A stretch of 64,000 nucleotides of DNA from a virus (Duplodnaviria > Caudoviricetes). The notes under the pieces were generated by a model. It was not told the DNA's origin, ran no database searches, and worked only from the letters and a program-made list of their open reading frames with translations. The translations under genes were made by a program, and so were the position numbers. This document shows, piece by piece, positions 1 through 64,000 of this stretch; the first letter of the stretch is position 1; every line of letters begins with the position of its first letter. The DNA lies in IMG/VR virus record IMGVR_UViG_3300035687_000005, positions 408-64,407 of that record; one strand, 5' to 3'.

Positions 1-208
1 AAGGCGTGCCGGGCTTGAGGTTGCGCAACAGAGCGGCACGGATGCGCTCATGCTCACGGTCGTAGCCTCGCTGCTGCCTCGTGCCTCGTCGCCGCTCAAC
101 CTCGGCACCGCAGGCCTGGCACCTACCCTGCTCCACCAGTTCGGGGCAGCTCTTCGGATGTGCGGGGCACCCCGTGCACGGGCACACCTTGAGCGCGCGC
201 CTACCCAT
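1..208 (-). CDS. N-terminal part of probable HNH endonuclease (packaging-associated), truncated by window edge
   Basis: Manual translation MGRRALKVCPCTGCP...GRCQAC...RGTRQQRGYDREHERIRAALL resembles the N-terminus of HNH proteins that precede terS in cos-type phages. The HNH motif itself is not visible. Confidence 0.6.
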   Translation of the reverse strand, partial: MGRRALKVCPCTGCPAHPKSCPELVEQGRCQACGAEVERRRGTRQQRGYDREHERIRAALLRNLKPGTP

Positions 209-398
209 CGCTGGCTGCGTCCTCTGCTCGTGCGCCTTGCCACGCTCCGAAGTGCGAGGCGGCGTTAGCCCACACGCTGAGGATGATGACCCACAGGATG
301 GAGTCCTTCCACCACAACACCGAGGGCAGGATCAGCAGGAACCACACGATGGTCGCCGCGGCGTGGAAGGGGCGCAGGTATCTGCCCGGGATGCGCAC
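201..398 (-). CDS. small membrane protein
   Basis: 65 aa with two hydrophobic stretches; overlaps the next start. Confidence 0.6.
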   Translation of the reverse strand: MRIPGRYLRPFHAAATIVWFLLILPSVLWWKDSILWVIILSVWANAASHFGAWQGARAEDAASDG

Positions 399-488
399 GT
401 CAGCGGAACAGGTAGGCGATGGTGCACACGGACACCATCGCTGCGAGCAGCGTGCCGATGGCCAAGCCGATGACCATGTCCCTGGTCA

Positions 489-785
489 TCAGGCCGCACG
501 TCGGGACTGTGGTGAGTTCCGTGTGGCGCGCTCCACCTCGAGCACATCACCAGCCCTGAACGTCCACACCCCTGCGCGCAGCTCCCCGGCCAGGCGCCCC
601 GAGGTGCGCCACCAGTTCACGAGCTGCTTGCTCACGCGGGCGAGTAGTGCGGCCTGGGTGACGGTGAGGCGGGCGTTAAGGTCCACGTCGCCTCCCGGGT
701 ACACGACGAAGCCCCGGGCCATCACGGCTCCGGGGCTCAGGTGGACAGGGTCATCCACGCGCAACGGTAAAGGCGGTTTGTTCAT
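489..785 (-). CDS. MerR/Xis-like HTH DNA-binding protein
   Basis: LTVTQAALLARVSKQLVNWWRTSGRL...FRAGDVLEVE winged-HTH pattern. Confidence 0.65.
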   Translation of the reverse strand: MNKPPLPLRVDDPVHLSPGAVMARGFVVYPGGDVDLNARLTVTQAALLARVSKQLVNWWRTSGRLAGELRAGVWTFRAGDVLEVERATRNSPQSRRAA

Positions 786-788
786 CGG

Positions 789-1496
789 TCAAGACGCCTC
801 GCTGTGCACGTCGGTGCTGGTCTCGGCGATGAGGACGACGGCGAGGCGCGCATACTCCTGCTCCGACCACATCCGCCCACACCCACCGCAGGAGATCCAG
901 TCATCGGCGCCGGTGACCGGGTCGACCTGCCGGTGCAGCGCCACCAGATCGCACGACGGGCACGGTGCGGCGAGGCGCTGGGTGTAGCGGGCGAGGCGCA
1001 GGTGGCGACGCATCTGCCCGGTGATGGCGGTCATCTCCCGGGCGAACTCGTCGACGGCGGGGTGATACCGGCACGCCCACTCCAACCGGGGCCGCAACCA
1101 CGCCACCAGGTTCGGCACGTACGGGGCCGGCCGTCCCTCGCCCTTGTTGCGTGTCTCCCGCCAGTCCTGCACCCACGAGTCGAGGGTCGCGGCGATGGCG
1201 GCCTGGCCGTCGCCGTGGTCCATCAGGTTGTGCCGGGCCTGCTCGGTGAGGTGCCCATTGCGGGCCGGTGCGACGAGGTCGTGCACGTCCACGTTGATCG
1301 GGATGGGGCGTTCGCGGCTGCCGGACACCTTCGGGCCGACGGTCTGCTGCGGGGTGAGGACGGCGGGCAGCAGGGCGTACAGGTCGGGAATGTCGGCGAG
1401 GGTCCGGTCGATGCGGGTCTCGCAGTTGAGGCAGGCGTAACCAGGGTCGGTCATGGGTCGGGTGCAGCAGACGCAGCTGCGGGCCGGCTCGGTCAC
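789..1496 (-). CDS. Zn-finger phage protein (late-regulator-like)
   Basis: CxxC pairs at both ends (CVCC, CLNC, CPSC, CGGC); usual position near the end of actinophage genomes. Confidence 0.6.
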   Translation of the reverse strand: MTEPARSCVCCTRPMTDPGYACLNCETRIDRTLADIPDLYALLPAVLTPQQTVGPKVSGSRERPIPINVDVHDLVAPARNGHLTEQARHNLMDHGDGQAAIAATLDSWVQDWRETRNKGEGRPAPYVPNLVAWLRPRLEWACRYHPAVDEFAREMTAITGQMRRHLRLARYTQRLAAPCPSCDLVALHRQVDPVTGADDWISCGGCGRMWSEQEYARLAVVLIAETSTDVHSEAS

Positions 1497-1532
1497 GGGT
1501 CACTCCTCGTGCGGTCAGGTTGGTCAGCTAGG

Positions 1533-1727
1533 TCAGGCAGGGTCGTGGCACTCGCACAGACAGTTGGCTGGCTCTCCCTGGCAGCCGGCAGGGGCATGGT
1601 TGTCGTACTGGCCGCACCGGATCGATCGGCCGATCGATCTGGCTTCGCGGCGAGCTCTGTCCACGGCGAGGCGGAGGATCAGCTCCCGCTTCTGGACCCG
1701 ATCGGCGGTGCTGGTCGGGTGGCTCAC
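1533..1727 (-). CDS. small Cys-rich hypothetical protein
   Basis: GTG start after GAGGAG; ends CLCECHDPA. Confidence 0.45.
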   Translation of the reverse strand: MSHPTSTADRVQKRELILRLAVDRARREARSIGRSIRCGQYDNHAPAGCQGEPANCLCECHDPA

Positions 1728-1878
1728 TTCGGGCTCCTCTGGTGGCGGATGAGGCACAGCTCGTAGTTGTCGTGGCGGATCAGCTGCCACCGGTCCACGG
1801 CGCGCAGCAGGCCGGTGTCTCGCACGTACGCCCGGGTCGCCCTGCGGGTGAACGCCGCACACACCCTGACCAGGGCGC

Positions 1879-2166
1879 TCAATGCAAGATCCGAGGGCGG
1901 GATGGAGCGCTCTGGACGCAGGTGTACTGGTTCCCGCCGATAGGCAGAGTCGCCGGGATGCCGAGCCGTCGGCGAATCCGAAGAACGGATCTGCGATTGA
2001 AGCCCAGCTTCAGCGCGATCTGCCCGTCGTGGTAACCGTCCCGGACCAGCCGTCGGACCGCTTCGGCTGCGTCAGCTGCCGCGATCGGGCATCCGATCCG
2101 TGCGCCGGTCATGATGCGTTCGACGACCACCTCGTCGTAGTCGTCGTAGTCCACGGCCCGACTCAC
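1879..2166 (-). CDS. HTH protein
   Basis: GYHDGQIALKLGFNRRSVLRIRRRLGI; resembles 11097..11579. Confidence 0.65.
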   Translation of the reverse strand: MSRAVDYDDYDEVVVERIMTGARIGCPIAAADAAEAVRRLVRDGYHDGQIALKLGFNRRSVLRIRRRLGIPATLPIGGNQYTCVQSAPSRPRILH

Positions 2167-2311
2167 GGTCGCCCGGGTCGCCGACCTCGGGGGCGTACAC
2201 GTCGAGCAGGCGCAGCTCAGGCTCGTACCGCTGACCGAACATGGTGTCGGCCAAAACCCAGAAACTGTCGCCGTCGTACGGGCGGGTCACCTTGGCGCGG
2301 CAGTCCCACAT
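2072..2311 (-). pseudogene. truncated thermonuclease (SNase)-like fragment
   Basis: VTRPYDGDSF...LRLLDVYAPE matches the SNase N-terminal motifs (DGDT, IRLxGIDAPE); similarity stops at ~2165 where the next gene starts. Confidence 0.55.
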
Positions 2312-2496
2312 CAGGCGTCGTACCTCTCTCGATGGTGGGCCGGCTGATGCCGGGGATACAGCAGCTGGGAGTACTGACCGGCCATCACGGCGTTGTGGAA
2401 CTGCTGCCAGATGTGATCAGGAACGGTCAAGGTGTTGTCGCAGCCGTCCCGGTAGATGACGACGTGACCCTGGTCGGCGCGCGCCACCCGGATCAC
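2311..2496 (-). CDS. DUF397-like small protein (degenerate)
   Basis: VVIYRDG..TLTV...WQQFHNAVMAGQY resembles the DUF397 C-terminal half. Confidence 0.45.
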   Translation of the reverse strand: MIRVARADQGHVVIYRDGCDNTLTVPDHIWQQFHNAVMAGQYSQLLYPRHQPAHHRERYDA

Positions 2497-2696
2497 GACG
2501 ACACCGGCCTGGCCACCACGTCGTCCAGCGCGCCCGCCTTCACCGCGTCGAGGTGCTGCCACCACTCGGCGGCGGTCGCGTGCACCTCCTCGCCGGGCAG
2601 GGTCGACGCTGATCGGATCAGGACACCGCCGTCGGGGGCGGGGGCGACCTCGATACAGCTGCTACTGCCGCACTTACCGGTCCAAGTGGTGGTCAC
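2493..2696 (-). CDS. DUF397 (BldB-like) protein
   Basis: W..KCGSSSCIEVA....GVLIRS......TAAEW...LDAVKAG matches the DUF397 consensus. Confidence 0.75.
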   Translation of the reverse strand: MTTTWTGKCGSSSCIEVAPAPDGGVLIRSASTLPGEEVHATAAEWWQHLDAVKAGALDDVVARPVSS

Positions 2697-3063
2697 CGGA
2701 GTACTCCTCTCGTGCTCTGCGGATCTGGTCGGCGCTGATACGGCGTACGTGGTCGGACACGACATCGGGCACGCGGAACTCGCCGGTGGAGGGCTCGTCG
2801 ACGTACGCCCGGAACTGCTCCGTGTCGATGCGACGGATCTCCCGGTCGTCCTCGTACGGCTCCACCTCGGCCGGTGCGGCGGGACCACGGACCCACACCC
2901 CGGCGGGGATGGGCGACAGGCAGCGGATGTGCAGCGGGTCGAGGTTGACCTCCCACCGGGTGCGGTAGTCGGCGTCGGCGAGCGGGTCGCCGCGGACGAA
3001 CACCTCGAGGTGGCCTTCGATCAGCCACGTCCACTGGTCCAGCGGCACCATGACCAGCGCCAT
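2674..3063 (-). CDS. hypothetical protein
   Basis: 129-aa ORF in a tightly packed operon. Confidence 0.5.
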   Translation of the reverse strand: MALVMVPLDQWTWLIEGHLEVFVRGDPLADADYRTRWEVNLDPLHIRCLSPIPAGVWVRGPAAPAEVEPYEDDREIRRIDTEQFRAYVDEPSTGEFRVPDVVSDHVRRISADQIRRAREEYSGDHHLDR

Positions 3064-3223
3064 CAGGTCGCCTGCCCGCCGGTCGATGACGATGCACCGA
3101 TATCCGTAGACACCAGGCGGCGGATCACCAGGCGCCTGCCAACTATGCGCATCGCACCCCGGAAGTAGGCGGCGGCGAAGGTTCCGCCGGGGACGACCGC
3201 GCGTCGGCGCCTACGCACGCTGC

Positions 3224-3526
3224 TCACCGTCGGGCCTCCTGGTGCAGGCGGGTCGGGACCGGGAACCGCTCGGTGGGGACGTCGGCGAGCCAGTGCGCGT
3301 CCGACACCGGCGGCACGTCGGCCAGCGACGTCGGCCGGGTCGGGTCGCCCCAGTCGTGGGTGAACGTCACCACCGCCCCGGCACCGGGCACACCACCGAG
3401 GCACGCCACGGTGTCACCGGGGATGTGGGCGCGGCGGGCGTCGGCGCAGAGCCGCTCCAGCTCGTCGAGGGTGGGCGGGCCGCTGCTGGTGACCCGGACC
3501 TGGCGGGTGTGCTCCGTGCTCGGCAT
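3224..3526 (-). CDS. hypothetical protein
   Basis: Start MPSTEH overlaps the upstream stop. Confidence 0.45.
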   Translation of the reverse strand: MPSTEHTRQVRVTSSGPPTLDELERLCADARRAHIPGDTVACLGGVPGAGAVVTFTHDWGDPTRPTSLADVPPVSDAHWLADVPTERFPVPTRLHQEARR

Positions 3527-3837
3527 CAGGACTCCCGGTTCGCGAGCTCGAGCAGCACGTCGGCGTGGCACGGCTGGTCGAGCGGGCACCAGCAGGCCAG
3601 GTCCCGGGTCGCCAATTCGACTACGCCGTCGAGCACCCTCCGGCGCATCTCGGACGCGTTGGTGTAGCCGAGGTGGTCAACGCCGGCGAGCCATTCGCGG
3701 TAGAGCCGGACAGCTTCCTGTGGCCCGAAGTAGCTGGCGGGGAACGGGTTTCCGAACTTCGTCGGGCGGCTGACGACCGCCACGCCGTCCGGCTTGCGCC
3801 AGCCCTTCGTGCGTCGGAGCTGGATGCGCTGTGCCAT
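3526..3837 (-). CDS. DUF4326 protein
   Basis: RIQLRRTKGWRKP...VSRPTKFGNPF...DLACWCPLDQPCHADVLLELAN. Confidence 0.85.
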   Translation of the reverse strand: MAQRIQLRRTKGWRKPDGVAVVSRPTKFGNPFPASYFGPQEAVRLYREWLAGVDHLGYTNASEMRRRVLDGVVELATRDLACWCPLDQPCHADVLLELANRES

Positions 3838-4310
3838 CAGATGCCTCCTGTCGTGGCGAACGCGGCGGCCGATGTGGGGCGCTCAGAGGCCGCCAGACCG
3901 TTCGGGGTGGACTCGCCCTCGAACGGGGCAGGATCTTGGCTCTCCGTGGACGCTGGGGCCGAAAGCGGCTGCCCGTAGCCAGCAGCCCGCAACAACTGGA
4001 CGAGCTGAGCGGCCGGCAGGGTGGCGTACCACTGCCCGGCGTCGGAGCGGCCGCGGCGCTTGTGCCACACCACGCCGTAGTCGGCCCGGTCGTTGGCCTG
4101 CTCCAAGGCAGCCTCGGCCAACCAGGCGGCCAGATTCGTCCGCTCGCAGTTCTTCACCTCGATCACCACGGCCGGGACACCAGCGATGTCACCCCGGTCC
4201 TTCGACGACCCGGCCAGGCGCCGCTCGGCGTGCGGGAAGCCGTTGGCGCGGAGGAACTCGACAACGGCGCGCTCGGCACCGGAGCCCTTGGCCTTCTGCG
4301 GGTTGGTCAT
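3837..4310 (-). CDS. Holliday-junction resolvase-like PD-(D/E)XK nuclease
   Basis: KAKGSGAERAVVEFL...DRGDIAG...IEVKN motif. Confidence 0.8.
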   Translation of the reverse strand: MTNPQKAKGSGAERAVVEFLRANGFPHAERRLAGSSKDRGDIAGVPAVVIEVKNCERTNLAAWLAEAALEQANDRADYGVVWHKRRGRSDAGQWYATLPAAQLVQLLRAAGYGQPLSAPASTESQDPAPFEGESTPNGLAASERPTSAAAFATTGGI

Positions 4311-4621
4311 CGCTTTGCCTCCTGTGCTGGGCGGTAGTCGGCGGTGAAGTCGGCGGACGGCACGACGGTCAGTTCGGCGCCGACCCAGACGAGCCAGTCG
4401 CCGGGGTGGGCGCGCTGGACGGGCCCGTGCTCGAGGTCGACGGCGAGCCGGTTCTGCTCGAGCCAGTACGCGACGGGGCCGGCGGAGTCGAGGAACAGGC
4501 GGGCGCCGCCGTACATGTGCCCCTGCCACCGGTGGGCGCGCACCGGCCCGTCGGGTCCGATGTGGGTGTGCGGCGCCGGGACGGGGTTGGGCTGGATGGC
4601 CCAAACGGTGGTGGGCTTCAC
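4307..4621 (-). CDS. hypothetical protein
   Basis: 104 aa, coupled to the polymerase stop. Confidence 0.55.
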   Translation of the reverse strand: MKPTTVWAIQPNPVPAPHTHIGPDGPVRAHRWQGHMYGGARLFLDSAGPVAYWLEQNRLAVDLEHGPVQRAHPGDWLVWVGAELTVVPSADFTADYRPAQEAKR

Positions 4622-7600
4622 TTGGCGTACACGCTCCCCCAGTTAGTGCCGCGGCATTCGCCGAGGCCGGCTTCGATCTGGACGGTCTTCTCGGCGCCAT
4701 TCGGCGCCCAGGCGAAACTCAGGGCGTCGAGGACCATGGCCTCGACGTCGTCGACCACGTCGAGCGGCACACTCAGCACGACCTCGTCGTGCACGACCGC
4801 GCGGACCATCGGCAGAGTCTCGATGGGCAGCCGGAGCAAGCCCTCCATCATCAGGTCACGCGCACAGCCCTGACCCATGAGCGCCGGGGCCTGCGTCCAG
4901 CTCCGGTCCGGATCGCAGCGCATCAGCCGGCCGAATCCGTTGTCCAGCAGTTCGCCCTGCTCGGCCGCCCGACGGATGCCGTCGCGCCACGAGACCAGCG
5001 TGGGGAACTGCTCGCGCATCCCGCGGTCGAACTCACGGGCGACGTCCTCGGTGACCTTGGCGTTGCGGGACAGGCCTGCGATACCCATGCCGTAGTTCCA
5101 GCCGTGGCCGAGGGCCTTCGCGTCCTCGCGGCGGCTGGGGTCGCCCCAGACGCGGGTTGCGACCTCCTTGTGCAGGTCGAGGTCGCCGACGAACATCGCC
5201 AGGTAGGCCTCGTCCTGGCTGAGTGCCGCGATCGCCCGGGCGTCGACCTGGCTGAGGTCGGCCGAGATGATGACGTGACCCGGCTCCGGAAGGAACACCT
5301 CCCGCTCGGTGTACTTCCCGCCGCGCTTGCCCATGACCGTGAGGCCCGGCTTGGTCGTCGACCAGCGGCCGCTCGCCTGGAACATGCCGATCTCCGGGTG
5401 GACCCGGTCGCCGACGAGGTACTGCTGCACGGTCTCGAAGACCGTGCGGACGCCGTTCAGCGAGCTGACCGTGTCGACCAGGGCCAGAACCGCTTCATCG
5501 TCGGCGTACTGCTCGACGACCTTGCCGAGCGCCCCCTTGCCGAAGCTCGGCTGGCCGTTCGCGGTGGTGGGGAGCTCGACGCCCAGGTCGGCGAACGCCT
5601 GAACGATCGCCGCCTTGCCCTCCTTGGTGGCGTGCGGGCTCTTACTGACCTTCCCGTCCGCCTTGGTGCTGGGCAGCCCGTACTTCTCGGTCAAGGTGGC
5701 CAGGTGGCGTGCGCGCGCGGCCCGGTTGGCCTCAACCCGTCGGGTGAGTTCGGGGACGTCGACCCGGAAGCCGTTCATCCGGATCTGCGCCGCGATGGCC
5801 GCCACCCGGTGTTCGCGCTTCACGTAGGCCGACGTCCTCAGCTTTCCGGCGAGCCGGGAGGTGAGGTCGACGTCGCCGATGAGGTACCGCACGTAGCGTT
5901 CGTCGTCGGTGGGGATCTTGTCGAAGCCGCCGAACTCCTGGGCCAGGGCCTTCAGGTCGCCGGTCTTGGTGGTATCGAGCAGTCGGGCGCCGAGGTTGTC
6001 GAGGCTGTAGTCGCGCTGGATCTGCGACTGGCCGGAGCCGGGTGACGGCGGGTCGTTGAGGATCGCGGCGAGCTTGGTGTCGAAGACGCGGCCCTCGGCA
6101 GCGAGGGCGATCAGGTCCACCCCGTGATGTCGGGCCAGGGCCACGAGGTCGAAGGCCATCAGGTTGTGCCCGACGACCAGCCGCGCGTGCTGGACCTGTT
6201 CGGCGAGTTCCGCCGCGTCGGCGGTGACGGTGATCAGGTTCCCGGTCTGGTAGCCAGCGAGCCGGACGAACTCGGGACCCTGCCGGAACATCTCTGCCTC
6301 GGAAGATGTCTCGACGTCGAGTGCCAGGACTCCTTCGGGGAGGGTGTCGGCACCAAAGGCCTCCAGGGTGTCGAGGTCGATGCGGGTGTAGGCGACCGGT
6401 CCGGGGGTTGGGGGGTCGAACAGCGCTCCGGAATCGGCCGCAGAAGGCGGTTTCTGGGGTAAAACGGCCGAAGTCGGCAGGGGAACGGGGGGAACGGGGG
6501 GAAACCCACCCCCGTCTCCCTCACGTGGAAAACACGCGTGTTCCGCAGGTGTGTAATCACGCGGTGACGCGTCTCCCGTAAATACATTTTTTTCCGCATG
6601 TACGTAGGTGGTGGCGTTCCCCCCGTTCCCCCCCGACCCCCCTTCACTGGGGGGTGTAGCACTTTCTGCAATCGGTCCGTCACTGTCCGAAGGTTCAATG
6701 ACCATCCAGGCGGAGACGTGGCCGTGCTTACCCCCCTCCGCCTTGACGAGCTTGATGCCGTCGAAGTACCGGTCCGCCTTGCCCGCATACGCCTGACCCA
6801 GCCGGCGGTTGTAGGCCCGCGGGTCCTCCGTCAGGTCCGTCAGCCCCGGGGGCGCCTCGGAGTGCGGGTCGCCGACCATCGCGGTGCGCGCCTGGGCGCA
6901 GGTGAACTCGACGGCGTGACCGAAGGTCCGCAGCAGCCATGCGATGTGGGCGTTCCAGTAGCCGGTCTCGAAGCTGGACTCCGACCTCCACTTGGCCATG
7001 TTGCCGAGGAAGTCGCCGAGCCCGGCGTGGGCGAGGATCCCGCCGACGATGCGCTCCCACTTCTCGAAGGAGCCGAAGCTGACCTCCTTGGGCGCTGCCG
7101 GCTGGCCGGCGGCGAACCAGGCCCGAATGATCGTCAGCAGTGCCGCGACCAGTTCCGGCCGGTGCTCGGTGGTCCACCCCCGAAGGTCCGGGTGCCGGAA
7201 GGACGATGCCGCACGGTTCTGCGGATCGGGTGCCGTTGGCTTGAGGGCGATCTGGTAGACGCGGCGGGTGATGTCGCCTTCGACCCGGACCTGGTTGCCG
7301 AGCGCCACCCAGGTGACCTGGTTGGGGAAGCCGAGCATCTGGCTGACGCCGAGTTGCCGGTCCCGCCAGGTCGACGATGTGAGCGCCCGGGCGAGCGCGG
7401 CCCCTTGGATGACGTGGGCCTCGTCGAAGACGAAGACGTCAGCGCCGCCCCGGAACGTGGAGGTGATGACCTTCCGGGTCTCCTCGTCGTCCTGGCTCCA
7501 CGGCAGCGGCTCCAGCTTCTCGCCGGTGGCGGTGATGGCGAGCATGTCGGCGAGCAGGTTCTTGCCGACACCCATCTGCAGGCCGTCGACGACGGCGAGC

Positions 7601-8958
7601 GGGACGACGTCCATGAGGCCGCGAACGAACGGGGTGAGAATCATCGCGAGGGCGTTGGTCTTGTCGGCCCTGGTCGGCATGATCGCGAGCAGGTCGACCA
7701 GCCAGTCGTCGGTGATGAGCTTGACGGCTGACGACAGTTCTTCGGCTGTCGGGTTGTCGGGGACGTCGATGCCGGTCATGGCCTCGTCCATCACGACCAT
7801 CGTCCGGCTGTCCTCGTCGTACCCGTTGACCTGGCAGATGGATCCGTCCTTGCGGACGAACGGGGTGCGGGCGACGCGGTCCAGCGGGGCGAAGCGGCTG
7901 GTGCGGCTCATCACCGAGTCGATGCTCTGTGCGTCCGGCCAGCAGTACACGACCTGGTCGCCGTCGTCTCCTGCCCTCCGGACGGTCGCGGTCGTCTCCT
8001 GCAGCAGGTCGAGGAACACACCCTTGGTGAGCGGCTTCATGTCGAGGACGGCTTGGCCGAGGCGTTGGCTGGGGGTGAGCTGACTGATCACTTCGCCGTG
8101 GTTGAACAGGCGGCGGGCGTTCCACCGCTCCAGCAGGACACGGGTGATGTCGTTGATGACTTCCAGCCGGTCACCGTCGACGTAGATCATTCCCCGGTCG
8201 GGGATGGCGGTGACCGCGGCGGCCGAGCTTCGGGACACCTTCTTGGCCTTCGGCTTCACGTCAGCCGGCTTGGTCTTCGCCCGCTGGATCAGCCTCGCGA
8301 GGTAGGCGGTCCGCTTGTCGGCGTCGCGCCTGGCCAGGACGTCGTCGAGGCCTGACGTTCCACCCGAAGGCAGCCGGAGGTACGAGACGGAGATGGCGCC
8401 CTCGGCCAGCACGGCCTGACCGATCGCGAGTCCTGCGGTGTAGACGTCCAGGTTGGTGGCCGAGTCGGCGTCGAGCGCGATCACGACTTTCTTGTCTTCG
8501 CAGACATCGAGGTCGGTCAGCGGGATCCCGTCGCTCGACCAGTTCCGGCAGCCGCCGACCCCGTAGACGGCCGTGCCCTCCGGGGCCCAGCTCGCGGCGC
8601 AGAAGCTCTGCTTGGTGCCCTCCACGATCAGAATCGTCTCGGCGTCGGCGTCGGCTCTGGCGGTGTTGAGCATCGAGCTGGTCCCGCGCGGCCAGAGGTA
8701 TTTGTGCAGCTCACGCTTGTACTCGATCGGGACGTCCGGCCGAACCTGGTCGACGACCTCGCCGGTCGGCGAGCGCCAGGGGAAGATGATCGCTGGCACG
8801 GCGGGTTCACCCCAGGACTGCGCGTGCTCGGGGAGCTCCTCGACGGTGCGCGCGGATCGGATGCCCGCGGCCTCCGCGACCTCCGGCGAGATGCCGGCCT
8901 TGTCGCGGAGGTAAGCCGCGTGCTCCTCGGTGAGAGGAAGCTCCGACCAGCTCGTCAT
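4618..8958 (-). CDS. fused primase (Toprim/DUF3854-like) - P-loop helicase - family A DNA polymerase with 3'-5' exonuclease, ~1446 aa
   Basis: IVEGTKQ..IALDAD (Toprim); GVGKN and VFDEAH (Walker A/B); LDVET, GHNLMAFD, DTKL (exonuclease); ADLSQVDAR, AKALGHGWNYG, VHDEV (PolA motifs A/B/C). Start taken at MTSWSELP. Confidence 0.9.
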   Translation of the reverse strand: MTSWSELPLTEEHAAYLRDKAGISPEVAEAAGIRSARTVEELPEHAQSWGEPAVPAIIFPWRSPTGEVVDQVRPDVPIEYKRELHKYLWPRGTSSMLNTARADADAETILIVEGTKQSFCAASWAPEGTAVYGVGGCRNWSSDGIPLTDLDVCEDKKVVIALDADSATNLDVYTAGLAIGQAVLAEGAISVSYLRLPSGGTSGLDDVLARRDADKRTAYLARLIQRAKTKPADVKPKAKKVSRSSAAAVTAIPDRGMIYVDGDRLEVINDITRVLLERWNARRLFNHGEVISQLTPSQRLGQAVLDMKPLTKGVFLDLLQETTATVRRAGDDGDQVVYCWPDAQSIDSVMSRTSRFAPLDRVARTPFVRKDGSICQVNGYDEDSRTMVVMDEAMTGIDVPDNPTAEELSSAVKLITDDWLVDLLAIMPTRADKTNALAMILTPFVRGLMDVVPLAVVDGLQMGVGKNLLADMLAITATGEKLEPLPWSQDDEETRKVITSTFRGGADVFVFDEAHVIQGAALARALTSSTWRDRQLGVSQMLGFPNQVTWVALGNQVRVEGDITRRVYQIALKPTAPDPQNRAASSFRHPDLRGWTTEHRPELVAALLTIIRAWFAAGQPAAPKEVSFGSFEKWERIVGGILAHAGLGDFLGNMAKWRSESSFETGYWNAHIAWLLRTFGHAVEFTCAQARTAMVGDPHSEAPPGLTDLTEDPRAYNRRLGQAYAGKADRYFDGIKLVKAEGGKHGHVSAWMVIEPSDSDGPIAESATPPSEGGSGGNGGNATTYVHAEKNVFTGDASPRDYTPAEHACFPREGDGGGFPPVPPVPLPTSAVLPQKPPSAADSGALFDPPTPGPVAYTRIDLDTLEAFGADTLPEGVLALDVETSSEAEMFRQGPEFVRLAGYQTGNLITVTADAAELAEQVQHARLVVGHNLMAFDLVALARHHGVDLIALAAEGRVFDTKLAAILNDPPSPGSGQSQIQRDYSLDNLGARLLDTTKTGDLKALAQEFGGFDKIPTDDERYVRYLIGDVDLTSRLAGKLRTSAYVKREHRVAAIAAQIRMNGFRVDVPELTRRVEANRAARARHLATLTEKYGLPSTKADGKVSKSPHATKEGKAAIVQAFADLGVELPTTANGQPSFGKGALGKVVEQYADDEAVLALVDTVSSLNGVRTVFETVQQYLVGDRVHPEIGMFQASGRWSTTKPGLTVMGKRGGKYTEREVFLPEPGHVIISADLSQVDARAIAALSQDEAYLAMFVGDLDLHKEVATRVWGDPSRREDAKALGHGWNYGMGIAGLSRNAKVTEDVAREFDRGMREQFPTLVSWRDGIRRAAEQGELLDNGFGRLMRCDPDRSWTQAPALMGQGCARDLMMEGLLRLPIETLPMVRAVVHDEVVLSVPLDVVDDVEAMVLDALSFAWAPNGAEKTVQIEAGLGECRGTNWGSVYAK
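6481..6642. repeat. inverted GGAACGGGG iterons flanking an AT-rich core, putative origin
   Basis: gggaacggggggaacggggggaaac (6481-6505) and cgttccccccgttccccccc (6615-6634) flank taaatacattttttt. Confidence 0.6.
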
Positions 8959-9050
8959 CAACGGTCCCGCTTTCTGGTGGAGGGGCGGGCTGGGTCGGGG
9001 AAGAACCCAGCCCGCCCCGGTTACTGGTGGACCTCTGGTGTGCGTCGGTC

Positions 9051-9827
9051 CTAGAAGGGCGGCTCTTCGTCGTAAGCCGGCCGGCTGATGCCGAGGGCTT
9101 TGGCGGCCGGGCTGGACGCCTGGGCCCGCTGGATGCGGTCGCGGGCCTCCTGCTGGCGCGCGGCCAGGTCCGGGTCGACGGCGGCCTGCGCTGCGTGCTG
9201 GCTGAGGTCGTACGGCTGGGCGGGCTGCTGTGCTGCGCCACCCGTAGTCCGGCTCGCCTCCCACTTCTCCAGCAGGGCGGCCTTGTCGTAGCGGGTGCCG
9301 TCGGTGAGCCAGGGCACCTCGTCGACGGCCTTCCCGGTTCCGGCCCCACCGGCGGGGGGTTCGTACTCCGCCGACCAGGTGTTGGTCGCCGGACCGCTGC
9401 CGTCGCGGACCTTCTCACCGGAGATCAGGTAGAAGGTGCCGCCGATCTCCAGGCCGACCCGGTGGGCCTTGGCCTTCTTCAGCGCGGTGGCCACCGCGTC
9501 GCCGCCCCGCTTGCCTTCCAGCAGGGTGTGCTTGCGTCCCTTGCGTGGGTCTACGAAGATCCGGCGCTCGGTGTCGCCGTTCTCGTCCTCGACGCCGGTG
9601 TCGACGGTGATCTCCCACTGGCAGATCGGGTCGTTCGGCTTGCCGTCGGGGCCGTTGGCGGTGAAGACGCGGGCCCAGCTGCCGTCGGTGTTCTGCTGCA
9701 GGTACTGGGGGCGCTTGGTGTCGAAGTCGATGGTCTGCACGACGCGGAACTCGACGATCTTTCCGCCATGACGGTCGCCCGGCTTGACGAACTTCGCGTA
9801 CGGGGCACTGCTGACGCCGATGGGCAT
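9051..9827 (-). CDS. single-stranded DNA-binding protein
   Basis: Acidic/aromatic C-terminus YDEEPPF; lies between exonuclease and replicase; RBS AAGGAG. Confidence 0.65.
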   Translation of the reverse strand: MPIGVSSAPYAKFVKPGDRHGGKIVEFRVVQTIDFDTKRPQYLQQNTDGSWARVFTANGPDGKPNDPICQWEITVDTGVEDENGDTERRIFVDPRKGRKHTLLEGKRGGDAVATALKKAKAHRVGLEIGGTFYLISGEKVRDGSGPATNTWSAEYEPPAGGAGTGKAVDEVPWLTDGTRYDKAALLEKWEASRTTGGAAQQPAQPYDLSQHAAQAAVDPDLAARQQEARDRIQRAQASSPAAKALGISRPAYDEEPPF

Positions 9828-9907
9828 CGGGGTTCTCCTTGGGTCAGAGGATGGGTGTGTCGGTGGTGCACCCCTGCCGCTACCTACAGCGGTGGGGAGT
9901 TCTGGAT

Positions 9908-10972
9908 TCAGGTGCCGGACGCCAGCTGCGCCTTGCGGGCGGCAGCGGTCTGGGTGTGCAGTTCCGACCAGCACCCGCGCGCTGACAGGTCGCGCCAGAG
10001 CGCGACGAGTGCGTCGGGGTGAGTGGCGCTGCGAATGAGGTAGAGGTCCTGGTCGACTGTCGTGTTGCCGGTGTCGACGGCCTGCGGAGCGGGCCGGGCG
10101 GCCGGGATGAACGGCCTGCCCATCGCTTTCGAGGCCTTGCGTTGCTGCTGGACGTCGTAGGCCGTTTGGGCGGCCTCCCACCCGGCGACGAGGTCGAGCT
10201 CGTAGAGGGTGCAGATGCCTTGTTCGACGGGCAGGTGCATGACGATCCCGACGGTCCTGTCGAGGTCTTCGGGCAGCGGGACGAGGCCGCCGGTGTCGGG
10301 GTCGAGCATCGCGTCGGCGTAGGCGTATTCGGCGAGCTGGATGGCGATCTCGAGGAAGCCGAAGTCCACCGTCTTCTGCGTCTTCAGGTCACCGACGACG
10401 AGCCGCCCGTCGGCCAGCCGCAGCAGCCGGTCCAGGGTGCCGCCGGACTCGACGGTGGTGTTGACGACGATCCGCTCGATGAACTCGGTGGGTCGCAGGA
10501 TGCCGGCAGCGTCCATGCACCGCCGATACGCCTCGACGTCGAGCAGCAGCACCGCTGGGACCTGGTCGGCGATTTCGGCGAAGCGGCCGGCGTCGTCGTA
10601 CTCAGTGATGGTGTGCAGCAGCGTGCCGAGCTTCGACCCGTCCTCCGCTCCGGCAGCGCGCGCCGCGTCGTCGCAGAGTTCGTTTATCCGCTCTTTGGCG
10701 GCCTTGGCGGCACGCCAGTCGTCGGCCATGGCGAGGTCCTCGGCGGCCACGCTGACCGCTGTGAGCAACTCTGGTCGTTTGGTCAGGCCCTCGGCGACCA
10801 TCCGGCGCTTCCACTGGGTGATCTGGTAGTCGTCGGTCGGGATGTGCGCCAGGGTCGTCGCCCGGGTCCAGGACTGCTCTACTCCCGTGCGCGGGTCCGG
10901 CAGCAGGTACCGGCCGTACGCGTCCCGCTTGGCTTCGGGGCGCATCGAGTCGATGTGGACGATCTCGGTCAC
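9908..10972 (-). CDS. PD-(D/E)XK (RecB/Cas4-like) exonuclease
   Basis: GTLLH, GTLDRL, VGDLKT, QLAEYA motifs. Confidence 0.85.
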   Translation of the reverse strand: MTEIVHIDSMRPEAKRDAYGRYLLPDPRTGVEQSWTRATTLAHIPTDDYQITQWKRRMVAEGLTKRPELLTAVSVAAEDLAMADDWRAAKAAKERINELCDDAARAAGAEDGSKLGTLLHTITEYDDAGRFAEIADQVPAVLLLDVEAYRRCMDAAGILRPTEFIERIVVNTTVESGGTLDRLLRLADGRLVVGDLKTQKTVDFGFLEIAIQLAEYAYADAMLDPDTGGLVPLPEDLDRTVGIVMHLPVEQGICTLYELDLVAGWEAAQTAYDVQQQRKASKAMGRPFIPAARPAPQAVDTGNTTVDQDLYLIRSATHPDALVALWRDLSARGCWSELHTQTAAARKAQLASGT

Positions 10973-11100
10973 TGTTCCGCCTTCTCGTCGTGGGACCACT
11001 CGGCCTCCTGTTGGGACCACTCGGCGTAGTTCAGGCCGCACGAGGTGCACGGGGTATCGGGCTCCAGCTCGTCGGGCCAGATGTGCGCGCATGTGTTCAT
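10969..11100 (-). CDS. 43-aa Cys-containing peptide (not in ORF track)
   Basis: MNTCAHIWPDELEPDTPCTSCGLNYAEWSQQEAEWSHDEKAEQ; 4-nt overlaps on both sides. Confidence 0.55.
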   Translation of the reverse strand: MNTCAHIWPDELEPDTPCTSCGLNYAEWSQQEAEWSHDEKAEQ

Positions 11101-11579
11101 CGATTCGCCATCCCGCGTTCTTTCCACGCCCGGGAGGCACGGCCGCCGGGGCCGTAGAGCGGTGGGAGGCCTTGCCGGTCACGGCTCTTCTGCACGGTCT
11201 TGCGGTTACCGCCGATGCAGAGGCCGATCATCTCGTCGCTGTGGCCGAGGGCGTACAGCTCGGCCACCTTGGCGTCGAAGGCAACCTGCGGATCGGCGGT
11301 GGGTTCCTCGGGCTCGTCGAGGAGGTATTGCAGGTCGGCGGCGTTGCGGCGAACCCGTTGGGCGACCTGCCTGAGGCTGAGGCCGTGGTCGCGGCCGACG
11401 CGGATCACTTCGGCCTTCTCGTCTCGGCTCATGGCGGCGAACGCGACGCGTGCGGTGCCGCCACCGGCCAGTGCCCGGTCGATGGCGACGTGGTCGTAGG
11501 GGTAGTCGGCGGGGAGTTTGTTGAGGCAGGAAGGGCAGAGGTTGGTCACCACCAACGGCTGCTCGGCGACGGCGGTCAT
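11097..11579 (-). CDS. tandem HTH protein
   Basis: GLSLRQVAQRV and LGHSDEMIGLCIGGNRKTVQKSR. Confidence 0.65.
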   Translation of the reverse strand: MTAVAEQPLVVTNLCPSCLNKLPADYPYDHVAIDRALAGGGTARVAFAAMSRDEKAEVIRVGRDHGLSLRQVAQRVRRNAADLQYLLDEPEEPTADPQVAFDAKVAELYALGHSDEMIGLCIGGNRKTVQKSRDRQGLPPLYGPGGRASRAWKERGMANR

Positions 11580-12460
11580 CGGGTGCTCCCGGTGGTGGTC
11601 GTGGACGTGGCGCGCTGCGCCGCGCCGTATGGGGCGGCGGGCAGCGGGAGCAGGAGCAGCGGGTCGACCCGCAGCGCGTCGGCGAGCTGGACGAGGACGG
11701 ACACCCTGTCGAGGCCGCAGATGCCGCTCTCGACCTTCTCCACCCACGACTTGGTGCGGCCGGTGAGGTCGCCGAGTTCCTGCTGGGAGAGGCCGCGCCA
11801 GAGCCGTAGGTGGGTGACGCGGATCCGTACGGGCATCCGGTTAAGTGCGGCGGTGGCGTGTTCGCAGAGGACATGTCGGCTGGTGTTGAGGCCGCAGACG
11901 CCGCGGGGTGTGCCTTCGCCGCAGATCCAGGGGCCTTGGGGGTGGCGGATCTGCCGTTGGCCGTACACGGTGCGGACGTGGTTGTTGCGGGTGGTGGGCA
12001 GTTTCTGGGTGCCGATGCGGTGCCGGCGCCGCATCGCTCGGATGCGTCGACCGCCGACCATCCGCCCGCCGTCGAGCCCGCGCGCCTCGTCCCGTTCGAT
12101 GCACGTCTCGACGTCGACGTCCGTCATGTCCCAGACCTCGAAGTCGGCCCGGCAGTCGTTCGCTACGGCGCGAAGCCCGTTGATGTGGCTGGGTAGCAGG
12201 TTGGTGTCATCGCAGACCACGTCCACCCCGGCCCGCAGGAGTGCCCGGATGGCGCCCTGGAGCGCAACCGTGGTGTGCAGCTCGGCGTAGGTGGCGTTGA
12301 CGTCGTCCTCGTCGCCGCCGGTTTCGTCGTGCAGCATGTCCGCGATCTGGTCGGTGCCAACCCGAGCCCGACCGGCCGGATACTCGGCGACCCACCGCAT
12401 AGCCCGGGTCGTCTTGCCGCACCCTGGGAGGCCACGCGTGGCGATCAAAGTGTTCGTCAC
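11576..12460 (-). CDS. PNK-like P-loop kinase (AAA_33) fused to C-terminal XRE HTH
   Basis: GLPGCGKTT, VVCDDTNL, CIERDEAR; then LRLWRGLSQQELGDLTGRTKSWVEKVESG. Confidence 0.75.
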   Translation of the reverse strand: MTNTLIATRGLPGCGKTTRAMRWVAEYPAGRARVGTDQIADMLHDETGGDEDDVNATYAELHTTVALQGAIRALLRAGVDVVCDDTNLLPSHINGLRAVANDCRADFEVWDMTDVDVETCIERDEARGLDGGRMVGGRRIRAMRRRHRIGTQKLPTTRNNHVRTVYGQRQIRHPQGPWICGEGTPRGVCGLNTSRHVLCEHATAALNRMPVRIRVTHLRLWRGLSQQELGDLTGRTKSWVEKVESGICGLDRVSVLVQLADALRVDPLLLLPLPAAPYGAAQRATSTTTTGSTR

Positions 12461-12837
12461 GGCTGCCCACCGCCCTGCTCATACGTAGCAGTAGTTCTGA
12501 CCTGCTGGTCGTCTGCGTGTTCGGGGCAGTCGGGGTGTGTTCCGGTCCGGACCGGGCCCTTGCCCATGTCCACCCCGTAGAGCCGTCCGTAGCTCATCCG
12601 CTCGGCGGGGCAGGGGCAGGACTTTGGTTCGGCGGCGACCCCGTCCTGCGCGGCGATGGCCTCCAGGACGACGTCCGGCAGGTAGCAGCCGGGCTCGTCG
12701 CCCTCCTGGGCCAGGCTCTCATCGCCGTAGCCAATGTTGTGCTGGTCGCGGTCGTGGCCGCATTCGCCGCACACATCGCCCGTGGCTCGCACGAACCAGT
12801 CGCAGTCGCACCTGGTGTAGCCGGAGATCGACGTCAT
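12457..12837 (-). CDS. Cys-rich hypothetical protein
   Basis: Coupled ORF, 126 aa. Confidence 0.5.
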   Translation of the reverse strand: MTSISGYTRCDCDWFVRATGDVCGECGHDRDQHNIGYGDESLAQEGDEPGCYLPDVVLEAIAAQDGVAAEPKSCPCPAERMSYGRLYGVDMGKGPVRTGTHPDCPEHADDQQVRTTATYEQGGGQP

Positions 12838-12966
12838 CGGACGTCACCGCCCGCCGGCTTGTGCACGGGGTCGTGGTCCAGGCCCAGCACGCTGCCGTCG
12901 TCCTTGACGTGGATCAGGCGCCCGCGGAACCCCTCGATCAGGTTGCCGCAGACGGCACAGCACGGC

Positions 12967-13356
12967 CTACGCATCGGGCACCGCCGAGTGATTCGAACCG
13001 GTAGCCATCGTGTCCTCGTCGAGGTAGCCGAACTGCGCCTCCTGCTGGCCGTCGGCCGCGGTGCTCTGCGCCTCGATACGTCCATTGGCGGTGATCTCGA
13101 TAGACAGCCACGCACCGCCCTTGACGTGCCATTCGAGGCTGACTCCGCCGTCCTCGGTCGGGACGATGCCGCCTGGGGCCGTGACCTCGGGGATGGCGAG
13201 AGACGCGACAGCCAGCGAGCAGAGGAGGTTGCGGGCCCCCTCGATGGCGGCGGATGTGATGGCGCGGCCGTGTCCGTCGAGCCATCCGGGTTCGAGGGAG
13301 TTGAGATCCGACAAGCGGCGGTCGATCCGCTCCTGCCACGGGTGCGAGTCAGCCAC
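12967..13356 (-). CDS. hypothetical protein
   Basis: LEPGWLDGHG...IVPTEDGGVSLEW. Confidence 0.6.
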   Translation of the reverse strand: MADSHPWQERIDRRLSDLNSLEPGWLDGHGRAITSAAIEGARNLLCSLAVASLAIPEVTAPGGIVPTEDGGVSLEWHVKGGAWLSIEITANGRIEAQSTAADGQQEAQFGYLDEDTMATGSNHSAVPDA

Positions 13357-13831
13357 GGTCCACCGCCGCCGGGGGCTGCGGCGCGGTAACCGCGGATGGC
13401 CAGATCAGCCCGGTACGGCTTCGGTGATCTCCAGCGTGTCCGGCCGTGATGTCGCAGCCGTGGCACACGCATAGCGAACGATCGCCACAGTGGGCGTCAC
13501 CGCCCGACGTCTCTGGCTGCGGACGGGTAGCCCCGGTGTCGAGCGAGGTTGGGCCGTCCGCGGGGTCGTCGTCGCCGTTCTCCCAGTCCGGGCCGTCAGC
13601 GATCTCGTACGTGCAGCCGGACAGGTGGTGGCCGTTATCGCAGCCGATCGGCTGGCACGGCGCGGGCATCTCGACGGAGTCGTCCCACTCATTGATGATC
13701 CGCTGGAAGACGCCCCGAACCTGATGCGCCGGGCATCCCGGCACGACGCGCGGACGAGGGTCCGGCGGGTCGAACAGGTCCGTCGGGTCGCAGATGCACG
13801 GGAACTGCGGACGGTCGTCAGAGTTAGGCAC
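13349..13831 (-). CDS. hypothetical protein
   Basis: Coupled ORF with Cys clusters. Confidence 0.45.
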   Translation of the reverse strand: MPNSDDRPQFPCICDPTDLFDPPDPRPRVVPGCPAHQVRGVFQRIINEWDDSVEMPAPCQPIGCDNGHHLSGCTYEIADGPDWENGDDDPADGPTSLDTGATRPQPETSGGDAHCGDRSLCVCHGCDITAGHAGDHRSRTGLIWPSAVTAPQPPAAVDRG

Positions 13832-13834
13832 GGG

Positions 13835-14239
13835 TCAGCCTCTTTCGCTGGTCGGGGCGGGCTTGATGTAGTCCGTGCAGTTCGGGCACCAGAGCAGCCC
13901 GTGGCCGCGGTCCTCAAGCTGCGGGTGGCCGTCGGCGGCACACTCGGCGCGGCGCTGCTGGAGCTGGACATGTTGGTGCATGGCGACGTGCGAGTCGTGA
14001 TCGTCGGCGGCGCCGGTGTAGCCGTACACGGCGTCCCAGTCGTATCGACTGGTCTGCTCGGACGGAGCGATGCCGGTGACCCAGCCGTCGACGGGGTCGC
14101 CGCCACCGCGCCCGTAGTCGTAGCTGCCGGGGTACTCGGAGAACTTCTTGGCGGCGGCCTCGGGGCTGTCGGCCTCGACCCAGATCATTCGGACGACGGT
14201 CTCCTCGACGAAGACCGGGTAGCTCTGTGAGTCACCCAC
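13835..14239 (-). CDS. hypothetical protein
   Basis: GTG start VGDSQ; C-terminal CPNC. Confidence 0.5.
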   Translation of the reverse strand: MGDSQSYPVFVEETVVRMIWVEADSPEAAAKKFSEYPGSYDYGRGGGDPVDGWVTGIAPSEQTSRYDWDAVYGYTGAADDHDSHVAMHQHVQLQQRRAECAADGHPQLEDRGHGLLWCPNCTDYIKPAPTSERG

Positions 14240-14639
14240 GAGCACCCACCGCCTCCTGGTCGGACAGCTGGTGAGCGAGGAGTTCCAGGTGCTCCCAGAG
14301 GGCTTCTTCGCCGTGCTGGTCGAGGATGCCCGCGGCGATCCCGGCGGCGCTGACACCGACGCGAGGGTCGCGGGCGCTCAGCCAGCTGGCGTCGAGCACC
14401 TCGACGTACGGGTCGTAGGTCAGCGACCCGGCTCCGACCCCTTCGCGGAGGACGCGGTAGCGGTTGTCGTCCGTGCGGATCCGCTCCAGTCGAGGCGCGG
14501 CCGACTTCTGGGTGGCCTTCAGCTGGTCGACCTCAGCCTGCAACTGGGCGCGTTCGGCTTGGACCTTGGCGAGGTGGTCGGCGAGGACGTCGCGGTTGGC
14601 GTACCGCAGTTCCTCGGGGGTCAGATCACGGGTACTCAT
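14232..14639 (-). CDS. hypothetical coiled-coil protein
   Basis: 135 aa, coupled. Confidence 0.55.
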   Translation of the reverse strand: MSTRDLTPEELRYANRDVLADHLAKVQAERAQLQAEVDQLKATQKSAAPRLERIRTDDNRYRVLREGVGAGSLTYDPYVEVLDASWLSARDPRVGVSAAGIAAGILDQHGEEALWEHLELLAHQLSDQEAVGARG

Positions 14640-14649
14640 CGGTGTTCCC

Positions 14650-14865
14650 CTATGCCTGGTCGTCGTCGTTCGCGGGGAAGGGCTTGGCGAGCAGTTCCTC
14701 GAGGCGGCCGGTGTCGGCGGCGAGGTGCCGGTAGGTGGCGAGGCGGCGGCGCAGGACCCGGTTGGTGCGGCGTCCGGCGTGCCACCGCCAGCTGGTGAGT
14801 CCGGCGATGCCGGATGACACGAGGGCGACGATGGTCGCGGCGACGGCGATCCCGATGGGGTTCAT
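14650..14865 (-). CDS. small membrane protein
   Basis: N-terminal TM helix. Confidence 0.5.
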   Translation of the reverse strand: MNPIGIAVAATIVALVSSGIAGLTSWRWHAGRRTNRVLRRRLATYRHLAADTGRLEELLAKPFPANDDDQA

Positions 14866-15506
14866 GCGGTACCGACCACGTGGCAGCGGCAGGTGGTGCA
14901 GTGCTTGCCGGTCCGGACGGCCGCGGCGGTGGCGGCCTTCGTGGCCTTCCTCCGCTCCCTGGGGGTGGTGTAGCCGGCGCGGCGGGCGGCGAGGATCCCC
15001 AGGGCGGTGTCGATGCTCGTTTCGCCGTTGGCGACGCGTTCCTGCTCTTCCTCGTTGAGGTGGACGAGTAGGACCCGGTTGCGGACCCAGATGGGTGAGC
15101 GGCCGACGGCGCGGGCGATCTGCTCGCGGGTCATGTTGTGCTCGAACATCAGGGTGTGCAGGGCCTTGGCTTCGGCGATGGGGTCGAATGCCCGGGCGTG
15201 GGTGTGCATGGCGAGTTGCTGCTGGATTCGGGCGGCAGGGCCGTGGTCGCGGCGTAGGACGGCGTCGACGTGGGTGAGGCCGATCATCCGGGCGGCGGTG
15301 TGGCGGCGGTGTCCGTCGAGGATTTGGTACTGGTCGGCGGCCAACTCGCAGACGATGAGGGGTTTCTGCAGGCCGAGGGCCTGGATGGACTTGGCGAGGT
15401 CGCCGAGTTCGCCGAGGTTGCCGCGGGCATTGGGGCCGGGTTGGACGTGGTCGATGGGGATGCGCAGGAGCGCACCGTTGAGGGCGATGGCGTGGTCGAT
15501 GTCCAT
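14862..15506 (-). CDS. ParB/Spo0J-like protein
   Basis: LAKSIQALGLQKPLIV, YQILDGHRR, then HTH (MTREQIARAVGRS). Confidence 0.85.
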   Translation of the reverse strand: MDIDHAIALNGALLRIPIDHVQPGPNARGNLGELGDLAKSIQALGLQKPLIVCELAADQYQILDGHRRHTAARMIGLTHVDAVLRRDHGPAARIQQQLAMHTHARAFDPIAEAKALHTLMFEHNMTREQIARAVGRSPIWVRNRVLLVHLNEEEQERVANGETSIDTALGILAARRAGYTTPRERRKATKAATAAAVRTGKHCTTCRCHVVGTA

Positions 15507-15649
15507 CACGACCGGGCCTCCTTGGCGAGGCGGGCTTTCTTCTGGGTGTGGGTCATGCGGGCCCAGTCGGCGGGGGTGACCTTGGCGCGGATGCGGTTGG
15601 CTTCGTCGCGGGCGGCCATGCGGCGCAGGACGCGGGGACTGGCGGTCGC

Positions 15650-17825
15650 TCATGCTGGGCCTCCGTCGTCGAAGCGGGCGCGGAACTCGACGAGGCGGGC
15701 TTCGCGGTACCGCTCGTATGCGGTGTTGAGGCGGTCGCGTTCGGGCAGGCTGCCGAGGCAGCGGCTGGCGGCCTCTTCGAGTTCGAGGGCGGCGAGGGCC
15801 AGCCGTTTGGCGGCGTGTTCGTGGGGCGTGTGCTCGCGGGTGGTCCTCATGCCGCACCTGCCTCGGGTTGCATTCCGGCTCCGGGGCAGTCCTGATCGGA
15901 GGGCACGACGAGGGACCGGCCGTCTTCGGCGGGGCGGACCACCCAGATCGGGTGGTCTTGGACGACGTTGTTGAGGACGGGGGCGGGGCCGCCGCAGTTG
16001 GGGCATTCGCCGATGCGGGTTATGCCTTGGTTGCGCAGGTGGGATGGGTGGTCTTCGCCGCAGGTGTGTTGCAGGCCGTGGGCGACGTGCCAGACGTGGC
16101 AGCCGCGGCTGGGGCATGCGTCGAGGCCGTTGGGCGGGAGTCGGCGACGGTGCGAGATCACGGCGCACCTCCGTCGAGATGGCCTCGGAGGTCGCGGAGC
16201 AGGACGCACATCTGGCATCCGGCCTCGTGTTGGGGGTGGATTCCGGCGTGGCGTGCCTGGTGGGCCCAGACGTCGGCGTGGATGCGGCCGAGGGTGCGGG
16301 CGTCGTCGAGGGCGGCCCGGTGGGCGCGTGCGGGGTGGTCGAGGTCGGCGGTGAGCCTGCGCAGCTGGTGCGCCTCCGCGTGGCCGGCGGTCATCGGGTG
16401 CCCTCGACGTCCGGCGAGGATGACGGCTCGGCATCCAGGATCGGCGGCTCAGCTCGCCTGCTCTGCGGCATGCTGGTGAGGTGCCAGTACGGGCAGACTG
16501 GGCATTTGTAGTAGTCGATCTCAGTTTTGACGTGCCGGCGCTGGGCGGTGTTGCTTGTCGCCGCCCTCGCCAAGGCAGCGAGCGCTGCCGTTTCGCTGCG
16601 GTGATTCACCTTCCCAGAGCGGCGGCATACCTTAGCCATGGTCTGCACCGCCCTCCGGCGTACGGGCGCCGGCGGTGGTGTGCTGGTTGGCGAGGCGCCA
16701 TTCCTGCTCTTCGTCGATGACGTGCCGGTGGTGGGCGGCGAGGTTCCCGGGGCGGCAGCACCAGCGGCGCGCCTCGTGCTGGATCTGCTCGTCGGTGGCG
16801 TCGGCGAGCCGGGCGCGGAAGGTGGCCAGCTCGTCGGCCTGCTCGCGGTGGAGCAGTTCGACGTCGATGGCGTGGACGTAGATCGGTTCACCGCCGCGGG
16901 TGTCGTGCAGGAGGTCGCGGAGTTCGGCGGTGGTGAGACCGGCCAGGGCGCGGGTGAACGCGTCGAGGTGCAGCGTCGAGGTGCTCATCGCGCACCTCGC
17001 TGGATGAGCTGCGGGTACGTCTCGTCGTCGAACTCGGCGATGAAGTCGGCGACCGGATTGGCTACAGGCACAGACCCCCACGAGTCGACCTCGACGCGCA
17101 GGCAGGTGACGAGGTTGACCGGGATGTCGCGCGTCTGCAGGTAGTTCGCGACGGGGCACCGGGTCGGGTCGCCCACCACGCCGGTGATCCCGGCGGCGCG
17201 CAGGCTGAACGCGACCTTCTCGGGGGTGTTGCCGAGCGCTCCCAGCAGCTCGGTGACCCGGTCCGTGGGTGTCGTCATCGGGCACCTCCCCGGGGTGTGC
17301 GGGGGCGGCGCGGGTTGTACTGCTTGTCGGTGGGCAGCCCGGCGAAGTCGGCCTTCGCCCAGGCGTCGATGCGTGCGGCCTGCGTGGGGGTGGGGCCGTG
17401 TTCGGCGGCGACCTGCCGGTACATGGGCGGGTCGGTGGGCGCGGCGGCGAGGAGCTCTTCGACCTGCTGGCGGCTCACGACTGCTCACCGCCCTCGGCCT
17501 GGAAGCCCTCGTAGCAGGCGGACCAGATGTCGATGCGGCCGAAGCCCAGCCACAGCGGCTCGTCGCGCCCGTCCCACCGCTCCGCTCGAACGCTGACGAA
17601 TCCACTGGACGGGACCGACATGTCGTGGACGGGGCCACCGCCGAGGACCTCGGACCAGGCGGAGACGCCGGGGCGGTCCTCGTTCTCCAACCGGATCGAG
17701 ATGCCCGCTCCGCTTCCGAAGGTGATGCTCATCGGGGCGGGGAGGGCGTGCTGCTCGACGAGGTCGGCCAGGGTGCGGAGTGCGGTGATGCGCAGCCGGT
17801 CAGCAGCGCGTCCTTCGGGGTTCAT
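15650..17825 (-). CDS. run of ~8 small, translationally coupled early genes (15650-15850, 15847-16161, 16158-16394, 16391-16639, 16632-16988, 16985-17278, 17275-17478, 17475-17825)
   Basis: Overlapping stop/start codons. 16391-16639 carries YKCPVCPYWHLTS, a common phage motif. Functions unknown. Confidence 0.55.
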
Positions 17826-17986
17826 GGGATAATCCCTTCGTCGGCGTCACCGGGCTGTGCTGGCAAGCGGGTCCGGTGGCGCTGTTCTGTCTGGTGTGGT
17901 GCGCTTGGAGCGGGCCCGAGCCGGTGGCGCAGCCCCGGCGGCTTCGGAAGGTGTCGGGCGGCTCAGCCGGCCCGGGCCCGTGCTTT

Positions 17987-18265
17987 TCAGGCCGCCGTGC
18001 CTGCGGCGATGGGGGCGGTTGCGGGGTCGGGCTCCTCGTCGAGGGAGTCCTCATCGGTGGCCGACGGCAGCGCGGCGATGTACGCGTCGATGGCTTCCTG
18101 ACTGACGTAGACGCGGGCGCCCTGCCTCTTGGTGGTGAGCGCCTTGCTGGCGGTCAGCGCCCGGAACGTCCGCTCGGAGATGCCACCGAGCAGCGCGCGG
18201 GCTTCCTTCGAGTTGTAGAGCCGGTTACCGTGCACCGGGGTGCTTGCGGATGCTTTACCGTGCAT
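17987..18265 (-). CDS. xis: excisionase / Cro-like HTH protein
   Basis: LYNSKEARALLGGISERTFRAL...GARVYVSQEAIDAYI; divergent from the repressor. Confidence 0.7.
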   Translation of the reverse strand: MHGKASASTPVHGNRLYNSKEARALLGGISERTFRALTASKALTTKRQGARVYVSQEAIDAYIAALPSATDEDSLDEEPDPATAPIAAGTAA

Positions 18266-18300
18266 AGGAACAACGTACGCTCTTCCTACGCATAGGAACA
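18262..18300. promoter_or_regulatory. candidate operator/promoter of the early operon
   Basis: GCATAGGAACA twice (18262, 18290); imperfect palindrome TTCCTAcgcaTAGGAA; -10-like TACGTT 6 nt before the xis ATG. Confidence 0.55.
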
Positions 18301-18482
18301 CTCATACGTTCGGCTAATTACGCGAAGACAGACGGACGACCCAAAATGGGTGCATGCACCCCCAGGCACGCGAGGTCACGCCCGCGCACCCGTACGCATC
18401 CGCCCACGGCCCGCCTTCCCGCGCACGGGAAGATCATCACGGATGGGAAGGGACTCCCATGGACGGGATTTACCGTTTCCTC

Positions 18483-18917
18483 ATGCCCGCGAATCCGGAA
18501 GCGCGCCTGGCCGCGTTCTCGGCTTTCGTGCGCCGTGCACTCGACGAGGCGCGCGTCTCGCGGGGCCTCAGCGTCGAAGGCGTCGCCCGTCTGGCGGGCA
18601 TCGGCGTCAACACCGTCTACCTGTGGCGTAACGGCACGTTCAAGCAGTACCCGCTGGGTGAGAGCGTCGAGGCGTTCTGCGACGCGTTGAACATCCCCAC
18701 GTCGGCCGCGTTCAACATCCTGTGGCCGGGGAAGTCGGGCAAGGCTGCAAGCCCAGAGCCCATCCCGCCCGACCCGGACTTCGAGCTGCTGCTGCGCAAG
18801 CTTCGCGACCCGGCGGTTTCGGAGCGGGAGAGGTACCTGATCCGGGAGACGATCCGAGGTCTCGCCTTGCGCCCCAGCGCGTCCCCTGACGTCCGCAAGC
18901 GCCGCGACGCGGGCTAA
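18483..18917 (+). CDS. XRE-family immunity repressor
   Basis: RGLSVEGVARLAGIGVNTVYLWRNG HTH; -10-like TACCGT 6 nt before the ATG (leaderless). Confidence 0.75.
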   Translation: MPANPEARLAAFSAFVRRALDEARVSRGLSVEGVARLAGIGVNTVYLWRNGTFKQYPLGESVEAFCDALNIPTSAAFNILWPGKSGKAASPEPIPPDPDFELLLRKLRDPAVSERERYLIRETIRGLALRPSASPDVRKRRDAG

Positions 18918-19073
18918 TGCCCGTTCCCCCGTCCGTTGCGCAGCGATGGCCGTCCATAGGACTTAACAGACTGAGATTGATTAGTTACCCTACGATTTCA
19001 TGCCGCCGTCCGGGGTCCAGTCGGCCGGGGGTCAGCCTCACCGTCGCGCCCAGCGAGAGGAAGACCGCCCCCC

Positions 19074-19646
19074 ATGACGACTACCACCACCGACGCCCCA
19101 GCCGAAGAGGCTGAGAAGGTCGCCGCCACCCTCGAGCGGATCCAGCGGCGTATCACCGCCATCAACGTCGCGATGGCCTTGACCGCCGTGCTGTGGACAG
19201 TTCCGATCACCCTGGTCTTCGACTCCCACCCCTCCCATGGCGCCGTCCTCATCCTCACGATGTTCGCTGCGGCCGCCTCCATCGTCAGCGTGTGTCTGGG
19301 CCTGGCGTTGCGGCTCCAGCGCGGCGCCATCTTGGCCCGCGAGCGCGAGCGGCAGTGCATGGAGCGGGTCACCGAACTGGCCGCGGCACTGCACGAGGAC
19401 ACGTCCAGGCAGATCATCGAGAACCGCCGGGTCGCCGTCGAGGCGGTCGCCGCCTGCGCGGGCCTGCTCCAGCAGATCTCGGCGAAGATGGACCGCTCCC
19501 ACTGGGAGGCGTACGCCGCCGCGCTCGAGGACCTGCAGGCCGGCGTCACCCAAGGGCTCACCACGAAGGACATCAACATCGGCCACGTAGCCGGCGCCAA
19601 GGCCAACGGCAGCCACGTGGTGCCGCTGATGCGCCCGGGGCGTTGA
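19074..19646 (+). CDS. membrane protein (2 TM) in the immunity/integration cassette
   Basis: Two hydrophobic helices; ends 1 nt before int. Confidence 0.6.
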   Translation: MTTTTTDAPAEEAEKVAATLERIQRRITAINVAMALTAVLWTVPITLVFDSHPSHGAVLILTMFAAAASIVSVCLGLALRLQRGAILARERERQCMERVTELAAALHEDTSRQIIENRRVAVEAVAACAGLLQQISAKMDRSHWEAYAAALEDLQAGVTQGLTTKDINIGHVAGAKANGSHVVPLMRPGR

Positions 19647-19647
19647 G

Positions 19648-21093
19648 GTGACCAGGCAGCCGAACGGCCGGCCCTCGATCTCGCAGAGCACCGACGGGTG
19701 GTGGCACTGCTACGTCACCGTCGGCCGCAAGACCGACGGCAGCCTCGACCGTAAGCACATCCGCCGCCGCACCGCCGGCGCTGTCGCGACGGCCGTCGAC
19801 GAGCTGCAGGAACGCATCAGTCGGGGGACCGGCCTGGCGCAGAAGGTCGAGACGGTCGAGCAGTGGCTGCTTCACTGGTTGGAGCATGTGGTGGAGCCGT
19901 CGAAGGCGTGGAAGACCCACGCCGGGTACCGGTCGTTGGTCACGAGGCATGTCATACCGGCGCTGGGGCAGTGGAAGCTGGACGGCACCCGGAACCGGCT
20001 CGAGCCGGAGTACGTCGAGGCGATGTACGCGAAGCTGCGCAAGCAGGGGTTGGCGCCGTCGTACGTGTTGCAGGTGCACCGGGTGCTGCGGAAGGCGCTG
20101 AAGGACGCGGTCAGGCGGGGGAAGGCGGCGCGGAACGTCTGCGACATGATCGACCCGCCGCGTGCCCGCCGGGGGCGGGTCGACGCGCACTCGCTCGTCG
20201 ACACGCAGGCGATCCTCGGTGCTGCCATGTCGGACCCGCTCGCCGGGCGTTGGCTGATCGGGATGCTGCTGGGTCCGCGGCAGGGTGAGGCGTTGAGCCT
20301 GCGGTGGCACCGCATCCACTTGGACGCCGACTCGCCGTATCTGGCGGTGGCCACGCAGCTGCAGCGGCGGACGTGGCGGCACGGGTGTAAGTCGCCGGTG
20401 GAGTGCGCGACGCCGCGGTGCCGGACGAAGGCGTGCCCGCCGCGGTACGAGCACGGCTGCGACGGGTGCGGGATGAAGCTGGCGCACTTCTGCCCGGCGC
20501 GTCGGGTGGTGGCGGGGTGCTCCCGGCACCAGCGGCCGTGTCCGCCGGTGTGCCGGCCGGGTTGCACCGACCACGCGCGTGGGTGCCCGGACCGGGTCGA
20601 CGGTGGTCTGCTCGAGGTGGACGTGAAGTCGGAGAAGGGTGAGCGGGACATCCCGTTGCCGCCGGTGGTGGAGGAGGTCCTGCGGCAGGCCCGGGAGCGT
20701 CAGATCGTGGCGTGCCGGGAGAGGGGCGTCGACTGGGACCGCGAGGGCCTGGTCTTCACGAACGAGCTGGGCGGTCCGATCGACCCGCGCGCGGATCACG
20801 CGGCGTGGGAGCGGTTGTTGGTGCGGGCGGGCGTGGCGGACACGCGGCTGCACGCGGCTCGGCATACGGCGGCGACGTTCATGGTGGCGTCGGGGACCGA
20901 CATCCGGGTGGTGCAGGAGATCCTCGGTCATTCGCACATCAACGTGACGGCCGGTTACGCGGACGCGGGCCAGGAGGTGAAGCGTCAGGCGGTGGATCGG
21001 ATCGCGAGCGCGTTGATGGATGGTCAGTTGACGGCGCTGTTGCAGGGGACTCCGAAGGGCTCTCTGCGACCTGAAAGTTCCTCGCATACGTAG
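19648..21093 (+). CDS. int: tyrosine integrase
   Basis: GPRQGEAL (R), KSEKG (K), HAARH, LGHS, GYA catalytic motifs. Confidence 0.95.
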   Translation: MTRQPNGRPSISQSTDGWWHCYVTVGRKTDGSLDRKHIRRRTAGAVATAVDELQERISRGTGLAQKVETVEQWLLHWLEHVVEPSKAWKTHAGYRSLVTRHVIPALGQWKLDGTRNRLEPEYVEAMYAKLRKQGLAPSYVLQVHRVLRKALKDAVRRGKAARNVCDMIDPPRARRGRVDAHSLVDTQAILGAAMSDPLAGRWLIGMLLGPRQGEALSLRWHRIHLDADSPYLAVATQLQRRTWRHGCKSPVECATPRCRTKACPPRYEHGCDGCGMKLAHFCPARRVVAGCSRHQRPCPPVCRPGCTDHARGCPDRVDGGLLEVDVKSEKGERDIPLPPVVEEVLRQARERQIVACRERGVDWDREGLVFTNELGGPIDPRADHAAWERLLVRAGVADTRLHAARHTAATFMVASGTDIRVVQEILGHSHINVTAGYADAGQEVKRQAVDRIASALMDGQLTALLQGTPKGSLRPESSSHT

Positions 21094-21359
21094 ATCAATA
21101 AGGGTTAGTGCAACACGCTGGTGCAACAGTGAAGGCCCGGAGATCATCTCCGGGCCTTCGTTTTCCCTGCTCATCTGTGGTGGCCAGGGGCGGGGTCGAA
21201 CCGCCGACCTTCCGATTTTCAGATCGTTGGAGTTGGATGCGTGGTAGTGCACGGGGGTGCAATGGAGATCAATACCGCCTGGTCAGACTACATGCGTGCA
21301 CCCCCACGCACCTTTGCGCACGCGTGTGCATGTGCAGATTTGCGTGATCTAGTGCAACC
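21092..21359. mobile_element. attP: core identical to the 3' half of tRNA-Phe(GAA), with arm-type repeats
   Basis: Reverse complement of 21178-21222 is CTGAAAATCGGAAGGTCGGCGGTTCGACCCCGCCCCTGGCCACCA (anticodon loop, T arm, CCA); the 5' half is absent. GTGCA(A) repeats at 21106, 21119, 21245, 21255, 21350; AGATCAATA at 21092 and 21266. Confidence 0.9.
21131..21164. terminator. intrinsic terminator between int and the att core
   Basis: GAAGGCCCGGAGA-tca-TCTCCGGGCCTTC followed by GTTTT. Confidence 0.8.
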
Positions 21360-21582
21360 CTTTTACGCACAGTCCGGAACTCCCGTTGCGGCGCCGTTGT
21401 GAGCGGTGTTGGCATGTTGGGCAAGTGACCGCCGGCCGCCGAGCCGGTCCAGGACCCAGCGGCCGGCGGCACCCACCCGGAGAACCGGGGGGACCTGTCG
21501 CCGCGCCTCGACACCTTACGTTGAGGCCGCCCGCGCCTGTCTATCCGCGATGCGCGATCTTTGATCCTGATCGCGTGGCGCG

Positions 21583-22707
21583 TCAGGCCGCTTCTTCGGC
21601 CGCCCTGATCGCCTCGACGGCCCACCGTGGTGCCCGGCCCCGCTCGGCCGCTCGGACCGCGCCGCGCAGGATCTTCGGCACCCGCGCCGACCCCACCACC
21701 GGCGCCTTCGCCATCAGATCCTCGGCGACCCGCTCGGCGTCACGCCACCCGCGCACGTTCACGAGGTCGTGCAGCAGCCACGCCCGGTACAGCGCCTGAT
21801 CCCGGCCCTGCCGGTCGGGCAGCGCGGCGACCGCCAGCTGCGACGCGCGAACCGCGCCACGCCCGTCATCCGTCGCGGCGAGCAGCCGGGCCTCGTGCAC
21901 CGCCAGCTCCGCCTCGTGCAGCCACCACGTCCACGCCGGATCGTTCGGGCCGATCCCGCCGGCGAGCTCACCACGGGCACGCTCGAGCTCGGCCAGGGCT
22001 TCGGTCCGGTCGCCGAGCTCACCGAGGGCCCGGGCGCGGCGGACGCGGAGCATCCCGACGACCCGGCCGGACTTGGGCGCTTCGGCGAGGACCCGGTCGG
22101 CGATCTGCAACCCTTCCGCACCGCGGCCGAGGTAGACGGCCTGCATGGACAGGTGGGAGAGGAGGAAGCGTTCCATGCTGCGGTCCCCGGCCAGCTGCGC
22201 GACGAGCAGGGCCTCGGTGGCGACCTGCCGCGATTCCTGCTGGTGCTCGGAGTCGTAGGCCAGCCAAGCGGCGACCTCGCCGACTTCGGCGATGGCCGCG
22301 TGTAGGTCTGATGCGGTGCCCGGTGCGGCGCCGGCGGTGGCGAGCTGGCGGTGGGCGTTGCGGAACGCGCGGGCGGCGACGGTGTGCAGGCCTTCGGAGC
22401 CGTGCATGGTGTCGAGGCTGACGAGCTGCTGCACGGTGTCGTGGAGGCGGCCGATGTCGGTGTCGTCCATAGGGCGCCGCAGGTCTGCGGGGGCGGCGGC
22501 GGTGCGCTGCCCGGCGAGCGCGGACAGTTCGCCGGCGGCGTTGAGCGCGTTGTCGATCCGGTCGGCCATCTCCGGGGTGGGGTGGACGACGCCGTTGGCG
22601 AGGCGGGAGACGTGCGCCTTGTCGGTGAACAGGGTGGCGGCGAGCGCGGCCTGGGTGATGCGGGCGAGGGCGATGCGGCGCTTCATGTCCTCTGAGAACC
22701 TGCTGAT
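21583..22707 (-). CDS. XRE-HTH regulator with helical (TPR-like) C-terminal domain
   Basis: ITQAALAATLFTDKAHVSRLANG...RIDNALNAAGEL; AGWLAYD-like motif. Start uncertain (ATC 22707 or ATG 22686). Confidence 0.75.
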   Translation of the reverse strand: MSRFSEDMKRRIALARITQAALAATLFTDKAHVSRLANGVVHPTPEMADRIDNALNAAGELSALAGQRTAAAPADLRRPMDDTDIGRLHDTVQQLVSLDTMHGSEGLHTVAARAFRNAHRQLATAGAAPGTASDLHAAIAEVGEVAAWLAYDSEHQQESRQVATEALLVAQLAGDRSMERFLLSHLSMQAVYLGRGAEGLQIADRVLAEAPKSGRVVGMLRVRRARALGELGDRTEALAELERARGELAGGIGPNDPAWTWWLHEAELAVHEARLLAATDDGRGAVRASQLAVAALPDRQGRDQALYRAWLLHDLVNVRGWRDAERVAEDLMAKAPVVGSARVPKILRGAVRAAERGRAPRWAVEAIRAAEEAA

Positions 22708-22868
22708 CGCGCACCTCCTTGCCGGGTCAACGTTGACTGCGTCGAGAGTCAACGCCGTTCTATGTCGCCTGGCCTGTGTGGCGTTCGAAGCTGGTGGTGC
22801 GGCGCGGTGCTCGGGTGCTGGACCCACCGGGGTGCCGTGCCGCTCTTCTCAGGAGGTGCGGCATGCGA

Positions 22869-23180
22869 TCACTCGGATGGTGCGGGTCTGCGGCGGCGGG
22901 CGATGAGGGCTTCGACGGCGGCGGGTTTGACGTACCGGTAACCGGATTCGGAGATGTGCCAGTCCTCGCCCTGTTGACCGTAGTGGCCTGCGTCGATACC
23001 GCGGCGGACCTTGTCGCGGCTGTCGGTGTAGCCGGCGGCGTGGAGTCGGGCGACGACGTCTTTGATCGTCCACCACGGCTTTTCCTCCACGCCGGCCTCC
23101 CTCGTCTGTAGCAACTCGTGCAACCGGGTCAATGATCGCAGGCTGCGCACGCGGAGGCGAGTGGCGGGCTGGTGCGTCAT
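22869..23180 (-). CDS. small putative DNA-binding protein divergent from the transfer operon
   Basis: WTIKDVVARL..SRDKVRRGIDAG...GYRYV resembles a wHTH; leaderless -10 TACTGT. Confidence 0.5.
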   Translation of the reverse strand: MTHQPATRLRVRSLRSLTRLHELLQTREAGVEEKPWWTIKDVVARLHAAGYTDSRDKVRRGIDAGHYGQQGEDWHISESGYRYVKPAAVEALIARRRRPAPSE

Positions 23181-23264
23181 CTCGTAACAGTAGCAAGGTT
23201 GGCAAGTGTCGCAACCTTATGAGAGAGTGGACCCATCACCCCCGCCGTCAGACTTCCCTAGGAG

Positions 23265-23777
23265 TTGATCCCCATGGCGATCGTTGAGGCCATCCACCTC
23301 CGTAAGTCGTTCACGCGCGGCATCGCCTGCGGCATTACGGGCAGCGTCCGGATCACCGAACGGCTGAGCGAGGCGACATGCCAGCGGTGTTACTACGAGG
23401 GCGACCCGGTTGCGCGGACCCGCGCCTTGATGGTCGAGGCTGCGCACGCTGAGGCGCTGGAGATGCACACCGAGATCACCGGCGAGGTTCCGGTTCGTAG
23501 GACCACCGCCGAGCGCAACCGTCAGGCGTACATCGATGCGATTGACGCGCAGATCGCCGAGCTGCTGGCCCGCCGCGCGGCCCTGGTCGGTCCACCATTC
23601 CGTGTGGGCGACCTGGTTCACCGCACGGACGACGAGGGGTTCGACCGCTGGCAGGTGTGGGTCGTGACCCGCGTGGACGCTGTCGACCCGCGCAAGGTGA
23701 GCCTCGGCCAGCGCGGTGACGACTGGCGCATGGCCATGAACGTCAGTGCCGCCACCTTGGTCGAGGCGCAGGTCTGA
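23265..23777 (+). CDS. hypothetical protein
   Basis: RBS AGGAG; ACG/CQRC motif. Confidence 0.55.
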   Translation: MIPMAIVEAIHLRKSFTRGIACGITGSVRITERLSEATCQRCYYEGDPVARTRALMVEAAHAEALEMHTEITGEVPVRRTTAERNRQAYIDAIDAQIAELLARRAALVGPPFRVGDLVHRTDDEGFDRWQVWVVTRVDAVDPRKVSLGQRGDDWRMAMNVSAATLVEAQV

Positions 23778-23852
23778 TGCGCGACGTTGGCATGACGGCG
23801 GACGCGGCGCTGCTGGCCGCGGTGGACCTCGCAGACCTGGAGGCATGACCCC

Positions 23853-24959
23853 ATGACCGCCTCTGAATTTCTCGCCGCCGCCTCCGCCTTCCTCGCCGAG
23901 CACCGCGGCGCCCTGATGGTCGGCGCCCTCGCATTCGTCGTCGTGGCGCTGCTACTGACCATCCGCCGCGCCGTGAAGGGCGGCCGGCCGGATCGCTGGG
24001 TCGACGCGATCGCGTTCCTCGGCGCCCTCAGCTTCTCCGCCGAGGGCATGTGGGAGGTCGCGACCCAGAAGCTGGGCCTGCCGGCCACGTTCGCCGCGCT
24101 GGTGTTCTTCCTGTTCGAGGCGCAGTTGGTCTCGGCGATGTTCCGGGCCAACCGGTACCAGAAGCTCAACGGCAACCCCGGTCGGCACGGTCGAGCGGTG
24201 TGGCTCATCGCCGGGGTGATGGGCCTGATCGTGGCGTTCGCGGCCGACAGCTTCGTCGAGGCGCCGCTACGTCTGGCCATCCCGCTGCTCGCCGCGTACC
24301 AGTGGTGGCTCGGTCTGACCGCCGACGGTGTCACCGAGGACAAGGGTGCGACGTCGTGGCGGTGGACGCCGCGTCGGCTGCTGCTGTGGCTCGGCGCGAT
24401 CGAGCCGGGTGAGCGCGACGTCGTGGCGGTCGACCGGGAGCGCCGCGTCGCACAGATGACCAACCTGGAGTACCGGCGCCGGCACGGTTGGGTGCGTCTG
24501 GCCGGCCGCCGCGGTGCGCGCCTGGCGCGTCTGAGTCTCGTCGCCGACGACGAGATGATCGCGGAGGTGCAGCGCCGGGTCGACCGCGCCGGCTGGTTCG
24601 ACGCGACGCACGCCGACGCCCCGGCGGAGCACGCTCGCCGGTCCAAGTCGCTAGGCGTGGCTGCGTCGGAGAAGCGGCGCCGGGTGCGTCATCACCGCCT
24701 GGTTCGGACCGTGCGGGTGACGCACCCGGCACCGAAGATCGCTCCTGCTCAGGACGTGCGTCAGGACGATCGGACGACGCAGGAGATCGACCTTGCGATC
24801 TGCGTCATGAAGGCGGGCGACCCGGACCTGGCTCAGCGACGGATCGCTCATCTGGTCGGCACGTCCGAGGCCACTGTCCGACGCGCTCTGCGTCGCAGGC
24901 AGTACACCTCGCCGCCGCCCATCAACGGCAAGATTCCCGAGCTTGAAGGAGCCACCTGA
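23853..24959 (+). CDS. Spd-like (DUF2637/SpdB2-type) membrane protein with C-terminal HTH
   Basis: Several TM helices, then LAQRRIAHLVGTSEATVRRALR HTH; architecture typical of actinomycete plasmid spread proteins. Confidence 0.65.
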   Translation: MTASEFLAAASAFLAEHRGALMVGALAFVVVALLLTIRRAVKGGRPDRWVDAIAFLGALSFSAEGMWEVATQKLGLPATFAALVFFLFEAQLVSAMFRANRYQKLNGNPGRHGRAVWLIAGVMGLIVAFAADSFVEAPLRLAIPLLAAYQWWLGLTADGVTEDKGATSWRWTPRRLLLWLGAIEPGERDVVAVDRERRVAQMTNLEYRRRHGWVRLAGRRGARLARLSLVADDEMIAEVQRRVDRAGWFDATHADAPAEHARRSKSLGVAASEKRRRVRHHRLVRTVRVTHPAPKIAPAQDVRQDDRTTQEIDLAICVMKAGDPDLAQRRIAHLVGTSEATVRRALRRRQYTSPPPINGKIPELEGAT

Positions 24960-25312
24960 TGATCCACGTCCTGTCCGTGTGGGTGCTGCTGAAGTGTGGC
25001 TGCCAGGTGCAGTGCCACGGCAACGCCCCGCGACCCACCACCTGCCCCGACCACCCGTAGATCAAGGAGAACTGAGATGGCGAAGGACAGCAAGGCGTCG
25101 AAGGAACTGCAGGGTTCCGAGGACGACATCAAGACCATCAAGACGTTCGGACTGCGCTGATGGCCATTCCGAAGAAGTGGTTCGTGCAAGAGGAGCGCGC
25201 CCGGATGGACCGCAACCAGGCGGACGCGGTCGGGGACCGGGCGGCTGCCAAGAGGCATCAGGCGGCGATGGACGAGGCACTGGCCAAGCAGGACCAGCAC
25301 AAGAAGAAGTAG
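24959..25312 (+). CDS. three tiny ORFs (24959-25060, 25077-25160, 25160-25312)
   Basis: Manual translation; RBS AAGGAG before 25077; TGATG coupling. Confidence 0.5.
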
Positions 25313-25389
25313 CTCCGCGCGGGGCGCGACCTCAGCCCTCGACAAGCACCGGTCGCGCCCCGCTCCCCCACGAAGGAGGAACACCCATC

Positions 25390-25818
25390 ATGCGCGTCCC
25401 CCTCGATCGAATCGACGACCTGCGGGCAGCGAACCGCTGGGAAACGATCTGCTCCATCGTCGGCTGGTTGTTCGCCGCGACGTTCGCCCTGATGGCGGGG
25501 TTCTACTTCGCCGGTATGGACTACGCCAAGCACATCATGGTCATCCCGTCCCTGGTGCTGTTCGCGGCCTGGGTCGGGGCCACGATCCGGGAGCGTGTAC
25601 TCCGCGACCGGGCCCATGTGCCGTCCCCGTCGGACGGTTGCTGCGACTGCGGGGTCGCCGAGTGCGACGTCATCGTCGCCCCCGACGACCGCGGTCGCGG
25701 CGAGGGCTACTGCTGGGGCTGCATCGACACCTGGCCGGCCGACGCTCCGGCGACGGTGGACGAGCTCGGGATCTACGTCTTCCCTGGTCGCGAGCGGGCC
25801 GAGGGGGTGCAGCCGTGA
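25390..25818 (+). CDS. membrane protein with Cys cluster
   Basis: 2 TM then CCDC...CWGC; RBS GGAGG. Confidence 0.55.
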   Translation: MRVPLDRIDDLRAANRWETICSIVGWLFAATFALMAGFYFAGMDYAKHIMVIPSLVLFAAWVGATIRERVLRDRAHVPSPSDGCCDCGVAECDVIVAPDDRGRGEGYCWGCIDTWPADAPATVDELGIYVFPGRERAEGVQP

Positions 25819-26003
25819 GCCGACTGCCCGCGCACGTCGCCGACCGCAGCCCCGCCGTCGTCGTCGACGGCACCGTCGTCCAGCCCGCCCCTGGATATCG
25901 CCCGGCGGTCCGCGGCGGTCCGAGCCTCGCGTTTGTCCTGGTCCTGATCCTGGTCCTGTTCGGCAGCGCCTTCGCTGTCGGCCTCGGCCTGTCTCTGCTC
26001 TGA
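25815..26003 (+). CDS. small SpdD-like membrane protein
   Basis: Pro-rich N-terminus and C-terminal TM. Confidence 0.45.
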   Translation: MSRLPAHVADRSPAVVVDGTVVQPAPGYRPAVRGGPSLAFVLVLILVLFGSAFAVGLGLSLL

Positions 26004-26012
26004 GGAGTTCCG

Positions 26013-26270
26013 TTGCCCGCCGACCGCTACCGCGTCCAGCTCTACCGCAACGGCGTCCACCGGCGCCGACAGGAGGTGCTCACGAACCTCGACCCGCACG
26101 ACGACACGATCCTGCGCGAGTGGCTGGAACGCCTCGTCAAGGCAGACCGGGGCACCCTGCGCCTGAATTTGGCAGACGGCTGGGAGCTGAAGGTCCGCAT
26201 CCCGGACGGGATCCGGGTCGTCGCGACGGCCACCGTCGACAAGTCCGGCCGCACGGTGGTGAAGCGGTGA
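26013..26270 (+). CDS. hypothetical protein
   Basis: RBS GAGGAG, TTG start. Confidence 0.55.
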   Translation: MPADRYRVQLYRNGVHRRRQEVLTNLDPHDDTILREWLERLVKADRGTLRLNLADGWELKVRIPDGIRVVATATVDKSGRTVVKR

Positions 26271-26533
26271 GCCGCCGACAGAAGGTCAGCGCCGCGCGGC
26301 GGGCGGCGTACTGGGCGGCTCGCACGAGCCCTTCTCAGCCGCCGGAGGACCGGACGGCGGCGGCCTGGGACTGGCTCAGGACGACCATCGCCGACCTGCC
26401 GTCCACCCACCAGCGTGAGGCCTGGGCAGCAGCATTCGACCAGATCAACGGGGTACGGCGGGCCATCACGGACGGTGAGTTCACACCGGGTGTTCACACC
26501 GGGTCTGCGAACCGTTCGGAGCTCCACACGTAG
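26267..26533 (+). CDS. hypothetical protein
   Basis: GTGA overlap; AAAWDWLRTTI. Confidence 0.5.
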   Translation: MSRRQKVSAARRAAYWAARTSPSQPPEDRTAAAWDWLRTTIADLPSTHQREAWAAAFDQINGVRRAITDGEFTPGVHTGSANRSELHT

Positions 26534-26606
26534 ACACGCGTGAACGCGCGCGAGGCCATCGTACACATCGGTCACTGACCGTCACAACAAGGAAGGGAGA
26601 AAGGCT

Positions 26607-27041
26607 GTGCAAGCAGGAGTTTCAGCCGGCGTCGGCATCGTGTGTCTCGTCGCCGCCGGGGTGCTCATCGTGGCCGGCCGGTGGCAGTGGCCGCGCCTGA
26701 TCGTGGCGCTCGTCATCACCGGTGTGGCCGGGCTGCTGACGTCCACGATCGGTTCGTGGATGCATGCGAGTGTGACCCGCCTGGACCGGCGGGCGTCCGC
26801 GTTCGTCGGTCAGTGGACCGGCGCCGCGGTGTCGGGGATCTTGGCGGTGGTGCTGCTCGGGTTCCTGGCGTTCTGGATCTGGCACAACCAGGTCGACGCG
26901 AAGACCATCGGGGTGGCGGCCGCCGTGCCGGTGACCGTGACGCTGATCCCGGGTCCGCTCGGCGCGTTCGCCGTCGCCGCGGTGTCCGTGGTCCCTGCGG
27001 TGCTGGGCGGCGTCGTCGCCTGGCTGTTCGGGCTCGGGTGA
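26607..27041 (+). CDS. multi-pass membrane protein (transfer/spread)
   Basis: Four to five hydrophobic helices, upstream of traB. Confidence 0.65.
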   Translation: MQAGVSAGVGIVCLVAAGVLIVAGRWQWPRLIVALVITGVAGLLTSTIGSWMHASVTRLDRRASAFVGQWTGAAVSGILAVVLLGFLAFWIWHNQVDAKTIGVAAAVPVTVTLIPGPLGAFAVAAVSVVPAVLGGVVAWLFGLG

Positions 27042-27045
27042 TCTC

Positions 27046-28047
27046 GTGGAGATCTTCGGTATCGCGATCCTCGCCGCCGGGCTGATGGGTGTCTGGCACG
27101 TCACCAGGTACGCCGTCCCGCGGACCATGCGCGCGGTCGGCAAGAAGAGGTCGGCCAGCATCCAGGCGTGGAAGGCCCAGCACCCGAACGCCCCGGCGGT
27201 CACCCGCTGGCCGGCGGCGATCGCGCGGGCCATCGCGGCGTTTCGGTGGGGGCCGCGGTTCCTCATCGAGGAGACCCGCACCGCGTGGCGGGAGGGCATG
27301 GAGCTGGGCCGTCACAAGTACGGGCAGGTCGTCACCGACCCACCCACACCTGCCGGCGCAACGGACCCGGTCGGCACCGAGTCTGCCGTCAGTGACCGGT
27401 GTGCCCGGTGCGGCCGCACCGGCAGCGATAACCACCCCCTCATACCGAGATCCGACGGCACGAGCGCGTGCGCACCCTGCCATTACAGCCGCTGCGTGAA
27501 ATGCGAGAAGAACTTCGCCGCCGATGGCGACGTCGCCTGCCCGGAGTGCCGGGCATGGCAGGACGAGCGCAACAAGCAGGCACCGCCGCTCCCCCGGCCC
27601 CGGCCGCACCTCGTATCCGTTCCCAACCCGATCCCCAACCTCATCGGCCCACCGGCCACACGTCAGAAGGAGAACACCATGACGATCCAGACCATCACCG
27701 GCGGCGAAGTCAACAGCCCCGAGCAGCTCGTCGCCGAACTGCAGGCCATCACCGCCGAGGCGGCAGCCGACCTCGAGGACGCCCGCGGCGACGCCGTCCG
27801 GGCCGAGGAGGACGCCGCCCGGATCGAGAAGATGGTCGGCTGCCTGACCAACCTGAAGCTCCCCCCGGAGGACATCAGCTCGGTGCAGGGCCTGCTCGAG
27901 CCGGCCATGGCGCGTAAGGCGGCCGCTGAGCAGCGCGCCGCGGCGGCGGAGAAGCGGGCGTCGCAGGCGCAGTCGGCGCTGGTGATGGCGCAGCGGCACG
28001 TCGAGCTGCAGGGCCAGGGCGCGGCGGGTGACTTCTACCGTTCCTGA
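27046..28047 (+). CDS. TraA-like accessory transfer protein (TM + Cys cluster + coiled coil)
   Basis: Immediately upstream of traB; internal RBS+ATG at 27679. Confidence 0.55.
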   Translation: MEIFGIAILAAGLMGVWHVTRYAVPRTMRAVGKKRSASIQAWKAQHPNAPAVTRWPAAIARAIAAFRWGPRFLIEETRTAWREGMELGRHKYGQVVTDPPTPAGATDPVGTESAVSDRCARCGRTGSDNHPLIPRSDGTSACAPCHYSRCVKCEKNFAADGDVACPECRAWQDERNKQAPPLPRPRPHLVSVPNPIPNLIGPPATRQKENTMTIQTITGGEVNSPEQLVAELQAITAEAAADLEDARGDAVRAEEDAARIEKMVGCLTNLKLPPEDISSVQGLLEPAMARKAAAEQRAAAAEKRASQAQSALVMAQRHVELQGQGAAGDFYRS

Positions 28048-28127
28048 CCGTTTCCGTGCAGGCCCCGCCGCTGGTGGGGCCTGCGCTGTGACAGGCAGGC
28101 ACAAGCCGACCAGGAAGGAGCACCGCG

Positions 28128-30125
28128 ATGGGCCTCGGCCAGTTCATCGGCGCGTTCGCCGAGGCGGCCGCCCCGGCGCCGATCGTCGTGGCGCCGCCGT
28201 CGTGGCAGCGCCGGTTGCGCCGTTGGGCGCTGCGGAAGGCGTGGCGGATGGTGTGCCGCATCTTCCGCCGCGCGCTGTCGTGGGGTCGCGCCCTCGCGCC
28301 CTGGTATCTGGCGCTGACGGTGTGGCTCGCCGCGGCGATCGCCGGGCAGGTCGAGAACGGGTGGCGCACCCTGGTCGCCCTCGCCCTGGTCGGTGCCGCG
28401 CCCATGTACCGGTGGTTGGGTCTGCCGCTGGGCCGGCTAACGAAGCGGCGGAAGGTGAAGCCGACGGAGCAGCGCTGCTGGTACGCCGGCTTCTACGTCC
28501 TGCTGTCGGTGTGGTCGGCGGTAGGTGCGGCGTGGACGGTGCTGCCACCCTGGGCCGGGGTGCTGTGGCTGGGGACGTTCGCGACGTGGGTGCGGTGGAT
28601 GTGGCACCGCCGCACCCGCCGGGTCGAGGTCCTCGTCGGTGAGATCGTCGACGACCGGCTGACCCGGTGGGCGCGGATCGCCGGCGAGGGCAAGCCGTTG
28701 AAGGGCGCCGAGCTGGAGAACCTGAACGCCCTCGAGGAGCCGCGCCGGTGGACGGCCGACGTCGTGCTGCCGTCCGGTGACCTGACGGTGGAGAACGTGC
28801 AGTCCGCGCACCGGCGGATCTGCTCGGCGTTCTCGACCCGCCGGGACAACATCATCATCGACGAGTCGCCGGGCGGGGCGGAGGACGCCGCGGTGCTGAC
28901 GGTCGTCGAGGAGAACCCGACGCACACGGCGATCGAGTACGACGAGGGCTGGCAGAAGGAGTTCGCCCCGGGCTGCTTCGGGTTCCACACCTACGGCGAC
29001 GGGTTCCGCGGCGGCCTGCGACTGTGGCAGCCGATGTCCGGTACGGCGAACACCCTGTTCTCCGGTGACACCCGGGCGGGGAAGTCCGCGGGCATGGAAG
29101 CCGGGCTGATCCAGGCGGTGGACACCGGCCTGGTGTGGCCGATGGCCGGCGACCCGCAGGGCGGCCAATCCATGCCGGCCGTCGTCGGCGAGGCGGGCTG
29201 GGCGAAGCACAAGGCCACCGATCCGGAGTCCGTTTACAACCAGCTGCTGGCGCTGAAGGAGGCGATGTACGCGCGGTCCCGGCTGCTGCAGCGGATGAAG
29301 TGGTCGGACGCTGACGGCGAGCACGTCGGCATCGGGTTCTACGACCCGCAGGTCACCGGCCTGCCGATGATCCTCTACATCTTCGACGAGGCGCACATCG
29401 CGATGAAGGACCCGGACTGGGGCCCGTTCATCGTGCTGCTCGTCGAGGAGCTCGTGCGGATGGTCGGTAAGACCGGGATCGCGTTGTGGTTGGCCACCCA
29501 GTACCCGGGGATCGAGGACCTGGGTAACAAGATGTCGATCCGGCAGAACCTGATCGCCGGGAACGTGGTGTCGTACAAGAACTCGGCGGCTGTGGCGAAG
29601 GGCATGATCCTGCCGGCGTCAATGCCGTCGCCGTACCAGATCCCGAAGGAGACGCCGGACGGCGGCCACACGAAGGGCACGGCGGTGATCTACTCGGCGG
29701 CGCCTCGGTCGTCGCGGTCGGCGTACTCCCGGTCGGTGTGGGTGAAGCGGGCGCACCACTTCGGCGCGTTGGCGGCGGCGAAGATCCCGGTGCTGGACGA
29801 GGTGACCGGCAACGCGATGTCCCGGTACATCGACCTGCCCGGGTCGGCGCCCGCGGCGAAGGCGGTGGAGCCGCAGCGGGAGCGCATCGTCGTGGCGGCC
29901 GCGCCCGCGAGGAAGGAGCGGGCGATCGACCGGATCGTGGCGTACCTCGACGGCCGGGAGGACGGCCGGGCGCACACCGGTGTGATCGCCGAGGCGCTAG
30001 ACATGCCGAAGGGCACGGTCGGGATGACGCTGCGGCGGGCGGAGGCGTCCGGTGCGGTGCACAAGGTCCGCGACGGGGTGTGGGCGCTGGGCCGGGCGAC
30101 CGCCGAGGCCGGTGTCGCCGCGTAG
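28128..30125 (+). CDS. traB: TraB-type FtsK/SpoIIIE DNA translocase
   Basis: N-terminal TMs, Walker A GDTRAGKS, Walker B YIFDEAH, LATQYP, C-terminal wHTH (HTGVIAEALDMPKGTVGMTLRR...VHKVRDGVW). Confidence 0.85.
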   Translation: MGLGQFIGAFAEAAAPAPIVVAPPSWQRRLRRWALRKAWRMVCRIFRRALSWGRALAPWYLALTVWLAAAIAGQVENGWRTLVALALVGAAPMYRWLGLPLGRLTKRRKVKPTEQRCWYAGFYVLLSVWSAVGAAWTVLPPWAGVLWLGTFATWVRWMWHRRTRRVEVLVGEIVDDRLTRWARIAGEGKPLKGAELENLNALEEPRRWTADVVLPSGDLTVENVQSAHRRICSAFSTRRDNIIIDESPGGAEDAAVLTVVEENPTHTAIEYDEGWQKEFAPGCFGFHTYGDGFRGGLRLWQPMSGTANTLFSGDTRAGKSAGMEAGLIQAVDTGLVWPMAGDPQGGQSMPAVVGEAGWAKHKATDPESVYNQLLALKEAMYARSRLLQRMKWSDADGEHVGIGFYDPQVTGLPMILYIFDEAHIAMKDPDWGPFIVLLVEELVRMVGKTGIALWLATQYPGIEDLGNKMSIRQNLIAGNVVSYKNSAAVAKGMILPASMPSPYQIPKETPDGGHTKGTAVIYSAAPRSSRSAYSRSVWVKRAHHFGALAAAKIPVLDEVTGNAMSRYIDLPGSAPAAKAVEPQRERIVVAAAPARKERAIDRIVAYLDGREDGRAHTGVIAEALDMPKGTVGMTLRRAEASGAVHKVRDGVWALGRATAEAGVAA

Positions 30126-30140
30126 GACCTCGAGCACGAC

Positions 30141-30184
30141 AAAGAGCCGCCCACCACCTCGCGAGAGGCAGTGGGCGGCTCTTT
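30141..30184. terminator. bidirectional intrinsic terminator
   Basis: AAAGAGCCGCCCAC...GTGGGCGGCTCTTT between convergent genes. Confidence 0.8.
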
Positions 30185-30258
30185 GATGTTGCGCTGACCT
30201 GCGCTTACGGTCTGTACGGCCCGCTGACGGCTTTGGATCTCGCGCCGAGGGTGCCGGG

Positions 30259-30834
30259 CTACGCCTGCCAGCGTTTGTGCTGGATGAAGTCCGTCCAATC
30301 GTCCGGATCCGTGAACCGGGTCTTCGTGTTGCCGCCGGGCGACGCCCAGTGCAGTTCCTCGTAGATCCAGTCCAAGGCGGACGAGCAGACGACGTGCGAC
30401 GGTGGCTTCCCGTCCGGGTACTCGCGGCCGCGCTCGATGAGGTCGACGACGCGGCGGTCGAGGACCTCGGCGGCGAACAGCAGGATGGCCCGCCAGTCGT
30501 ACGGGCGGGCCATCATTGCGGTGGCGATCCGGACGGCGTCGGCGCGTTCGCTGTCGACCCGGCCGGGCTGGTCGGCGTTGGTGATGGTGTCGGGGTGGTT
30601 CAGGTAGCGGGTGAGGTCGGCCCAGCCGAAGCCGCCCGGTCGACCCTCGACGCCGCGGGCGACGCCGGCGGAGTCGTAGTGGGTGAACATGGCGACGTGG
30701 TTGTGCAGCGACGGCCGGCCTTGCAGGCGGGACCGGAGGCGGATCCACCAGCCGCCCAGGTCGTGGGTGGCGGTGACGATGACGTCGCCGGGCCGCAGGA
30801 TCTGCCCGGTGGCGGCGACCTCGGCGGCGGGCAC
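30259..30834 (-). CDS. permuted papain-like (NlpC/P60, YiiX-type) enzyme
   Basis: LRPGDVI...HNHVAMF...RPYDW...VVCSSAL...PDD; His precedes Cys. Confidence 0.7.
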   Translation of the reverse strand: MPAAEVAATGQILRPGDVIVTATHDLGGWWIRLRSRLQGRPSLHNHVAMFTHYDSAGVARGVEGRPGGFGWADLTRYLNHPDTITNADQPGRVDSERADAVRIATAMMARPYDWRAILLFAAEVLDRRVVDLIERGREYPDGKPPSHVVCSSALDWIYEELHWASPGGNTKTRFTDPDDWTDFIQHKRWQA

Positions 30835-30838
30835 CCGG

Positions 30839-31198
30839 CTACACCACGTCGCCGTCGATGACCGCTGATGCCGGGACCCTGGCCACGACCTGGGTGCGGA
30901 CGAACATGGCCACGACACCGCCGACGAGGCTCATGATGACGGCCTGGTGCTCGGCGTCGATGTGCAGGCCGAAGCCGACGGCGAGCGCGAGGAGGGCCTG
31001 GGCGACGCCGAGGATTCCGGCGACGAGGCCGTCGCCGACGACGTTCGCGACGATGAGGCCGGCGGCGGCGGTCGCTGCGGCGTTGAGGAGGGCCTGCTGG
31101 CCGTCGGTGAGGTCGAGGACGAACGCGGCGAGGAACCGGACGGCGGTGGCGAAGAGGGTCAGGAAGACTGCGGGCTCCCTGCCGAAGAACTTGGGCAT
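30839..31198 (-). CDS. holin
   Basis: MPKFFGREPA...4 TM...FVRTQV, typical actinophage holin. Confidence 0.75.
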   Translation of the reverse strand: MPKFFGREPAVFLTLFATAVRFLAAFVLDLTDGQQALLNAAATAAAGLIVANVVGDGLVAGILGVAQALLALAVGFGLHIDAEHQAVIMSLVGGVVAMFVRTQVVARVPASAVIDGDVV

Positions 31199-31228
31199 GA
31201 CGACTCCCTGATCGGTGAGGATGTGCGG

Positions 31229-31537
31229 ATGGATCGGGTGGTGTTGCACCTCGAGCACGGCGTGGGCCGGGTCAAGGCGTGGCAGTGCGCGCCGCCGGAG
31301 TCGTACCGGTGCCGCACGATCTCGATCGGCACCCTGGCCGGCGGCCGGTGGTGGGCGAACCACACCGGTGTGCACGGCGGGGCGTTCCTATGCCGGGACC
31401 GGGCGCACGCGCAGGAGGTCGCCGACGGGTGGATGGACGGCGGCGAGTGGTGGGAGGTGCCGGCGGAGTTCGGCCCAGACGGTCAGCCGACGGAGCCGGG
31501 GTGGGTGCGACGCGGCGGCAGCTGGTTCCCGGCGTGA
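31229..31537 (+). CDS. hypothetical protein (moron)
   Basis: Trp-rich 102 aa. Confidence 0.5.
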   Translation: MDRVVLHLEHGVGRVKAWQCAPPESYRCRTISIGTLAGGRWWANHTGVHGGAFLCRDRAHAQEVADGWMDGGEWWEVPAEFGPDGQPTEPGWVRRGGSWFPA

Positions 31538-31608
31538 CCGATACGGTGGCTCGGATCGCTGCTCAGGAGGCCCGGCAGCCTGGCTGATCTCGGCGTAGCG
31601 TCGCCGGG

Positions 31609-31836
31609 GTGGAGGTCGAAGCGGCCATGCGGACACCCGACGGGCAGTGGCGCGTCGAGATCGTCCGGCGTGGTCGTAGCCGCTGGTATCGGGTGGTGCA
31701 CGGCGACAACGAGATCGACTGGCTGTCGATCGCCGCAGTGCAGCGGATCCTCACCGAGGCCGGGGTCGACATGGCCACGCTGATCGACGTGACTGACGAG
31801 CCGTCGGCGGACGACGGGCACCACGGCGCAGCGTGA
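31609..31836 (+). CDS. hypothetical protein (moron)
   Basis: -10-like TAGCGT just before the GTG. Confidence 0.55.
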   Translation: MEVEAAMRTPDGQWRVEIVRRGRSRWYRVVHGDNEIDWLSIAAVQRILTEAGVDMATLIDVTDEPSADDGHHGAA

Positions 31837-31934
31837 GCGTCAGCTGCCTCGAATCCCGTCCGCATCTGGTCACCCGTCCGGGGTGGGCCGTCTGCCCGGT
31901 TCCCGGCGCATCGACACCTAGCTACCTTGGCCTG

Positions 31935-32129
31935 ATGTCTCTCGTGAAAAAGATCGAGTCGGAGTTGAACAAGGTCGTCGATGCTTTGGCGGACGGCATC
32001 CCCCCGGCGGAAGGTCAGCAGCGCGGCGCCGGGTCGGGTACGCCGTCCGGGGACCGGGTTGTCCTGCCTATCGAGATGGTCGCCCGAATCGCTGCTGAGG
32101 TCGCCGAGGAGGACTTCCGGCAACGCTGA
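31935..32129 (+). CDS. hypothetical protein (moron)
   Basis: TACCTT 6 nt before the ATG. Confidence 0.45.
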   Translation: MSLVKKIESELNKVVDALADGIPPAEGQQRGAGSGTPSGDRVVLPIEMVARIAAEVAEEDFRQR

Positions 32130-32177
32130 CAGTTGCGGTGTCGAAACCCGTGCCGAGCAGGTGAGACGATGGACGGC

Positions 32178-32387
32178 ATGGACGTTGAGGATCCGTTTGG
32201 CCCGGTCATGCGGCACGTCGGCGGGTGCGGACGCCTGCACGCGTACGGCTCGGCCTGCCCCGACGGCGATCCGGCAGGGCATGAGGTGAGAGACCTCGAG
32301 CACGACATCACGACCCTCGGAGACCTCGCCCGGGGGGTGCGCGTGTTCCTGCGTCACGACAGCTCTAGGCGCGAAGAGCCCGCGTAG
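32178..32387 (+). CDS. hypothetical protein (moron)
   Basis: CGRLH...C motif; start uncertain. Confidence 0.4.
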   Translation: MDVEDPFGPVMRHVGGCGRLHAYGSACPDGDPAGHEVRDLEHDITTLGDLARGVRVFLRHDSSRREEPA

Positions 32388-32407
32388 AGCTACGGTGTCG
32401 TACCGGA

Positions 32408-32938
32408 CTACTCCTGCGCCTGCTCCCATTCGGCCAGGGCGGCCTTGCCCTTCTCGGTGAGGCTGTACGGCGTGTAGGTGATCCCGAGGACTCGGAGCAC
32501 CCCGAACTCAGGATCGCGGGGCTCGGGGCTCACCATCTCTGCCTCGAGCAGCTTGTCCAGCATCAGGTCTTCGCCCTGGGTCAGGTCGTGCGGCCGGGCG
32601 TTCCCGTCGAACCGCCGGCGGGCCCCGTCATTGAGGTGGCTCATCCAGCCGCGGCGTACCTTCACCAGCACGTGGGCCTGGTCGCTGTTCAGCTCCGTCG
32701 TCACCGGCATGGCGGCGGCGCGAGCGGCCCGCTCAGCCTCAGCGCGCTGCTGTGCCAGCACCCGCTCGACTCGGGCGTTCTCCCGGATCAGGGCACGCTC
32801 GACGTAGGCCGTCTCGGTGATGCCTAGCTGCGTCGCCAGCTCGGCGGCCCGGTCCCACGTCGCGCCGATCCGCACATTCCGCTTCGTCGTCTGCCCAGTC
32901 GCGGGCCTGCCTGGCTTCTTCTTCGGCTGCTGCTCCAT
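32408..32938 (-). CDS. ribbon-helix-helix-like DNA-binding protein
   Basis: PGRPATGQTTKRNVRIG..WDRA...GITETAYVERAL. Confidence 0.65.
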   Translation of the reverse strand: MEQQPKKKPGRPATGQTTKRNVRIGATWDRAAELATQLGITETAYVERALIRENARVERVLAQQRAEAERAARAAAMPVTTELNSDQAHVLVKVRRGWMSHLNDGARRRFDGNARPHDLTQGEDLMLDKLLEAEMVSPEPRDPEFGVLRVLGITYTPYSLTEKGKAALAEWEQAQE

Positions 32939-32947
32939 GCGGGTAAA

Positions 32948-33014
32948 TGTACCACAAGAATCTTGGCGCAGCCTCTTGCGGACCGTCGCCTGGCCTGCCT
33001 ATTATTGTGGTACA
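32948..33014. promoter_or_regulatory. divergent promoter with inverted 10-bp operator
   Basis: TGTACCACAA (32948) and TTGTGGTACA (33005). Confidence 0.55.
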
Positions 33015-33043
33015 GAAACAAGCAGCGAACAGGGGAGACGGAA

Positions 33044-33217
33044 ATGGCTTGGAAGATTGAACTCAGCTCGGCGGCCACGAAGGTCCTGCGGGAAGCCACC
33101 AAGACCGGATGGGTCGACTCGGACCACGAGCTCGAAGTCGCCGAGCTGGTCCGGGCACGCCTTGTGTACGACGGAGCGGTCACCGGCGCCGGCTACGAGC
33201 GAGCCAACCAGCGCTGA
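33044..33217 (+). CDS. small hypothetical protein
   Basis: RBS GGGGAG; terminator hairpin at 33226-33262. Confidence 0.5.
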   Translation: MAWKIELSSAATKVLREATKTGWVDSDHELEVAELVRARLVYDGAVTGAGYERANQR

Positions 33218-33329
33218 ACACAGGCAAGCGCCTCATCTTCCGGAAGGGAGGTGGGGCGCTTTCCTTTGCCACGATTACGCTGACGTGTCTCTGGCCCCCC
33301 GGCAGAGCCGCGCGGACGAAGCCGTGCTT

Positions 33330-33704
33330 TCAGAGCTGCAGTCCGACCGCCAAGGCCTCAGAGATCTCTCTCATGATGTGGTCGGGTAGCTGGGGATGCT
33401 TCGCTATCCGCAAGTGACGCTGCTGAACGGTGAAGATCCACCGACAGTCGATGACCGTCAGGTGATCGAAGCCATGATTCTCGTCGACGAAAACCTCGAA
33501 CGGTCTCGCCATTGGATTGGCCAGGCGCGACGACGGGAGGGTGCTGGCGACGACGATGGCGACCTCACTAGTGTTCGCGAAGTCCTGTCCGCCCTGCAGG
33601 GTCACGACATACTTCAGCTTCGGAACGGTACCGGGAGGATCCGCTCCAGCGGGGCTCCGGTCTGGCAGCTGGAGCATGCACGGACGCACTTCACCTCGGT
33701 CCAC
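33330..33704 (-). CDS. PemK/MazF-like endoribonuclease toxin
   Basis: RGEV...KLKYVVTLQ...VAIVVAST...TVIDCRWIFTV...LPDHIMREISEALAVGLQL; start may be 33725. Confidence 0.7.
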   Translation of the reverse strand: MDRGEVRPCMLQLPDRSPAGADPPGTVPKLKYVVTLQGGQDFANTSEVAIVVASTLPSSRLANPMARPFEVFVDENHGFDHLTVIDCRWIFTVQQRHLRIAKHPQLPDHIMREISEALAVGLQL

Positions 33705-33711
33705 CGGCGCT

Positions 33712-34044
33712 TCAGTCCTGCGCATTCCAGGGACTGGTGCTCGCCTGCAGCTCCTGGAACGCGGCGACGAGGCAGGCGCGTTCCGCAACCTCGTCCGGTG
33801 AATCGTCGAACATGGGCATGGTCCGACGGCGCCGTGCCGCAGCCTCCCGAAGGGCCGCAAGGCGGTCGCGGGGGCCTCCGTCGAGATCCCGCCTGGCGCG
33901 TTCAACAACGGCGGCCGCGGCCGAAGTAGTGGATATCCACGAGCCTGCGAAAAGGAAGCCGCTCTGGGTAGATGGCATATCGATCACAAGCTCGGCGGAT
34001 GAAGACCCACCGAGATCCGGCACGAAGAGGAGCTGTCCCGTCAT
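33712..34044 (-). CDS. putative antitoxin
   Basis: Directly upstream of the PemK-like gene; acidic C-terminus. Confidence 0.45.
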   Translation of the reverse strand: MTGQLLFVPDLGGSSSAELVIDMPSTQSGFLFAGSWISTTSAAAAVVERARRDLDGGPRDRLAALREAAARRRRTMPMFDDSPDEVAERACLVAAFQELQASTSPWNAQD

Positions 34045-34388
34045 GACTGCCTCCCATGCTTCTGCTCTTCAATCTTGGCGAGTGTCTGGACGAGCAGCGC
34101 CGACCACTCCTTGAGTCGGCCGACCGAGATGCTCAACCGAACCACCGGCTCCACGGCGACGTTTTTGATCTCCGCGTAGTGAGCCCTCTGCTGTTCGTCC
34201 GAACCAACTACGACCGGCGGGCTCACGTGTCCGACCGTCAGCAACACCATGTCGGGTTCTAGCCCGAGCGAGTCGACCTGTGCCAGCAGTTGATTCGCCG
34301 CCAGGACTGGCAGCGTCTCAAGCTTGCTCCAGATGACGGGCACCGCGAAGACTCTCGCGTCCTCGTCGCCCCCAGGCTCAGCGCTGAT
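34041..34388 (-). CDS. DUF3467-like protein
   Basis: PVLAANQLLAQ...VLLTVGHVSPP...EPVVRLSIS pattern; start uncertain. Confidence 0.45.
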   Translation of the reverse strand: MSAEPGGDEDARVFAVPVIWSKLETLPVLAANQLLAQVDSLGLEPDMVLLTVGHVSPPVVVGSDEQQRAHYAEIKNVAVEPVVRLSISVGRLKEWSALLVQTLAKIEEQKHGRQS

Positions 34389-34610
34389 CTTGCACCTCCG
34401 ACATCCCCACTCCTGCAATGGTCCCACAGTCAATCACGGCCGCATCGGCCGCGCGGGGCAGATAGAAGAGGATGGGAAAGTTCTAAAGACCGTCAAAAGG
34501 CCCATACCCGCCCACTGAAATGGGGGTGCGTCATGAGGGCGCACCGAGGGTTACGTGGTGGTATGGCGCGCGCCGGGCCCGGGGAGGTCGGGCCAGACCC
34601 GGCGCGCGGC

Positions 34611-34925
34611 TCACGGGCGGCGCCGCATCCGGAGCAGGATGAACACCCGCCCCCAGACGAAGAACCCGATCGACGCCCATGCCGCGAACCGGATCACGTC
34701 CCGGTGCGGCCAGTCGGTACCGAAGATGATCGCCGCGACCGCCAGCGCTGACACCACCGTTATGGCTGCCATCAACCCCATGACGTTGCGGCCCACACCA
34801 CTGTCGCGCCACGCCCCCCGCGTCGACCACGCGTACGAGCAGACGAACACCAGCGCACCGAGCCACGTCGCGACGACGACCGCGTTCACCCACCACGGCG
34901 ACGACACCTGCTGGCACGAATTCAC
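34611..34925 (-). CDS. lysis-cassette membrane protein (holin-like)
   Basis: 3 TM, WRDSGVGRNVMG. Confidence 0.65.
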   Translation of the reverse strand: MNSCQQVSSPWWVNAVVVATWLGALVFVCSYAWSTRGAWRDSGVGRNVMGLMAAITVVSALAVAAIIFGTDWPHRDVIRFAAWASIGFFVWGRVFILLRMRRRP

Positions 34926-35137
34926 CGGTGCCCCCAAAACGTGTCACTGATCAGCTCAGCGAAATGGTTGACCCGGCCGTTGCGGCGCAGGTCCGCGGCG
35001 GCCTGGCGCACCTCACCTGTCCGCCCCTTCGCCTGCTCCAACGCCCGCTCCGCATGCCTGCGGGCCCTCGTGGCCTCTTCGATGTCATCGACCACCGGCT
35101 CCGCCTTCGGCTGCTTCCTGCTCCATGGCCACCTCAT
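34922..35137 (-). CDS. lysis-cassette small protein
   Basis: MRWPW...NHFAELI. Confidence 0.65.
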   Translation of the reverse strand: MRWPWSRKQPKAEPVVDDIEEATRARRHAERALEQAKGRTGEVRQAAADLRRNGRVNHFAELISDTFWGHR

Positions 35138-35448
35138 CGTCGCTTCTCCTGAGAGGCCTGCCTGAGGCCTTCGATGAGTGCGTTGGTGGTGCGGTTCGCG
35201 TTGAGCAACTCGGTCAGCTGGCGGGCCAATACGTCGTTGCGTTCGTCCTGCGCATGCGCCGCGGCCCGCCACTCGTCACCGCGGGCCTGCGACTCGGCGA
35301 GGCGGGCGTCGCGGTCCGTGCGGACATCCTCGAGGGACTTCCGGGGCACCAGACGGCCGGTGAGGATCCCCAGGACGAACAGGGCGAGGACCCCGACCGC
35401 GCCGCCCTGGATGACGATCGACGCGGGCAGGCCGAGCAGTGCCTCCAC
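35134..35448 (-). CDS. lysis-cassette membrane protein
   Basis: TM then ILTGRLVPR and coiled coil. Confidence 0.7.
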   Translation of the reverse strand: MEALLGLPASIVIQGGAVGVLALFVLGILTGRLVPRKSLEDVRTDRDARLAESQARGDEWRAAAHAQDERNDVLARQLTELLNANRTTNALIEGLRQASQEKRR

Positions 35449-35451
35449 AGG

Positions 35452-36456
35452 TCAGGAGGCCAGCCGCGTCGACATCAGGTTCAGCAGCGCCTCGGCGTCG
35501 GGCTTCCCCAGCTTCGCCTCCAGCGCGATGGCGAGCGCCTCGACGTCGACGGGCGCGTCGTCCGCCGCGCCGATCGCGGCGGTCAGGGTGAGCGTGCTCG
35601 CGCCGATCGCGGCCTTCACCGGGTCCACGATGACGGTACGCAGCGCCGCCGCGAGCTGCCTGGCGGTCGGCGTGGTCGGTGCCGCGGCCTGGGTGAACAC
35701 CTCGTGCAGGCCCTGGACGATGGCCGGCTCCAGGGCGTCACGCCCCTCGCCGGACTTCAGGAACGCGATCATCTCCGTCTTGTTCATGTCGTCCCTTCCC
35801 GGCGCGACGAGCGCCTTCAGTTCGTCGATCGTTCCCCGGTACGCGTTGGCGTCGCAGCTGCCCTGGCCTGCGATGCGGGCCTGGCTGCCGTACTGCAGGA
35901 TGGTCGGCACCTGACCTGAGTAGGCCGCCCACCGCCCGGATGTGTCGCCCGGGTACAGGGCCCGGTAGTCGCCCGCAGGGTTCGTGCCGTACGAGCTGGC
36001 CCACAGCGGATAACCCAGCCCGGCGAGCCGGTCCCCGTACACCCACTTCGGGGCGTACACCACCGGCCGGAAGCCGGGCGCCCGGGCGGCCAGGCGGGCA
36101 CAGAACGCCTTCACCTCCGCCGGTGACGGCTCCGGGGACGTGCCCCAGGACTCGCAGTCGGCCTGCAGGATGAACGGTTCGTCGCGCCACCCGGGCGCCT
36201 TCGCGTCCAGCAGGACCAGGAACCGGTCGGCCTGCGCCACCTCGTCACCGGGGCGCAGCACGTAGTAGGCGCCCAGCAGCGGGATGCCGGCGCGCTGCGC
36301 CTTGGCGTAGAAATCGTCGAACCTCGTGTCGGTGTAGCCCCACCCCTCGCCGATCTTGTGGGTGGCGAAGGTGATGCCTCCGGCCTTCGCCGCGGCGAGG
36401 TCCATCGACCCGCGGTCCCAGTCGTAGTGGCTGGCATCCCACCCGAAGACCGTCAT
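35452..36456 (-). CDS. endolysin, GH25 muramidase
   Basis: GWDASHYD, KIGEG, GAYYV, QADCE, LWASSY, ILQY, CDANAY. Confidence 0.9.
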   Translation of the reverse strand: MTVFGWDASHYDWDRGSMDLAAAKAGGITFATHKIGEGWGYTDTRFDDFYAKAQRAGIPLLGAYYVLRPGDEVAQADRFLVLLDAKAPGWRDEPFILQADCESWGTSPEPSPAEVKAFCARLAARAPGFRPVVYAPKWVYGDRLAGLGYPLWASSYGTNPAGDYRALYPGDTSGRWAAYSGQVPTILQYGSQARIAGQGSCDANAYRGTIDELKALVAPGRDDMNKTEMIAFLKSGEGRDALEPAIVQGLHEVFTQAAAPTTPTARQLAAALRTVIVDPVKAAIGASTLTLTAAIGAADDAPVDVEALAIALEAKLGKPDAEALLNLMSTRLAS

Positions 36457-36466
36457 GGTTCCCTCC

Positions 36467-36727
36467 TCAGCCCTGCGTCGGGGGTTGCAGCGGCGTCGGC
36501 GGCCACGGCTCGGTCGCCGCAGCGTTCAGCGCCGCCTGGAACTCCGCGTCGGTCGCGAGGCCCTTGTCGACGATCACCTTGATCACGACGCCGAGGAGCG
36601 CGAACATCACCGTCATCAACGCCCGGGTCTCGACACCGGTGTACCGGAAGTCGACGCCGAGGTACGGCCCTGCGACGTTCACCGTCCAGTTCCGTAGCGC
36701 GGTGTGGTAGGCGATCACGGTCGTCAT
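36467..36727 (-). CDS. hypothetical protein
   Basis: Between tail genes and lysin. Confidence 0.55.
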   Translation of the reverse strand: MTTVIAYHTALRNWTVNVAGPYLGVDFRYTGVETRALMTVMFALLGVVIKVIVDKGLATDAEFQAALNAAATEPWPPTPLQPPTQG

Positions 36728-36743
36728 CGGTCTCCTCGGTCGG

Positions 36744-37283
36744 TCAGAGCGCCATCACGGCGATGTGCCGGATGCCGAACGTGGACGTGCCGGTCGAGCA
36801 GTTGTACTTCAGGGTGAACACGTTCGACCCGGAGGTCAGGCCCGTGGCGTAGTTGCTGGTGCCGATCCGGGCCAGGTCGCCGGCGTTACCGGACTCGAGG
36901 ATCGTCGACCAGTTGTCCGCCGCGGCGATCGCGCTCGCACCGGACACCGCGTACGACATGCGGGAGAAGCCGCCGAGGACCGAGTTGTTCATCTTGGCCT
37001 GCTGCCAGACCAACGCCTGCGTGCCCGTCGTCAACGTCACCGCCGGGCCTCCCGTGGCGAGGTCGGCGTACGTCGTCGACGTCGTGGTCTCATCGGTGCC
37101 GACGTACGCCCCGGCGATCGCCCGCTCGGCGATCGCGTTGGCGCCGGTCGCGACGAAGATCCGCCCGGCGGTCGTCGCCTTCGCCGGGGCCGTCTCGTTC
37201 AGGTTGTCCCGCACTGAGGCGTTCCACTGCGCGGCCGTCAGTGCGGCGTTGCTGACCGCGGTCAGCGGCGAACTCCACGCCAC
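36744..37283 (-). CDS. minor tail protein
   Basis: MAWSSPLTAV..LTAAQWNASVRDNL, typical actinophage tail-tip N-terminus. Confidence 0.7.
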   Translation of the reverse strand: MAWSSPLTAVSNAALTAAQWNASVRDNLNETAPAKATTAGRIFVATGANAIAERAIAGAYVGTDETTTSTTYADLATGGPAVTLTTGTQALVWQQAKMNNSVLGGFSRMSYAVSGASAIAAADNWSTILESGNAGDLARIGTSNYATGLTSGSNVFTLKYNCSTGTSTFGIRHIAVMAL

Positions 37284-37286
37284 GGT

Positions 37287-37712
37287 TCAGCCTCCGATCG
37301 CTACGAGTTCGGAGGTGTCGATGACCGCCACCTCGTCGAGCAGCCGCAGCCTGGGGGTCCCGGCGTCCGCCAGGTCGAGCACCAGCCGGGACGCGGAAGC
37401 CCCGACCTCGGGGTGCACGACCGAGGAGATCCCGTGGGCCACGTTCTCCAGCAGCAGGTCCGTCGTGGACTCCCCCGGCTCCCAGTTCCGGGTGGTCACG
37501 TCGGGACGCAGCATCAGCAGGTGCTCGATCAGAGCCATGGTCTGCGGGGCCGGCCAGAGGATGTCAGCGCGGACACCGCACGACGGGCACACGAACCCCA
37601 CCCCCGGCGGCAGGGTCAGCGCATCGAGGCACAACGGGGTGGGGCAGTCGATCACCCACCTGCCCCAGTTGGCCCGCACGTACGCCACGCCCGGTACGGC
37701 GAGAAGCTGCAC
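37287..37712 (-). CDS. tail-associated protein
   Basis: NWGRWVIDCP..C...CPSC...RNWEPGE. Confidence 0.6.
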   Translation of the reverse strand: MQLLAVPGVAYVRANWGRWVIDCPTPLCLDALTLPPGVGFVCPSCGVRADILWPAPQTMALIEHLLMLRPDVTTRNWEPGESTTDLLLENVAHGISSVVHPEVGASASRLVLDLADAGTPRLRLLDEVAVIDTSELVAIGG

Positions 37713-37724
37713 GGCGTCTCCCTT

Positions 37725-39275
37725 CTAATTGGCGAAGACGCCCTGGTCGAAGCCCTGACCGACGGTGTCGAACAGGAACATGGTGGTGGGGTCGTCGGCG
37801 CCGGTCCCCACGAATTTGCCGTCGTTGAAACCGCGACCGGCCACGTCGAACGTGAACGGCGACGCGACGGTGTCCGGGACCTTCTCGAGGCCGAACGTGG
37901 TGCTGTGATTCAGGCCGCCGTCGGTGATCGCATGGGAGATCTGCTCGATCCAGCAGTCCGCGTCCAGCCCGGTGTGAGACTCGGCGACGTGGACCCGATC
38001 GGAGAGGTTCCGTGACAGCTGCTGCAGCAGCCGGGTGGTGTTCCCGCCGACCATCGTCACGGTGATCGTCGGCAGGCGTTCGGCCCGCTTGCCGACGATC
38101 AGGTCGGCGATGGCCTTCGCGTCGTGCACGCCGGCCCAGATCGGCGTCCGGGTCGCCTGCGGCGAGCGGCGTCCGTACTTGCCGATGCTGACCGAGTCCT
38201 CGACGGACACCACCACGGTGGTGACGGTCGCCAGCGCGTAGCCGCGTACCTGCAGGTCGTCGACGACCGCTGTGCCGCCGACTGCCTTGACGGACACGGT
38301 GGTGGATTCGCCGGAGGTGTTGAACAGCGCCACCTCGATGGTGCCGGAGACCAGCTGATAGTCGGTTCCGACCTCGGGGACCACGGCCTCGAGGAAGGGC
38401 GACGAGCCCCGTGCGGAGATCAGGATCGTCTCCCCGGCCGAGATCGTGGTACGGCCGGGAGAGGACCACACCACCGACAGCTCGCCTGATGGGACCCGCA
38501 CCGGCACGTCGAAGGAGACCGAGTTGATGATCTCCTTCCAGCCGTGGTTGTAGTCGGCCGGCGCGGAGATCAACGGCTCGACCGCGCCGCTGCTGCGCCA
38601 CGTCGACTGCACCGTCCGGGACGCGGTACGCAGCAGCCGGTGGTGCCGGTCCCGGAACACGATCTGCCCGGCCGAGTCGACGGTCACCAGCGCCGCCGGG
38701 CCCTCGGAGTCGACGATCTGCATCAGGGCGTCGTAGGCGTCGGAGTTGTCCGCCCACCACCACGGCATGACCGTGGCGCCGGCGTCCAGATCCCGCAGGG
38801 TGGCGGACCACCCGACCGCGTCGAGGAGGAGCCCGATCGCGGCGCCGGTCCGCAGCCCCGAGTAGATCGGGGTGCTGACCTGCACGCCCTTGAGGCGGGC
38901 CAGCGGATCGAGGCAGGTCACGTCGATGGAACGCTGGTCGCGCCCCGGCTTGACCTTGAAGTCGTCCAGGTGCCCGCTGAAGATCGTGTAGGTGGTGGCG
39001 GACAGGACGGCCTGGATCATGGCCGACCGGCCCGGCTGGACCAGGCCGACCAGCGGCGACGAGGTGTTCTCCGGGCTGAAGTCGCGGGACTGGTTGTTCA
39101 GCTCGAACCCGGCCTCACCGACAGCCGTCGGCGACAGCGCCCGTGCCTGGTCGCGGCCGTACCGGACGGTGATCGGGGTACGCCCGTCCAGGGTGCGGCT
39201 GGTGACGTTCTCCCGGGTGTCGCTGAAGTCCCCGTCGTTGTTCCAGTCGATGTAGACGAAATACTCCGCCGGCAT
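37725..39275 (-). CDS. minor tail (hub/baseplate) protein
   Basis: Follows the tape measure; IDWNNDGDF, YGRD, LNNQSRDFSP. Confidence 0.75.
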   Translation of the reverse strand: MPAEYFVYIDWNNDGDFSDTRENVTSRTLDGRTPITVRYGRDQARALSPTAVGEAGFELNNQSRDFSPENTSSPLVGLVQPGRSAMIQAVLSATTYTIFSGHLDDFKVKPGRDQRSIDVTCLDPLARLKGVQVSTPIYSGLRTGAAIGLLLDAVGWSATLRDLDAGATVMPWWWADNSDAYDALMQIVDSEGPAALVTVDSAGQIVFRDRHHRLLRTASRTVQSTWRSSGAVEPLISAPADYNHGWKEIINSVSFDVPVRVPSGELSVVWSSPGRTTISAGETILISARGSSPFLEAVVPEVGTDYQLVSGTIEVALFNTSGESTTVSVKAVGGTAVVDDLQVRGYALATVTTVVVSVEDSVSIGKYGRRSPQATRTPIWAGVHDAKAIADLIVGKRAERLPTITVTMVGGNTTRLLQQLSRNLSDRVHVAESHTGLDADCWIEQISHAITDGGLNHSTTFGLEKVPDTVASPFTFDVAGRGFNDGKFVGTGADDPTTMFLFDTVGQGFDQGVFAN

Positions 39276-42200
39276 CAGACCCGGCCCTTGCGCTTCAGGT
39301 CATCGATCGTGCCGACGATCCACTTCTCGAGCTCGTACCGGCTCCCGACCGGGCCGGAGAACTGCAGGACCACCGTGGTGTTCCCGCCGCCGCGCCCACC
39401 CGTGTCCGACATCCAGTTGCCCTGCACACCGGGCACCACGGTCTCCGGGCCGCGCTCGGCGAACGAGTAGCTACGCCCCGACGCGCCGACACCCACCACC
39501 GGCTCGCGGATGACACCGCCGCCCGCCATCGCGACGTGCAGGTGGTTACGGTGCAACGGCCACTGGTGCGGCATCGCGCTGTAGTGACCGCGGGTGATGC
39601 CGTAGTCCGCCGACCGGGTCCGGTGGATCAGCTCCAGCACCCGGCCCTGCATGCCCATGAAGAACCGGGCCAGCCGGTCCTGGTTGAACCCCATGAAGTC
39701 CACAGCCCGACCCGACCCGTGCCACAGCGGGTCGCCCGGCCGGTAGCCGTTGCCGAACTCGTACGGGATCCCGGAGTTCTTCACCAGCTGCACGATGCGG
39801 CGCCACACACCACTGTCGCCGCGCTGCGCGCCCGGCGACGACGGCCAGCGCCCCATCGACCCGACCGCCGGGGTGACCGCCGACGTGGCCTCCGCCTTCG
39901 ACGGCACCCGGGTACCCGCCGCCGTGGTCGGGAACGGCCACGCCACCGACCCACCGCCGGCGTACCCGGGGACATCGCCGTGGACGTTCATGTGGTCGAG
40001 CAGGCCGGGGTTTCTGCGCTCGATCTTCCTGCGGGAACTCTTCTGGATCACGAACTCGTCGGCGTGCACCACGCCCGCCGGCTGATACTTCGAACCCGGG
40101 CCCGTCCAACCGCCGTCGGCGAACAGGCCCCGGTCGCGGGCAGCCGCCTCGTCGCCGGCGAGGGCCCGGGCCGCCGACATCGACACGCCCTTCTTCAACG
40201 CCTTCTGCATGACGACCAGCTGCGCCAGGGTGCCCATCACCGGGCCGGCACCGGTCACGAAAAGCCTGGTGCTGGCACTACGGTTGATCGAGTCGACGGC
40301 GAAGTTGAAGCTGTCGACCTGCTTCTTCGCCGCTGGTGCGCCAGGCGCCCCGACCTTCGTATCCGCAGCCTTCGGGACCTTGCGGTACGACACGGTCAGC
40401 TCGTCGATCTGCGCCTTGGTGAACCCGGCCTGCCGCAGCGTCTTGCGGAGCCCGTCGATGTCCTGGACGTACTTCGCGTTCACCGAGTCCAACGACTGCC
40501 CCTCGGCGTACCGGGCGTCCCGCATGTCCTTGATGACCTTGATCTGGGCGAGGACCGCCTCACGGTTCTTCAGCCCCTCCTCGCTGTTCAGCGACAACGT
40601 CCGGGCGCCGCTGGTCAGCTCCTGCCGCAGGGACCGCACCCCCGCCGCGTACTTGATCTGCGCCTCGTCGGCGGTCATCTGCACGCCGAACAGGGCATTG
40701 AACTGGTCGTTGAGCGCCTTCACGTCCCGGGCCGCGGCGGCGGCTGAACCGCCCATCGACTTGATGTCCGCCGCAGCCTTCCCCGATGCGCTGCCGGCCA
40801 CCTCCAAAGCCGCCGCGTACTGCGGGAACTTGGCCTTGACCTCGTCGACGGACACACCGTTGACAGCCAGGATCTTGGTCAGCTGCGCGAACGTCGTCGC
40901 CGCGTTGGTGGCCGACCCGCCCTGCACCAGCCCGGCCAGGGCGGCGTCCATCGACGTGATGCGTTCCTGCGTCTTGGCCAGGGACGTGCTCGTGCCGTCA
41001 AGGCCGGGAATGACGGACTCGAGGCCCTTCTGCAGGTTCCGGGTCCACGCGCTGCGGGTGCTGTCGGTGTCCGCGAGGAACTTGAAACCCACGTTCAGGT
41101 CGTGGAAGTCGGCGCCCAGGACACGGGCCGCCTCACCGGCCAGCGCGCCGCCCTCGGCCCACTTCACGAGGCCCTGACCGAGGGCTTCGACCTGCGGGTT
41201 CAGGTCCTGCTGCACGGCATGGATCGCAGCCGACGCGATCTCGAGGGCGACGAACGCGGCCGCGGCCCGGCCCGCGTACTTCGTGGCCCGTTCCAGCCCG
41301 TTCGCCGCGGTCACCCCGGACGGGCCGACCGCCCGCAGCTCCGTGAGCATGTCCGCGGTACTGCGCCGCATCTTCACCCAGCCCGCACCGGCCAGCAGCG
41401 CGGCACCGGACAGCCCGGCCAGGACGGTGATGGTTCCGCCCACCATCGGGTTCAGGCTGCCGAACTGATCGATCAGCTCGTTAGCGGCCTTCGCCATGAT
41501 CCGTAGGCCGCTGTTCGCGCCGGACCCGGACTGGATCGCTAAAGTCTCCAGCGACCCCTTGAGCCGCTCGACGTCACCCAGCAGGTTGTCGGTCTTCTTC
41601 GCCGCGGTCTCAGCCGCGTACCCGGCGTCGTTCGTCTTGTTGATCCAGCCCTGGATGCCGGCCTCGCCGTTCTGGTACAGCACGCTCGCCGCGCGAATCG
41701 CGTCCGACCCGAAGATCGTGGCCAGGGCCGAGTTCCGCTGCTCCTGGGTCAGACCGCCGAGCTGCTTCTGGAGCTGCCCGGCGAGCTTCGCCATGCCGAC
41801 GAAGTTGCCCTGGGCGTCGTACGCGTTGATGCCCAGGTCTTTCATCAGACCCTTGGCCTTTTCGGTGGGGTTGGCCAGCATCAGCAGGGACTGCTTGAAG
41901 GAGGTGCCGGCGTCGGAACCGAGCAGGCCGGCGGACGCGAACGCCGTCAGGGTGCCGGTGGCCTCCTCGACGGACAGCCCCATCTGCGACGCGACCAGGC
42001 CCGACTGGTTGAGGGCCGCGCCCATGTCGTGGACGGACCCCTGGGCCTTGCCGGCGCCGGCGGCGAGCAGGTCCGCGATGTGCGGAACCTCGGACCCCTT
42101 CAGCTTGAACTGGGTCATCGCCGACGCGGCGGTCTCCGCGGCCTCGGCGACGTCGAGACCACCAGCGGCCGCGAGACTCAGCGCACCCTTCAGGCCACCG

Positions 42201-42583
42201 TTGAGGATGTCGGCGGTGTTCACACCCGCCTTGGACAACTCCTCGATGCCCTGGGCCGCCTGCGTCGCCGAGTACTGAGTGTCAGCGCCGGCCTTCAACG
42301 CCGCCGTGCGCAGCAGGTCCATGTCCTTCGCGCTGGCGTGCGTCGCGGCCGACACGGCGGACATCTGCTTGTCGAACTTCGCCGCCGCCCCGACCGCGTA
42401 CGCGAACGCCCCACCGAGGGCGATACCCATGACGCCGGCCCGGTCGGCGACCGCCTCGAGCTTGCCCGCCCTTGCCGCCTTGTCGAGGTCGCCGACGAAC
42501 CCGCGGGTGCTCGCCGACGCGGTCCGCATATTCGAGACGTATCCGGACACGTCGGCCATGAGCTTCACACCAATGGTGCGCAC
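39275..42583 (-). CDS. tape measure protein (TP901-type) with C-terminal peptidase-like domain
   Basis: FDKQMSAV, YSATQAAQGIEELSKAG, FADGGWTG; HGSGRAVD...HRNHLH. Confidence 0.92.
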   Translation of the reverse strand: MRTIGVKLMADVSGYVSNMRTASASTRGFVGDLDKAARAGKLEAVADRAGVMGIALGGAFAYAVGAAAKFDKQMSAVSAATHASAKDMDLLRTAALKAGADTQYSATQAAQGIEELSKAGVNTADILNGGLKGALSLAAAGGLDVAEAAETAASAMTQFKLKGSEVPHIADLLAAGAGKAQGSVHDMGAALNQSGLVASQMGLSVEEATGTLTAFASAGLLGSDAGTSFKQSLLMLANPTEKAKGLMKDLGINAYDAQGNFVGMAKLAGQLQKQLGGLTQEQRNSALATIFGSDAIRAASVLYQNGEAGIQGWINKTNDAGYAAETAAKKTDNLLGDVERLKGSLETLAIQSGSGANSGLRIMAKAANELIDQFGSLNPMVGGTITVLAGLSGAALLAGAGWVKMRRSTADMLTELRAVGPSGVTAANGLERATKYAGRAAAAFVALEIASAAIHAVQQDLNPQVEALGQGLVKWAEGGALAGEAARVLGADFHDLNVGFKFLADTDSTRSAWTRNLQKGLESVIPGLDGTSTSLAKTQERITSMDAALAGLVQGGSATNAATTFAQLTKILAVNGVSVDEVKAKFPQYAAALEVAGSASGKAAADIKSMGGSAAAAARDVKALNDQFNALFGVQMTADEAQIKYAAGVRSLRQELTSGARTLSLNSEEGLKNREAVLAQIKVIKDMRDARYAEGQSLDSVNAKYVQDIDGLRKTLRQAGFTKAQIDELTVSYRKVPKAADTKVGAPGAPAAKKQVDSFNFAVDSINRSASTRLFVTGAGPVMGTLAQLVVMQKALKKGVSMSAARALAGDEAAARDRGLFADGGWTGPGSKYQPAGVVHADEFVIQKSSRRKIERRNPGLLDHMNVHGDVPGYAGGGSVAWPFPTTAAGTRVPSKAEATSAVTPAVGSMGRWPSSPGAQRGDSGVWRRIVQLVKNSGIPYEFGNGYRPGDPLWHGSGRAVDFMGFNQDRLARFFMGMQGRVLELIHRTRSADYGITRGHYSAMPHQWPLHRNHLHVAMAGGGVIREPVVGVGASGRSYSFAERGPETVVPGVQGNWMSDTGGRGGGNTTVVLQFSGPVGSRYELEKWIVGTIDDLKRKGRV

Positions 42584-42588
42584 TCAGC

Positions 42589-43559
42589 TCACCTCTTCTC
42601 GATTCGCCAGAGGCGGGCCCCGGTGTGGCGGGAGTTCTCGGTGGTCACCGCCGCCTGCGTCTCCAGCAGGGTCAGGCGCGCGCGGCACGTCACCCGGGAC
42701 GCCACGAACCGTGGGCCGGTGGCCTCAGGGCTCGTGGTGTCGGCGTAGCGGTGGCCGCACCCACACGGGCACAGACCGGCCCGGTACACGGCCAGGGCCA
42801 ACAGTTCGGCCCGGTCCTGCTCGGTCCACTCGGCCTCCCGGGTGGTCACCGACCGGACCACCCTGCCGGCGTCGTCGTACTCGTACACGGTGGTCTCGGC
42901 GGGCTCACGGCCGTCGAGCTTGGAGCCCGGGACACCGGCGCGTTCGGCGGCCTCTACTCGGTCTCGGAACTCCGGCTCATCCGCGAGGCGGCGGGCGAGA
43001 AAGGGATATTCACGTCACCCCGGTTGAGATACCAGGCGACGTCGGACAGGGTGTCGAACTGCTTATCGGTCAGCTTGCCGTCCTCGACGGGCTCGCCTTC
43101 GGCCTCGATGCGTGCCTGCTCGTCCTCGTCGTCGCCGAGGAGGACACGCCAGTCTTCGTCGTCGAGGACCGGCTCAACGACACTGGCACGGATCAGGGCG
43201 TCGAAGAACGTCTCCGTGTTGACGCCGATGAACTTGTCCCGCTCGTCGACGTCCTGCCCGTCGTCAGTGCGGCGCGGCGGGTGCGCGGCGACGAGCGCCC
43301 GGAACTTGGCCTTCGGCATGGCGCGCAGCCGGAAGATCTCCGTGTCGTCGCGCATCTGCTCCTGGAGCTGGCTCATCCGGTCGAGGATGTCGCCGGTGCC
43401 GTCACCCGCGAGAGAGTTGGTGTTCTTGCGCTGGGCGTCGACCAGTGCCCGCTCGGCGGCCTCGAACTCGGCGACCAGGTCACCGCTGAGGCAGATCGGC
43501 ACGGTGCGCTCGGCGAGTTTCGCCCGGCGCAGCCTGTCCTTGATGAAGTCGCTGCTCAC
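42589..43559 (-). CDS. tail assembly chaperone (42954-43559) and its -1 frameshift extension (to 42589)
   Basis: Slippery C CCT TTC at 42999-43005; the -1 frame is open (FLARRLADEPEFRDRVEAAE...) into 42589..42888. Confidence 0.8.
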
Positions 43560-43647
43560 GATGGTGCCCTCCTGGCTCCTGGCGGGCCTGGCGTAGAAGT
43601 GCGGGGCCGGTCCCGCCAGGAAGCCCGACCCCGCACGCTCAGAAGGA

Positions 43648-44127
43648 TCAGGCGACCGCAGCGCGCAGCGACGGCGACGCCGTCACCTTGATCGGGACCT
43701 CGTACCGCTCGACCGTGTTCGGCTCCGGGTCCACCCGGGCCACCTCGCCGCACAGCGCCGGATACACCTCGATGGCCTGCGCCGACGCCCACGCCGTGCT
43801 CGCGGTGATCGACCTACGGATCACCACGTAGCCGGCGGTGTCACGCACCAGGGTCGTGAAGATGGTGTCGGTGCCCGATTGCTTCTTCAGCCGGAACATC
43901 GTGCCGGAGAAGTTGGTCCGACCGTTGACGTTGGTGTTGAACGTCGAGTCCAGGGCGCTGGTGTCGACGTCGGCGGTCTCCGGCTTGAAGCCGATCAGAC
44001 CGTCCGCCGTCAGCGTGGAGTGCAGCAGCATGCCCGCGTTGAGCTCGGTCGTGGTCGGGGCGTTGATGTTGGCGATGGTGGGGACCCAGGAGACCCGGGT
44101 CTTGCCATCAGCGGTGATGTCGGGCAT
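43648..44127 (-). CDS. major tail protein
   Basis: DGKTRVSWVPTIANINAPTTTELNAG...GYVVIRR. Confidence 0.85.
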   Translation of the reverse strand: MPDITADGKTRVSWVPTIANINAPTTTELNAGMLLHSTLTADGLIGFKPETADVDTSALDSTFNTNVNGRTNFSGTMFRLKKQSGTDTIFTTLVRDTAGYVVIRRSITASTAWASAQAIEVYPALCGEVARVDPEPNTVERYEVPIKVTASPSLRAAVA

Positions 44128-44131
44128 CTAC

Positions 44132-44536
44132 CTACTCCTTCTCGTCGCCGCTGGCGGCACGGGTCTTCTGGCTGGCCTTCTGCGCGCCCTGGCTGTAGGC
44201 CGCGCCCGTCTCTGGGTCGACGGTGGCCAGGGTCACGGTGACCGGCCGGGGACCACCTGCGGCCTGGTCGACGAGCTGCGGGTCCTTCGTCAGGTCCACC
44301 GGCTCCGGCGGCGCCGACGGGCGCCAACCCAGCCCCGCCCACTGCTCCGCGGCGGCCGCGGCGAACAGCTGGCGGCCGCCGTGCACGTCGTGCTGCAGCC
44401 ACACCAGGTCGCCCGCGACCGGGGCGTCGGTCTCTGCCCAGCCGTGTGGCCGCCACCGGTCGCGCTCGTCGGCGCCCTCGACGAGGGCCTTCGCCCCCGA
44501 GGTGTCGGTCAGCCAGTACTTCTGCTTCTCGGTCAT
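44132..44536 (-). CDS. hypothetical structural-region protein
   Basis: Position in the late operon. Confidence 0.55.
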   Translation of the reverse strand: MTEKQKYWLTDTSGAKALVEGADERDRWRPHGWAETDAPVAGDLVWLQHDVHGGRQLFAAAAAEQWAGLGWRPSAPPEPVDLTKDPQLVDQAAGGPRPVTVTLATVDPETGAAYSQGAQKASQKTRAASGDEKE

Positions 44537-44550
44537 CGGGTCAGGGCCTC

Positions 44551-44886
44551 TCAGCAGCGGATCAGCTTGTAGGTGACGGACGTGGCCGACGAGAACGCCA
44601 CCGTGGCGACGCCGGTCGACGAGTTGACGTGGCCGGGCGACAGCCGGAACCAGCGGTCCACACCCGCGCCGACGGCCTGCGCCACGGCGGTCCCGGCGTT
44701 GCCGATCGCGGTCGTGTTCGGGTCGGAGATCGTCACGTTGATCGAGCCGCCGGACGCGTTGATCACGTTGAGGAGCGCGCCGTTCGTGCCGATGTCGGAC
44801 GACAGGACGGTGTCCGAAGTGGTCACGGCGGCCGCGGTGACGGTGGTCGCCGCGGAGGTGACCGATGTGGCGGTTAGCTGCGCCAT
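44551..44886 (-). CDS. small beta-rich structural protein
   Basis: Thr/Ala/Val-rich, upstream of the major tail gene. Confidence 0.6.
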   Translation of the reverse strand: MAQLTATSVTSAATTVTAAAVTTSDTVLSSDIGTNGALLNVINASGGSINVTISDPNTTAIGNAGTAVAQAVGAGVDRWFRLSPGHVNSSTGVATVAFSSATSVTYKLIRC

Positions 44887-44945
44887 CCGGCGCACCCCCT
44901 TCTTGGTGGATGTGGCGTTGAGCAGGGCACCGGTACGGTCACGGC

Positions 44946-45313
44946 ATGGAGCGCAGAGAAGGTCCAGGGCTGGCCAGCACCGGCAACCGCGTACTCCTGG
45001 CGGTCGTCATCGGGCTGGTGGTGTTCGTGCCGACCCGCAGCGTCGTGCTGGGCGCGGTCGTCGGCGTGGTGGTCTACCTGCTCGCGACGCTGGCCGGGAG
45101 TCGGCGGTGAGCATCACGTGCTGGTGGTGCGGCATTGAGCCTGAGCAGCTGTTCGAGATCACGCAGCTCAATGAGGCCCAGCGGCGCTATCTGCCGAACT
45201 GGCCAGCGGGCGACCACGAGCACGCCGAGAACCCGCCGACGCCGTACGAGCTGCTCGACGCCGGGCACCGCACACTGATGCGTATGCGCGACTCGGCGAC
45301 CGGATTACGCTGA
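44946..45313 (+). CDS. two antisense moron genes (44946-45110 membrane; 45107-45313 CxxC protein)
   Basis: TACGGT 6 nt before the ATG; GTGA coupling. Confidence 0.5.
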
Positions 45314-45321
45314 CTCATCCA

Positions 45322-45714
45322 TCAGAGCCACGTCACGGCCGCCGCGTTGATGAGCAGGTGCAGCGTGTTGTCGGCAATGATCATCAGCCAGACCGCGAGC
45401 CATGGCGGGGTGCCGTCGGGGTATCCGGTCGCAGTGTGGCCAGCCCGGAACGCCTTCGGGGCTGCGAGGTTCTTGAGCCAGACGACGTGGCGGGCGAGCC
45501 GGTACCGGTCGATGACGATGTGCGTGCCGCCGATGACCAGCAGCGCCCACGGCGACCGCGTCACCAGCAGGTACGGCAGCGTGTACGTCAGCCCGTGCGC
45601 GACCGCCGGCCACCACCGCTTCGTCTTCTCGCACGCCATCCAGTGCGACTGGAATAGGTAGTCACCGACCAGGTGGGCCAGCACGATGCCGAGCGCGGTC
45701 ATGCTGACTCCCAT
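45322..45714 (-). CDS. DUF3307 membrane protein
   Basis: AHLVGDYLFQ..WMA..K, HGLTY, HIVID, DNTLH. Confidence 0.8.
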   Translation of the reverse strand: MGVSMTALGIVLAHLVGDYLFQSHWMACEKTKRWWPAVAHGLTYTLPYLLVTRSPWALLVIGGTHIVIDRYRLARHVVWLKNLAAPKAFRAGHTATGYPDGTPPWLAVWLMIIADNTLHLLINAAAVTWL

Positions 45715-45785
45715 TTAGTCCGATGGCTAAATCTGGCGTTGGTAGCCGCGGATTAGCCGCACAGAGTTACGTGGTGGGTGATTGC

Positions 45786-46208
45786 CTAGCCCGGCACGCT
45801 CGTGAAGCCGTACACGTCGACCTGGTCCACGATCAACGGACCCGTCAACTCGTCCCGGCCCGCCGGTTGCCCCTCACGCCACCGAATCGGGAAACACGAC
45901 CGGCCCGACACCACCGGAGTCACATCCAGCAAAGCCGTCCGAACCCGGGTCGCGACCGCCCGGGCCGCGACCGCGTTACCGCCGACGCTGTGGCAGTACG
46001 CCCACAGATCCACCACGCTGGAATCGAAGTTCAACGACACCTTGTCCGGCGCCGTCAGACCGTCCGGTGTGGCCACGTAGAAGTACACGAGGACGTACGG
46101 CGGCTCCTGGCCGGCCGGGACGAACCCGTCGAGCACCACCAGCGCCGGCGCCGTGTTGTCCGCGTCGAGCAGATCCAGCACAGCCCTGGCGTGCGCCTGG
46201 ATCGTCAC
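45786..46208 (-). CDS. tail terminator
   Basis: PPYVLVY motif; position. Confidence 0.7.
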   Translation of the reverse strand: MTIQAHARAVLDLLDADNTAPALVVLDGFVPAGQEPPYVLVYFYVATPDGLTAPDKVSLNFDSSVVDLWAYCHSVGGNAVAARAVATRVRTALLDVTPVVSGRSCFPIRWREGQPAGRDELTGPLIVDQVDVYGFTSVPG

Positions 46209-46597
46209 GAAAGACCCGCCTGCTTCACGGCCAAGTCCTCCATGGCCCGCTCGAAGCGCGGCTTCTCCGTGGCACCAGCCGGGCCCATGTGCGGGTGCGG
46301 TCGGTTGTTCACCGACCCGTACTCGAACAGATTGCCCAGGGCGCCCTGACGTTTCGCCTTGTCCGGGCCGATCTCAGCGATCGCGCCGCCCGGGGTTTCC
46401 CGCGTGTCGTACGTGATGGCACTCGGATACGCCGGAGCGTGCGCCGGGCTCCCGACCAGGCGACGGGCCTCCGTCTTGATGTTCACGGCGCCCTTGGCGA
46501 CAACCTTGCGAGCCTCCGCCGGAGCCACCCCCGCCGCGTCGACGAGAATCCGCTCCAACCCCCGGACGTCGTCGACGCCCGTCACCGTGACCTTCAT
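46205..46597 (-). CDS. HK97 gp10-like neck protein
   Basis: KGAVNIK...AEIGPDK..QGALGNLFEYGS. Confidence 0.8.
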   Translation of the reverse strand: MKVTVTGVDDVRGLERILVDAAGVAPAEARKVVAKGAVNIKTEARRLVGSPAHAPAYPSAITYDTRETPGGAIAEIGPDKAKRQGALGNLFEYGSVNNRPHPHMGPAGATEKPRFERAMEDLAVKQAGLS

Positions 46598-49044
46598 CAG
46601 CTGGTCCTCTCGGTGACCTGGACACGCCGGGCGGTCGCATCCGTCTTGTGCGCCAGATCGCGCACCAGGAACACCCGGCCGGGCAGGTCCGCGTCGTACG
46701 CGGCCGCGGTGATGGTCACCTCGTCGCCGACCTGCAGCCCCGTCACCGACATGGGCAACTGCACCTCGAGACGCAGCAGCAGCAGGTGCGCCTCACCGGC
46801 GTCACGGGGCTCCGCCTGGGCCTGCGCCTGCTGCACCCGACACTTCCCGGCGTACAAGCTCGCCCAGGTCGGCGTGATCGTGCCATTGGCCTCATCGGTG
46901 GTCTCACCGGTGCGGCGGCGGATCGTGCACGTGTCCGCCATGCCCGCCTCGGCGACGACCCGGGCGCGGGCCAGTACGGCGGCGCGGGGACCCGAGGTGA
47001 CGGCCCCTGCGGTGACGCCGGCCGTAGCGGACGCGGCGGCCACCGCCGGGGCGAGAACGCTCGCCGCCGCACCGGCGGCCGTGCTCGTGGCCGCGGCCAC
47101 GCTGGTCACGGCGGGCAGGGTGACGGCGGTACCGCCAGCCACCACCGTGTCGAACACGGTCGACATCGACACGCGGGTGGTGGCGTCCAACGACGTGATG
47201 CCCGAATAAGCGACCGTGATCAGGTCACCGTCGTCGGTGACGTCGAGCCACCCGTACGCCTGCACCGTGCTCGGGCTGTTCGTGTACGACCCGGCCGACC
47301 AGGTGTCGGTCACGGCGACGGACGCCTGCTGGAACGGGGCGCCACCGGCCTGCGGGATACCCCGGGTGCCGGTTCCTGTGCCGTCGTCGGCGGCGAGGAA
47401 GTGTCGGTCGCCGAAGATCGCGTAGACCTGGCCGGGAACGTGGGCGTCGATGTAGTCGGACAGCTCGGTGAACTCGTTGAGGTACGAACCCCACCGCCCC
47501 GACCCGGCACCATCGTCGCGCCACGGGTAGTTCCCGCAGATCACCTTGACCGGTTCGGCGTCGAGAAGTCGAGCCTTGAACCAGGCCTTCTGCTCCGTGC
47601 CCAGCATGGACTTGCTGGAGTTGTCAGGGTCGGCCTGCGCGTTGCGGTACGACCTGACGTCGAGCTCGATGAACCGCACCCGGCCGATCACCCAGGTGTG
47701 GTAGCCGCCACGGCCGTCCGTCGCAGGCAGCGGGTACGCCGGGAACACCTTGCGGTAGCCGGCGGCCACGACCGTGCCGGCAACGGCGTCCTTGTCGGAC
47801 GTGTCGCCGCCCCAGTCGTGGTTGTCCCACAGGTAGTTCAGTGGAATCTTGGCCAGCGCCCCGGCCATGCTGACCGAACCGAGGGAGACCATGTGCTGGG
47901 CGAAAACCTGTCCGGCTGTGGCGGCCCCACTCCAGTCGGAGTAGCTCATGTCACCCATGTGCACGATCTGCAGGGCCCTACCGCCGGCCGCCCCCGTCTT
48001 GGCGAGTATCGCCGCGAAGGTGGAGTCCGAGGGGACGGTGAACTGGCACGACCCGAAGGCCAGGCTGAACGACGCCGCCGCCCCCGCGGTCGGGAACGTT
48101 TTCACCTCGCCGCGGCCGGTCGCGAGCAACACCCCGTCGCACTCGACGCCGAGGTAGTACTGGGTGGCCGCGGACAGCGACCCGACCGTCAGCTTCACCA
48201 CCCCGTCTGCGTCCGGGGCCACCGACGACGAGTACACGGGCGATGTCAACGCGGCGCTGGTCGAAACGACCATCCGGGCCAGTGCGGTGCCCGCGACGAC
48301 GAACGCCGCGGTGAAACCGGCATCGGTCACCGCCCCCGACCAGGGCCCGTAGAGCAGAGTCGGGGCGACCGGGGTGGTCGGGTAGCCGGTCGTCGACCAG
48401 GCGAGGTCGTCGATGTCGACAGCGAACGAAGTCACCCCAGACCGGATCATTCCCGCCTGGAACTTATTCGACCCGCCGGCGCCGAGGGTGTTGACCGTCG
48501 CCGCGCTCGTCAACGTCTCCGACACGTTGCCGTTGGCATCGTAAATCTTGATCTCGGACTGGCCCACCGTCGCCGAGAACGTCAGGACCGCCACGCCGAC
48601 GTCCAGCCACGCCCCGGCCACGTACGTCGTGGTGGAGATGGCCAGCTGGGTGCCGGCGGAGTTCCGAAGCCGAATCTTCCCTGCGTTGTTGATGCTGAAG
48701 TCGCCGACGAACGCCCCAGTCGAGTCCGTGATCACGGCGAAGCGAACCCCGGTGGCGTCCGGCGGCAGGACCGGCAACCGGACCCGCATCCGCCCGTACA
48801 CGCTGCCCGTCGACGACGTACCCATCGCCGTCGTGATCTCGCCGTAAACCAGGCCCGCAGTGCCCCCGGACGCGAACCGGCCACACAGCGACCCCCGGTA
48901 GGGGGTCGTCGCGTAGAAGGTCGCGGACCCGGTCGCCGCGATGTTCACGAAGTTGAACGCGGTACCCGACGCGCCACCGGAGTTGCCGGTCGTGATGGTC
49001 GATCCGCCGGTGCCGCCCTCGAACGTGTTCAGCGTGCTAGTCAC
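46597..49044 (-). CDS. fusion: beta-sandwich domain + PhoD-like phosphatase + Ala linker + head-tail stopper (DUF6093-like)
   Basis: FGSC, HMGDMSY, WDNHD, LDVRSYR, MLGTEQKAW, GDRH; C-terminus MADTCTIRR...LYAGKCRVQ...KTDATARR. Confidence 0.85.
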   Translation of the reverse strand: MTSTLNTFEGGTGGSTITTGNSGGASGTAFNFVNIAATGSATFYATTPYRGSLCGRFASGGTAGLVYGEITTAMGTSSTGSVYGRMRVRLPVLPPDATGVRFAVITDSTGAFVGDFSINNAGKIRLRNSAGTQLAISTTTYVAGAWLDVGVAVLTFSATVGQSEIKIYDANGNVSETLTSAATVNTLGAGGSNKFQAGMIRSGVTSFAVDIDDLAWSTTGYPTTPVAPTLLYGPWSGAVTDAGFTAAFVVAGTALARMVVSTSAALTSPVYSSSVAPDADGVVKLTVGSLSAATQYYLGVECDGVLLATGRGEVKTFPTAGAAASFSLAFGSCQFTVPSDSTFAAILAKTGAAGGRALQIVHMGDMSYSDWSGAATAGQVFAQHMVSLGSVSMAGALAKIPLNYLWDNHDWGGDTSDKDAVAGTVVAAGYRKVFPAYPLPATDGRGGYHTWVIGRVRFIELDVRSYRNAQADPDNSSKSMLGTEQKAWFKARLLDAEPVKVICGNYPWRDDGAGSGRWGSYLNEFTELSDYIDAHVPGQVYAIFGDRHFLAADDGTGTGTRGIPQAGGAPFQQASVAVTDTWSAGSYTNSPSTVQAYGWLDVTDDGDLITVAYSGITSLDATTRVSMSTVFDTVVAGGTAVTLPAVTSVAAATSTAAGAAASVLAPAVAAASATAGVTAGAVTSGPRAAVLARARVVAEAGMADTCTIRRRTGETTDEANGTITPTWASLYAGKCRVQQAQAQAEPRDAGEAHLLLLRLEVQLPMSVTGLQVGDEVTITAAAYDADLPGRVFLVRDLAHKTDATARRVQVTERTS

Positions 49045-49066
49045 GGGCGGGCTCCATCGTCCGGGT

Positions 49067-49495
49067 TCAGCTGGCCGGCATGGTGACAGTCGCCGACGTG
49101 ATGTCGACGGTGAGACCGATCGAGACGGTCGTCGTCGCCAACGTCAGGTCACCGCCGCCGCCGGTCGCCGTGACACTGCCGTCATAGACGCCCAGCCCGG
49201 TCGCCGCAGCCTCAGTGCTGTCGAGGACCCGGAACCATCCCGCGGTGCCGGCGGCGACACCGGTGGCGGTAACCGCGGGGGTTACATCCAGCGTCGCTAC
49301 ACCAGCCGCAACGGAGAACGCCGGGTCGGACAGGGTTAACTCGGCCAGCAAGGTGCCGGACGGGGCCGTGCCCGGCCCGGCCGGCTGCGCGCCGCTGTAA
49401 ATGCGGATCTTGCCCGCTGACGAGCCGCCGTCGACCAGGTTGGCGATCGCCTGGGCCGCAGCCGTACGCGCCGCGGTAGAGATACGGGTGGCCAT
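49067..49495 (-). CDS. small virion fibre/structural protein
   Basis: GKIRIYSGAQP, GTLLA, GTAGWFR motif common in phage structural cassettes. Confidence 0.7.
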   Translation of the reverse strand: MATRISTAARTAAAQAIANLVDGGSSAGKIRIYSGAQPAGPGTAPSGTLLAELTLSDPAFSVAAGVATLDVTPAVTATGVAAGTAGWFRVLDSTEAAATGLGVYDGSVTATGGGGDLTLATTTVSIGLTVDITSATVTMPAS

Positions 49496-49632
49496 CAGAG
49501 GGCTCCTTCAACGACACGGGGCCGGCTCGTGCGGGCGCCGGACTGGTCACCAGCACGCCAGGTCATCGAACGGTCATGCCCGCGTAGGGACGCATGGTCG
49601 TCGCAGCTGATCAGCGCTCGCACCGTTGCCCC

Positions 49633-52416
49633 CTAGGGTCTGCTCGTGACGCCGGTGTCGGGACGGACGGTGATGCCGCCGCCTGGACGTGGGGTCGTCG
49701 CGCCGGCGCCGGGACGGACGGTCACACCGGACGCCGGGCGGACGGTCACACCCGAGGCGGGGCGGACCGTGATGCGCCCAGGTGTCGCCGTCGTCGCGTC
49801 GTACGCGGCACCGGTCGCCTCCGCCGCCTGCGCGGCGACGGTGGAGCTGATGGTCGCGAGCCACGCTGCCGCGACGGCCTCGGCCTGGTCGGCGAGCGCC
49901 TCCACGGACGGGGTTACCTGGCCGACCGCACCCGTGCCCGCCGCGGCCGTCGCCCCGACGGTGATGGCCACGGTGGCGTCGGACGCCGACCCGGTCGCCG
50001 CCGCAAAACCTGCAGGGGCGGCCGTTGAGGCGCTGGTGCTGACCGTCGCATCGGCCGCCGAACCGGCAGCGGTCGCGACACCGGACTGCGAGGTGACCGC
50101 GGCACTCGCGTCAGCCGCAGCGCCGGTGCCCAGGGCGGCATCAGCCGGCGCGTTGGTCGTGCCGGAGATCGCGACCGTCGCGTCAGCCGCGGACCCGGTC
50201 GCGGCCGGAGCCTGCGCCTGAGTAGCCAGACCTGAGACCGCGTCGGAAGCCGTACCCGCCGCGGCAGGGGCGTCGGCGGAAGCTGCGACCGCGACAGCCG
50301 CATCCGCTGCGGTGCCGACCGCGTCGGCCTGCGCAGCCGCGACACCGACAGCCGCCGAGCCGTCAGCCGCAGCGGCCGCACCCGTGGCCGACGCGGCGTC
50401 GACCGTGGCCGACACCGCGGCGTCGGCTGCGACACCGGCCCCGGATGCCGTCGCGGCATTGGAGGCGGCAGCCGCAGTCGCGGCGTACGCCGTACCGACG
50501 CCGAGCGTCGCCTCGGCGTTGATTGCTACACCGGTGGTGGCGTCCGCCGACGAACCGACACCCGAGGGCGCCTCGGCGTTGACCGCGACGGCGGCGACGG
50601 CATCAGCTGCCGAGCCGGTACCGGTGGTTGCTTCGGCCGGGGCGTTCGTCGACGACGCCGTCGAAACGGTGGCGTCGTAGGCCGCGCCGGCGGCCAGAGC
50701 GGACTCGGCGTTAGGCGCCACCGACGATGTGGCATCGGCCGCCGCACCGGTGCCGGTCGGGCTTTCCGCAGCTGCGGTAACGGCCACTGTGGCGTCTGCT
50801 GCGCTGCCGACACCCTGCGTCGCCTCAGCGCCGGCACCCACGGCCGGTGTCGCGTCTGCTGCCGCTCCGGCGCCGCCTGGCGCCTCGGCGTTGGCGGCCA
50901 GGGACACGGCAGCGTCAGCCGCAGAACCGGCGGCCAGGGTGCTCTCAGCGGGCGCGTTGGTGGTGCCGCCGCCGGGAATCGTCGGCAGGATCTCCGCGAG
51001 ACTGATCCGGTTGTTGCCACCCGGCGGGTTGTCCAGACCGATGACGATGCCGACCAGCGACTTCGACACCCCGGACGCCGCGAACAGGGCGGCGGTGTCC
51101 CCGGCGGTGCCGTTGACGTACCCGAACAGGGTCGTGTTCGCGTTCGCGGTGACGGCCTGCGCGTCGAACGCCCGGCCGAGCGCACCGGCGATGAGACTGC
51201 CCGGGGTGGTCGGGGCGATCGCACCGGCGTAGGCGATGTCGCCGCCGCCGGCCAGGGTCGCGCCGGGTTGCGACGCCACCGGGGCCGCGTTGCTGTACCA
51301 CTTGCAGATCAGGGCCAGGCCGGACGCCGCCGCGCCGCCCGGGTCGTACGTGACGGTCATCGCGGCACCCGTGGTGATGTCCCGGGCCCAGATTTCGGCG
51401 ACACCACCGGTGCCCGACGCGTCGCCGGGGCCGAGCCGGGACCAGGTCCCGCCGAGGGAGTCGGTGACCGCGCCCAGGGAACTGGCCGAGCCGACCCCGT
51501 TACCCATCGCGCAGTACGCGACCAGCAGGGTCCCGTTCGCCGGGGTGAACGACGCCGACGTGATCGTGGCGGTGTTCGCGCTTGCGAACGCGGTGGTGCC
51601 GACCTCGGTCACGACCGTGTCCGGGGTCAGGTTCTCGACGACGCGCGGATCTTCGACGAACCGCTGCGACGGATTCGGGCCGTCACCGGGCCAATACGAC
51701 CACGGCGTCGATCCGACCTCGGGCGTCGAACTGACCGGGGTGACCTCGATGGCGATCCAGCGCGCGTTCTGCGTCGACGGGGTCGTCAGGTTCATCGTGA
51801 TCGGCGAACCCACCACGCCGTCGTTCGCGGTCCGCAGGATCACGGCATGCGACAACAGGCCGGCCTCGTTGGCCGCATCACCACCGGTGGTCGTACAGCC
51901 GGCCCCGGCGGACGGGGCGCCCGTACCCGCGTCCCAGTCGGCCCAGCCCATGACACCGCGGCTGCCGGTGACGGTCGCGGTGATGTTCTGCGCAACGGAC
52001 GTGATGGGCGTCAGGGTCGCGTTCTCGATGGGCGTTCCGACACCTGGGGCGACGCCCGAGCTGTCGGTCCACACCTGGACCTTCAGTGCCCGGCCGGAAC
52101 CGGCCGGGTTGTCGTCCGACGTGGTGACCGTCATCGCTGCCGACGTCGCCACCACGGCCGTGAACAGCGACATCGACCCGTTGGCCGCGTTGATGTCAGG
52201 GTTCCGGTTGTGCGCCTGCAGCGTGTAGGTGAGATGAACGCCGAGGTTGTCCGTGATCGTCGGGTCCGCCGGGGTCGCGGCCGCGTTGCCGTTGTTCCGC
52301 AGCCAGATCAGCAGCAGCGACCCGGCGGGCGGAGTGAACGACGCCGTCGTCGCGGTGACGGTGGCGGTTGTCCAAACAGTCGCCGGCGAGGACGCGTCGA
52401 GGGAGAGCGCGCCCAT
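49633..52416 (-). CDS. long Ala-rich fibre-like structural protein
   Basis: Two beta-rich N-terminal domains (both with TASFTP/SASFTP..G.LL), ~20-aa Ala repeats, C-terminal TVRPxxG repeats. Confidence 0.75.
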   Translation of the reverse strand: MGALSLDASSPATVWTTATVTATTASFTPPAGSLLLIWLRNNGNAAATPADPTITDNLGVHLTYTLQAHNRNPDINAANGSMSLFTAVVATSAAMTVTTSDDNPAGSGRALKVQVWTDSSGVAPGVGTPIENATLTPITSVAQNITATVTGSRGVMGWADWDAGTGAPSAGAGCTTTGGDAANEAGLLSHAVILRTANDGVVGSPITMNLTTPSTQNARWIAIEVTPVSSTPEVGSTPWSYWPGDGPNPSQRFVEDPRVVENLTPDTVVTEVGTTAFASANTATITSASFTPANGTLLVAYCAMGNGVGSASSLGAVTDSLGGTWSRLGPGDASGTGGVAEIWARDITTGAAMTVTYDPGGAAASGLALICKWYSNAAPVASQPGATLAGGGDIAYAGAIAPTTPGSLIAGALGRAFDAQAVTANANTTLFGYVNGTAGDTAALFAASGVSKSLVGIVIGLDNPPGGNNRISLAEILPTIPGGGTTNAPAESTLAAGSAADAAVSLAANAEAPGGAGAAADATPAVGAGAEATQGVGSAADATVAVTAAAESPTGTGAAADATSSVAPNAESALAAGAAYDATVSTASSTNAPAEATTGTGSAADAVAAVAVNAEAPSGVGSSADATTGVAINAEATLGVGTAYAATAAAASNAATASGAGVAADAAVSATVDAASATGAAAAADGSAAVGVAAAQADAVGTAADAAVAVAASADAPAAAGTASDAVSGLATQAQAPAATGSAADATVAISGTTNAPADAALGTGAAADASAAVTSQSGVATAAGSAADATVSTSASTAAPAGFAAATGSASDATVAITVGATAAAGTGAVGQVTPSVEALADQAEAVAAAWLATISSTVAAQAAEATGAAYDATTATPGRITVRPASGVTVRPASGVTVRPGAGATTPRPGGGITVRPDTGVTSRP

Positions 52417-52428
52417 CGGCGGGCCTCC

Positions 52429-52749
52429 CTATCGTCCGGCGGTGATCTGGAGTCCGAGGACGTCCTCGATCGTGGCCAGGCCCCGGCTGGCGAGCTGGTT
52501 GAGCCGCTGTTGGGTGAGGACCGTCGTACCGTCCGGGACGTCGACCGCGCGGGGCGTCGTATCCGGGCTGCCGTCCGCCCCGAGGCCGATCAGGATCTTG
52601 GTGTACTGGCAGCCCGGGTCTTTGAACGTCGTGATCCCGGTGATCGCCCGGGTCGCGCTGTCGAACGTCACCGTGATCCTGATGACCTTGCCGACGTAGT
52701 CGTCGAAGGACTGCACCCAGGGCGACGTGACCGGCTGACCGACGCCCAC
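52429..52749 (-). CDS. hypothetical structural protein
   Basis: Coupled within the cassette. Confidence 0.55.
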   Translation of the reverse strand: MGVGQPVTSPWVQSFDDYVGKVIRITVTFDSATRAITGITTFKDPGCQYTKILIGLGADGSPDTTPRAVDVPDGTTVLTQQRLNQLASRGLATIEDVLGLQITAGR

Positions 52750-52750
52750 G

Positions 52751-53326
52751 TCAGTTCAGGCTCTCGAGCTTGAAGCTGTGCGTTTGTATGCTATTGGCCG
52801 CATTGGACACCGACCACTGCGCCGTGAGGTCGATCAGGTTCGTGACGGTCGAGTCGAAACCGGTGCCGACCGCCGGGGCCGACGCCGGGAAGATGTGCGC
52901 CGCCGCACCACCCGCGCCGGCAGCCGGGGAGCCGATGACGGACTCGGACTGCCACGCCCCGGAGTGCATGACCGTCGCCGTGGTGCTACCGCCGACGGTG
53001 CGGACGACCAGGTCCCAGTCCAGGATCCACGTCACGTTGGTCTTGGCCGCGACGTTGAGGGCCAGCGCGCCGGACGACGCGACCGCGATCGTCGCCGTCG
53101 GCCCCATCTTGACCCGGAACGTGAGCGTGCCCGGCGTGGTCACGATGTTGGAGACCCGCCCCATCGCCCGGATACGCAGGGTCTGCCCGGCGTACGTCAG
53201 GAAGTTCGCGGGCAGGGTCAGCTTGGCCTGCGGCGCCAGGATCGTCGTCTCGGTGGTCGACGTGTTAAGGGCGGTGCCGTCGACCTGCTGACTGATCAGG
53301 AGGCTCTGCCAACTCTGGAACGGCAT
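52751..53326 (-). CDS. beta-rich structural protein
   Basis: Start MPFQSWQ; Thr/Ala/Val-rich. Confidence 0.65.
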   Translation of the reverse strand: MPFQSWQSLLISQQVDGTALNTSTTETTILAPQAKLTLPANFLTYAGQTLRIRAMGRVSNIVTTPGTLTFRVKMGPTATIAVASSGALALNVAAKTNVTWILDWDLVVRTVGGSTTATVMHSGAWQSESVIGSPAAGAGGAAAHIFPASAPAVGTGFDSTVTNLIDLTAQWSVSNAANSIQTHSFKLESLN

Positions 53327-53342
53327 ACGGCCGCCTTCCCGC

Positions 53343-54116
53343 TCAGGAGGCGTGCGCCTCCAGGTAGGTAATCGCCGCTCGCAGGCGAGACGGCTCGTCC
53401 TTGAAGTTGCCGAGGCCGAGGTTGCAGTGGTGGCAGAGCAGGCCGCGCACCCTGCCCGTGGCGTGGTCGTGGTCGACGTGCCATGCGCCCTTGCCGCCGG
53501 GCTCGGCGGCGGGGCAGATCCCGCAGCTGCCGCCCTGCTCGGCCAGCATCTCGGCGAACCGATCGGGGGTGACCCCGTACAGGTACATCCGGTTGTACGC
53601 AATGGTGGTCTTGCGGCGGGTCGGATTACTGATCCGCTGAGCGAGCGTCTTGCATTCCGGGGAGCAGTACAGGGCGTTAATCGGCCTGTTGGGTGAAATC
53701 TGCTCGTCACACTCGGCGCACGGACGATCTACAGCCTTCTTCGCGCGGAGGGTACGTAGCCGGACCTGCTCGTTACTCCAGGCGTCGCCACACTTGCGGG
53801 AGCAGAACCGCTGCGTAATGGTTTTCTGCTCGATTGCCTGCTCACACCAGGCGCAGTTGGTGCGACGAGTCGCCCTGCGGTGCACAACGGCCTCATGCTT
53901 CCGGGCATCCATCTCATCGTCCTTGCAGGACTTAGAGCAGAACTTCGCCCCGAACCGACGCTCCAAGGGAATTACGCCCCCGCAACGCTGACACGGACCG
54001 TGGACCTTGGGGGCCACCTCGTCGAGGCGTCCTTGGGTCTTGATCCGCTGATAGTCGTTGCTACACAGCCCCCGCGCAACTGGCTTGCTTTCGCAGCCGT
54101 CCATGATGCATGTCAT
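53343..54116 (-). CDS. endonuclease VII-like HNH (homing-type) endonuclease
   Basis: YGVT...QGGSCGIC...HVDHDHATGRVRGLLCHHCNLGLG; repeated FCSxxC; lower GC. Confidence 0.85.
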   Translation of the reverse strand: MTCIMDGCESKPVARGLCSNDYQRIKTQGRLDEVAPKVHGPCQRCGGVIPLERRFGAKFCSKSCKDDEMDARKHEAVVHRRATRRTNCAWCEQAIEQKTITQRFCSRKCGDAWSNEQVRLRTLRAKKAVDRPCAECDEQISPNRPINALYCSPECKTLAQRISNPTRRKTTIAYNRMYLYGVTPDRFAEMLAEQGGSCGICPAAEPGGKGAWHVDHDHATGRVRGLLCHHCNLGLGNFKDEPSRLRAAITYLEAHAS

Positions 54117-54158
54117 TTACTGACTCTACACCACTGAAGTTTGTGCTTTTTGGGCAGC

Positions 54159-54647
54159 TCAGACAGTGAATCTGGCGATGCCATTAGCGTTGAAGATCAC
54201 CGTGAAAGTGCCCGCCGTCACCGATTGGGATCCGCCGTAGTACAGGTAGCAAACACCCTGGTCAGCGACGGTCCCTGCCGTGATCGTGTCGTCGTACACG
54301 AGGCCTCCGAAAACGGCCGCCAACGTGACGTTGCCGGTGCCGGCGCGGTCAGCGGCGTCGAACATGGATACGCCGGTGCTCGGGGTCGTGAACGTCTTCG
54401 ACGCCAACGCCAAGCCACCCGCCGGCCAGTTCGTGGCGTCGACGACTTCATTGCCGGTCACCCATGCCGACGCCGCCGCCGCATACCCGGTCAGGCCGAC
54501 CGCAGCGTCTTTGTCGGGCGTGCCCGTGTTTCCGAAGTTCGCCAACTTGACAGTGTCGGAGTCCAGGCCGGTGTAACCAGTTCCCGACGCCTGGAACATC
54601 GGACCGGTAACCCACTCGCGGAAGATCGCGCTTGCGGTGAACGCCAC
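54159..54647 (-). CDS. small virion structural protein
   Basis: LDSDTVKLA, NEV, AGGLAL, GTFTV..NANGI. Confidence 0.7.
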   Translation of the reverse strand: MAFTASAIFREWVTGPMFQASGTGYTGLDSDTVKLANFGNTGTPDKDAAVGLTGYAAAASAWVTGNEVVDATNWPAGGLALASKTFTTPSTGVSMFDAADRAGTGNVTLAAVFGGLVYDDTITAGTVADQGVCYLYYGGSQSVTAGTFTVIFNANGIARFTV

Positions 54648-54649
54648 GG

Positions 54650-54880
54650 CTACTGCCCTCCCGCACTCTTGCGCGCTTCGTCAGCCTCGGCGCGGGCGCG
54701 CTTGGCGTTGGTCTTGGCGTCGGCGAGGCTGGTCTTGATCCCGGCCAGCTTCTCCTCGATCACGGTGACTGCCCGCTCGCAGTCGGCGGCGTAGGCCTCG
54801 AGGTGCGCGACCTGATCGGTCGCCGCGTACGTCTCGACCAGGGCGTCGTTGGCGGCCCCGCCGCCGTTGCTGGTACTCAC
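54650..54880 (-). CDS. small coiled-coil protein
   Basis: RBS GAGGAG. Confidence 0.55.
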   Translation of the reverse strand: MSTSNGGGAANDALVETYAATDQVAHLEAYAADCERAVTVIEEKLAGIKTSLADAKTNAKRARAEADEARKSAGGQ

Positions 54881-54889
54881 GTGTTCTCC

Positions 54890-55312
54890 TCAGCCCAGGC
54901 GGGCGTGTGCGGTGGGGGCGTACACGGCCACGTCGTTACCGTCGTCGCGAGTGGTCACCACGGCCATGATCGGGCGGCCGTTCCCGTCGTACTGCACGTC
55001 CTCGGCGCCGACGTAGTCCTCACGCTCGACGGCCTCGACCTTGCAGCTGCTACCGGCCGGGACCATCGGCGCCGTCAGCCCCGCCAGCCCCGCGCACGCG
55101 TGGAAACGGCTGTGCGGCTGCGCTTCCCGGGTCACGTCGGTGAACGTGCAGTTCGGGCACGACCACGGGCGCTCCGGGACGGCCAGCAGCGGAACCCGCA
55201 CAGAGACCTCCATGGCCGGAGTCGTCATGGGCGATGGGTGGAGGCGATCAGTGGTAATCGCCGCTGTTCCGGAGACCGGTGCGATAGCCATCGACCGACC
55301 GCCCTCAGCCAT
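54890..55312 (-). CDS. hypothetical protein
   Basis: WSCPNC..RFHAC...EREDY; start uncertain. Confidence 0.55.
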   Translation of the reverse strand: MAEGGRSMAIAPVSGTAAITTDRLHPSPMTTPAMEVSVRVPLLAVPERPWSCPNCTFTDVTREAQPHSRFHACAGLAGLTAPMVPAGSSCKVEAVEREDYVGAEDVQYDGNGRPIMAVVTTRDDGNDVAVYAPTAHARLG

Positions 55313-56516
55313 CGGTGGCGAAGACCGTCTTCATGGCGACCCGGGTCGTACCGTCCACCGACGTCACGCCCTCATAGCTGATCGTGATGTCATCGCCGGA
55401 ATCAGTGACGTCGAGCCACCCGTACGCCTGCACAGTCGTCGACGACGGACCGTACGTGCCCTGCGACCAGGACTCACCCGGCGACGTGGTGCCCCGCTGG
55501 AACGGCGACCCACCGGCCTGCGGCACCCCACGACCGGACTTCGACACGCCACTGTCGGCCGCCAGATGATGCCGGTCCCCGAAGATGACATACAGGTGAC
55601 CCACCATGTCCGCGACCGAAACGTTCAGCTCCTCGAACTCGTGGACGTAGGAGCCCCAGCGGCCACCGGACGCCGACCCCGCCCGCCACGGATAATTCCC
55701 ACACAGAACCTTCACCGGCTCCGGCTCGAGCAGCTGCGCCTTCAGCCACGCCTTCTGCTCCACGCCCAACATCGTCTTCGCCGGACCCGCCGGACAGGAC
55801 TGCGGATCCCGGTACGAACGAGTGTCGATCTGCACGAACCGCACCCGACCGATCACCCACGACCGGTAGGCGCCGCGCCCGTCACCCGCGGGCAGCGGAT
55901 ACGTCGGGAACACCCGCCGGTACACGGCCGCCACCACATCACCGGCCGGCGCCGTCCGGTCGCTCGTGTCGCCGCCCCAGTCGTGGTTGTCCCACGTGTA
56001 CTCGAACGGGATCCTCGCGAGGGTCGGGGCCATGGACGCCGACCCCAACGACACCATGTGCTGGCCGAACACCTGCGCGGCCGTCGTACCCGCCGACCAG
56101 TCCCGATAGTTCAGATCCCCCATGTGGATGATCTGCAACGCCCGGCCGGTGGGCCCCGACCGGGCCAGGATCGCCGCGTACGTGACGTCCGTCGGTACCG
56201 TCTTCTGACACGAACCGAACGCCACCGAGAACGACGCTGGACGACCCTGCACCGGGAACGTCCGCACCTCACCACGGCCCGCCGACAGCAGCCTGCCATC
56301 AGCCTCGACACCGAAGTGGTACCGCGACCCCGCCTGCAGACAATCCACCGACAGCAACACCGCGCCGTCGGCATCCGGCGACACCGACGGCGAATGGACC
56401 GGCGAACCCAGGTCAGGCGACCTGGACACCACCAGCCGCGCACTCCCCACCCCGGCGAGGGTGTAACCGGCGATGAAACCCGACGCGGTGACCCCACCGG
56501 ACCAGGGACCCTTCAT
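55305..56516 (-). CDS. phoD: PhoD-like alkaline phosphatase/phosphodiesterase (stand-alone copy, no signal peptide)
   Basis: FGSC, HMGDLNY, WDNHD, IDTRSYR, MLGVEQKAW, GDRH; RBS GGAGG. Confidence 0.85.
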   Translation of the reverse strand: MKGPWSGGVTASGFIAGYTLAGVGSARLVVSRSPDLGSPVHSPSVSPDADGAVLLSVDCLQAGSRYHFGVEADGRLLSAGRGEVRTFPVQGRPASFSVAFGSCQKTVPTDVTYAAILARSGPTGRALQIIHMGDLNYRDWSAGTTAAQVFGQHMVSLGSASMAPTLARIPFEYTWDNHDWGGDTSDRTAPAGDVVAAVYRRVFPTYPLPAGDGRGAYRSWVIGRVRFVQIDTRSYRDPQSCPAGPAKTMLGVEQKAWLKAQLLEPEPVKVLCGNYPWRAGSASGGRWGSYVHEFEELNVSVADMVGHLYVIFGDRHHLAADSGVSKSGRGVPQAGGSPFQRGTTSPGESWSQGTYGPSSTTVQAYGWLDVTDSGDDITISYEGVTSVDGTTRVAMKTVFATDG

Positions 56517-56540
56517 GCTGCGCCCCTCCAGGCAGGGAAA

Positions 56541-57143
56541 TCAGGCGCGATGAGTGGAAGCGATCAGCGGCACAGAGCCGGCCGGCCGGCCGTACTGACG
56601 CCGCAGCAACCGCTGCAGCGACTCCGACGCCTCGAGCTGCGTCGACATCGCCGCGTACGTGGCGGCGTAGTCGTCGATCCGGACCTGAACAGCACCATCC
56701 GGAACCTCGTACGGGCCCCTCGCCAGCGACAACACCGTCGACCGGGCCAGCTGCAGACGCTGATGCCCGGTCGCGTACCCGTGGGTGTACGTCACCGTGA
56801 CCGTGGACGGCTGATCGGCGTAGGCGACCAGGGTCGACCGCCACCCGTAAGCCCGCCACAAACGCCCACGCCGAAGCTGTGGGGTGAAGTCGGTGACCGT
56901 GGTCGCACCGACCAGGACCGCGCCGACCGCTGTCACCGGGCGCTCCGGCAGGTCGAGGTACAACCCGCCGCACCCGTCCAGGTCAAACGTCACCGTGTCG
57001 TTGACGACCTGGACGATCCGCTGACCGACCACCGCCTGCACAACCGCAGTCGCGCACTCCAGCAGGAGCGTGGCGGTGGCCGTGTCGACGTCCTGCTGCA
57101 ACAGGGAGGCGAGGTCCGAAGGCGTCGCGAGTTGATCAGCCAT
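56541..57143 (-). CDS. head-to-tail adaptor
   Basis: MADQLATPSDL, LPERPVTAV, VTYTHGY, IDDY. Confidence 0.85.
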   Translation of the reverse strand: MADQLATPSDLASLLQQDVDTATATLLLECATAVVQAVVGQRIVQVVNDTVTFDLDGCGGLYLDLPERPVTAVGAVLVGATTVTDFTPQLRRGRLWRAYGWRSTLVAYADQPSTVTVTYTHGYATGHQRLQLARSTVLSLARGPYEVPDGAVQVRIDDYAATYAAMSTQLEASESLQRLLRRQYGRPAGSVPLIASTHRA

Positions 57144-57166
57144 GACCCCACCTCCCTAGCGAGCAG

Positions 57167-57457
57167 TCAGCGCGGGCCGGGGCCGTTGCCCGGGCCCATG
57201 AGCCCCCGCATGTGCGCGGCGACCTCGTCGGCGTGGTCGGCGTCCGTCTCCGGCGTCGGCGCCCCGCCGGTCACACCGGCGACGGTGTAGTTCTCGTTCG
57301 GGGTGCTGTCGATCTCGACACCGCGGAAGCCCTGCTCCGTCTCGGTGTCGACGTTCTCCTGCACCTTGGCGGCGACGTCCTCAACGCCCGCCGCGGCGTT
57401 CGCCTCGGCCTGCGAATCGGACTGGCTCTCCGGGGTGCCCTTCCGGCTGGTGGCCAC
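57167..57457 (-). CDS. small acidic head-region protein
   Basis: EQGFRG..D.TPNENYTVAGV..PTPETD. Confidence 0.65.
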   Translation of the reverse strand: MATSRKGTPESQSDSQAEANAAAGVEDVAAKVQENVDTETEQGFRGVEIDSTPNENYTVAGVTGGAPTPETDADHADEVAAHMRGLMGPGNGPGPR

Positions 57458-57465
57458 GATGCCTC

Positions 57466-57873
57466 CTAGGCGTAGTTCGCGGTGGTGGTGATGGACACGA
57501 GACCGCCCGGGTCGGCGATACCGGTGCCGACCGCAGCGGACTGCCACTGCAGGACGTCACCGGCGGCCACCACCAGGTCCGACGCGGTCGCCGACAGGGT
57601 GATCGTCTTCTCGTCCGCGGCGACGGTGTTGACGCCCGAGTTGAACTGCAGGGTCGCGATCACCGTGGTGCCGGCGCCGGCCTGGCCCTTGTTGACCAGC
57701 GACACCGACCGGGTGTTCGTGTTCGCGCCGGTGATCGCGGTGACGGTCGTGTACGTCACGGCCGACACGGTGCACGCCTGCGGCGCCACCCACGTGATGG
57801 TGTTGAGGTTGCTGCCCGCGGTGGCCTGCGGCTGAACCGGGACCTGCCGGGACGCTCCGAATGGTGCGGTCAT
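57466..57873 (-). CDS. probable capsid decoration protein
   Basis: Beta-rich, directly after the major capsid gene. Confidence 0.55.
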   Translation of the reverse strand: MTAPFGASRQVPVQPQATAGSNLNTITWVAPQACTVSAVTYTTVTAITGANTNTRSVSLVNKGQAGAGTTVIATLQFNSGVNTVAADEKTITLSATASDLVVAAGDVLQWQSAAVGTGIADPGGLVSITTTANYA

Positions 57874-57904
57874 GATTCCTCTTCCGAGCTACTGAAGTCG
57901 GGCA

Positions 57905-57940
57905 CAGAAAAGCCCGACCAGCGAACCGCTGTCGGGCGAT
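57905..57940 (-). terminator. terminator after the major capsid gene
   Basis: GCCCGAC-agcggttcgctg-GTCGGGC followed by TTTT. Confidence 0.65.
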
Positions 57941-57964
57941 GGGTGCTGCTCAAGCAGCCGGGAA

Positions 57965-58918
57965 TTACGGGATCAGCAGGCTGCCGACGGGGTACCGGCT
58001 GGCCTCGGTCGGCTGGTCGTTGTTGATGGTGTTGGCGACCTGCCATCCGACGCGGAACGTCAGCCGGATCGCGGTCATGTCCTGCTGTGCCAAATTGTAA
58101 ACAATTGCCCCGGTGTTGTCCTGGATGACCGCCTCGGTCAGGATCTTCAGGGTGATGTCCTGCCGAACACCCACCACGAACTGCGACCAGTCGCCGCCGA
58201 ACAGCCGCGGCGAACCCGACGCGGTCGGCCACAGGCCACGCATCGGGTAGACGATCGGGAAGCCGTCGAGGGTGGTGATCCCGCCATCCGCCCGCCCGGC
58301 GTCGAGCTTGCGGCCCTGCGAGTCCCGCGCGGTGCGGATCTTCGCCTTCGCCGACGTTGACGCAGCCCAGCCGCTGATGTCGAAGCCGTCCGCTTCGACC
58401 TTCCCGTACAGGGTGTCAACGTCGCCGTAGTAGCCGCCCGCCGCGGCAGCCGCGCCCTCGGTGGTGTTGTTGCCGGCCGCGGTCACCGCGGCGTTGATGT
58501 TCGTCGGCCACGAGCTGGGGGCGTTGGTGCCGAAGTACACGGCGGCGTCCAGGGTCCGGCCGACAGCCTCGGTGAGCAGCGGCATCGCCTCGTCCCAGAT
58601 GTTCGCGTCGACGTCGGCGATCACGTTGTCCGGCACCGGCATGATCGTGGCGATCTCCTCGATGTTGAGGAACTTGTTCGCCCAGTTCACCTCGGTGGTC
58701 TGCTTCAGACCGGTGTCACCGTTGACGAAGTACGCCACCGGCAGCGCCGACAGGACCGGGAACCGGACCTGCGCCCGGCCGACCGGGACCCTGCGGAACA
58801 GGCTGAGGACCGCCGACTGCTCGGTGGCCTTGCCGAACATCTCCCGAGACACTTCCTCGGGGATCAGCGCGCCCGAGTCAGTGCGGCTGGTCAGGTTGTT
58901 GTACGCGATGGGACTCAC
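57965..58918 (-). CDS. major capsid protein (HK97 fold)
   Basis: ALIPEEVS, AYFVNGDTGLKQTT, GDWSQ, YNLAQQDM.A.R. Confidence 0.92.
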   Translation of the reverse strand: MSPIAYNNLTSRTDSGALIPEEVSREMFGKATEQSAVLSLFRRVPVGRAQVRFPVLSALPVAYFVNGDTGLKQTTEVNWANKFLNIEEIATIMPVPDNVIADVDANIWDEAMPLLTEAVGRTLDAAVYFGTNAPSSWPTNINAAVTAAGNNTTEGAAAAAGGYYGDVDTLYGKVEADGFDISGWAASTSAKAKIRTARDSQGRKLDAGRADGGITTLDGFPIVYPMRGLWPTASGSPRLFGGDWSQFVVGVRQDITLKILTEAVIQDNTGAIVYNLAQQDMTAIRLTFRVGWQVANTINNDQPTEASRYPVGSLLIP

Positions 58919-58959
58919 CTTCTCCTTGCTAGGTAGGCCCCATCCGGGGTCCCTACGTG

Positions 58960-59490
58960 TCAGCCAAGCCCGGCCCGTTGCCGGATCAGCTGGTTCATGT
59001 CAGTGGGTTTGGCGGCCGAGGATCGGGCGCCTCCGTCGAAGTCGGTGCGCCGCTCGCCGCCGCCGAGACGCTTGATCCGAGCCTCGATGGCCTTCGTGTC
59101 GGGCTCGCCGTCCGCGCCGACGAACTTGGACAGGTCGGCGTCCTCGAGATAGGCGTCGAGGGTGTCCTTGTCGACCAGCCCGGCGGCCGCGGCCCGGAAC
59201 TCTGCACGAGCCAGGCGGCCCGCGGTCTTGCTGAGCGCGGCGGTTTCTCCGCGCTGCTCCGCCTCGGCGACCGCCCGTTCCTGCTCGGTCATGCTGGCGG
59301 CCTTGAACTTCTCCAGTTCGGCGTTTGCGGCCTTGAGCTGGCCAGCGAGCTCTTTTGCCTTGCGGCGCTCCTCTTGGATTGCTCTTTTGCCCGCCTCGCC
59401 GAGTTCGTTCGCGGCGGAGTTGGCCTGCTGGTCAGTCGCCGTCGCGGCATCCCCATCAGCACTCGTATCGGTTTCAACTTCTTCAGCCAT
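58960..59490 (-). CDS. scaffolding protein
   Basis: LGEAGKRAIQEER, coiled coil, DMNQLIR. Confidence 0.85.
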   Translation of the reverse strand: MAEEVETDTSADGDAATATDQQANSAANELGEAGKRAIQEERRKAKELAGQLKAANAELEKFKAASMTEQERAVAEAEQRGETAALSKTAGRLARAEFRAAAAGLVDKDTLDAYLEDADLSKFVGADGEPDTKAIEARIKRLGGGERRTDFDGGARSSAAKPTDMNQLIRQRAGLG

Positions 59491-59534
59491 CGCGGCTGTC
59501 TCCTTGCTTCGCCCGCCCTCGCGGCGGGGAGGTT

Positions 59535-60443
59535 TCAGATCAAATACCCGTGCAGCCGGAGCAGGCGCAGCGCCTCGTCGCGGTTGCCCTTCGCCTCGAG
59601 GTAGACCTGCTCGGGCATGAGCCGAACCGGCCGGTTGATGCCGCGCCGGGTCGTCGCCTCGGTGGTGAACTTCCGGCCGCCGGCGGTGTACGTCCCGCGG
59701 CTGGCGTTCACCACCCGGGAGATGTCCGCGCCGTCGCGGATCGCCTGCGCCCCGGCCGCCGTGAACAGCTTGTCCTGCTCCTCGCGGGGCAGGCTCTTGA
59801 AGTACGCCTTCGGGTCCGTGCGCAGGTCACCGGCGGCGTCCTCAGAAGTGGGAATGTGCCGGCAGTCGCACCGAAAATGTCGTTTGAAGCCCGCGTTCCA
59901 GCGGTAGCGCTTGCCCGCCAGGACCACGCACCGGGCGCAGGACGGCAGCGACAACATCCGCACGTACCCCGTGAACCGGGGACGAGCGACCAGGGCGACC
60001 TGGTCCGCGACCCGACCCGCGTCCGCGACCTGCGTCCGGACGATCAGATCGACCGCGAAACGGCCCGCCGCCATCGCCTGCCGCTCATTGCGGCCCGCCT
60101 TCAGCGCGGTCAGCGCCGCAATGGCGGGCTGGAACATCAACGTGTCCAAGGCGCGCCCGTCCGACGCCACCCCGGCGAACGCCGCCGCCCTCACCAGCCC
60201 CTGCGACGCATCCGGCAGCCCGTACTCGGCCGCCAGGTCGTCCAGGTACGGGCCCGCACCTGCGGCCGCGATCGCCTGCGCCGACGACACCACCGTCAGC
60301 ACCGCCGGCAGCGCGTGCCGCCACGACAAGGCGATCGACTGCCGGTCCACCCTGGCCCACAAACCGACCACCTCGGAGGCCGCGCGCCGCGCCAACGCCT
60401 GCTGGCGACGCAGCCGGGCGCCCGCCAGCTGCAACGCTGACAC
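59535..60443 (-). CDS. MuF-like head maturation protein
   Basis: GYVRML..PSCARC.VLAG...FKRH.RCDC. Confidence 0.8.
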   Translation of the reverse strand: MSALQLAGARLRRQQALARRAASEVVGLWARVDRQSIALSWRHALPAVLTVVSSAQAIAAAGAGPYLDDLAAEYGLPDASQGLVRAAAFAGVASDGRALDTLMFQPAIAALTALKAGRNERQAMAAGRFAVDLIVRTQVADAGRVADQVALVARPRFTGYVRMLSLPSCARCVVLAGKRYRWNAGFKRHFRCDCRHIPTSEDAAGDLRTDPKAYFKSLPREEQDKLFTAAGAQAIRDGADISRVVNASRGTYTAGGRKFTTEATTRRGINRPVRLMPEQVYLEAKGNRDEALRLLRLHGYLI

Positions 60444-60452
60444 CGGTTACCC

Positions 60453-61838
60453 CTACGGTCCGGGCGGCTGCTGCTGCCCGAAGGCACTGGTCATAGCGCC
60501 CAGCGGGTCCAGCAGGTTCTGCGCGGCGCGCAACGTCTTCCACCGCTCGATCTCCGTCTGCGACGCACCCCACCGCTCCCACAGCGCCTCGTGGGGAACG
60601 CCGAGGGTGGCCATCTTCGTCAGCGCGTCGACCAGCTCACCCTCGGTCCTGAACTCGGGGTTGCGCCAGATCGTCTCCATGGCCTCGTCGCCGCCGCCGA
60701 GCCTCGCGGCCCTGCGCGCGACCCGGGCCGTCTCCTCCAGGCCCTCACCTGAGGTGCGGTGCCGCTGCCGAACCTTCGACACCAGGCCCGACTCGGACGC
60801 CTTCAACGTCGACCCGTTCACGTTCGACATCTCACCCAGCAGATACTGCGCCGGCGTGCGAGTGCGGCTCGCGATGTCCTTGACGTCCTCGCGTTTCGCC
60901 GCGCTGTACGGATCCAAGGGGGCGGCGTCCCACTGCCCGAACCGGGCCTCGGCCACATCGGTCGTGACCATGCGGTCGCGGCCGATGTCCACCTGGTTCC
61001 TGTTGCCGTCGGCGTCCTGGTCCGGGAAACCGATCGCCCACTTCTGCGGGAACGCCCCGAAGTCCTGCGTCATCAACCGGTCCGCGATGGTCTTCGAGAT
61101 CCGGTCCTGGATCGACACCACGTCGGCGATCTCACTGACGCCACCGGTCAACATCCGCGGGTTGTTGGTCACCTCGATCAGGGGCACCTCGCCGAGCGGA
61201 TTCGGCGCCGGCCAACGCTCGCCGCGCACCTCCCGGGGCTCCCACCGCGGCTTACCACCGGTACCGGGGGTGATCTTCTCGGCGCTGAATTTGTACAGCA
61301 CATCCGGCAGGTACAGGGTGGCCATAGTCTGACCGGTCCAGTCGTCCCGCCACACCTTCAGCCCGGCGGCCCGTGCCCGGCGGCCCGTGCCCGACTCGTA
61401 CGCCACCGTCGCCTGCGTCGGGTGCTCCGGGTAGATCAGCGGCCGTGCAGGCACATCCAGGTTGGGCGCGACCAGGAAGAACGAGCAGCCGCCGATCGCG
61501 GACTCCAGCAGCACCTGATCGGAACCCGAGTCCAAGTTGTTGGCCTGCCAGATCTCCCACGTCGGCTGATCGGCGGCCGGGTCGTCACCAACCCGGAAAC
61601 CCTCCACCTGCATGCGCTCGACCATCGAATCGATGACCAGACCCATGTAGTTCGACTTCGTCAGGCGCAGGAGCCGACGGAACTCACTCTGCGCCTGTGC
61701 CGGCAGCCACGGCATCCGCGGCGGCTCACCGCGGTAGTAGGCGTCCATCAGCTCGAAGTGCTCGCGCTGGACCTGCAACTGGTCGTAGAGCCGCTTCACC
61801 CACCACAGCGGGGAACCCGGGGGGTCAGACTGCGTCAC
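60453..61838 (-). CDS. portal protein
   Basis: YYRGE, NYMGLVID, IWQANNLD, NPLGEVP, AFPQKW. Confidence 0.92.
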   Translation of the reverse strand: MTQSDPPGSPLWWVKRLYDQLQVQREHFELMDAYYRGEPPRMPWLPAQAQSEFRRLLRLTKSNYMGLVIDSMVERMQVEGFRVGDDPAADQPTWEIWQANNLDSGSDQVLLESAIGGCSFFLVAPNLDVPARPLIYPEHPTQATVAYESGTGRRARAAGLKVWRDDWTGQTMATLYLPDVLYKFSAEKITPGTGGKPRWEPREVRGERWPAPNPLGEVPLIEVTNNPRMLTGGVSEIADVVSIQDRISKTIADRLMTQDFGAFPQKWAIGFPDQDADGNRNQVDIGRDRMVTTDVAEARFGQWDAAPLDPYSAAKREDVKDIASRTRTPAQYLLGEMSNVNGSTLKASESGLVSKVRQRHRTSGEGLEETARVARRAARLGGGDEAMETIWRNPEFRTEGELVDALTKMATLGVPHEALWERWGASQTEIERWKTLRAAQNLLDPLGAMTSAFGQQQPPGP

Positions 61839-61851
61839 CGGGCCCCCTTCG

Positions 61852-63492
61852 TCAGTAGCTGCGGGCCCGGCCGGTCACTCGGGTCAAGCCGGGCCTGGTG
61901 GGGCCGGCGGCGATGATGTCGAGACGGGCTTGCCACGAGAGGCCACCGGCCATAGCGCAGTCGATCTTCTTTGGTGAGTCGTGGCGCTCCTTGGCCATGA
62001 CCCACAGCGGCTTGCCCTCGTCGTCGAGCTGCCGGATGTCGCGTTTCTGCGCCGCGCCGATGTGCTGGGCGAACACGTCGTCGCCGTCGTTGGTTACCTC
62101 GCCGCCCTTGATCGCGTCGGCGTAGGCCTTGCACATCGTGGCGGTCTTCCGCAGGTTGCGGGAGTCGGTGTAGAACTCGGCGACGACCTTCGGGCCATGC
62201 CGACCGGACCACTCGGCGAGCTTCACGTCCCAGCCCTGCGCCGGGTCGCCGTACAAGCGCAGCACCTTCCACCGACCGAACATGTCCGCGACGACCTCGT
62301 CGACGTCGGCGACCGGCACCTCACCGCCCGGCAGCTCCTCGGGAATCCACAGACCGAACCGGTGCTGAAACCCCGTCTCGACGTCCGTAACGATCAGTGC
62401 GGTGGTGTCCTTCCACCGCGACCCGTCGAAACCCCCGGTGACGGCTCGACCGCGAGCGATGGCGAAATCCGGGCGAGTCAGGTCCTCACGCCACCGCTTG
62501 ACGTCGAACGCCTGCGCCTCCGACTGTGTCCACCGGTTCAGCCAGACCCGCTCCAGGTAGGAGTGATCGGCACCGGTCCGGTCCCACTGCTTCGCGATGC
62601 CCCGCAAGTCCGACCACTCGGCGGCCGGTCCGGAGGCCTCACGGACCGCCTCGACCCGCCCCGCGAGCGTCTTCAGGTCATGCCCGGCAGACGCCTCGCG
62701 GTGGAAGTAGAACAGCTCGGGCTCCTCCACCTCGCCACGCGAGATGGCCTCCGCCTCGTCCTTGTCCTGCTCGGCGACCGACCCGCCTCCGGGCTCCCCC
62801 GCAGTGGTGATGCCCATCGACCAGGGGTCGTCGAGCGGCCGCTTCGGGAGGTTCGCCTCCATCGTCTCGTAGGCCGACAGGTGCCTGGCCAGGTTCAGCC
62901 GGTGCGTCTCGTCGTACCCCTGGAACGTGGTCCGGGCGCCGTCCCGGGCGGACGGCGACTGCGCCAGCGGCACCGCCTTGCCGTCCGCGCGGCCGCGGTC
63001 GTCGAGCCGGATGATGCGCTCGATGCCGGAGTCGAACAGGTCGGCGTCCGGGCCCTCCGTACAGACGACGTACAGGACGTTGTAGGCCAGTTCCTCGACC
63101 TGCTCGGCTGTGTACGCCAGCAGCGGGATGTAGGGGTCGTTCACCGGGCGGCCGACGGGGTTGCCGTAGGCGTCCCACCCGTCGAAGCGGACCTCCGCCT
63201 CGGGGTGCAGCTCCGCGAACGCGACCCAGCCGAGCAGCTCCGTCTTCGCTGTGCCCTTGCGCCAGGAGATCCGCACGCGGCGGAACCGTCGGCGGCCGGC
63301 CAGCTCGTGGCCGCGCGGGTAGACCTCGTACGCCTTGTAGATCACGGCACGTTTCTCGGCGTCGAGCCGGGCTGGCTGGCCCTTCAGTGAGCCGGGCCCG
63401 AAGACGGCCTTGCTCTCGATGAGCTGACTCACCTGCCGACCCAGCGTCGGCCACGGCTCCTCATCGAGCGGCGGAGTGACGAACGTGCTCAC
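61852..63492 (-). CDS. terL: terminase large subunit
   Basis: RKGTAKT, YDETH, ITTAG, GFDGS..KD.TAL, KKIDCAMA. Confidence 0.93.
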   Translation of the reverse strand: MSTFVTPPLDEEPWPTLGRQVSQLIESKAVFGPGSLKGQPARLDAEKRAVIYKAYEVYPRGHELAGRRRFRRVRISWRKGTAKTELLGWVAFAELHPEAEVRFDGWDAYGNPVGRPVNDPYIPLLAYTAEQVEELAYNVLYVVCTEGPDADLFDSGIERIIRLDDRGRADGKAVPLAQSPSARDGARTTFQGYDETHRLNLARHLSAYETMEANLPKRPLDDPWSMGITTAGEPGGGSVAEQDKDEAEAISRGEVEEPELFYFHREASAGHDLKTLAGRVEAVREASGPAAEWSDLRGIAKQWDRTGADHSYLERVWLNRWTQSEAQAFDVKRWREDLTRPDFAIARGRAVTGGFDGSRWKDTTALIVTDVETGFQHRFGLWIPEELPGGEVPVADVDEVVADMFGRWKVLRLYGDPAQGWDVKLAEWSGRHGPKVVAEFYTDSRNLRKTATMCKAYADAIKGGEVTNDGDDVFAQHIGAAQKRDIRQLDDEGKPLWVMAKERHDSPKKIDCAMAGGLSWQARLDIIAAGPTRPGLTRVTGRARSY

Positions 63493-63938
63493 ACCACACG
63501 CAGCACGGCGCGAGGATCAGTGGCCTCCGGCTCCGGCGACGGTGTGGAGCCGCGGCGCTTGCGGCCCCGGTCCTGGGCCTCGTCGACCTTCTCGATCTCC
63601 CACTGCAGCCGGCGACGGTCGATCGGCGTCAGGCCGTAGCACTGGCGCTGCTGCCGGATCTCCGCCGCCAAGTCCTTGCGGAGCTTCGCGTCGTCGGTCT
63701 GCCAGAAGTCGTCGACTAGGACCGCGAGGGCGAACAGGCCGTGCTGGTCGGACTCGTCGTACTCGGGGGCCATCGGCGACGACCAGATGTCGCGCCACCA
63801 GGCTCGGGTCTGCTCGTGCCACAGCCGCGTCGGCAGCTTCGGGGCCTCGAGGGTGGGATCAGCGGTCAGCGTGGACGCGGTGCTCGACCGGTTGCGGCGA
63901 GACCGCGTAGAGGGATGCTTAGGTGCCGGGCCGGGCAT
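63489..63938 (-). CDS. terS: terminase small subunit
   Basis: PGPAPK, WW..IWSSP, EIRQ...YGLTP.DRRRLQW. Confidence 0.85.
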   Translation of the reverse strand: MPGPAPKHPSTRSRRNRSSTASTLTADPTLEAPKLPTRLWHEQTRAWWRDIWSSPMAPEYDESDQHGLFALAVLVDDFWQTDDAKLRKDLAAEIRQQRQCYGLTPIDRRRLQWEIEKVDEAQDRGRKRRGSTPSPEPEATDPRAVLRVV

Positions 63939-64000
63939 GGTCACCGCCTCAACAGAAAGTAACTGAGGGTCACGGGAACCCGTACGCCGAAAAGTCTGCC

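What the first reader, a model, noticed from the sequence alone, without database searches (positions are those of the whole stretch)
21583..30184. Temperate phage carrying an AICE-like TraB/Spd conjugation module: phage-conjugative element hybrid
Seen: between holin and attP lies a + strand operon of Spd-like membrane proteins ending in an intact TraB-type FtsK translocase (TMs, Walker A/B, wHTH) with its own terminator, preceded by divergent regulators. It has no recognisable rep, int, xis or second att site. Known: TraB alone mediates dsDNA conjugation of Streptomyces plasmids and actinomycete integrative conjugative elements (AICEs), some of which integrate at tRNA-Phe. A conjugative plasmid-phage (pZL12) is known, so the concept has precedent, but an integrating version is unusual. 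Inference: the excised phage circle, using the phage int/xis and replicase, could spread by hyphal conjugation as well as by particles, bypassing receptor-level resistance.
Basis: partly seen in the sequence, partly recalled or inferred. Interest (0 to 1): 0.85.

Follow-up and report, generated by a model that had tools for sequence, protein, structure and literature searches.

The report
Temperate actinophage carrying TraB transfer cassette
A soil phage that integrates at a tRNA-Phe gene carries, as an optional cassette, the kind of DNA pump that Streptomyces-type plasmids use to pass double-stranded DNA between hyphae, so the phage may be able to spread without making particles.

Summary
The window is nearly all of a 64.4-kb virus record: a siphovirus with terminase, portal, HK97 capsid, tape measure, GH25 lysin, a tyrosine integrase and an attP whose 42-nt core equals the 3' half of tRNA-Phe(GAA). 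Between attP and the lysis genes, on the opposite strand, lies a translationally coupled operon of small membrane proteins. It ends in a 665-aa protein with N-terminal TM helices, an FtsK-type ATPase and a C-terminal winged helix.

This protein aligns colinearly with the pIJ101 Tra protein. Its closest cellular relative is encoded on a Micromonospora plasmid, where the neighbouring genes are shared too.

Assembly chimera is unlikely, though the support comes from what may be the same sample. One re-assembled contig links the cassette to the lysis genes.

Comparable cassettes occupy the same position in four other unrelated temperate phage genomes. One is the cultured, published ΦNon1. The closest backbone relatives lack it. 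Phage-borne TraBs fall in at least three tree positions.

"Spd-like" rests on topology and position only, no clt was found, and transfer is untested. pZL12 and ΦNon1 are precedents, so this is a new variant of a known kind. Interest 0.62.

The parts
19648..21093 (+). Tyrosine integrase, 481 aa, with a Cys-rich insert. It is the phage's own integrase and lies next to attP.
   Evidence: Pfam Phage_integrase E 4e-17; NCBIfam XerC/XerD-like.
21131..21164 (+). Terminator-like GC hairpin plus GTTTT, downstream of int.
   Evidence: Read directly from the sequence.
21181..21222 (-). attP common core: the 3' half of tRNA-Phe(GAA), from the anticodon loop to the 3' end. The identity extends by 1-6 nt toward 21175 in some genomes.
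   Evidence: Exact match in at least 120 Actinomycetota genome contigs. ARAGORN places it at the 3' end of tRNA-Phe in 6 of the 8 loci scanned. The identity stops at the anticodon loop.
21238..21346 (.). Cluster of short inverted GTGCA/TGCGCA-type repeats in the attP arm. These are candidate arm-type integrase sites (inferred).
   Evidence: the repeat finder I1-I3, I11, I12.
21583..22827 (-). NsdA-family HTH + TPR regulator, divergent from the operon.
   Evidence: NCBIfam NsdA_fam_reg E 4e-44; PHROG 10886 transcriptional regulator E 3e-27; weak HTH_3.
22869..23180 (-). 103-aa ORF, divergent from the operon. Function unknown; an Xis or regulator role is only a guess.
   Evidence: GC3 frame signal; no family in Pfam, NCBIfam, PHROGs or PADLOC.
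23265..23777 (+). 170-aa ORF, the first gene of the operon. Function unknown.
   Evidence: GC3 0.86; no significant family.
23853..24959 (+). 368-aa protein with an N-terminal membrane domain (3 TM) and a C-terminal HTH. It is the positional counterpart of the DUF2637 proteins in plasmid and phage TraB clusters.
   Evidence: Hydropathy. Weak HTH_24 hit. The Atlas gives leads to clusters in which 10-15% of members carry DUF2637, with structure TM-scores of 0.42/0.58. Homologues lie beside TraB in G371 (38%, E 2e-25), in G003 (27%) and at the end of provirus G410 (31%, E 8e-21). The DUF2637 HMM does not hit G000.
25390..25818 (+). 142-aa protein with 2 TM helices.
   Evidence: Hydropathy; GC3 0.91; RBS GAAGGAGG.
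25815..26003 (+). 62-aa ORF whose start overlaps the previous stop by 4 nt.
26013..26270 (+). 85-aa conserved cassette protein.
   Evidence: 58% identical in G001, 31% in G002, 39% in G401; also present in L011 and L017.
26267..26533 (+). 88-aa protein, translationally coupled to the previous gene.
   Evidence: phmmer against the gene at the same position of the Micromonospora zamorensis plasmid, E 1e-5, and of ΦNon1, E 1e-3, in a 17-sequence set.
26607..27041 (+). 144-aa integral membrane protein with 4 TM helices; part of the cassette core.
   Evidence: Hydropathy. 70% identical in G001 and 32-35% in G002. Present upstream of TraB in 7 of 23 metagenome loci. Matches the M. zamorensis plasmid neighbour at E 5e-6.
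27046..28047 (+). 333-aa protein with an N-terminal TM helix, a Cys-rich zinc-ribbon-like middle and a C-terminal coiled coil; part of the cassette core.
   Evidence: Sequence and hydropathy. 46% identical in G001. Matches the gene directly upstream of TraB on the M. zamorensis plasmid (33% over 146 aa, E 8e-12). Only weak zinc-ribbon hits in Pfam.
28128..30125 (+). TraB-like FtsK/HerA-type dsDNA translocase, 665 aa: TM helices, a P-loop ATPase and a C-terminal winged helix.
   Evidence: Motifs. Walker A, Walker B and the ATQ motif are invariant in 25 of 25 relatives. The profile's best PDB hit is the FtsK motor 2IUU, E 1e-5. hhalign to pIJ101 Tra gives probability 92%, E 5e-7, colinear through the wHTH. 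NCBIfam plasmid_TraB E 5e-7, far below its cut-off. 54 actinomycete plasmid records match, and none of the phage records.
30140..30185 (.). Hairpin with 21-nt arms, 90% complementary, between the convergent traB and the - strand genes. Terminator-like.
   Evidence: the repeat finder I8; sequence. The simple terminator scan did not list it.

Best explanation
Shown:
- The window is a complete temperate siphovirus with a tyrosine integrase and an attP that matches the 3' half of tRNA-Phe.
- Its genome holds an 8.6-kb accessory cassette between attP and the lysis genes, on the strand opposite to the lytic genes.
- The cassette has two divergent regulators. It also has a translationally coupled operon of small membrane proteins that ends in a TraB/Tra-type FtsK-like translocase.
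- The cassette core is an 85-88-aa protein, a 4-TM protein, a TM/zinc-ribbon/coiled-coil protein and TraB. This core is shared with plasmids of Micromonosporaceae.
- The core recurs at the same genomic position in other, otherwise unrelated temperate actinophages.
- The closest backbone relatives of this phage lack it.

Inferred:
- By analogy with pIJ101 Tra and pSVH1 TraB, membrane-anchored TraB hexamers would bind a cis site on the circular phage genome through the C-terminal winged helix. That genome could be excised or replicating.
- TraB would then pump the genome as double-stranded DNA into a neighbouring hypha and across septa, helped by the co-transcribed membrane proteins.
- The phage would thereby gain a particle-independent route of spread and lysogenisation in a mycelial host.
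For: Phage identity:
- TerL is 54% identical to that of Gordonia phage GAL1.
- Portal, HK97 capsid, tape measure, GH25 lysin and a PolA fusion are present. So are a small terminase and an integrase.
- CheckV completeness is 100.
- attP equals the 3' half of tRNA-Phe.

Translocase:
- Motifs and architecture.
- Catalytic residues are invariant in 25 of 25 relatives.
- The FtsK motor is the best PDB match to the family profile.
- The family aligns colinearly with the conjugation protein Tra of pIJ101, including the wHTH.
- plasmid_TraB is the NCBIfam family matched by the most relatives, 5 of 25, best E 1.8e-15.

Plasmid ancestry:
- tblastn hits 54 of 72,556 plasmid records, all from actinomycetes, and 0 of 50,697 phage records.
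- Four consecutive genes are colinear with the M. zamorensis plasmid.
- Streptomyces and Kitasatospora plasmids show the order DUF2637, small genes, TraB.

Not a chimera:
- One 26,637-nt re-assembled contig at depth 28.8 covers 21193-36000 without a difference.
- The contig on the other side has depth 28.7.
- The only break is inside the tRNA core, which is repeated in the metagenome.

Recurrence:
- G001 has an HK97 capsid and a serine integrase. G002 has direct terminal repeats, a tape measure and a tyrosine integrase. G003 has a tape measure and a serine integrase. All three carry the cassette.
- ΦNon1 has the same layout.
- Between G000 and G001 the cassette proteins are 46-70% identical while TerL is 26%.

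Accessory nature:
- 0 of 5 records with TerL 70-83% identical hold a TraB relative. These include a 96%-complete provirus and a record with direct terminal repeats.

Precedent (from passages seen):
[quoted passage not shown] No known defence family matched in PADLOC.
Against: - No transfer, expression or packaging data exist. No RNA run was available.
- No clt-like array of 8-bp repeats was found in or near traB or in the intergenic stretches.
- The translocase fails the curated thresholds. NF041214 gives 28.5 bits against a cut-off of 800. Pfam FtsK_SpoIIIE is not hit at E<=0.01, whereas pIJ101 Tra scores 38.8 bits.
- BLASTP of P0001 against pIJ101 Tra is not significant on its own.
- The accessory proteins match no Spd protein of pIJ101 and no Pfam family.
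- The plasmid homologues are themselves uncharacterised and annotated as hypothetical.
- The host is unknown, so a mycelial lifestyle is only suggested. The attP core fits many genera, including non-mycelial ones such as Janibacter and Terrabacter.
- The read evidence comes from what may be the sample of origin, and the re-assembled contigs do not bridge the attP core.
- No structure could be predicted because the tool was off.
Confidence: 0.5

Rival explanations
1. Intramycelial helper only. The cassette does not move the phage between individuals. It spreads replicating or newly established phage DNA across septal cross-walls inside the infected mycelium, which enlarges the infected or lysogenised compartment.
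For: Thoma et al. 2015 proposed this role for SpdB2 homologues on actinophages (passage of PMC4447253). Most of the cassette is small membrane proteins. Provirus G410 keeps a homologue of the 368-aa membrane protein without TraB, so such proteins may serve phages on their own.
Against: In pSVH1, TraB is the one protein essential for intermycelial transfer (abstract of PMC4447253). A complete TraB with a wHTH therefore argues for more than spreading. The two roles are not exclusive, and sequence cannot tell them apart.
Confidence: 0.2
2. Lysogen-benefit or exclusion module. The prophage expresses the cassette, which serves the host-prophage pair in some other way. It might block or expel incoming DNA, giving superinfection or plasmid exclusion. 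It might instead mobilise chromosomal DNA. In neither case would it move the phage itself.
For: The cassette lies between attP/int and the lysis genes. It is on the same strand as the CI-like repressor (18354-18917) and int, and opposite to the lytic genes. From my own knowledge, this is the typical position of prophage-expressed accessory genes in temperate actinophages. The cassette has its own regulators and is present or absent among relatives.
Against: No PADLOC defence family matches any of the 10 cassette proteins, apart from two chance-level hits at E>0.004. The nearest relatives are in plasmid transfer-type clusters. The wHTH and the colinearity with Tra point to sequence-directed DNA pumping.
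Confidence: 0.2
3. Inert cargo or artefact. The cassette would be a remnant of a tandem AICE or plasmid picked up by aberrant excision at tRNA-Phe, or an assembly chimera, with no present function.
For: The record is an uncultivated metagenome contig. The re-assembled contigs break at the attP core. AICEs and phages both use tRNA genes as integration sites (PMC3218068). No clt was found.
Against: All reading frames are intact and show strong GC3 bias of 0.83-0.96. The Walker motifs are invariant in 25 of 25 relatives. Synteny is kept across phages whose cassette proteins have diverged to 38-52% identity. The cassette is linked to the lysis and tail genes on one re-assembled contig, and depth is equal on both sides of attP. 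No second att core exists. Four other phage genomes have the same arrangement.
Confidence: 0.07

Closest known systems
pZL12/ΦZL12, the Streptomyces plasmid-phage (Zhong et al. 2010, J Bacteriol; primary paper not held, known here only from passages in PMC3583192, PMC4487206 and PMC5431353)
   Same: It is one element with a full phage cycle that also transfers conjugally. Transfer requires a major tra gene plus two adjacent genes (PMC3583192).
   Different: pZL12 is maintained as a plasmid with ParA/ParB (PMC4487206). The element here has an integrase and a tRNA-Phe attP. Only a ParB-domain protein was seen, and no ParA among the proteins scanned. Sequence kinship to the pZL12 Tra was not tested. 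pZL12 was not fetched. The first 50 kb of its relative pSLE1 show no annotated Tra, and pSLE1 is not among the 30 plasmid hits listed.
ΦNon1 of Nonomuraea gerenzanensis ATCC 39727 (NZ_LT559120.1; D'Argenio et al. 2016, PMC5431353, passages seen)
   Same: It has the same overall layout: structural genes on one strand, then an integrase region, then a DUF2637 gene, small TM genes and a 654-aa TraB-like gene. That last block lies on the other strand and converges on the lysis genes. It is both circular and integrated in a tRNA gene.
   Different: Its TraB is only 28% identical and sits in another part of the tree. It integrates at tRNA-Val. Its backbone is unrelated, with TerL 28% identical. The paper's main text never mentions TraB, FtsK or a translocase; its figures and supplements were not seen.
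Tra of pIJ101 and TraB of pSVH1 with their Spd proteins (Streptomyces conjugative plasmids)
   Same: The translocase has the same order of a membrane anchor, an FtsK-type ATPase and a C-terminal wHTH, and aligns colinearly with pIJ101 Tra. The neighbouring small membrane genes form a translationally coupled operon (operon coupling of spd genes per PMC4447253).
   Different: Identity is about 23%. The Pfam FtsK_SpoIIIE threshold is not reached (against 38.8 bits for pIJ101 Tra). There is no GntR-type TraR/KorA; an NsdA-family HTH/TPR regulator takes that place. No similarity to SpdA, SpdB or KilB was found, and no clt.
[quoted passage not shown]
   Same: [quoted passage not shown]
   Different: AICEs are 9-24 kb, carry RepSA, RepAM or Prim-Pol replication genes and have no virion genes. 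This element is 64 kb with a complete virion and lysis gene set. It gave no RepAM or Prim-Pol hit.
TraB-like cluster of the Micromonospora zamorensis plasmid NZ_CP107937.1, and the near-identical contig G401:C4
   Same: It is the closest cellular relative. TraB is 32% identical over 91% of its length. The three genes upstream are homologous and in the same order. It is among the nearest cellular relatives of the phage clade in the tree, the relation to contig G371 being unresolved.
   Different: It lies on a 203-kb plasmid next to parA, with no phage genes within the 22 kb inspected. All its genes are annotated as hypothetical, so its function is equally untested.
SpdB2 homologues of phages φC31 and VWB
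   Same: They are an earlier case of plasmid spread-type membrane proteins encoded by temperate actinophages (PMC4447253).
   Different: As cited there, those phages carry only an SpdB2-like gene and no TraB. The 368-aa protein of this window found nothing in the phage collection at E<=1e-3.

Membership tests
TraB/Tra-type FtsK-like conjugative dsDNA translocase of actinomycete plasmids and AICEs | FtsK/HerA-superfamily P-loop ATPase with Walker A and Walker B | tested here: met
   GDTRAGKS, ILYIFDEAH and ATQYP are present. G313, G318, K319, D420, E421 and Q458 are invariant in 25 of 25 relatives. The profile's best PDB match is the FtsK motor 2IUU, E 1.1e-5, over positions 310-462.
TraB/Tra-type FtsK-like conjugative dsDNA translocase of actinomycete plasmids and AICEs | N-terminal membrane anchor | tested here: met
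   Kyte-Doolittle windows give helices at 55-73 and 121-139, and the region between is hydrophobic. This is a heuristic; no dedicated TM predictor was available.
TraB/Tra-type FtsK-like conjugative dsDNA translocase of actinomycete plasmids and AICEs | C-terminal winged-helix DNA-binding domain (the clt-recognition domain) | tested here: met
   Pfam MarR_2 E 9.7e-4 at 602-649, below the gathering score. Small wHTH chains of the PDB match at E 2e-4. hhalign places the region on the C-terminal wHTH of pIJ101 Tra, which itself hits MarR_2.
TraB/Tra-type FtsK-like conjugative dsDNA translocase of actinomycete plasmids and AICEs | Score above the curated family models (NCBIfam NF041214 plasmid_TraB; Pfam PF01580 FtsK_SpoIIIE) | tested here: not met
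   NF041214 scores 28.5 bits against a cut-off of 800. PF01580 is not hit at E<=0.01. NF041214 is narrow, however: pIJ101 Tra does not hit it at all. The plasmid TraB-likes hit PF01580 only weakly or not at all.
TraB/Tra-type FtsK-like conjugative dsDNA translocase of actinomycete plasmids and AICEs | Cis-acting clt locus with short repeats recognised by the wHTH | tested here: inconclusive
   No cluster of 3 or more exact 8- or 9-mers was found in or next to traB. No repeat array was found in 20900-34700 or in the intergenic stretches. clt sites differ between plasmids, so absence of a recognisable array is weak evidence.
TraB/Tra-type FtsK-like conjugative dsDNA translocase of actinomycete plasmids and AICEs | Mediates contact-dependent dsDNA transfer | not testable with these tools
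   This needs mating assays.
AICE (actinomycete integrative and conjugative element) | An Int + Rep (RepSA, RepAM or Prim-Pol) + Tra module set in a 9-24 kb element bounded by att sites, without virion genes | tested here: not met
   Int and Tra are present. No RepAM or Prim-Pol hit was found in the record (the RepAM control found nothing anywhere). RepSA was not searched. The element is 64 kb with terminase, portal, capsid, tail and lysin genes. It has one attP and no second core.
Phage-plasmid (pZL12 type) | Phage gene set plus plasmid maintenance (partition and replication) in place of integration | tested here: not met
   An integrase and a tRNA-Phe attP are present. Only a ParB-domain protein was seen (14862-15509). 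No ParA was seen among the roughly 50 proteins scanned. Episomal maintenance cannot be excluded.
Spd (spread) proteins of Streptomyces plasmids | Sequence kinship to SpdA, SpdB or SpdB2 | tested here: not met
   phmmer against pIJ101 SpdA, SpdB, orf66 and KilB gave nothing below E 0.03 in a 17-sequence set. There was no Pfam or NCBIfam family. pSVH1 SpdB2 was not available for comparison.
Spd (spread) proteins of Streptomyces plasmids | Small membrane proteins in a translationally coupled operon next to traB | tested here: met
   Four operon products have TM segments. Gene junctions are -4, +9, -4 and +4 nt.
DUF2637 (PF10935) membrane proteins that accompany TraB on actinomycete plasmids | HMM match above the gathering score | tested here: not met
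   G000 has no hit. G001 scores 42.8 bits, ΦNon1 24.7 bits and G002 15.9 bits. For the 368-aa protein there are only Atlas leads, to clusters in which 10-15% of members carry DUF2637.

The most novel reading that the evidence does not exclude
Temperate phages of mycelial actinomycetes repeatedly capture plasmid TraB cassettes. They use them as a second, virion-free route of transmission. The excised or replicating phage circle is pumped as dsDNA into neighbouring hyphae and through septa. One element is then both a virus and a conjugative integrative element, able to lysogenise receptor-resistant hosts. At least three independent phage-TraB associations, and a 27-row clade in which every row of known context is a phage, suggest selection for this dual lifestyle.
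Probability: 0.4. Interest if true: 0.82.

Novelty: new variant of a known kind. Interest (0 to 1): 0.62.

Why it matters
If the cassette works as its plasmid relatives do, a temperate phage can spread by cell contact as well as by particles. That would blur the line between viruses and integrative conjugative elements in actinomycetes, a group in which conjugation needs only one motor protein.

It would also change how phage host range, receptor-based resistance and lysogeny spread are reasoned about in soil mycelial bacteria. It would explain why spread-type genes turn up on actinophages.

The hypothesis is directly testable. A cultured carrier, ΦNon1 in Nonomuraea gerenzanensis, already exists and is known to be both circular and integrated.

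The four full-text searches made here turned up no description of TraB cassettes on integrating phages. A recent review of plasmid mobility mentions TraB only in its reference list.

Tried and rejected
Domain calls rest on sequence profiles alone.

Scans of viral contigs with P0004 and P0013 found nothing.

Genome collection. The first genome-contig scan with the TraB alignment found no relative.

clt search. Exact k-mer clusters and repeat scans gave no convincing array.

RNA families. Rfam gave no tRNA or other family at attP and nothing at gathering score in the window. ARAGORN found no tRNA in the window, because only half a tRNA is present.

Terminator scan. The simple scan did not list the traB hairpin.

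Defence. PADLOC gave no family.

Other cassette proteins. The 368-aa protein found nothing in the phage or plasmid collections at E<=1e-3. The Atlas search for the 333-aa protein gave only unnamed clusters under 0.9.

Expression. No RNA holder was listed for the stretch, so nothing can be said about expression.

Read joints. Table 5 of read laying lists 12 'joints', all with only 20-22 letters on the shorter side and mostly at low depth. I set them aside as matches from other organisms.

Genes re-read. My GC3-based gene caller mis-called + strand ORFs at 50891-52699. The real gene there is a 927-aa - strand ORF.

Papers and supplements. The pZL12 primary paper is not held. Supplements and figures were not seen, in particular Fig. 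1D of PMC5431353, which may label plasmid genes of ΦNon1.

Complex prediction.

Full report
WHAT THE WINDOW IS

The window is bases 408-64407 of a single 64,407-bp virus record. IMG/VR classes the record as linear, and CheckV puts its completeness at 100. It has about 69% G+C and no terminal repeat.

The - strand carries a full siphovirus set:
- small terminase, 63489-63944 (Terminase_7, E 8e-29);
- large terminase, 61852-63492 (54% identical to Gordonia phage GAL1, about 50% to cluster-F-like mycobacteriophages);
- SPP1-type portal, HK97 capsid, tape measure (39275-42583) and a GH25 lysin (35452-36456);
- a left arm of early genes with a 1548-aa PolA fusion and a ParB-domain protein.

The middle of the record, on the + strand, holds a Cro/CI-type HTH protein (18354-18917), a 2-TM protein and a 481-aa tyrosine integrase (19648-21093).

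attP

Just downstream of int, after a terminator-like hairpin, window 21181-21222 reads on the - strand as the 3' half of a tRNA with anticodon GAA. Of the 80 titles listed, 18 are Micromonospora and 6 Actinoplanes. Terrabacter, Janibacter, Kineosporia, Catenulispora and others also appear.

ARAGORN places the match at the 3' end of tRNA-Phe(GAA) in 6 of the 8 loci scanned. The other two have two copies of the core but no complete tRNA in the stretch held.

The identity with host genes stops at the anticodon loop in 79 of 83 matches. That is the usual structure of a tRNA-targeting attP. The host genus cannot be told from it.

THE CASSETTE (21583-30185)

Two - strand genes face away from the operon. 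One is an NsdA-family HTH/TPR regulator (E 4e-44; it also matches a phage regulator family, PHROG 10886). The other is a 103-aa ORF with no family.

The + strand operon has nine ORFs with strong third-position G+C bias, junctions of -4, +9, -4 and +4 nt, and good ribosome-binding sites. Four products have predicted membrane helices.

The last gene encodes 665 aa with hydrophobic N-terminal helices, Walker A, Walker B, an ATQYP motif and a C-terminal winged helix. A hairpin with 21-nt arms follows it.

There is no second att core. No RepAM or Prim-Pol replication gene was found, though the RepAM control found nothing anywhere.

IS THE TRANSLOCASE OF THE TraB KIND?

On its own the protein reaches no Pfam FtsK_SpoIIIE hit. 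It gets only 28.5 bits from NCBIfam plasmid_TraB, whose cut-off is 800. Three further lines of evidence bear on it.

First, relatives. The word-indexed search found 25 relatives, nearly all from metagenomes. The Walker and ATQ residues are invariant in all 25.

Second, profile matches. A profile of the 25:
- has the FtsK motor of Pseudomonas (2IUU) as its best PDB match, at E 1e-5, plus small winged-helix chains at its C-terminus;
- aligns colinearly, at probability 92% and E 5e-7, with the conjugation protein Tra of pIJ101, from the ATPase through the C-terminal winged helix;
- finds 1569, 769 and 290 representative proteins at E<=1e-3, 1e-10 and 1e-30.

Third, named families. plasmid_TraB is the NCBIfam family matched by the most members, 5 of 25.

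The curated models are narrow. pIJ101 Tra itself does not hit NF041214. Plasmid TraB-likes hit PF01580 only weakly or not at all.

I therefore file the protein as working like, and architecturally equal to, a Tra/TraB translocase. It is not a member of the curated TraB equivalog.

PLASMID KINSHIP

tblastn finds the protein in 54 of 72,556 plasmid records, all from actinomycetes (46 of them Streptomyces). It finds it in none of 50,697 phage records.

The best plasmid, from Micromonospora zamorensis (32% identity over 91% of the protein), has four consecutive genes in the same order. These are a 92-aa protein, a multi-TM protein, a 364-aa protein and TraB, each detectably homologous to its counterpart.

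Streptomyces and Kitasatospora plasmids show the order DUF2637 protein, small genes, TraB-like.

In 401 sampled Micromonosporaceae genomes, 35 have a match at E<=1e-15 (one of them, G221, is unpublished and not used). The two strongest, G401 and G371, keep the neighbouring genes but have no phage structural genes in the 40-67 kb inspected.

None of the accessory proteins resembles SpdA, SpdB or KilB of pIJ101 or any Pfam family. 'Spd-like' is thus a statement about topology, operon structure and position.

NOT A CHIMERA

The contigs that Logan built from the one run holding this DNA were laid on 17000-36000. That run is a soil metagenome and may be the sample of origin, so it is not independent data. 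A 21,613-nt contig (depth 28.7) covers the int side up to 21206.

The only break is inside the tRNA core. That core is shared with other organisms' tRNA genes in the same metagenome.

That second contig's length shows that it ends exactly at base 1 of the record. This fits a physical genome end, though it does not prove packaging.

RECURRENCE IN OTHER PHAGES

Three more virus records carry a relative of the cassette.

| Record | Size, ends and completeness | Phage genes seen | Integrase | TraB identity to the window |
|---|---|---|---|---|
| G001 | 53 kb, 97% complete | HK97 capsid | serine | 52% |
| G002 | 95 kb, direct terminal repeats, 100% | tape measure | tyrosine | 38% |
| G003 | 67.7 kb, 83% | tape measure | serine | 23% |

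In each record the cassette lies between the integrase and the lysis/tail genes.

Between G000 and G001 the cassette proteins are 46-70% identical, while TerL is 26%. The cassette is therefore a mosaic module that moves between backbones.

Of 23 metagenome loci, 7 show the 4-TM gene and 7 the 333-aa gene upstream of TraB. Most of the rest are contigs too short to tell.

A cultured example exists: plasmid III of Nonomuraea gerenzanensis, published as ΦNon1. The passages seen describe it as a 'plasmid-phage element' reminiscent of pZL12. They report it both as a circle and integrated at tRNA-Val (PMC5431353). It has terS, terL, portal, protease and capsid on one strand. On the other strand, converging on the lysis genes, it has a DUF2637 gene, small TM genes and a 654-aa TraB-like gene. 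That paper's main text does not contain the words TraB, FtsK or translocase.

The DUF2637 model hits the cassettes of G001 (42.8 bits), ΦNon1 (24.7) and G002 (15.9, below the cut-off), but not G000.

ACCESSORY NATURE

Fifty-one virus loci encode a TerL relative. I tested five of these 51 records, with TerL 70-83% identical. None holds a TraB relative (0 of 5). Three of the five are fragments. One is a 96%-complete provirus (G410) and one has direct terminal repeats (G409).

G410 shares terS, terL and tail genes with the window. It keeps only a homologue of the 368-aa membrane protein, at its very end.

TREE

The tree was a quick IQ-TREE search with LG+G4 and SH-aLRT support only, on 78 rows. 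An earlier run with the mixture model timed out.

Rows left out were two duplicates, the unpublished L174, and all but every fourth of the full-length representatives (30 kept).

- G000, G001 and G002 fall in a 27-row clade (support 93). It otherwise holds only metagenome rows.
- Its nearest neighbours are the M. zamorensis plasmid with G401, and G371 (30 rows together, 97*).
- G003 groups with three chromosomal Micromonosporaceae rows (97*, on a long branch).
- ΦNon1 groups with three representative rows (99*).

Phage-borne TraBs thus occupy at least three places among plasmid and chromosomal ones. pIJ101 Tra is the most distant row, and its join with the single FtsK outgroup is a long-branch meeting.

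MECHANISM

The established model comes from passages of PMC4447253. In it, TraB hexamers form a membrane channel, their C-termini recognise clt, and the ATPase pumps unprocessed dsDNA. Spd proteins form a complex with TraB for spreading across septa.

Applied here, a circular phage genome would be the substrate. The phage's own integrase would establish it in the recipient.

The anatomy, the kinship and the recurrence are shown. The transfer itself, its substrate, its timing and the host's mycelial nature are inferred. No clt-like array was found.

COMPARISON AND NOVELTY

There are four precedents:
- pZL12, whose conjugal transfer needs a tra gene and two neighbours (PMC3583192);
- ΦNon1;
- SpdB2 homologues on φC31 and VWB (PMC4447253);
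- FtsK-like genes noted in lytic Streptomyces phages and ascribed to replication or development (PMC13587820 and PMC11536984). These are a different kind, since the phage collection gave no match.

Four full-text searches and a recent review of plasmid mobility gave no description of TraB cassettes as a recurrent feature of integrating temperate phages. I therefore rate the finding as a new variant of a known kind and of real but moderate surprise.

VERDICT

| Item | Rating |
|---|---|
| Observation | confirmed |
| Best explanation (virion-independent dsDNA spread) | 0.5 |
| Interest | 0.62 |

Noticed in passing
window 6480-6633: A 12-nt motif of the form AACGGGGGGAAC occurs twice in tandem and twice more inverted 130 nt away, inside the 1548-aa PolA-fusion ORF. 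Most 9-mers within it occur nowhere else in the window.
   Followed up: no
window 49633-52416 (-): A 927-aa ORF is very rich in Ala and Thr and has many short repeats, in the most G+C-rich part of the window (0.73-0.755). It lies in the tail region and is probably a fibre-like protein. My GC3 gene caller had wrongly called + strand ORFs here.
   Followed up: partly
window 55305-56516 (-) and 46597-49044 (-): Two proteins of the structural arm carry PhoD-like phosphatase domains (E 7e-10 and 1.5e-6). The second also ends in DUF6093. A phosphatase-like domain is unusual for virion-arm genes.
   Followed up: no
window 32939-34554: A 1.6-kb stretch with the lowest G+C of the window (0.64-0.655) lies between the cassette side and the lysis genes. 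It has no convincing ORF and no Rfam match. A 32-nt imperfect inverted repeat sits at 32930-33032, next to the start of the 176-aa gene 32408-32938 (-).
   Followed up: partly
window 14862-15509 (-) and 11576-12460 (-): The early arm encodes a ParB N-terminal plus ParB-HTH protein and an AAA_33 kinase-like domain fused to an XRE HTH. No ParA was seen among the proteins scanned. The ParB might bear on episomal maintenance.
   Followed up: no
G000 base 1 (407 nt left of the window): The re-assembled 21,613-nt contig of run X1 ends exactly where the virus record begins, and terS starts 56 nt from the other end. This fits real (cos-type) genome ends in the sample.
   Followed up: partly
G410:C1:815-1483 (L252): A 96%-complete provirus has TerL 83% identical to the window's and lacks TraB. 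It keeps a homologue (31%, E 8e-21) of the 368-aa membrane/HTH protein at its extreme end. So this gene can travel with phages on its own.
   Followed up: partly
G002:C1:16493-26666 (L035, L036): In the 95-kb record with direct terminal repeats, the + strand block continues for about 10 kb beyond TraB with some 30 small genes of unknown function. A conserved 131-aa gene (4653-5048, -) recurs near TraB in metagenome loci L011, L023 and L027.
   Followed up: no
L199 (Micromonospora sp. NBC_00821 plasmid, NZ_CP108881.1): A TraB-like 'ATP-binding protein' lies directly upstream of a gene annotated as DNA translocase FtsK, on a plasmid that PLSDB types as MOBP-mobilisable. Two kinds of transfer function appear to sit on one replicon.
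   Followed up: no
L064, L071, L092 (genome contigs): The tRNA-Phe core occurs twice within 2-4 kb in three genomes. This is as expected for small elements integrated at the same site.
   Followed up: no

What the first reader, a model, noticed from the sequence alone, without database searches (positions are those of the whole stretch)
46597..49044. PhoD phosphatase domain fused to the head-tail stopper: a candidate enzyme-decorated virion neck
Seen: one uninterrupted 815-aa ORF with a ~230-aa beta-rich domain, a full PhoD-like domain (~48350-47150), an Ala-rich linker and a C-terminal ~125 aa matching the head-tail stopper (DUF6093-like). The stopper part sits at the normal stopper position, just before the gp10-like and terminator genes. 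I found no other stopper gene, and there is no start codon at the usual stopper N-terminus (...GPRAAVLARAR). There is no Tat signal, whereas cellular PhoD is Tat-exported. Known: stoppers form an oligomeric ring in the neck, and Bacillus subtilis PhoD hydrolyses wall teichoic acid as well as phosphomonoesters. Inference: each virion could display several phosphoesterase heads, either to cut cell-wall phosphodiester polymers during adsorption or to release phosphate extracellularly. I know of no description of this fusion.
Basis: partly seen in the sequence, partly recalled or inferred. Interest (0 to 1): 0.9.

Follow-up and report, generated by a model that had tools for sequence, protein, structure and literature searches.

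The report
Phosphoesterase fused to phage neck stopper
A soil actinophage encodes its neck "stopper" protein as one long polypeptide carrying a sugar-binding-like domain and a PhoD-type phosphoesterase, so the virion neck probably displays about six enzyme heads, an arrangement we did not find described.

Summary
ORF 46597..49044(-) is an uninterrupted 815-aa frame with four parts:
- a ConA-like jelly-roll (1-~225);
- a PhoD/purple-acid-phosphatase-like domain (~226-635), with the Fe ligands Cys/Asp/Tyr/His and the bridging Asp conserved;
- a 49-aa Ala-rich linker;
- a full DUF6093 head-to-tail stopper domain (685-815).

It is the genome's only DUF6093 gene. It sits between the adaptor and the Neck1/terminator genes.

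The fusion is not an artefact.
- An independent assembly of the one holding run, probably the source sample, gives the identical junction at ~29x.
- GC3 stays at 0.84-0.96 through the junction.
- A second metagenomic protein (P0153, 834 aa, 66% identical) has the same architecture with a differently sized in-frame linker.

The fusion is rare.
- It appears in 0 of 28 related loci and 0 of 119 matching isolated-phage records.
- A free 131-aa stopper (P0182), identical over residues 698-815, exists.

The same enzyme module is fused in other metagenomic proteins to a major tail protein, a head-tail adaptor, and minor tail, head and fibre families. It therefore looks like a virion-displayed module.

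Display on the neck and a cell-wall phosphodiester substrate are inferred, not shown. I class it as a new variant of a known kind (virion-borne enzymes and neck appendages). The scan has not reported this on other DNA.

The parts
46597..49044 (-). Whole fusion ORF, 815 aa (stop codon at 46597-46599)
49052..49055 (-). GGAG Shine-Dalgarno, 7 nt upstream of the GTG start at 49044
   Evidence: read directly
48370..49044 (-). Residues 1-~225: ConA-like beta jelly-roll, a putative glycan-binding or lyase-like head
   Evidence: AF2 model. Foldseek neighbours are TtX122 8q2a_A (E 8.6e-9), glucuronan lyase 2zzj, Cip1 3zyp and alginate lyase 6kzk.
47140..48369 (-). Residues ~226-635: PhoD_N/FN3-like sandwich plus PhoD/PAP-type metallophosphoesterase. 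Motifs GSC333, GD365xxY368, WD407-N-H-D410 and GD546-R-H548.
46993..47139 (-). Residues 636-684: Ala-rich linker (20 Ala in 49). About two units of the ~18-20-aa ...TLP...A...S/T... stalk repeat seen in P0153 and P0154.
46600..46992 (-). Residues 685-815: complete DUF6093 head-to-tail stopper domain. G685-P686 replace the ancestral M/V-S start.
46939..46941 (-). ATG of Met702 (conserved M18 of free stoppers), the only ATG in the junction region. It is preceded by GAGG, which also encodes the conserved E-x-G. A possible but unproven internal start.
46205..46597 (-). Neck1/tail-completion (gp10-like) gene. Its start overlaps the fusion's stop codon by 1 nt.
   Evidence: phrog_5, E 1.1e-5
45786..46208 (-). 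gp17-like tail completion/terminator gene
   Evidence: PF11367, E 2.6e-4, below cut-off. 52% and 62% identical homologues lie in the same position in L013 and L027.
56541..57143 (-). Head-tail adaptor. The ~9.5 kb between it and the stopper domain is an inserted cassette.
   Evidence: (phrog_442, E 6.7e-18)
55305..56516 (-). Second, free-standing PhoD-like paralogue (403 aa, no jelly-roll). 62.5% identical to residues 231-633 of the fusion.

Best explanation
The ORF is a genuine gene fusion. An enzyme head is tethered by a flexible 49-aa Ala-rich linker to the N-terminus of the phage's only head-to-tail stopper. The head consists of a ConA-like jelly-roll plus a PhoD-type Fe/Ca phosphoesterase.

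The protein is made in the cytoplasm, since it has no export signal. Its C-terminal domain then assembles into the stopper ring between adaptor and Neck1/terminator. That ring is a hexamer in the solved actinophage Douge. The heads are left outside the neck as up to six short appendages.

Inferred mechanism: the jelly-roll binds a host surface glycopolymer. The phosphoesterase then cuts phosphodiester links, such as those of teichoic-acid-like or sugar-phosphate wall polymers. It would act either as an adsorption aid or as a receptor-destroying enzyme that frees virions from debris.

Inferred origin: a PhoD-stalk-TxRP appendage gene lay just upstream of the stopper gene. A deletion joined it in frame to the stopper. 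The joined form then moved by recombination at the start of the stopper gene.

Shown: the fusion, its conservation, the two folds and the metal-ligand conservation. Inferred: incorporation into virions, copy number, outward orientation and substrate.
For: The fusion is real.
- Logan contig record 1 (26,637 nt, depth 28.8) covers 45800-47829 with 0 differences and 0 gaps. Record 7 covers 47801-49600 likewise.
- GC3 is 0.88-0.90 across the junction windows.
- P0153 (834 aa) is 66% identical over 831 columns. It has PhoD plus DUF6093 and a 20-aa in-frame linker indel.

The C-terminus is a stopper.
- Pfam 110.7 bits.
- AF2 pLDDT 86.
- Z 10.9 to the SaPI1 neck, 10.3 to the T1 stopper, 9.3 to the Douge and SPP1 connector chains.
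- Arthrobacter phage homologues are annotated head-to-tail stopper in 7 of the 14 rows shown.
- Synteny adaptor-stopper-Neck1-terminator in L013 and L027.
- It is the only DUF6093 gene in the genome.

The enzyme is probably active.
- C333, D365, Y368, D546 and H548 are each conserved in 36 of 37 family members.
- They align with PhoD C180, D207, the tyrosinate, D436 and the following His. Mutating C180 or D436 abolished activity and mutating D207 drastically reduced it (PMC4223295, passages read).

The module is a virion module.
- In other proteins it is fused to a major tail protein (P0160, phrog_792, E 4.3e-77) and a head-tail adaptor (P0004, phrog_783, E 8.7e-78).
- Among 89 further long relatives, every named co-occurring PHROG is tail, head, fibre or virion structural.
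- In the isolated phage Rowlf, the PAP-like gene lies next to the head-to-tail adaptor gene.

N-terminal extensions are tolerated.
- P0151 joins an Ala-rich stalk to DUF6093.
- In Douge, residues 12-20 of the stopper form an 'exterior attachment loop' (PMC13033339, passages). They map just after the window domain's N-terminal helix.
Against: - There is no protein-level, transcript or particle evidence.
- The only run holding the DNA is probably the source sample. The second assembly is therefore not an independent sample.
- The fusion is rare. It appears in 0 of 28 related loci. None of the 119 isolated-phage records that match covers 80% of the query. Only 1 other fused protein was found, against 703 free stoppers.
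- P0182, a free 131-aa stopper, is identical over residues 698-815. This neck therefore works without the head.
- The calcium site departs from PhoD: D266 is N408, N271 is G413 and N272 is D414. N271A abolished PhoD activity.
- The Pfam PhoD score is barely over its threshold.
- Met702, with an upstream GAGG, could give a separate 114-aa stopper.
- Whether six 70-kDa heads fit around the ring, and whether the N-terminus points outward, was not computed.
Confidence: 0.5

Rival explanations
1. The long ORF is real, but the functional stopper is made separately. This could happen by internal initiation at Met702 or a GTG in the linker, or by proteolytic cleavage in the Ala-rich linker. Virions would then carry few or no enzyme heads. 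The N-terminal part would act as a soluble, late-expressed enzyme, for example at lysis.
For: - Met702 is the conserved M18 of free stoppers and is preceded by GAGG 5 nt upstream.
- In-frame GTG codons occur in the linker.
- Database entries of 114-115 aa start at that Met (P0241, P0284, P0289).
- A mix of long and short forms would ease crowding.
- Free-standing ~630-650-aa forms of the module are common.
Against: - The GAGG is forced by the conserved E-x-G-M coding and is present in free stoppers too, so it is not a special signal.
- A product starting at Met702 lacks the conserved N-terminal helix (R3, L7, A14, E15).
- No GGAGG-like site precedes the linker GTGs (my reading).
- The ancestral start codon has been lost in both the window and P0153. 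This is unexpected if separate translation mattered.
- No terminator or promoter lies inside the ORF.
Confidence: 0.22
2. The fusion is an accident without function. It could be a sequencing or assembly error, or a very recent mutation (indel or start-codon loss) in one phage population. That mutation would have joined an upstream PhoD gene to the stopper and would be neutral or mildly harmful.
For: - P0182 differs from the window only at stopper residues 1, 2, 12 and 13. It begins V-S where the window has G-P.
- The window DNA at that point holds a run of four C. One indel plus one substitution could convert one form into the other (my reading).
- Another long DUF6093 protein, P0152, has a 300-aa R/P-rich middle that looks like an out-of-frame reading. 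Artefactual long forms therefore do occur.
- The two PhoD paralogues share 29- and 31-nt exact repeats, and the Logan contigs break there.
Against: - The junction lies inside one Logan contig at depth ~29 with 0 differences.
- The paralogue repeats are direct repeats at equal depth on a linear genome, which allows only the given order (my reasoning).
- GC3 shows no phase change.
- P0153 keeps the same fusion at 66% identity with a different linker length.
- The linker is homologous to the stalk repeats of P0153 and P0154, and is not alternate-frame sequence.
Confidence: 0.07
3. The head is displayed on the virion but does not act on wall teichoic-acid-like polymers. Alternatives:
- a phospholipase-D-like action on membrane lipids;
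- a nuclease or phosphodiesterase action on extracellular DNA in biofilm matrix;
- a mainly adhesive role, with the jelly-roll doing the work.
For: - The PhoD family includes the Streptomyces chromofuscus and S. avermitilis phospholipases D (PMC4223295 passages; 9uya_A hit at E 1.2e-25; PMC13435022 abstract).
- The calcium site differs from B. subtilis PhoD, so specificity may differ.
- One family member, P0039, has lost all five metal ligands yet persists. A non-catalytic role is therefore possible.
- The authors of the P1312 paper guessed a DNA-degrading role for that phage's metallophosphatase (PMC4569894 passage).
Against: - 36 of 37 members keep the ligands, which argues for catalysis.
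- A neck position is far from the membrane.
- The jelly-roll's nearest folds are glycan-acting or glycan-binding domains, which points to a carbohydrate-containing target.
Confidence: 0.2

Closest known systems
Free-standing DUF6093 (PF19586) head-to-tail stoppers of actinophages, e.g. Arthrobacter phages Hestia, Judy and Richie; phrog_13779
   Same: The same domain over the full Pfam profile (2-117 of 117). The same fold as solved stoppers. The same place in the gene order.
   Different: Free stoppers are 130-135 aa with their own M/V-S-R-A start. Here 684 residues precede the domain and the start codon is gone.
Bacillus subtilis PhoD (PDB 2YEQ) and the PhoD-type phospholipase D of Streptomyces
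   Same: The same fold (Foldseek E 2.7e-22; profile E 1.3e-31). The same Cys/Asp/Tyr/His Fe site and bridging Asp.
   Different: - No Tat signal.
- An extra N-terminal jelly-roll.
- No C-terminal capping helix; a linker and stopper follow instead.
- Ca-site changes (WDNHD..GGD in place of WDDHE..NN).
- A cytoplasmically assembled virion protein rather than a secreted phosphate-starvation enzyme.
Free-standing actinophage 'hydrolase / purple acid phosphatase' genes (phrog_25497, phrog_13624; e.g. Microbacterium phage Rowlf gp26, Streptomyces BE-cluster phages)
   Same: A homologous enzyme module (29-36% identity by tblastn; PHROG E 2e-117). In Rowlf it also lies in the structural module, next to the adaptor gene.
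   Different: These are separate genes whose function the Rowlf authors call unknown (PMC12352085 passage). None is joined to a neck protein.
phi29 collar appendages gp12
   Same: Enzyme-bearing appendages attached at the collar or neck that recognise and digest wall teichoic acid (review PMC9863714, passage).
   Different: - A podovirus.
- gp12 is a separate trimeric beta-helix tailspike, not a metallophosphoesterase.
- It binds the collar non-covalently.
- The neck is close to the cell surface in a short-tailed phage.
Neck passage structure (collar/whiskers) of lactococcal siphophages and T4 whiskers
   Same: Accessory structures on a siphophage or myophage neck. The NPS may carry carbohydrate-binding modules that assist adsorption (PMC9863714 passage).
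   Different: Separate proteins with no catalytic phosphoesterase domain, and not a fusion with a ring-forming connector subunit.

Membership tests
DUF6093 / head-to-tail stopper (head-closure) proteins | Sequence match to PF19586 over the gathering score | tested here: met
   110.7 bits against a cut-off of 27.9. Residues 695-811 cover profile positions 2-117 of 117. 57-97% identity to 35 aligned members.
DUF6093 / head-to-tail stopper (head-closure) proteins | Stopper fold (small antiparallel beta barrel, as in SPP1 gp16, lambda gpFII and the T1 stopper) | tested here: met
   AF2 pLDDT 86.0. VIA Z 10.9 (SaPI1 neck, rmsd 3.3, 100 aligned), 10.3 (T1 stopper-terminator 9l0e_A), 9.3 (SPP1 7z4w_1), 8.7-8.8 (lambda), 8.4 (phage 812 stopper). 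These sit above unrelated PilZ rows at Z 8 or lower.
DUF6093 / head-to-tail stopper (head-closure) proteins | Gene position between head-tail adaptor and Neck1/tail terminator | tested here: met
   The same order is seen in L013 and L027.
DUF6093 / head-to-tail stopper (head-closure) proteins | Stand-alone ~130-aa polypeptide with its own start codon | tested here: not met
   G685-P686 (GGT CCC) stand where free members have M/V-S. The frame is open for 684 residues upstream.
DUF6093 / head-to-tail stopper (head-closure) proteins | Forms the ring under the adaptor in the virion | not testable with these tools
   Needs particles (MS, cryo-EM).
PhoD family (PF09423) phosphoesterases | Sequence match over Pfam's gathering score; homology to solved PhoD | tested here: met
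   28.1 bits against a cut-off of 27, which is marginal. A profile of 37 relatives hits 2yeq_A at E 1.3e-31 and 9uya_A at E 1.2e-25.
PhoD family (PF09423) phosphoesterases | PhoD/PAP fold | tested here: met
   AF2 pLDDT 90.0. Foldseek puts 2yeq_A top at E 2.7e-22 with TM 0.60 (target-normalised). Purple acid phosphatases follow at E ~1e-13 to 1e-15.
PhoD family (PF09423) phosphoesterases | Fe3+ site: Cys (C180), Asp (D207), tyrosinate, His, and bridging Asp (D436) | tested here: met
   C333, D365, Y368, D546 and H548 align to these motifs. Each is kept in 36 of 37 relatives. The ligand list comes from PMC4223295 passages. The Tyr and His residue numbers in PhoD are not in the passages I read.
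PhoD family (PF09423) phosphoesterases | Two Ca2+ sites: D265, D266, N271, N272 | tested here: inconclusive
   D407 is kept. D266 is N408 (20 of 37 relatives have N, 17 have D). N271 is G413 (G in 33 of 37). N272 is D414, a substitution the paper calls conservative. This rests on a sequence alignment only, with no metal modelling.
PhoD family (PF09423) phosphoesterases | Tat-dependent export | tested here: not met
   No Arg in the first 49 residues and no hydrophobic leader. Export of PhoD by Tat is stated in a PMC4223295 passage.
PhoD family (PF09423) phosphoesterases | Phosphodiesterase/monoesterase activity | not testable with these tools
   Needs an enzyme assay.
ConA-like lectin/glucanase jelly-roll | Fold similarity of residues 1-~225 | tested here: inconclusive
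   Foldseek gives 8q2a_A at E 8.6e-9 (TMt 0.61), 2zzj at 1.3e-8 (0.60) and 3zyp at 1.7e-7 (0.60). There is no sequence-family hit. The fold alone shows no function.

The most novel reading that the evidence does not exclude
The adaptor-stopper gap of this actinophage group may hold a previously unrecognised neck-appendage system.
- Its parts would be enzyme- or lectin-headed Ala-rich stalks.
- The stalks would attach to the neck either through C-terminal TxRP peptide repeats or, as here, by covalent fusion to the stopper ring.
- The PhoD-type head would be a wall phosphoglycan depolymerase or receptor-destroying enzyme that sets host range or virion release.
Probability: 0.3. Interest if true: 0.8.

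Novelty: new variant of a known kind. Interest (0 to 1): 0.62.

Why it matters
Connector ring proteins are among the most conservative parts of tailed phages. They are usually thought of as bare plumbing. A ring subunit that carries a 70-kDa enzyme head would show that the neck can serve as a display platform.

It would also give PhoD/purple-acid-phosphatase-like genes of actinophages a testable role. A 2025 genome announcement still calls their function unknown. The candidate role is virion-borne cleavage of phosphodiester-linked wall polymers.

The recurrent fusion of the same module to tail tube, adaptor, minor tail and head proteins suggests a general display module. Such a module could be of use for phage engineering and as a source of wall-polymer depolymerases.

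Tried and rejected
**Assembly chimera through the paralogue repeats.** Rejected. The junction is inside one Logan contig. Direct repeats at equal depth leave only one linear order.

**Close isolated relatives.** Megablast of 43000-53000 against 50,697 phage records found nothing.

**DNA of the P0182 and P0153 contigs.** I wanted these for junction comparison and dN/dS, and could not get them.
- The viral and metagenome scans did not return them.
- The idea that one C-run indel separates the window from P0182 therefore stays my reading of a protein against the window DNA.

**phmmer of the single protein against PDB.** No hits at E <= 1. The profile search worked.

**Complex prediction.** Not used. 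A ring or stopper-Neck1 pass would only repeat solved structures. It would not tell whether the full-length form is incorporated.

**Orientation of the stopper N-terminus.** I could not compute it, because no coordinates were available. I rely on one passage about Douge. Supplements were closed, so Douge's supplementary tables and figures, which may show the N-terminus, were not seen.

**Literature.**
- 'DUF6093' gave 1 paper, on a cyanophage, seen in the listing only.
- 'PhoD + phage + virion + teichoic acid' gave 0.
- 'head-to-tail stopper + fusion' gave 2, both unrelated by title and abstract.
- 'purple acid phosphatase + bacteriophage + virion' gave 4, none describing a fusion.
- Recalled, not read: Myers et al. 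2016 (JBC) on GlpQ and PhoD as teichoic acid hydrolases.

**Other points.**
- Earlier-findings look-ups by sequence and by words added nothing beyond this genome.
- P0152 was considered as a third fusion type. I set it aside as a doubtful ORF because of its R/P-rich middle.
- Part of the minor-tail PHROG matches (phrog_8501, phrog_13352) lie on repetitive linkers, as in P0004. They are weak evidence of a tail location.


Full report
**What is there.**
The window is almost all of a 64,407-bp IMG/VR virus record that CheckV rates complete. It has ~70% G+C. Its virion genes run on the minus strand in this order:
- large terminase, portal, protease, major head protein, head-tail adaptor (56541..57143);
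- a ~9.5-kb cassette;
- the ORF in question (46597..49044);
- Neck1 (46205..46597), a gp17-like tail completion gene (45786..46208), a DUF3307 membrane protein, and two small tail genes;
- the major tail protein (43648..44127) and the tape measure protein.

The ORF is 815 aa. It starts at a GTG with GGAG 7 nt upstream. Its stop codon overlaps the Neck1 start by one base.

**Domain anatomy.**
- Pfam finds DUF6093 at residues 695-811 (110.7 bits, cut-off 27.9). It finds PhoD at 393-554 (28.1 bits, cut-off 27).
- PHROGs are clearer. phrog_25497 covers residues 5-633 against a 635-position profile (E 2e-117). phrog_13624 'hydrolase' and phrog_24476 'phosphodiesterase' also match. phrog_13779 covers 690-813.
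- An AF2 model of residues 1-640 (37-sequence alignment, pLDDT 90.0) shows an all-beta domain to ~217, a beta sandwich, and an alpha/beta core.
- Foldseek ranks B. subtilis PhoD 2yeq_A first (E 2.7e-22). Plant and mammalian purple acid phosphatases follow. The N-terminal part finds ConA-like jelly-rolls on its own: TtX122, PL20 glucuronan lyase, Cip1 and an alginate lyase.
- A profile of the family hits 2yeq_A at E 1.3e-31.
- In that alignment the window's GSC333, GD365xxY368 and GD546xH548 fall on the PhoD motifs. Those motifs hold Cys-180, Asp-207, the tyrosinate, and Asp-436 with its following His.
- The paper reports that C180A, D265A, N271A, N272A and D436A abolish activity, and that D207A and D266A drastically reduce it (PMC4223295, passages).
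- Across 37 relatives, C333, D365, Y368, D546 and H548 are each kept in 36. The exception, P0039, has lost all five.
- The calcium-site motif is WD407-N-H-D410-W-G-G413-D414, against PhoD's W-D265-D266-H-E-x-x-N271-N272. The family splits into WDNHD and WSDHD types.
- I conclude this is a PhoD-related enzyme with an intact iron site and an altered second-metal site. It is probably active, but its specificity is unknown.
- There is no Tat or other signal. The first Arg is residue 50.

**The C-terminal domain is a stopper.**
- Residues 685-815 align end to end with free 130-135-aa proteins whose consensus starts MSRAxVLARGR. The window has G-P-R-A-A-V-L-A-R-A-R.
- The AF2 model (pLDDT 86.0) has an N-terminal helix and a beta barrel.
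- It matches neck chains of solved phages: SaPI1 Z 10.9, Chi 10.7, T1 stopper-terminator 10.3, Douge 9.3, SPP1 gp6/gp15/gp16 complex 9.3, lambda 8.7-8.8, and the phage 812 stopper 8.4.
- Homologues at 32-36% identity in Arthrobacter phages are annotated 'head-to-tail stopper' in 7 of the 14 rows shown, out of 74 matching records.
- It is the only DUF6093 match in the genome.
- Related contigs L013 and L027 have adaptor, stopper, Neck1 and terminator in the same order.

**Is the fusion real?**
- One public run holds the stretch. It is probably the source sample.
- Its Logan contigs were made by another assembler. One contig of 26,637 nt at depth 28.8 covers 45800-47829 with no difference and no gap, and this contig contains the junction. 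Another covers 47801-49600 likewise.
- The contigs break at a 31-nt exact repeat shared with the second PhoD paralogue. These are direct repeats at equal depth on a linear genome, so they do not permit another order.
- GC3 is 0.84-0.96 in every window of the frame. It is 0.88-0.90 across the linker and junction.
- Most telling is a search for long proteins carrying the stopper domain. It found P0153 (834 aa), which has PhoD plus DUF6093. P0153 is 66% identical to the window's protein over 831 columns. Its linker is 20 residues longer but in frame, and its stopper start codon is also missing.
- The IMG gene call for this genome is the same 815-aa protein (P0302).

**How rare is it, and how did it arise?**
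- None of the 28 related loci from the viral and metagenome collections shows the fusion. 26 carry the enzyme module without a detectable stopper nearby, and 2 carry the stopper without the module.
- None of the 119 matching isolated-phage records covers 80% of the query.
- Against 703 short DUF6093 proteins, only three long ones were found. These are P0153, P0151 (Ala-rich stalk plus stopper) and P0152 (doubtful, with an R/P-rich middle).
- P0182 is a free 131-aa stopper from another contig. It differs from the window only at stopper positions 1, 2, 12 and 13 and is identical over the remaining 118 residues. P0153's stopper half is only ~61% identical.
- So the window's stopper body is shared with a phage that lacks the fusion. 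A mosaic breakpoint lies in the first ~40 nt of the stopper gene.
- The linker resembles the first two units of the repeated ...TLP...A...S/T... stalk. In the closest enzyme relatives (P0154 at 67%, P0156 at 70%) that stalk continues and ends in short TxRP repeats.
- My inference is that a PhoD-stalk-TxRP gene lay upstream of the stopper and was joined to it by deletion. The joined form then spread by recombination within the conserved stopper start.

**Is the module a virion part?**
- The exhaustive representative search gave 4,401 relatives at E <= 1e-3, of which 690 are at E <= 1e-30.
- Of the 181 proteins fetched from the searches up to (three of them found through the stopper domain), 96 are 720 aa or longer.
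- Beyond the enzyme module, P0160 carries a major tail protein (phrog_792, E 4e-77). P0004 carries a head-tail adaptor (phrog_783, E 9e-78). P0012 carries phrog_11667.
- In 89 further long relatives, every named co-occurring PHROG is structural: major tail, minor tail, tail, tail fibre, central fibre J, head, virion structural and tail assembly proteins. No DNA-metabolism or lysis family appears.
- Some minor-tail matches lie on repetitive linkers and count for little.
- In the isolated Microbacterium phage Rowlf, the 'purple acid phosphatase' gene sits between tail genes and the head-to-tail adaptor. [quoted passage not shown]
- In the window, a second copy without the jelly-roll (403 aa, 62.5% identical) lies directly after the adaptor gene.

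**Mechanism proposed.**
The stopper domain should assemble into the ring between adaptor and terminator. That ring is hexameric in the actinophage Douge, whose residues 12-20 form an 'exterior attachment loop' (PMC13033339, passages). Douge's chain begins where the window domain's residue 16 lies. The N-terminal helix and the linker before it are therefore plausibly on the outside. This is an inference, not a computed result. Up to six heads on ~49-residue tethers would surround the neck.

Three observations point to a phosphate-containing surface glycopolymer as the target:
- the jelly-roll has glycan-related fold neighbours;
- the iron site is conserved;
- PhoD-family precedents act on teichoic acid and phospholipid (PMC4223295 passages).

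The closest cellular carriers of the module are Micromonosporaceae and the sample is soil, so an actinomycete host is likely. Whether the enzyme helps adsorption or frees virions from debris cannot be told.

**Comparison with the known.**
The nearest functional analogies are the phi29 collar appendages, which 'recognize and digest' wall teichoic acid, and the neck passage structures with carbohydrate-binding modules in lactococcal siphophages (PMC9863714, passages). Both are separate proteins. Neither is a metallophosphoesterase, and neither is part of a connector ring subunit.

**Verdict.**
- Novelty: a new variant of a known kind.
- Confidence that the fusion gene is real: about 0.9.
- Confidence that the head is displayed on the neck: about 0.6.
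- Confidence that it cuts a wall phosphodiester polymer: about 0.35.

Noticed in passing
window 49633-52416 (-); L013:4559-5389; proteins P0154, P0156, P0180, P0181, P0013: Ala/Thr/Gly-rich quasi-repeat 'stalk' proteins end in short tandem x-T-x-R-P repeats. They have no Pfam or PHROG name. They occur in the adaptor-stopper cassette or on PhoD-module proteins. This is a candidate non-covalent virion anchor motif.
   Followed up: partly
window 46993-56540; L013:2881-6001; L027:928-957: The gap between the head-tail adaptor and stopper genes is an insertion hot spot. By tblastn ends, the genes are adjacent in L027 (~28 nt apart). The insert is 3.1 kb in L013 and ~9.5 kb in the window.
   Followed up: partly
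window 55305-56516 (-): A second PhoD-like paralogue (403 aa, no jelly-roll, 62.5% identical to residues 231-633 of the fusion) lies directly downstream of the adaptor. It shares 29- and 31-nt exact repeats with the fused copy.
   Followed up: yes
window 53343-54116 (-): An endonuclease VII / HNH-type gene (phrog_2914, E 1.5e-35) lies inside the structural cassette. It is possibly a homing element linked to the cassette's mobility.
   Followed up: no
window 45322-45714 (-): A DUF3307 membrane protein gene (phrog_6676, E 4.8e-59) is inserted between the tail terminator and tail genes. It looks like a moron.
   Followed up: no
proteins P0160, P0004, P0012 (metagenomic): The same jelly-roll plus PhoD module is fused N-terminally to a major tail protein (phrog_792), a head-tail adaptor (phrog_783) and phrog_11667 respectively.
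   Followed up: partly
protein P0152 (663 aa): A globular N-terminal domain and a C-terminal DUF6093 are joined by ~300 R/P-rich residues. These look like an Ala-rich linker read out of frame. It is probably a frameshifted contig or a mis-called ORF.
   Followed up: no
protein P0039: A family member in which all five conserved metal ligands (Cys, Asp, Tyr, Asp, His) are replaced. It is presumably catalytically dead.
   Followed up: no
proteins P0159, P0162 (Micromonospora genome and a relative): The PhoD module is followed by a ~200-aa helical C-terminal domain with no Pfam or PHROG hit. By eye it resembles head-tail adaptor-like helical proteins. Not tested.
   Followed up: no
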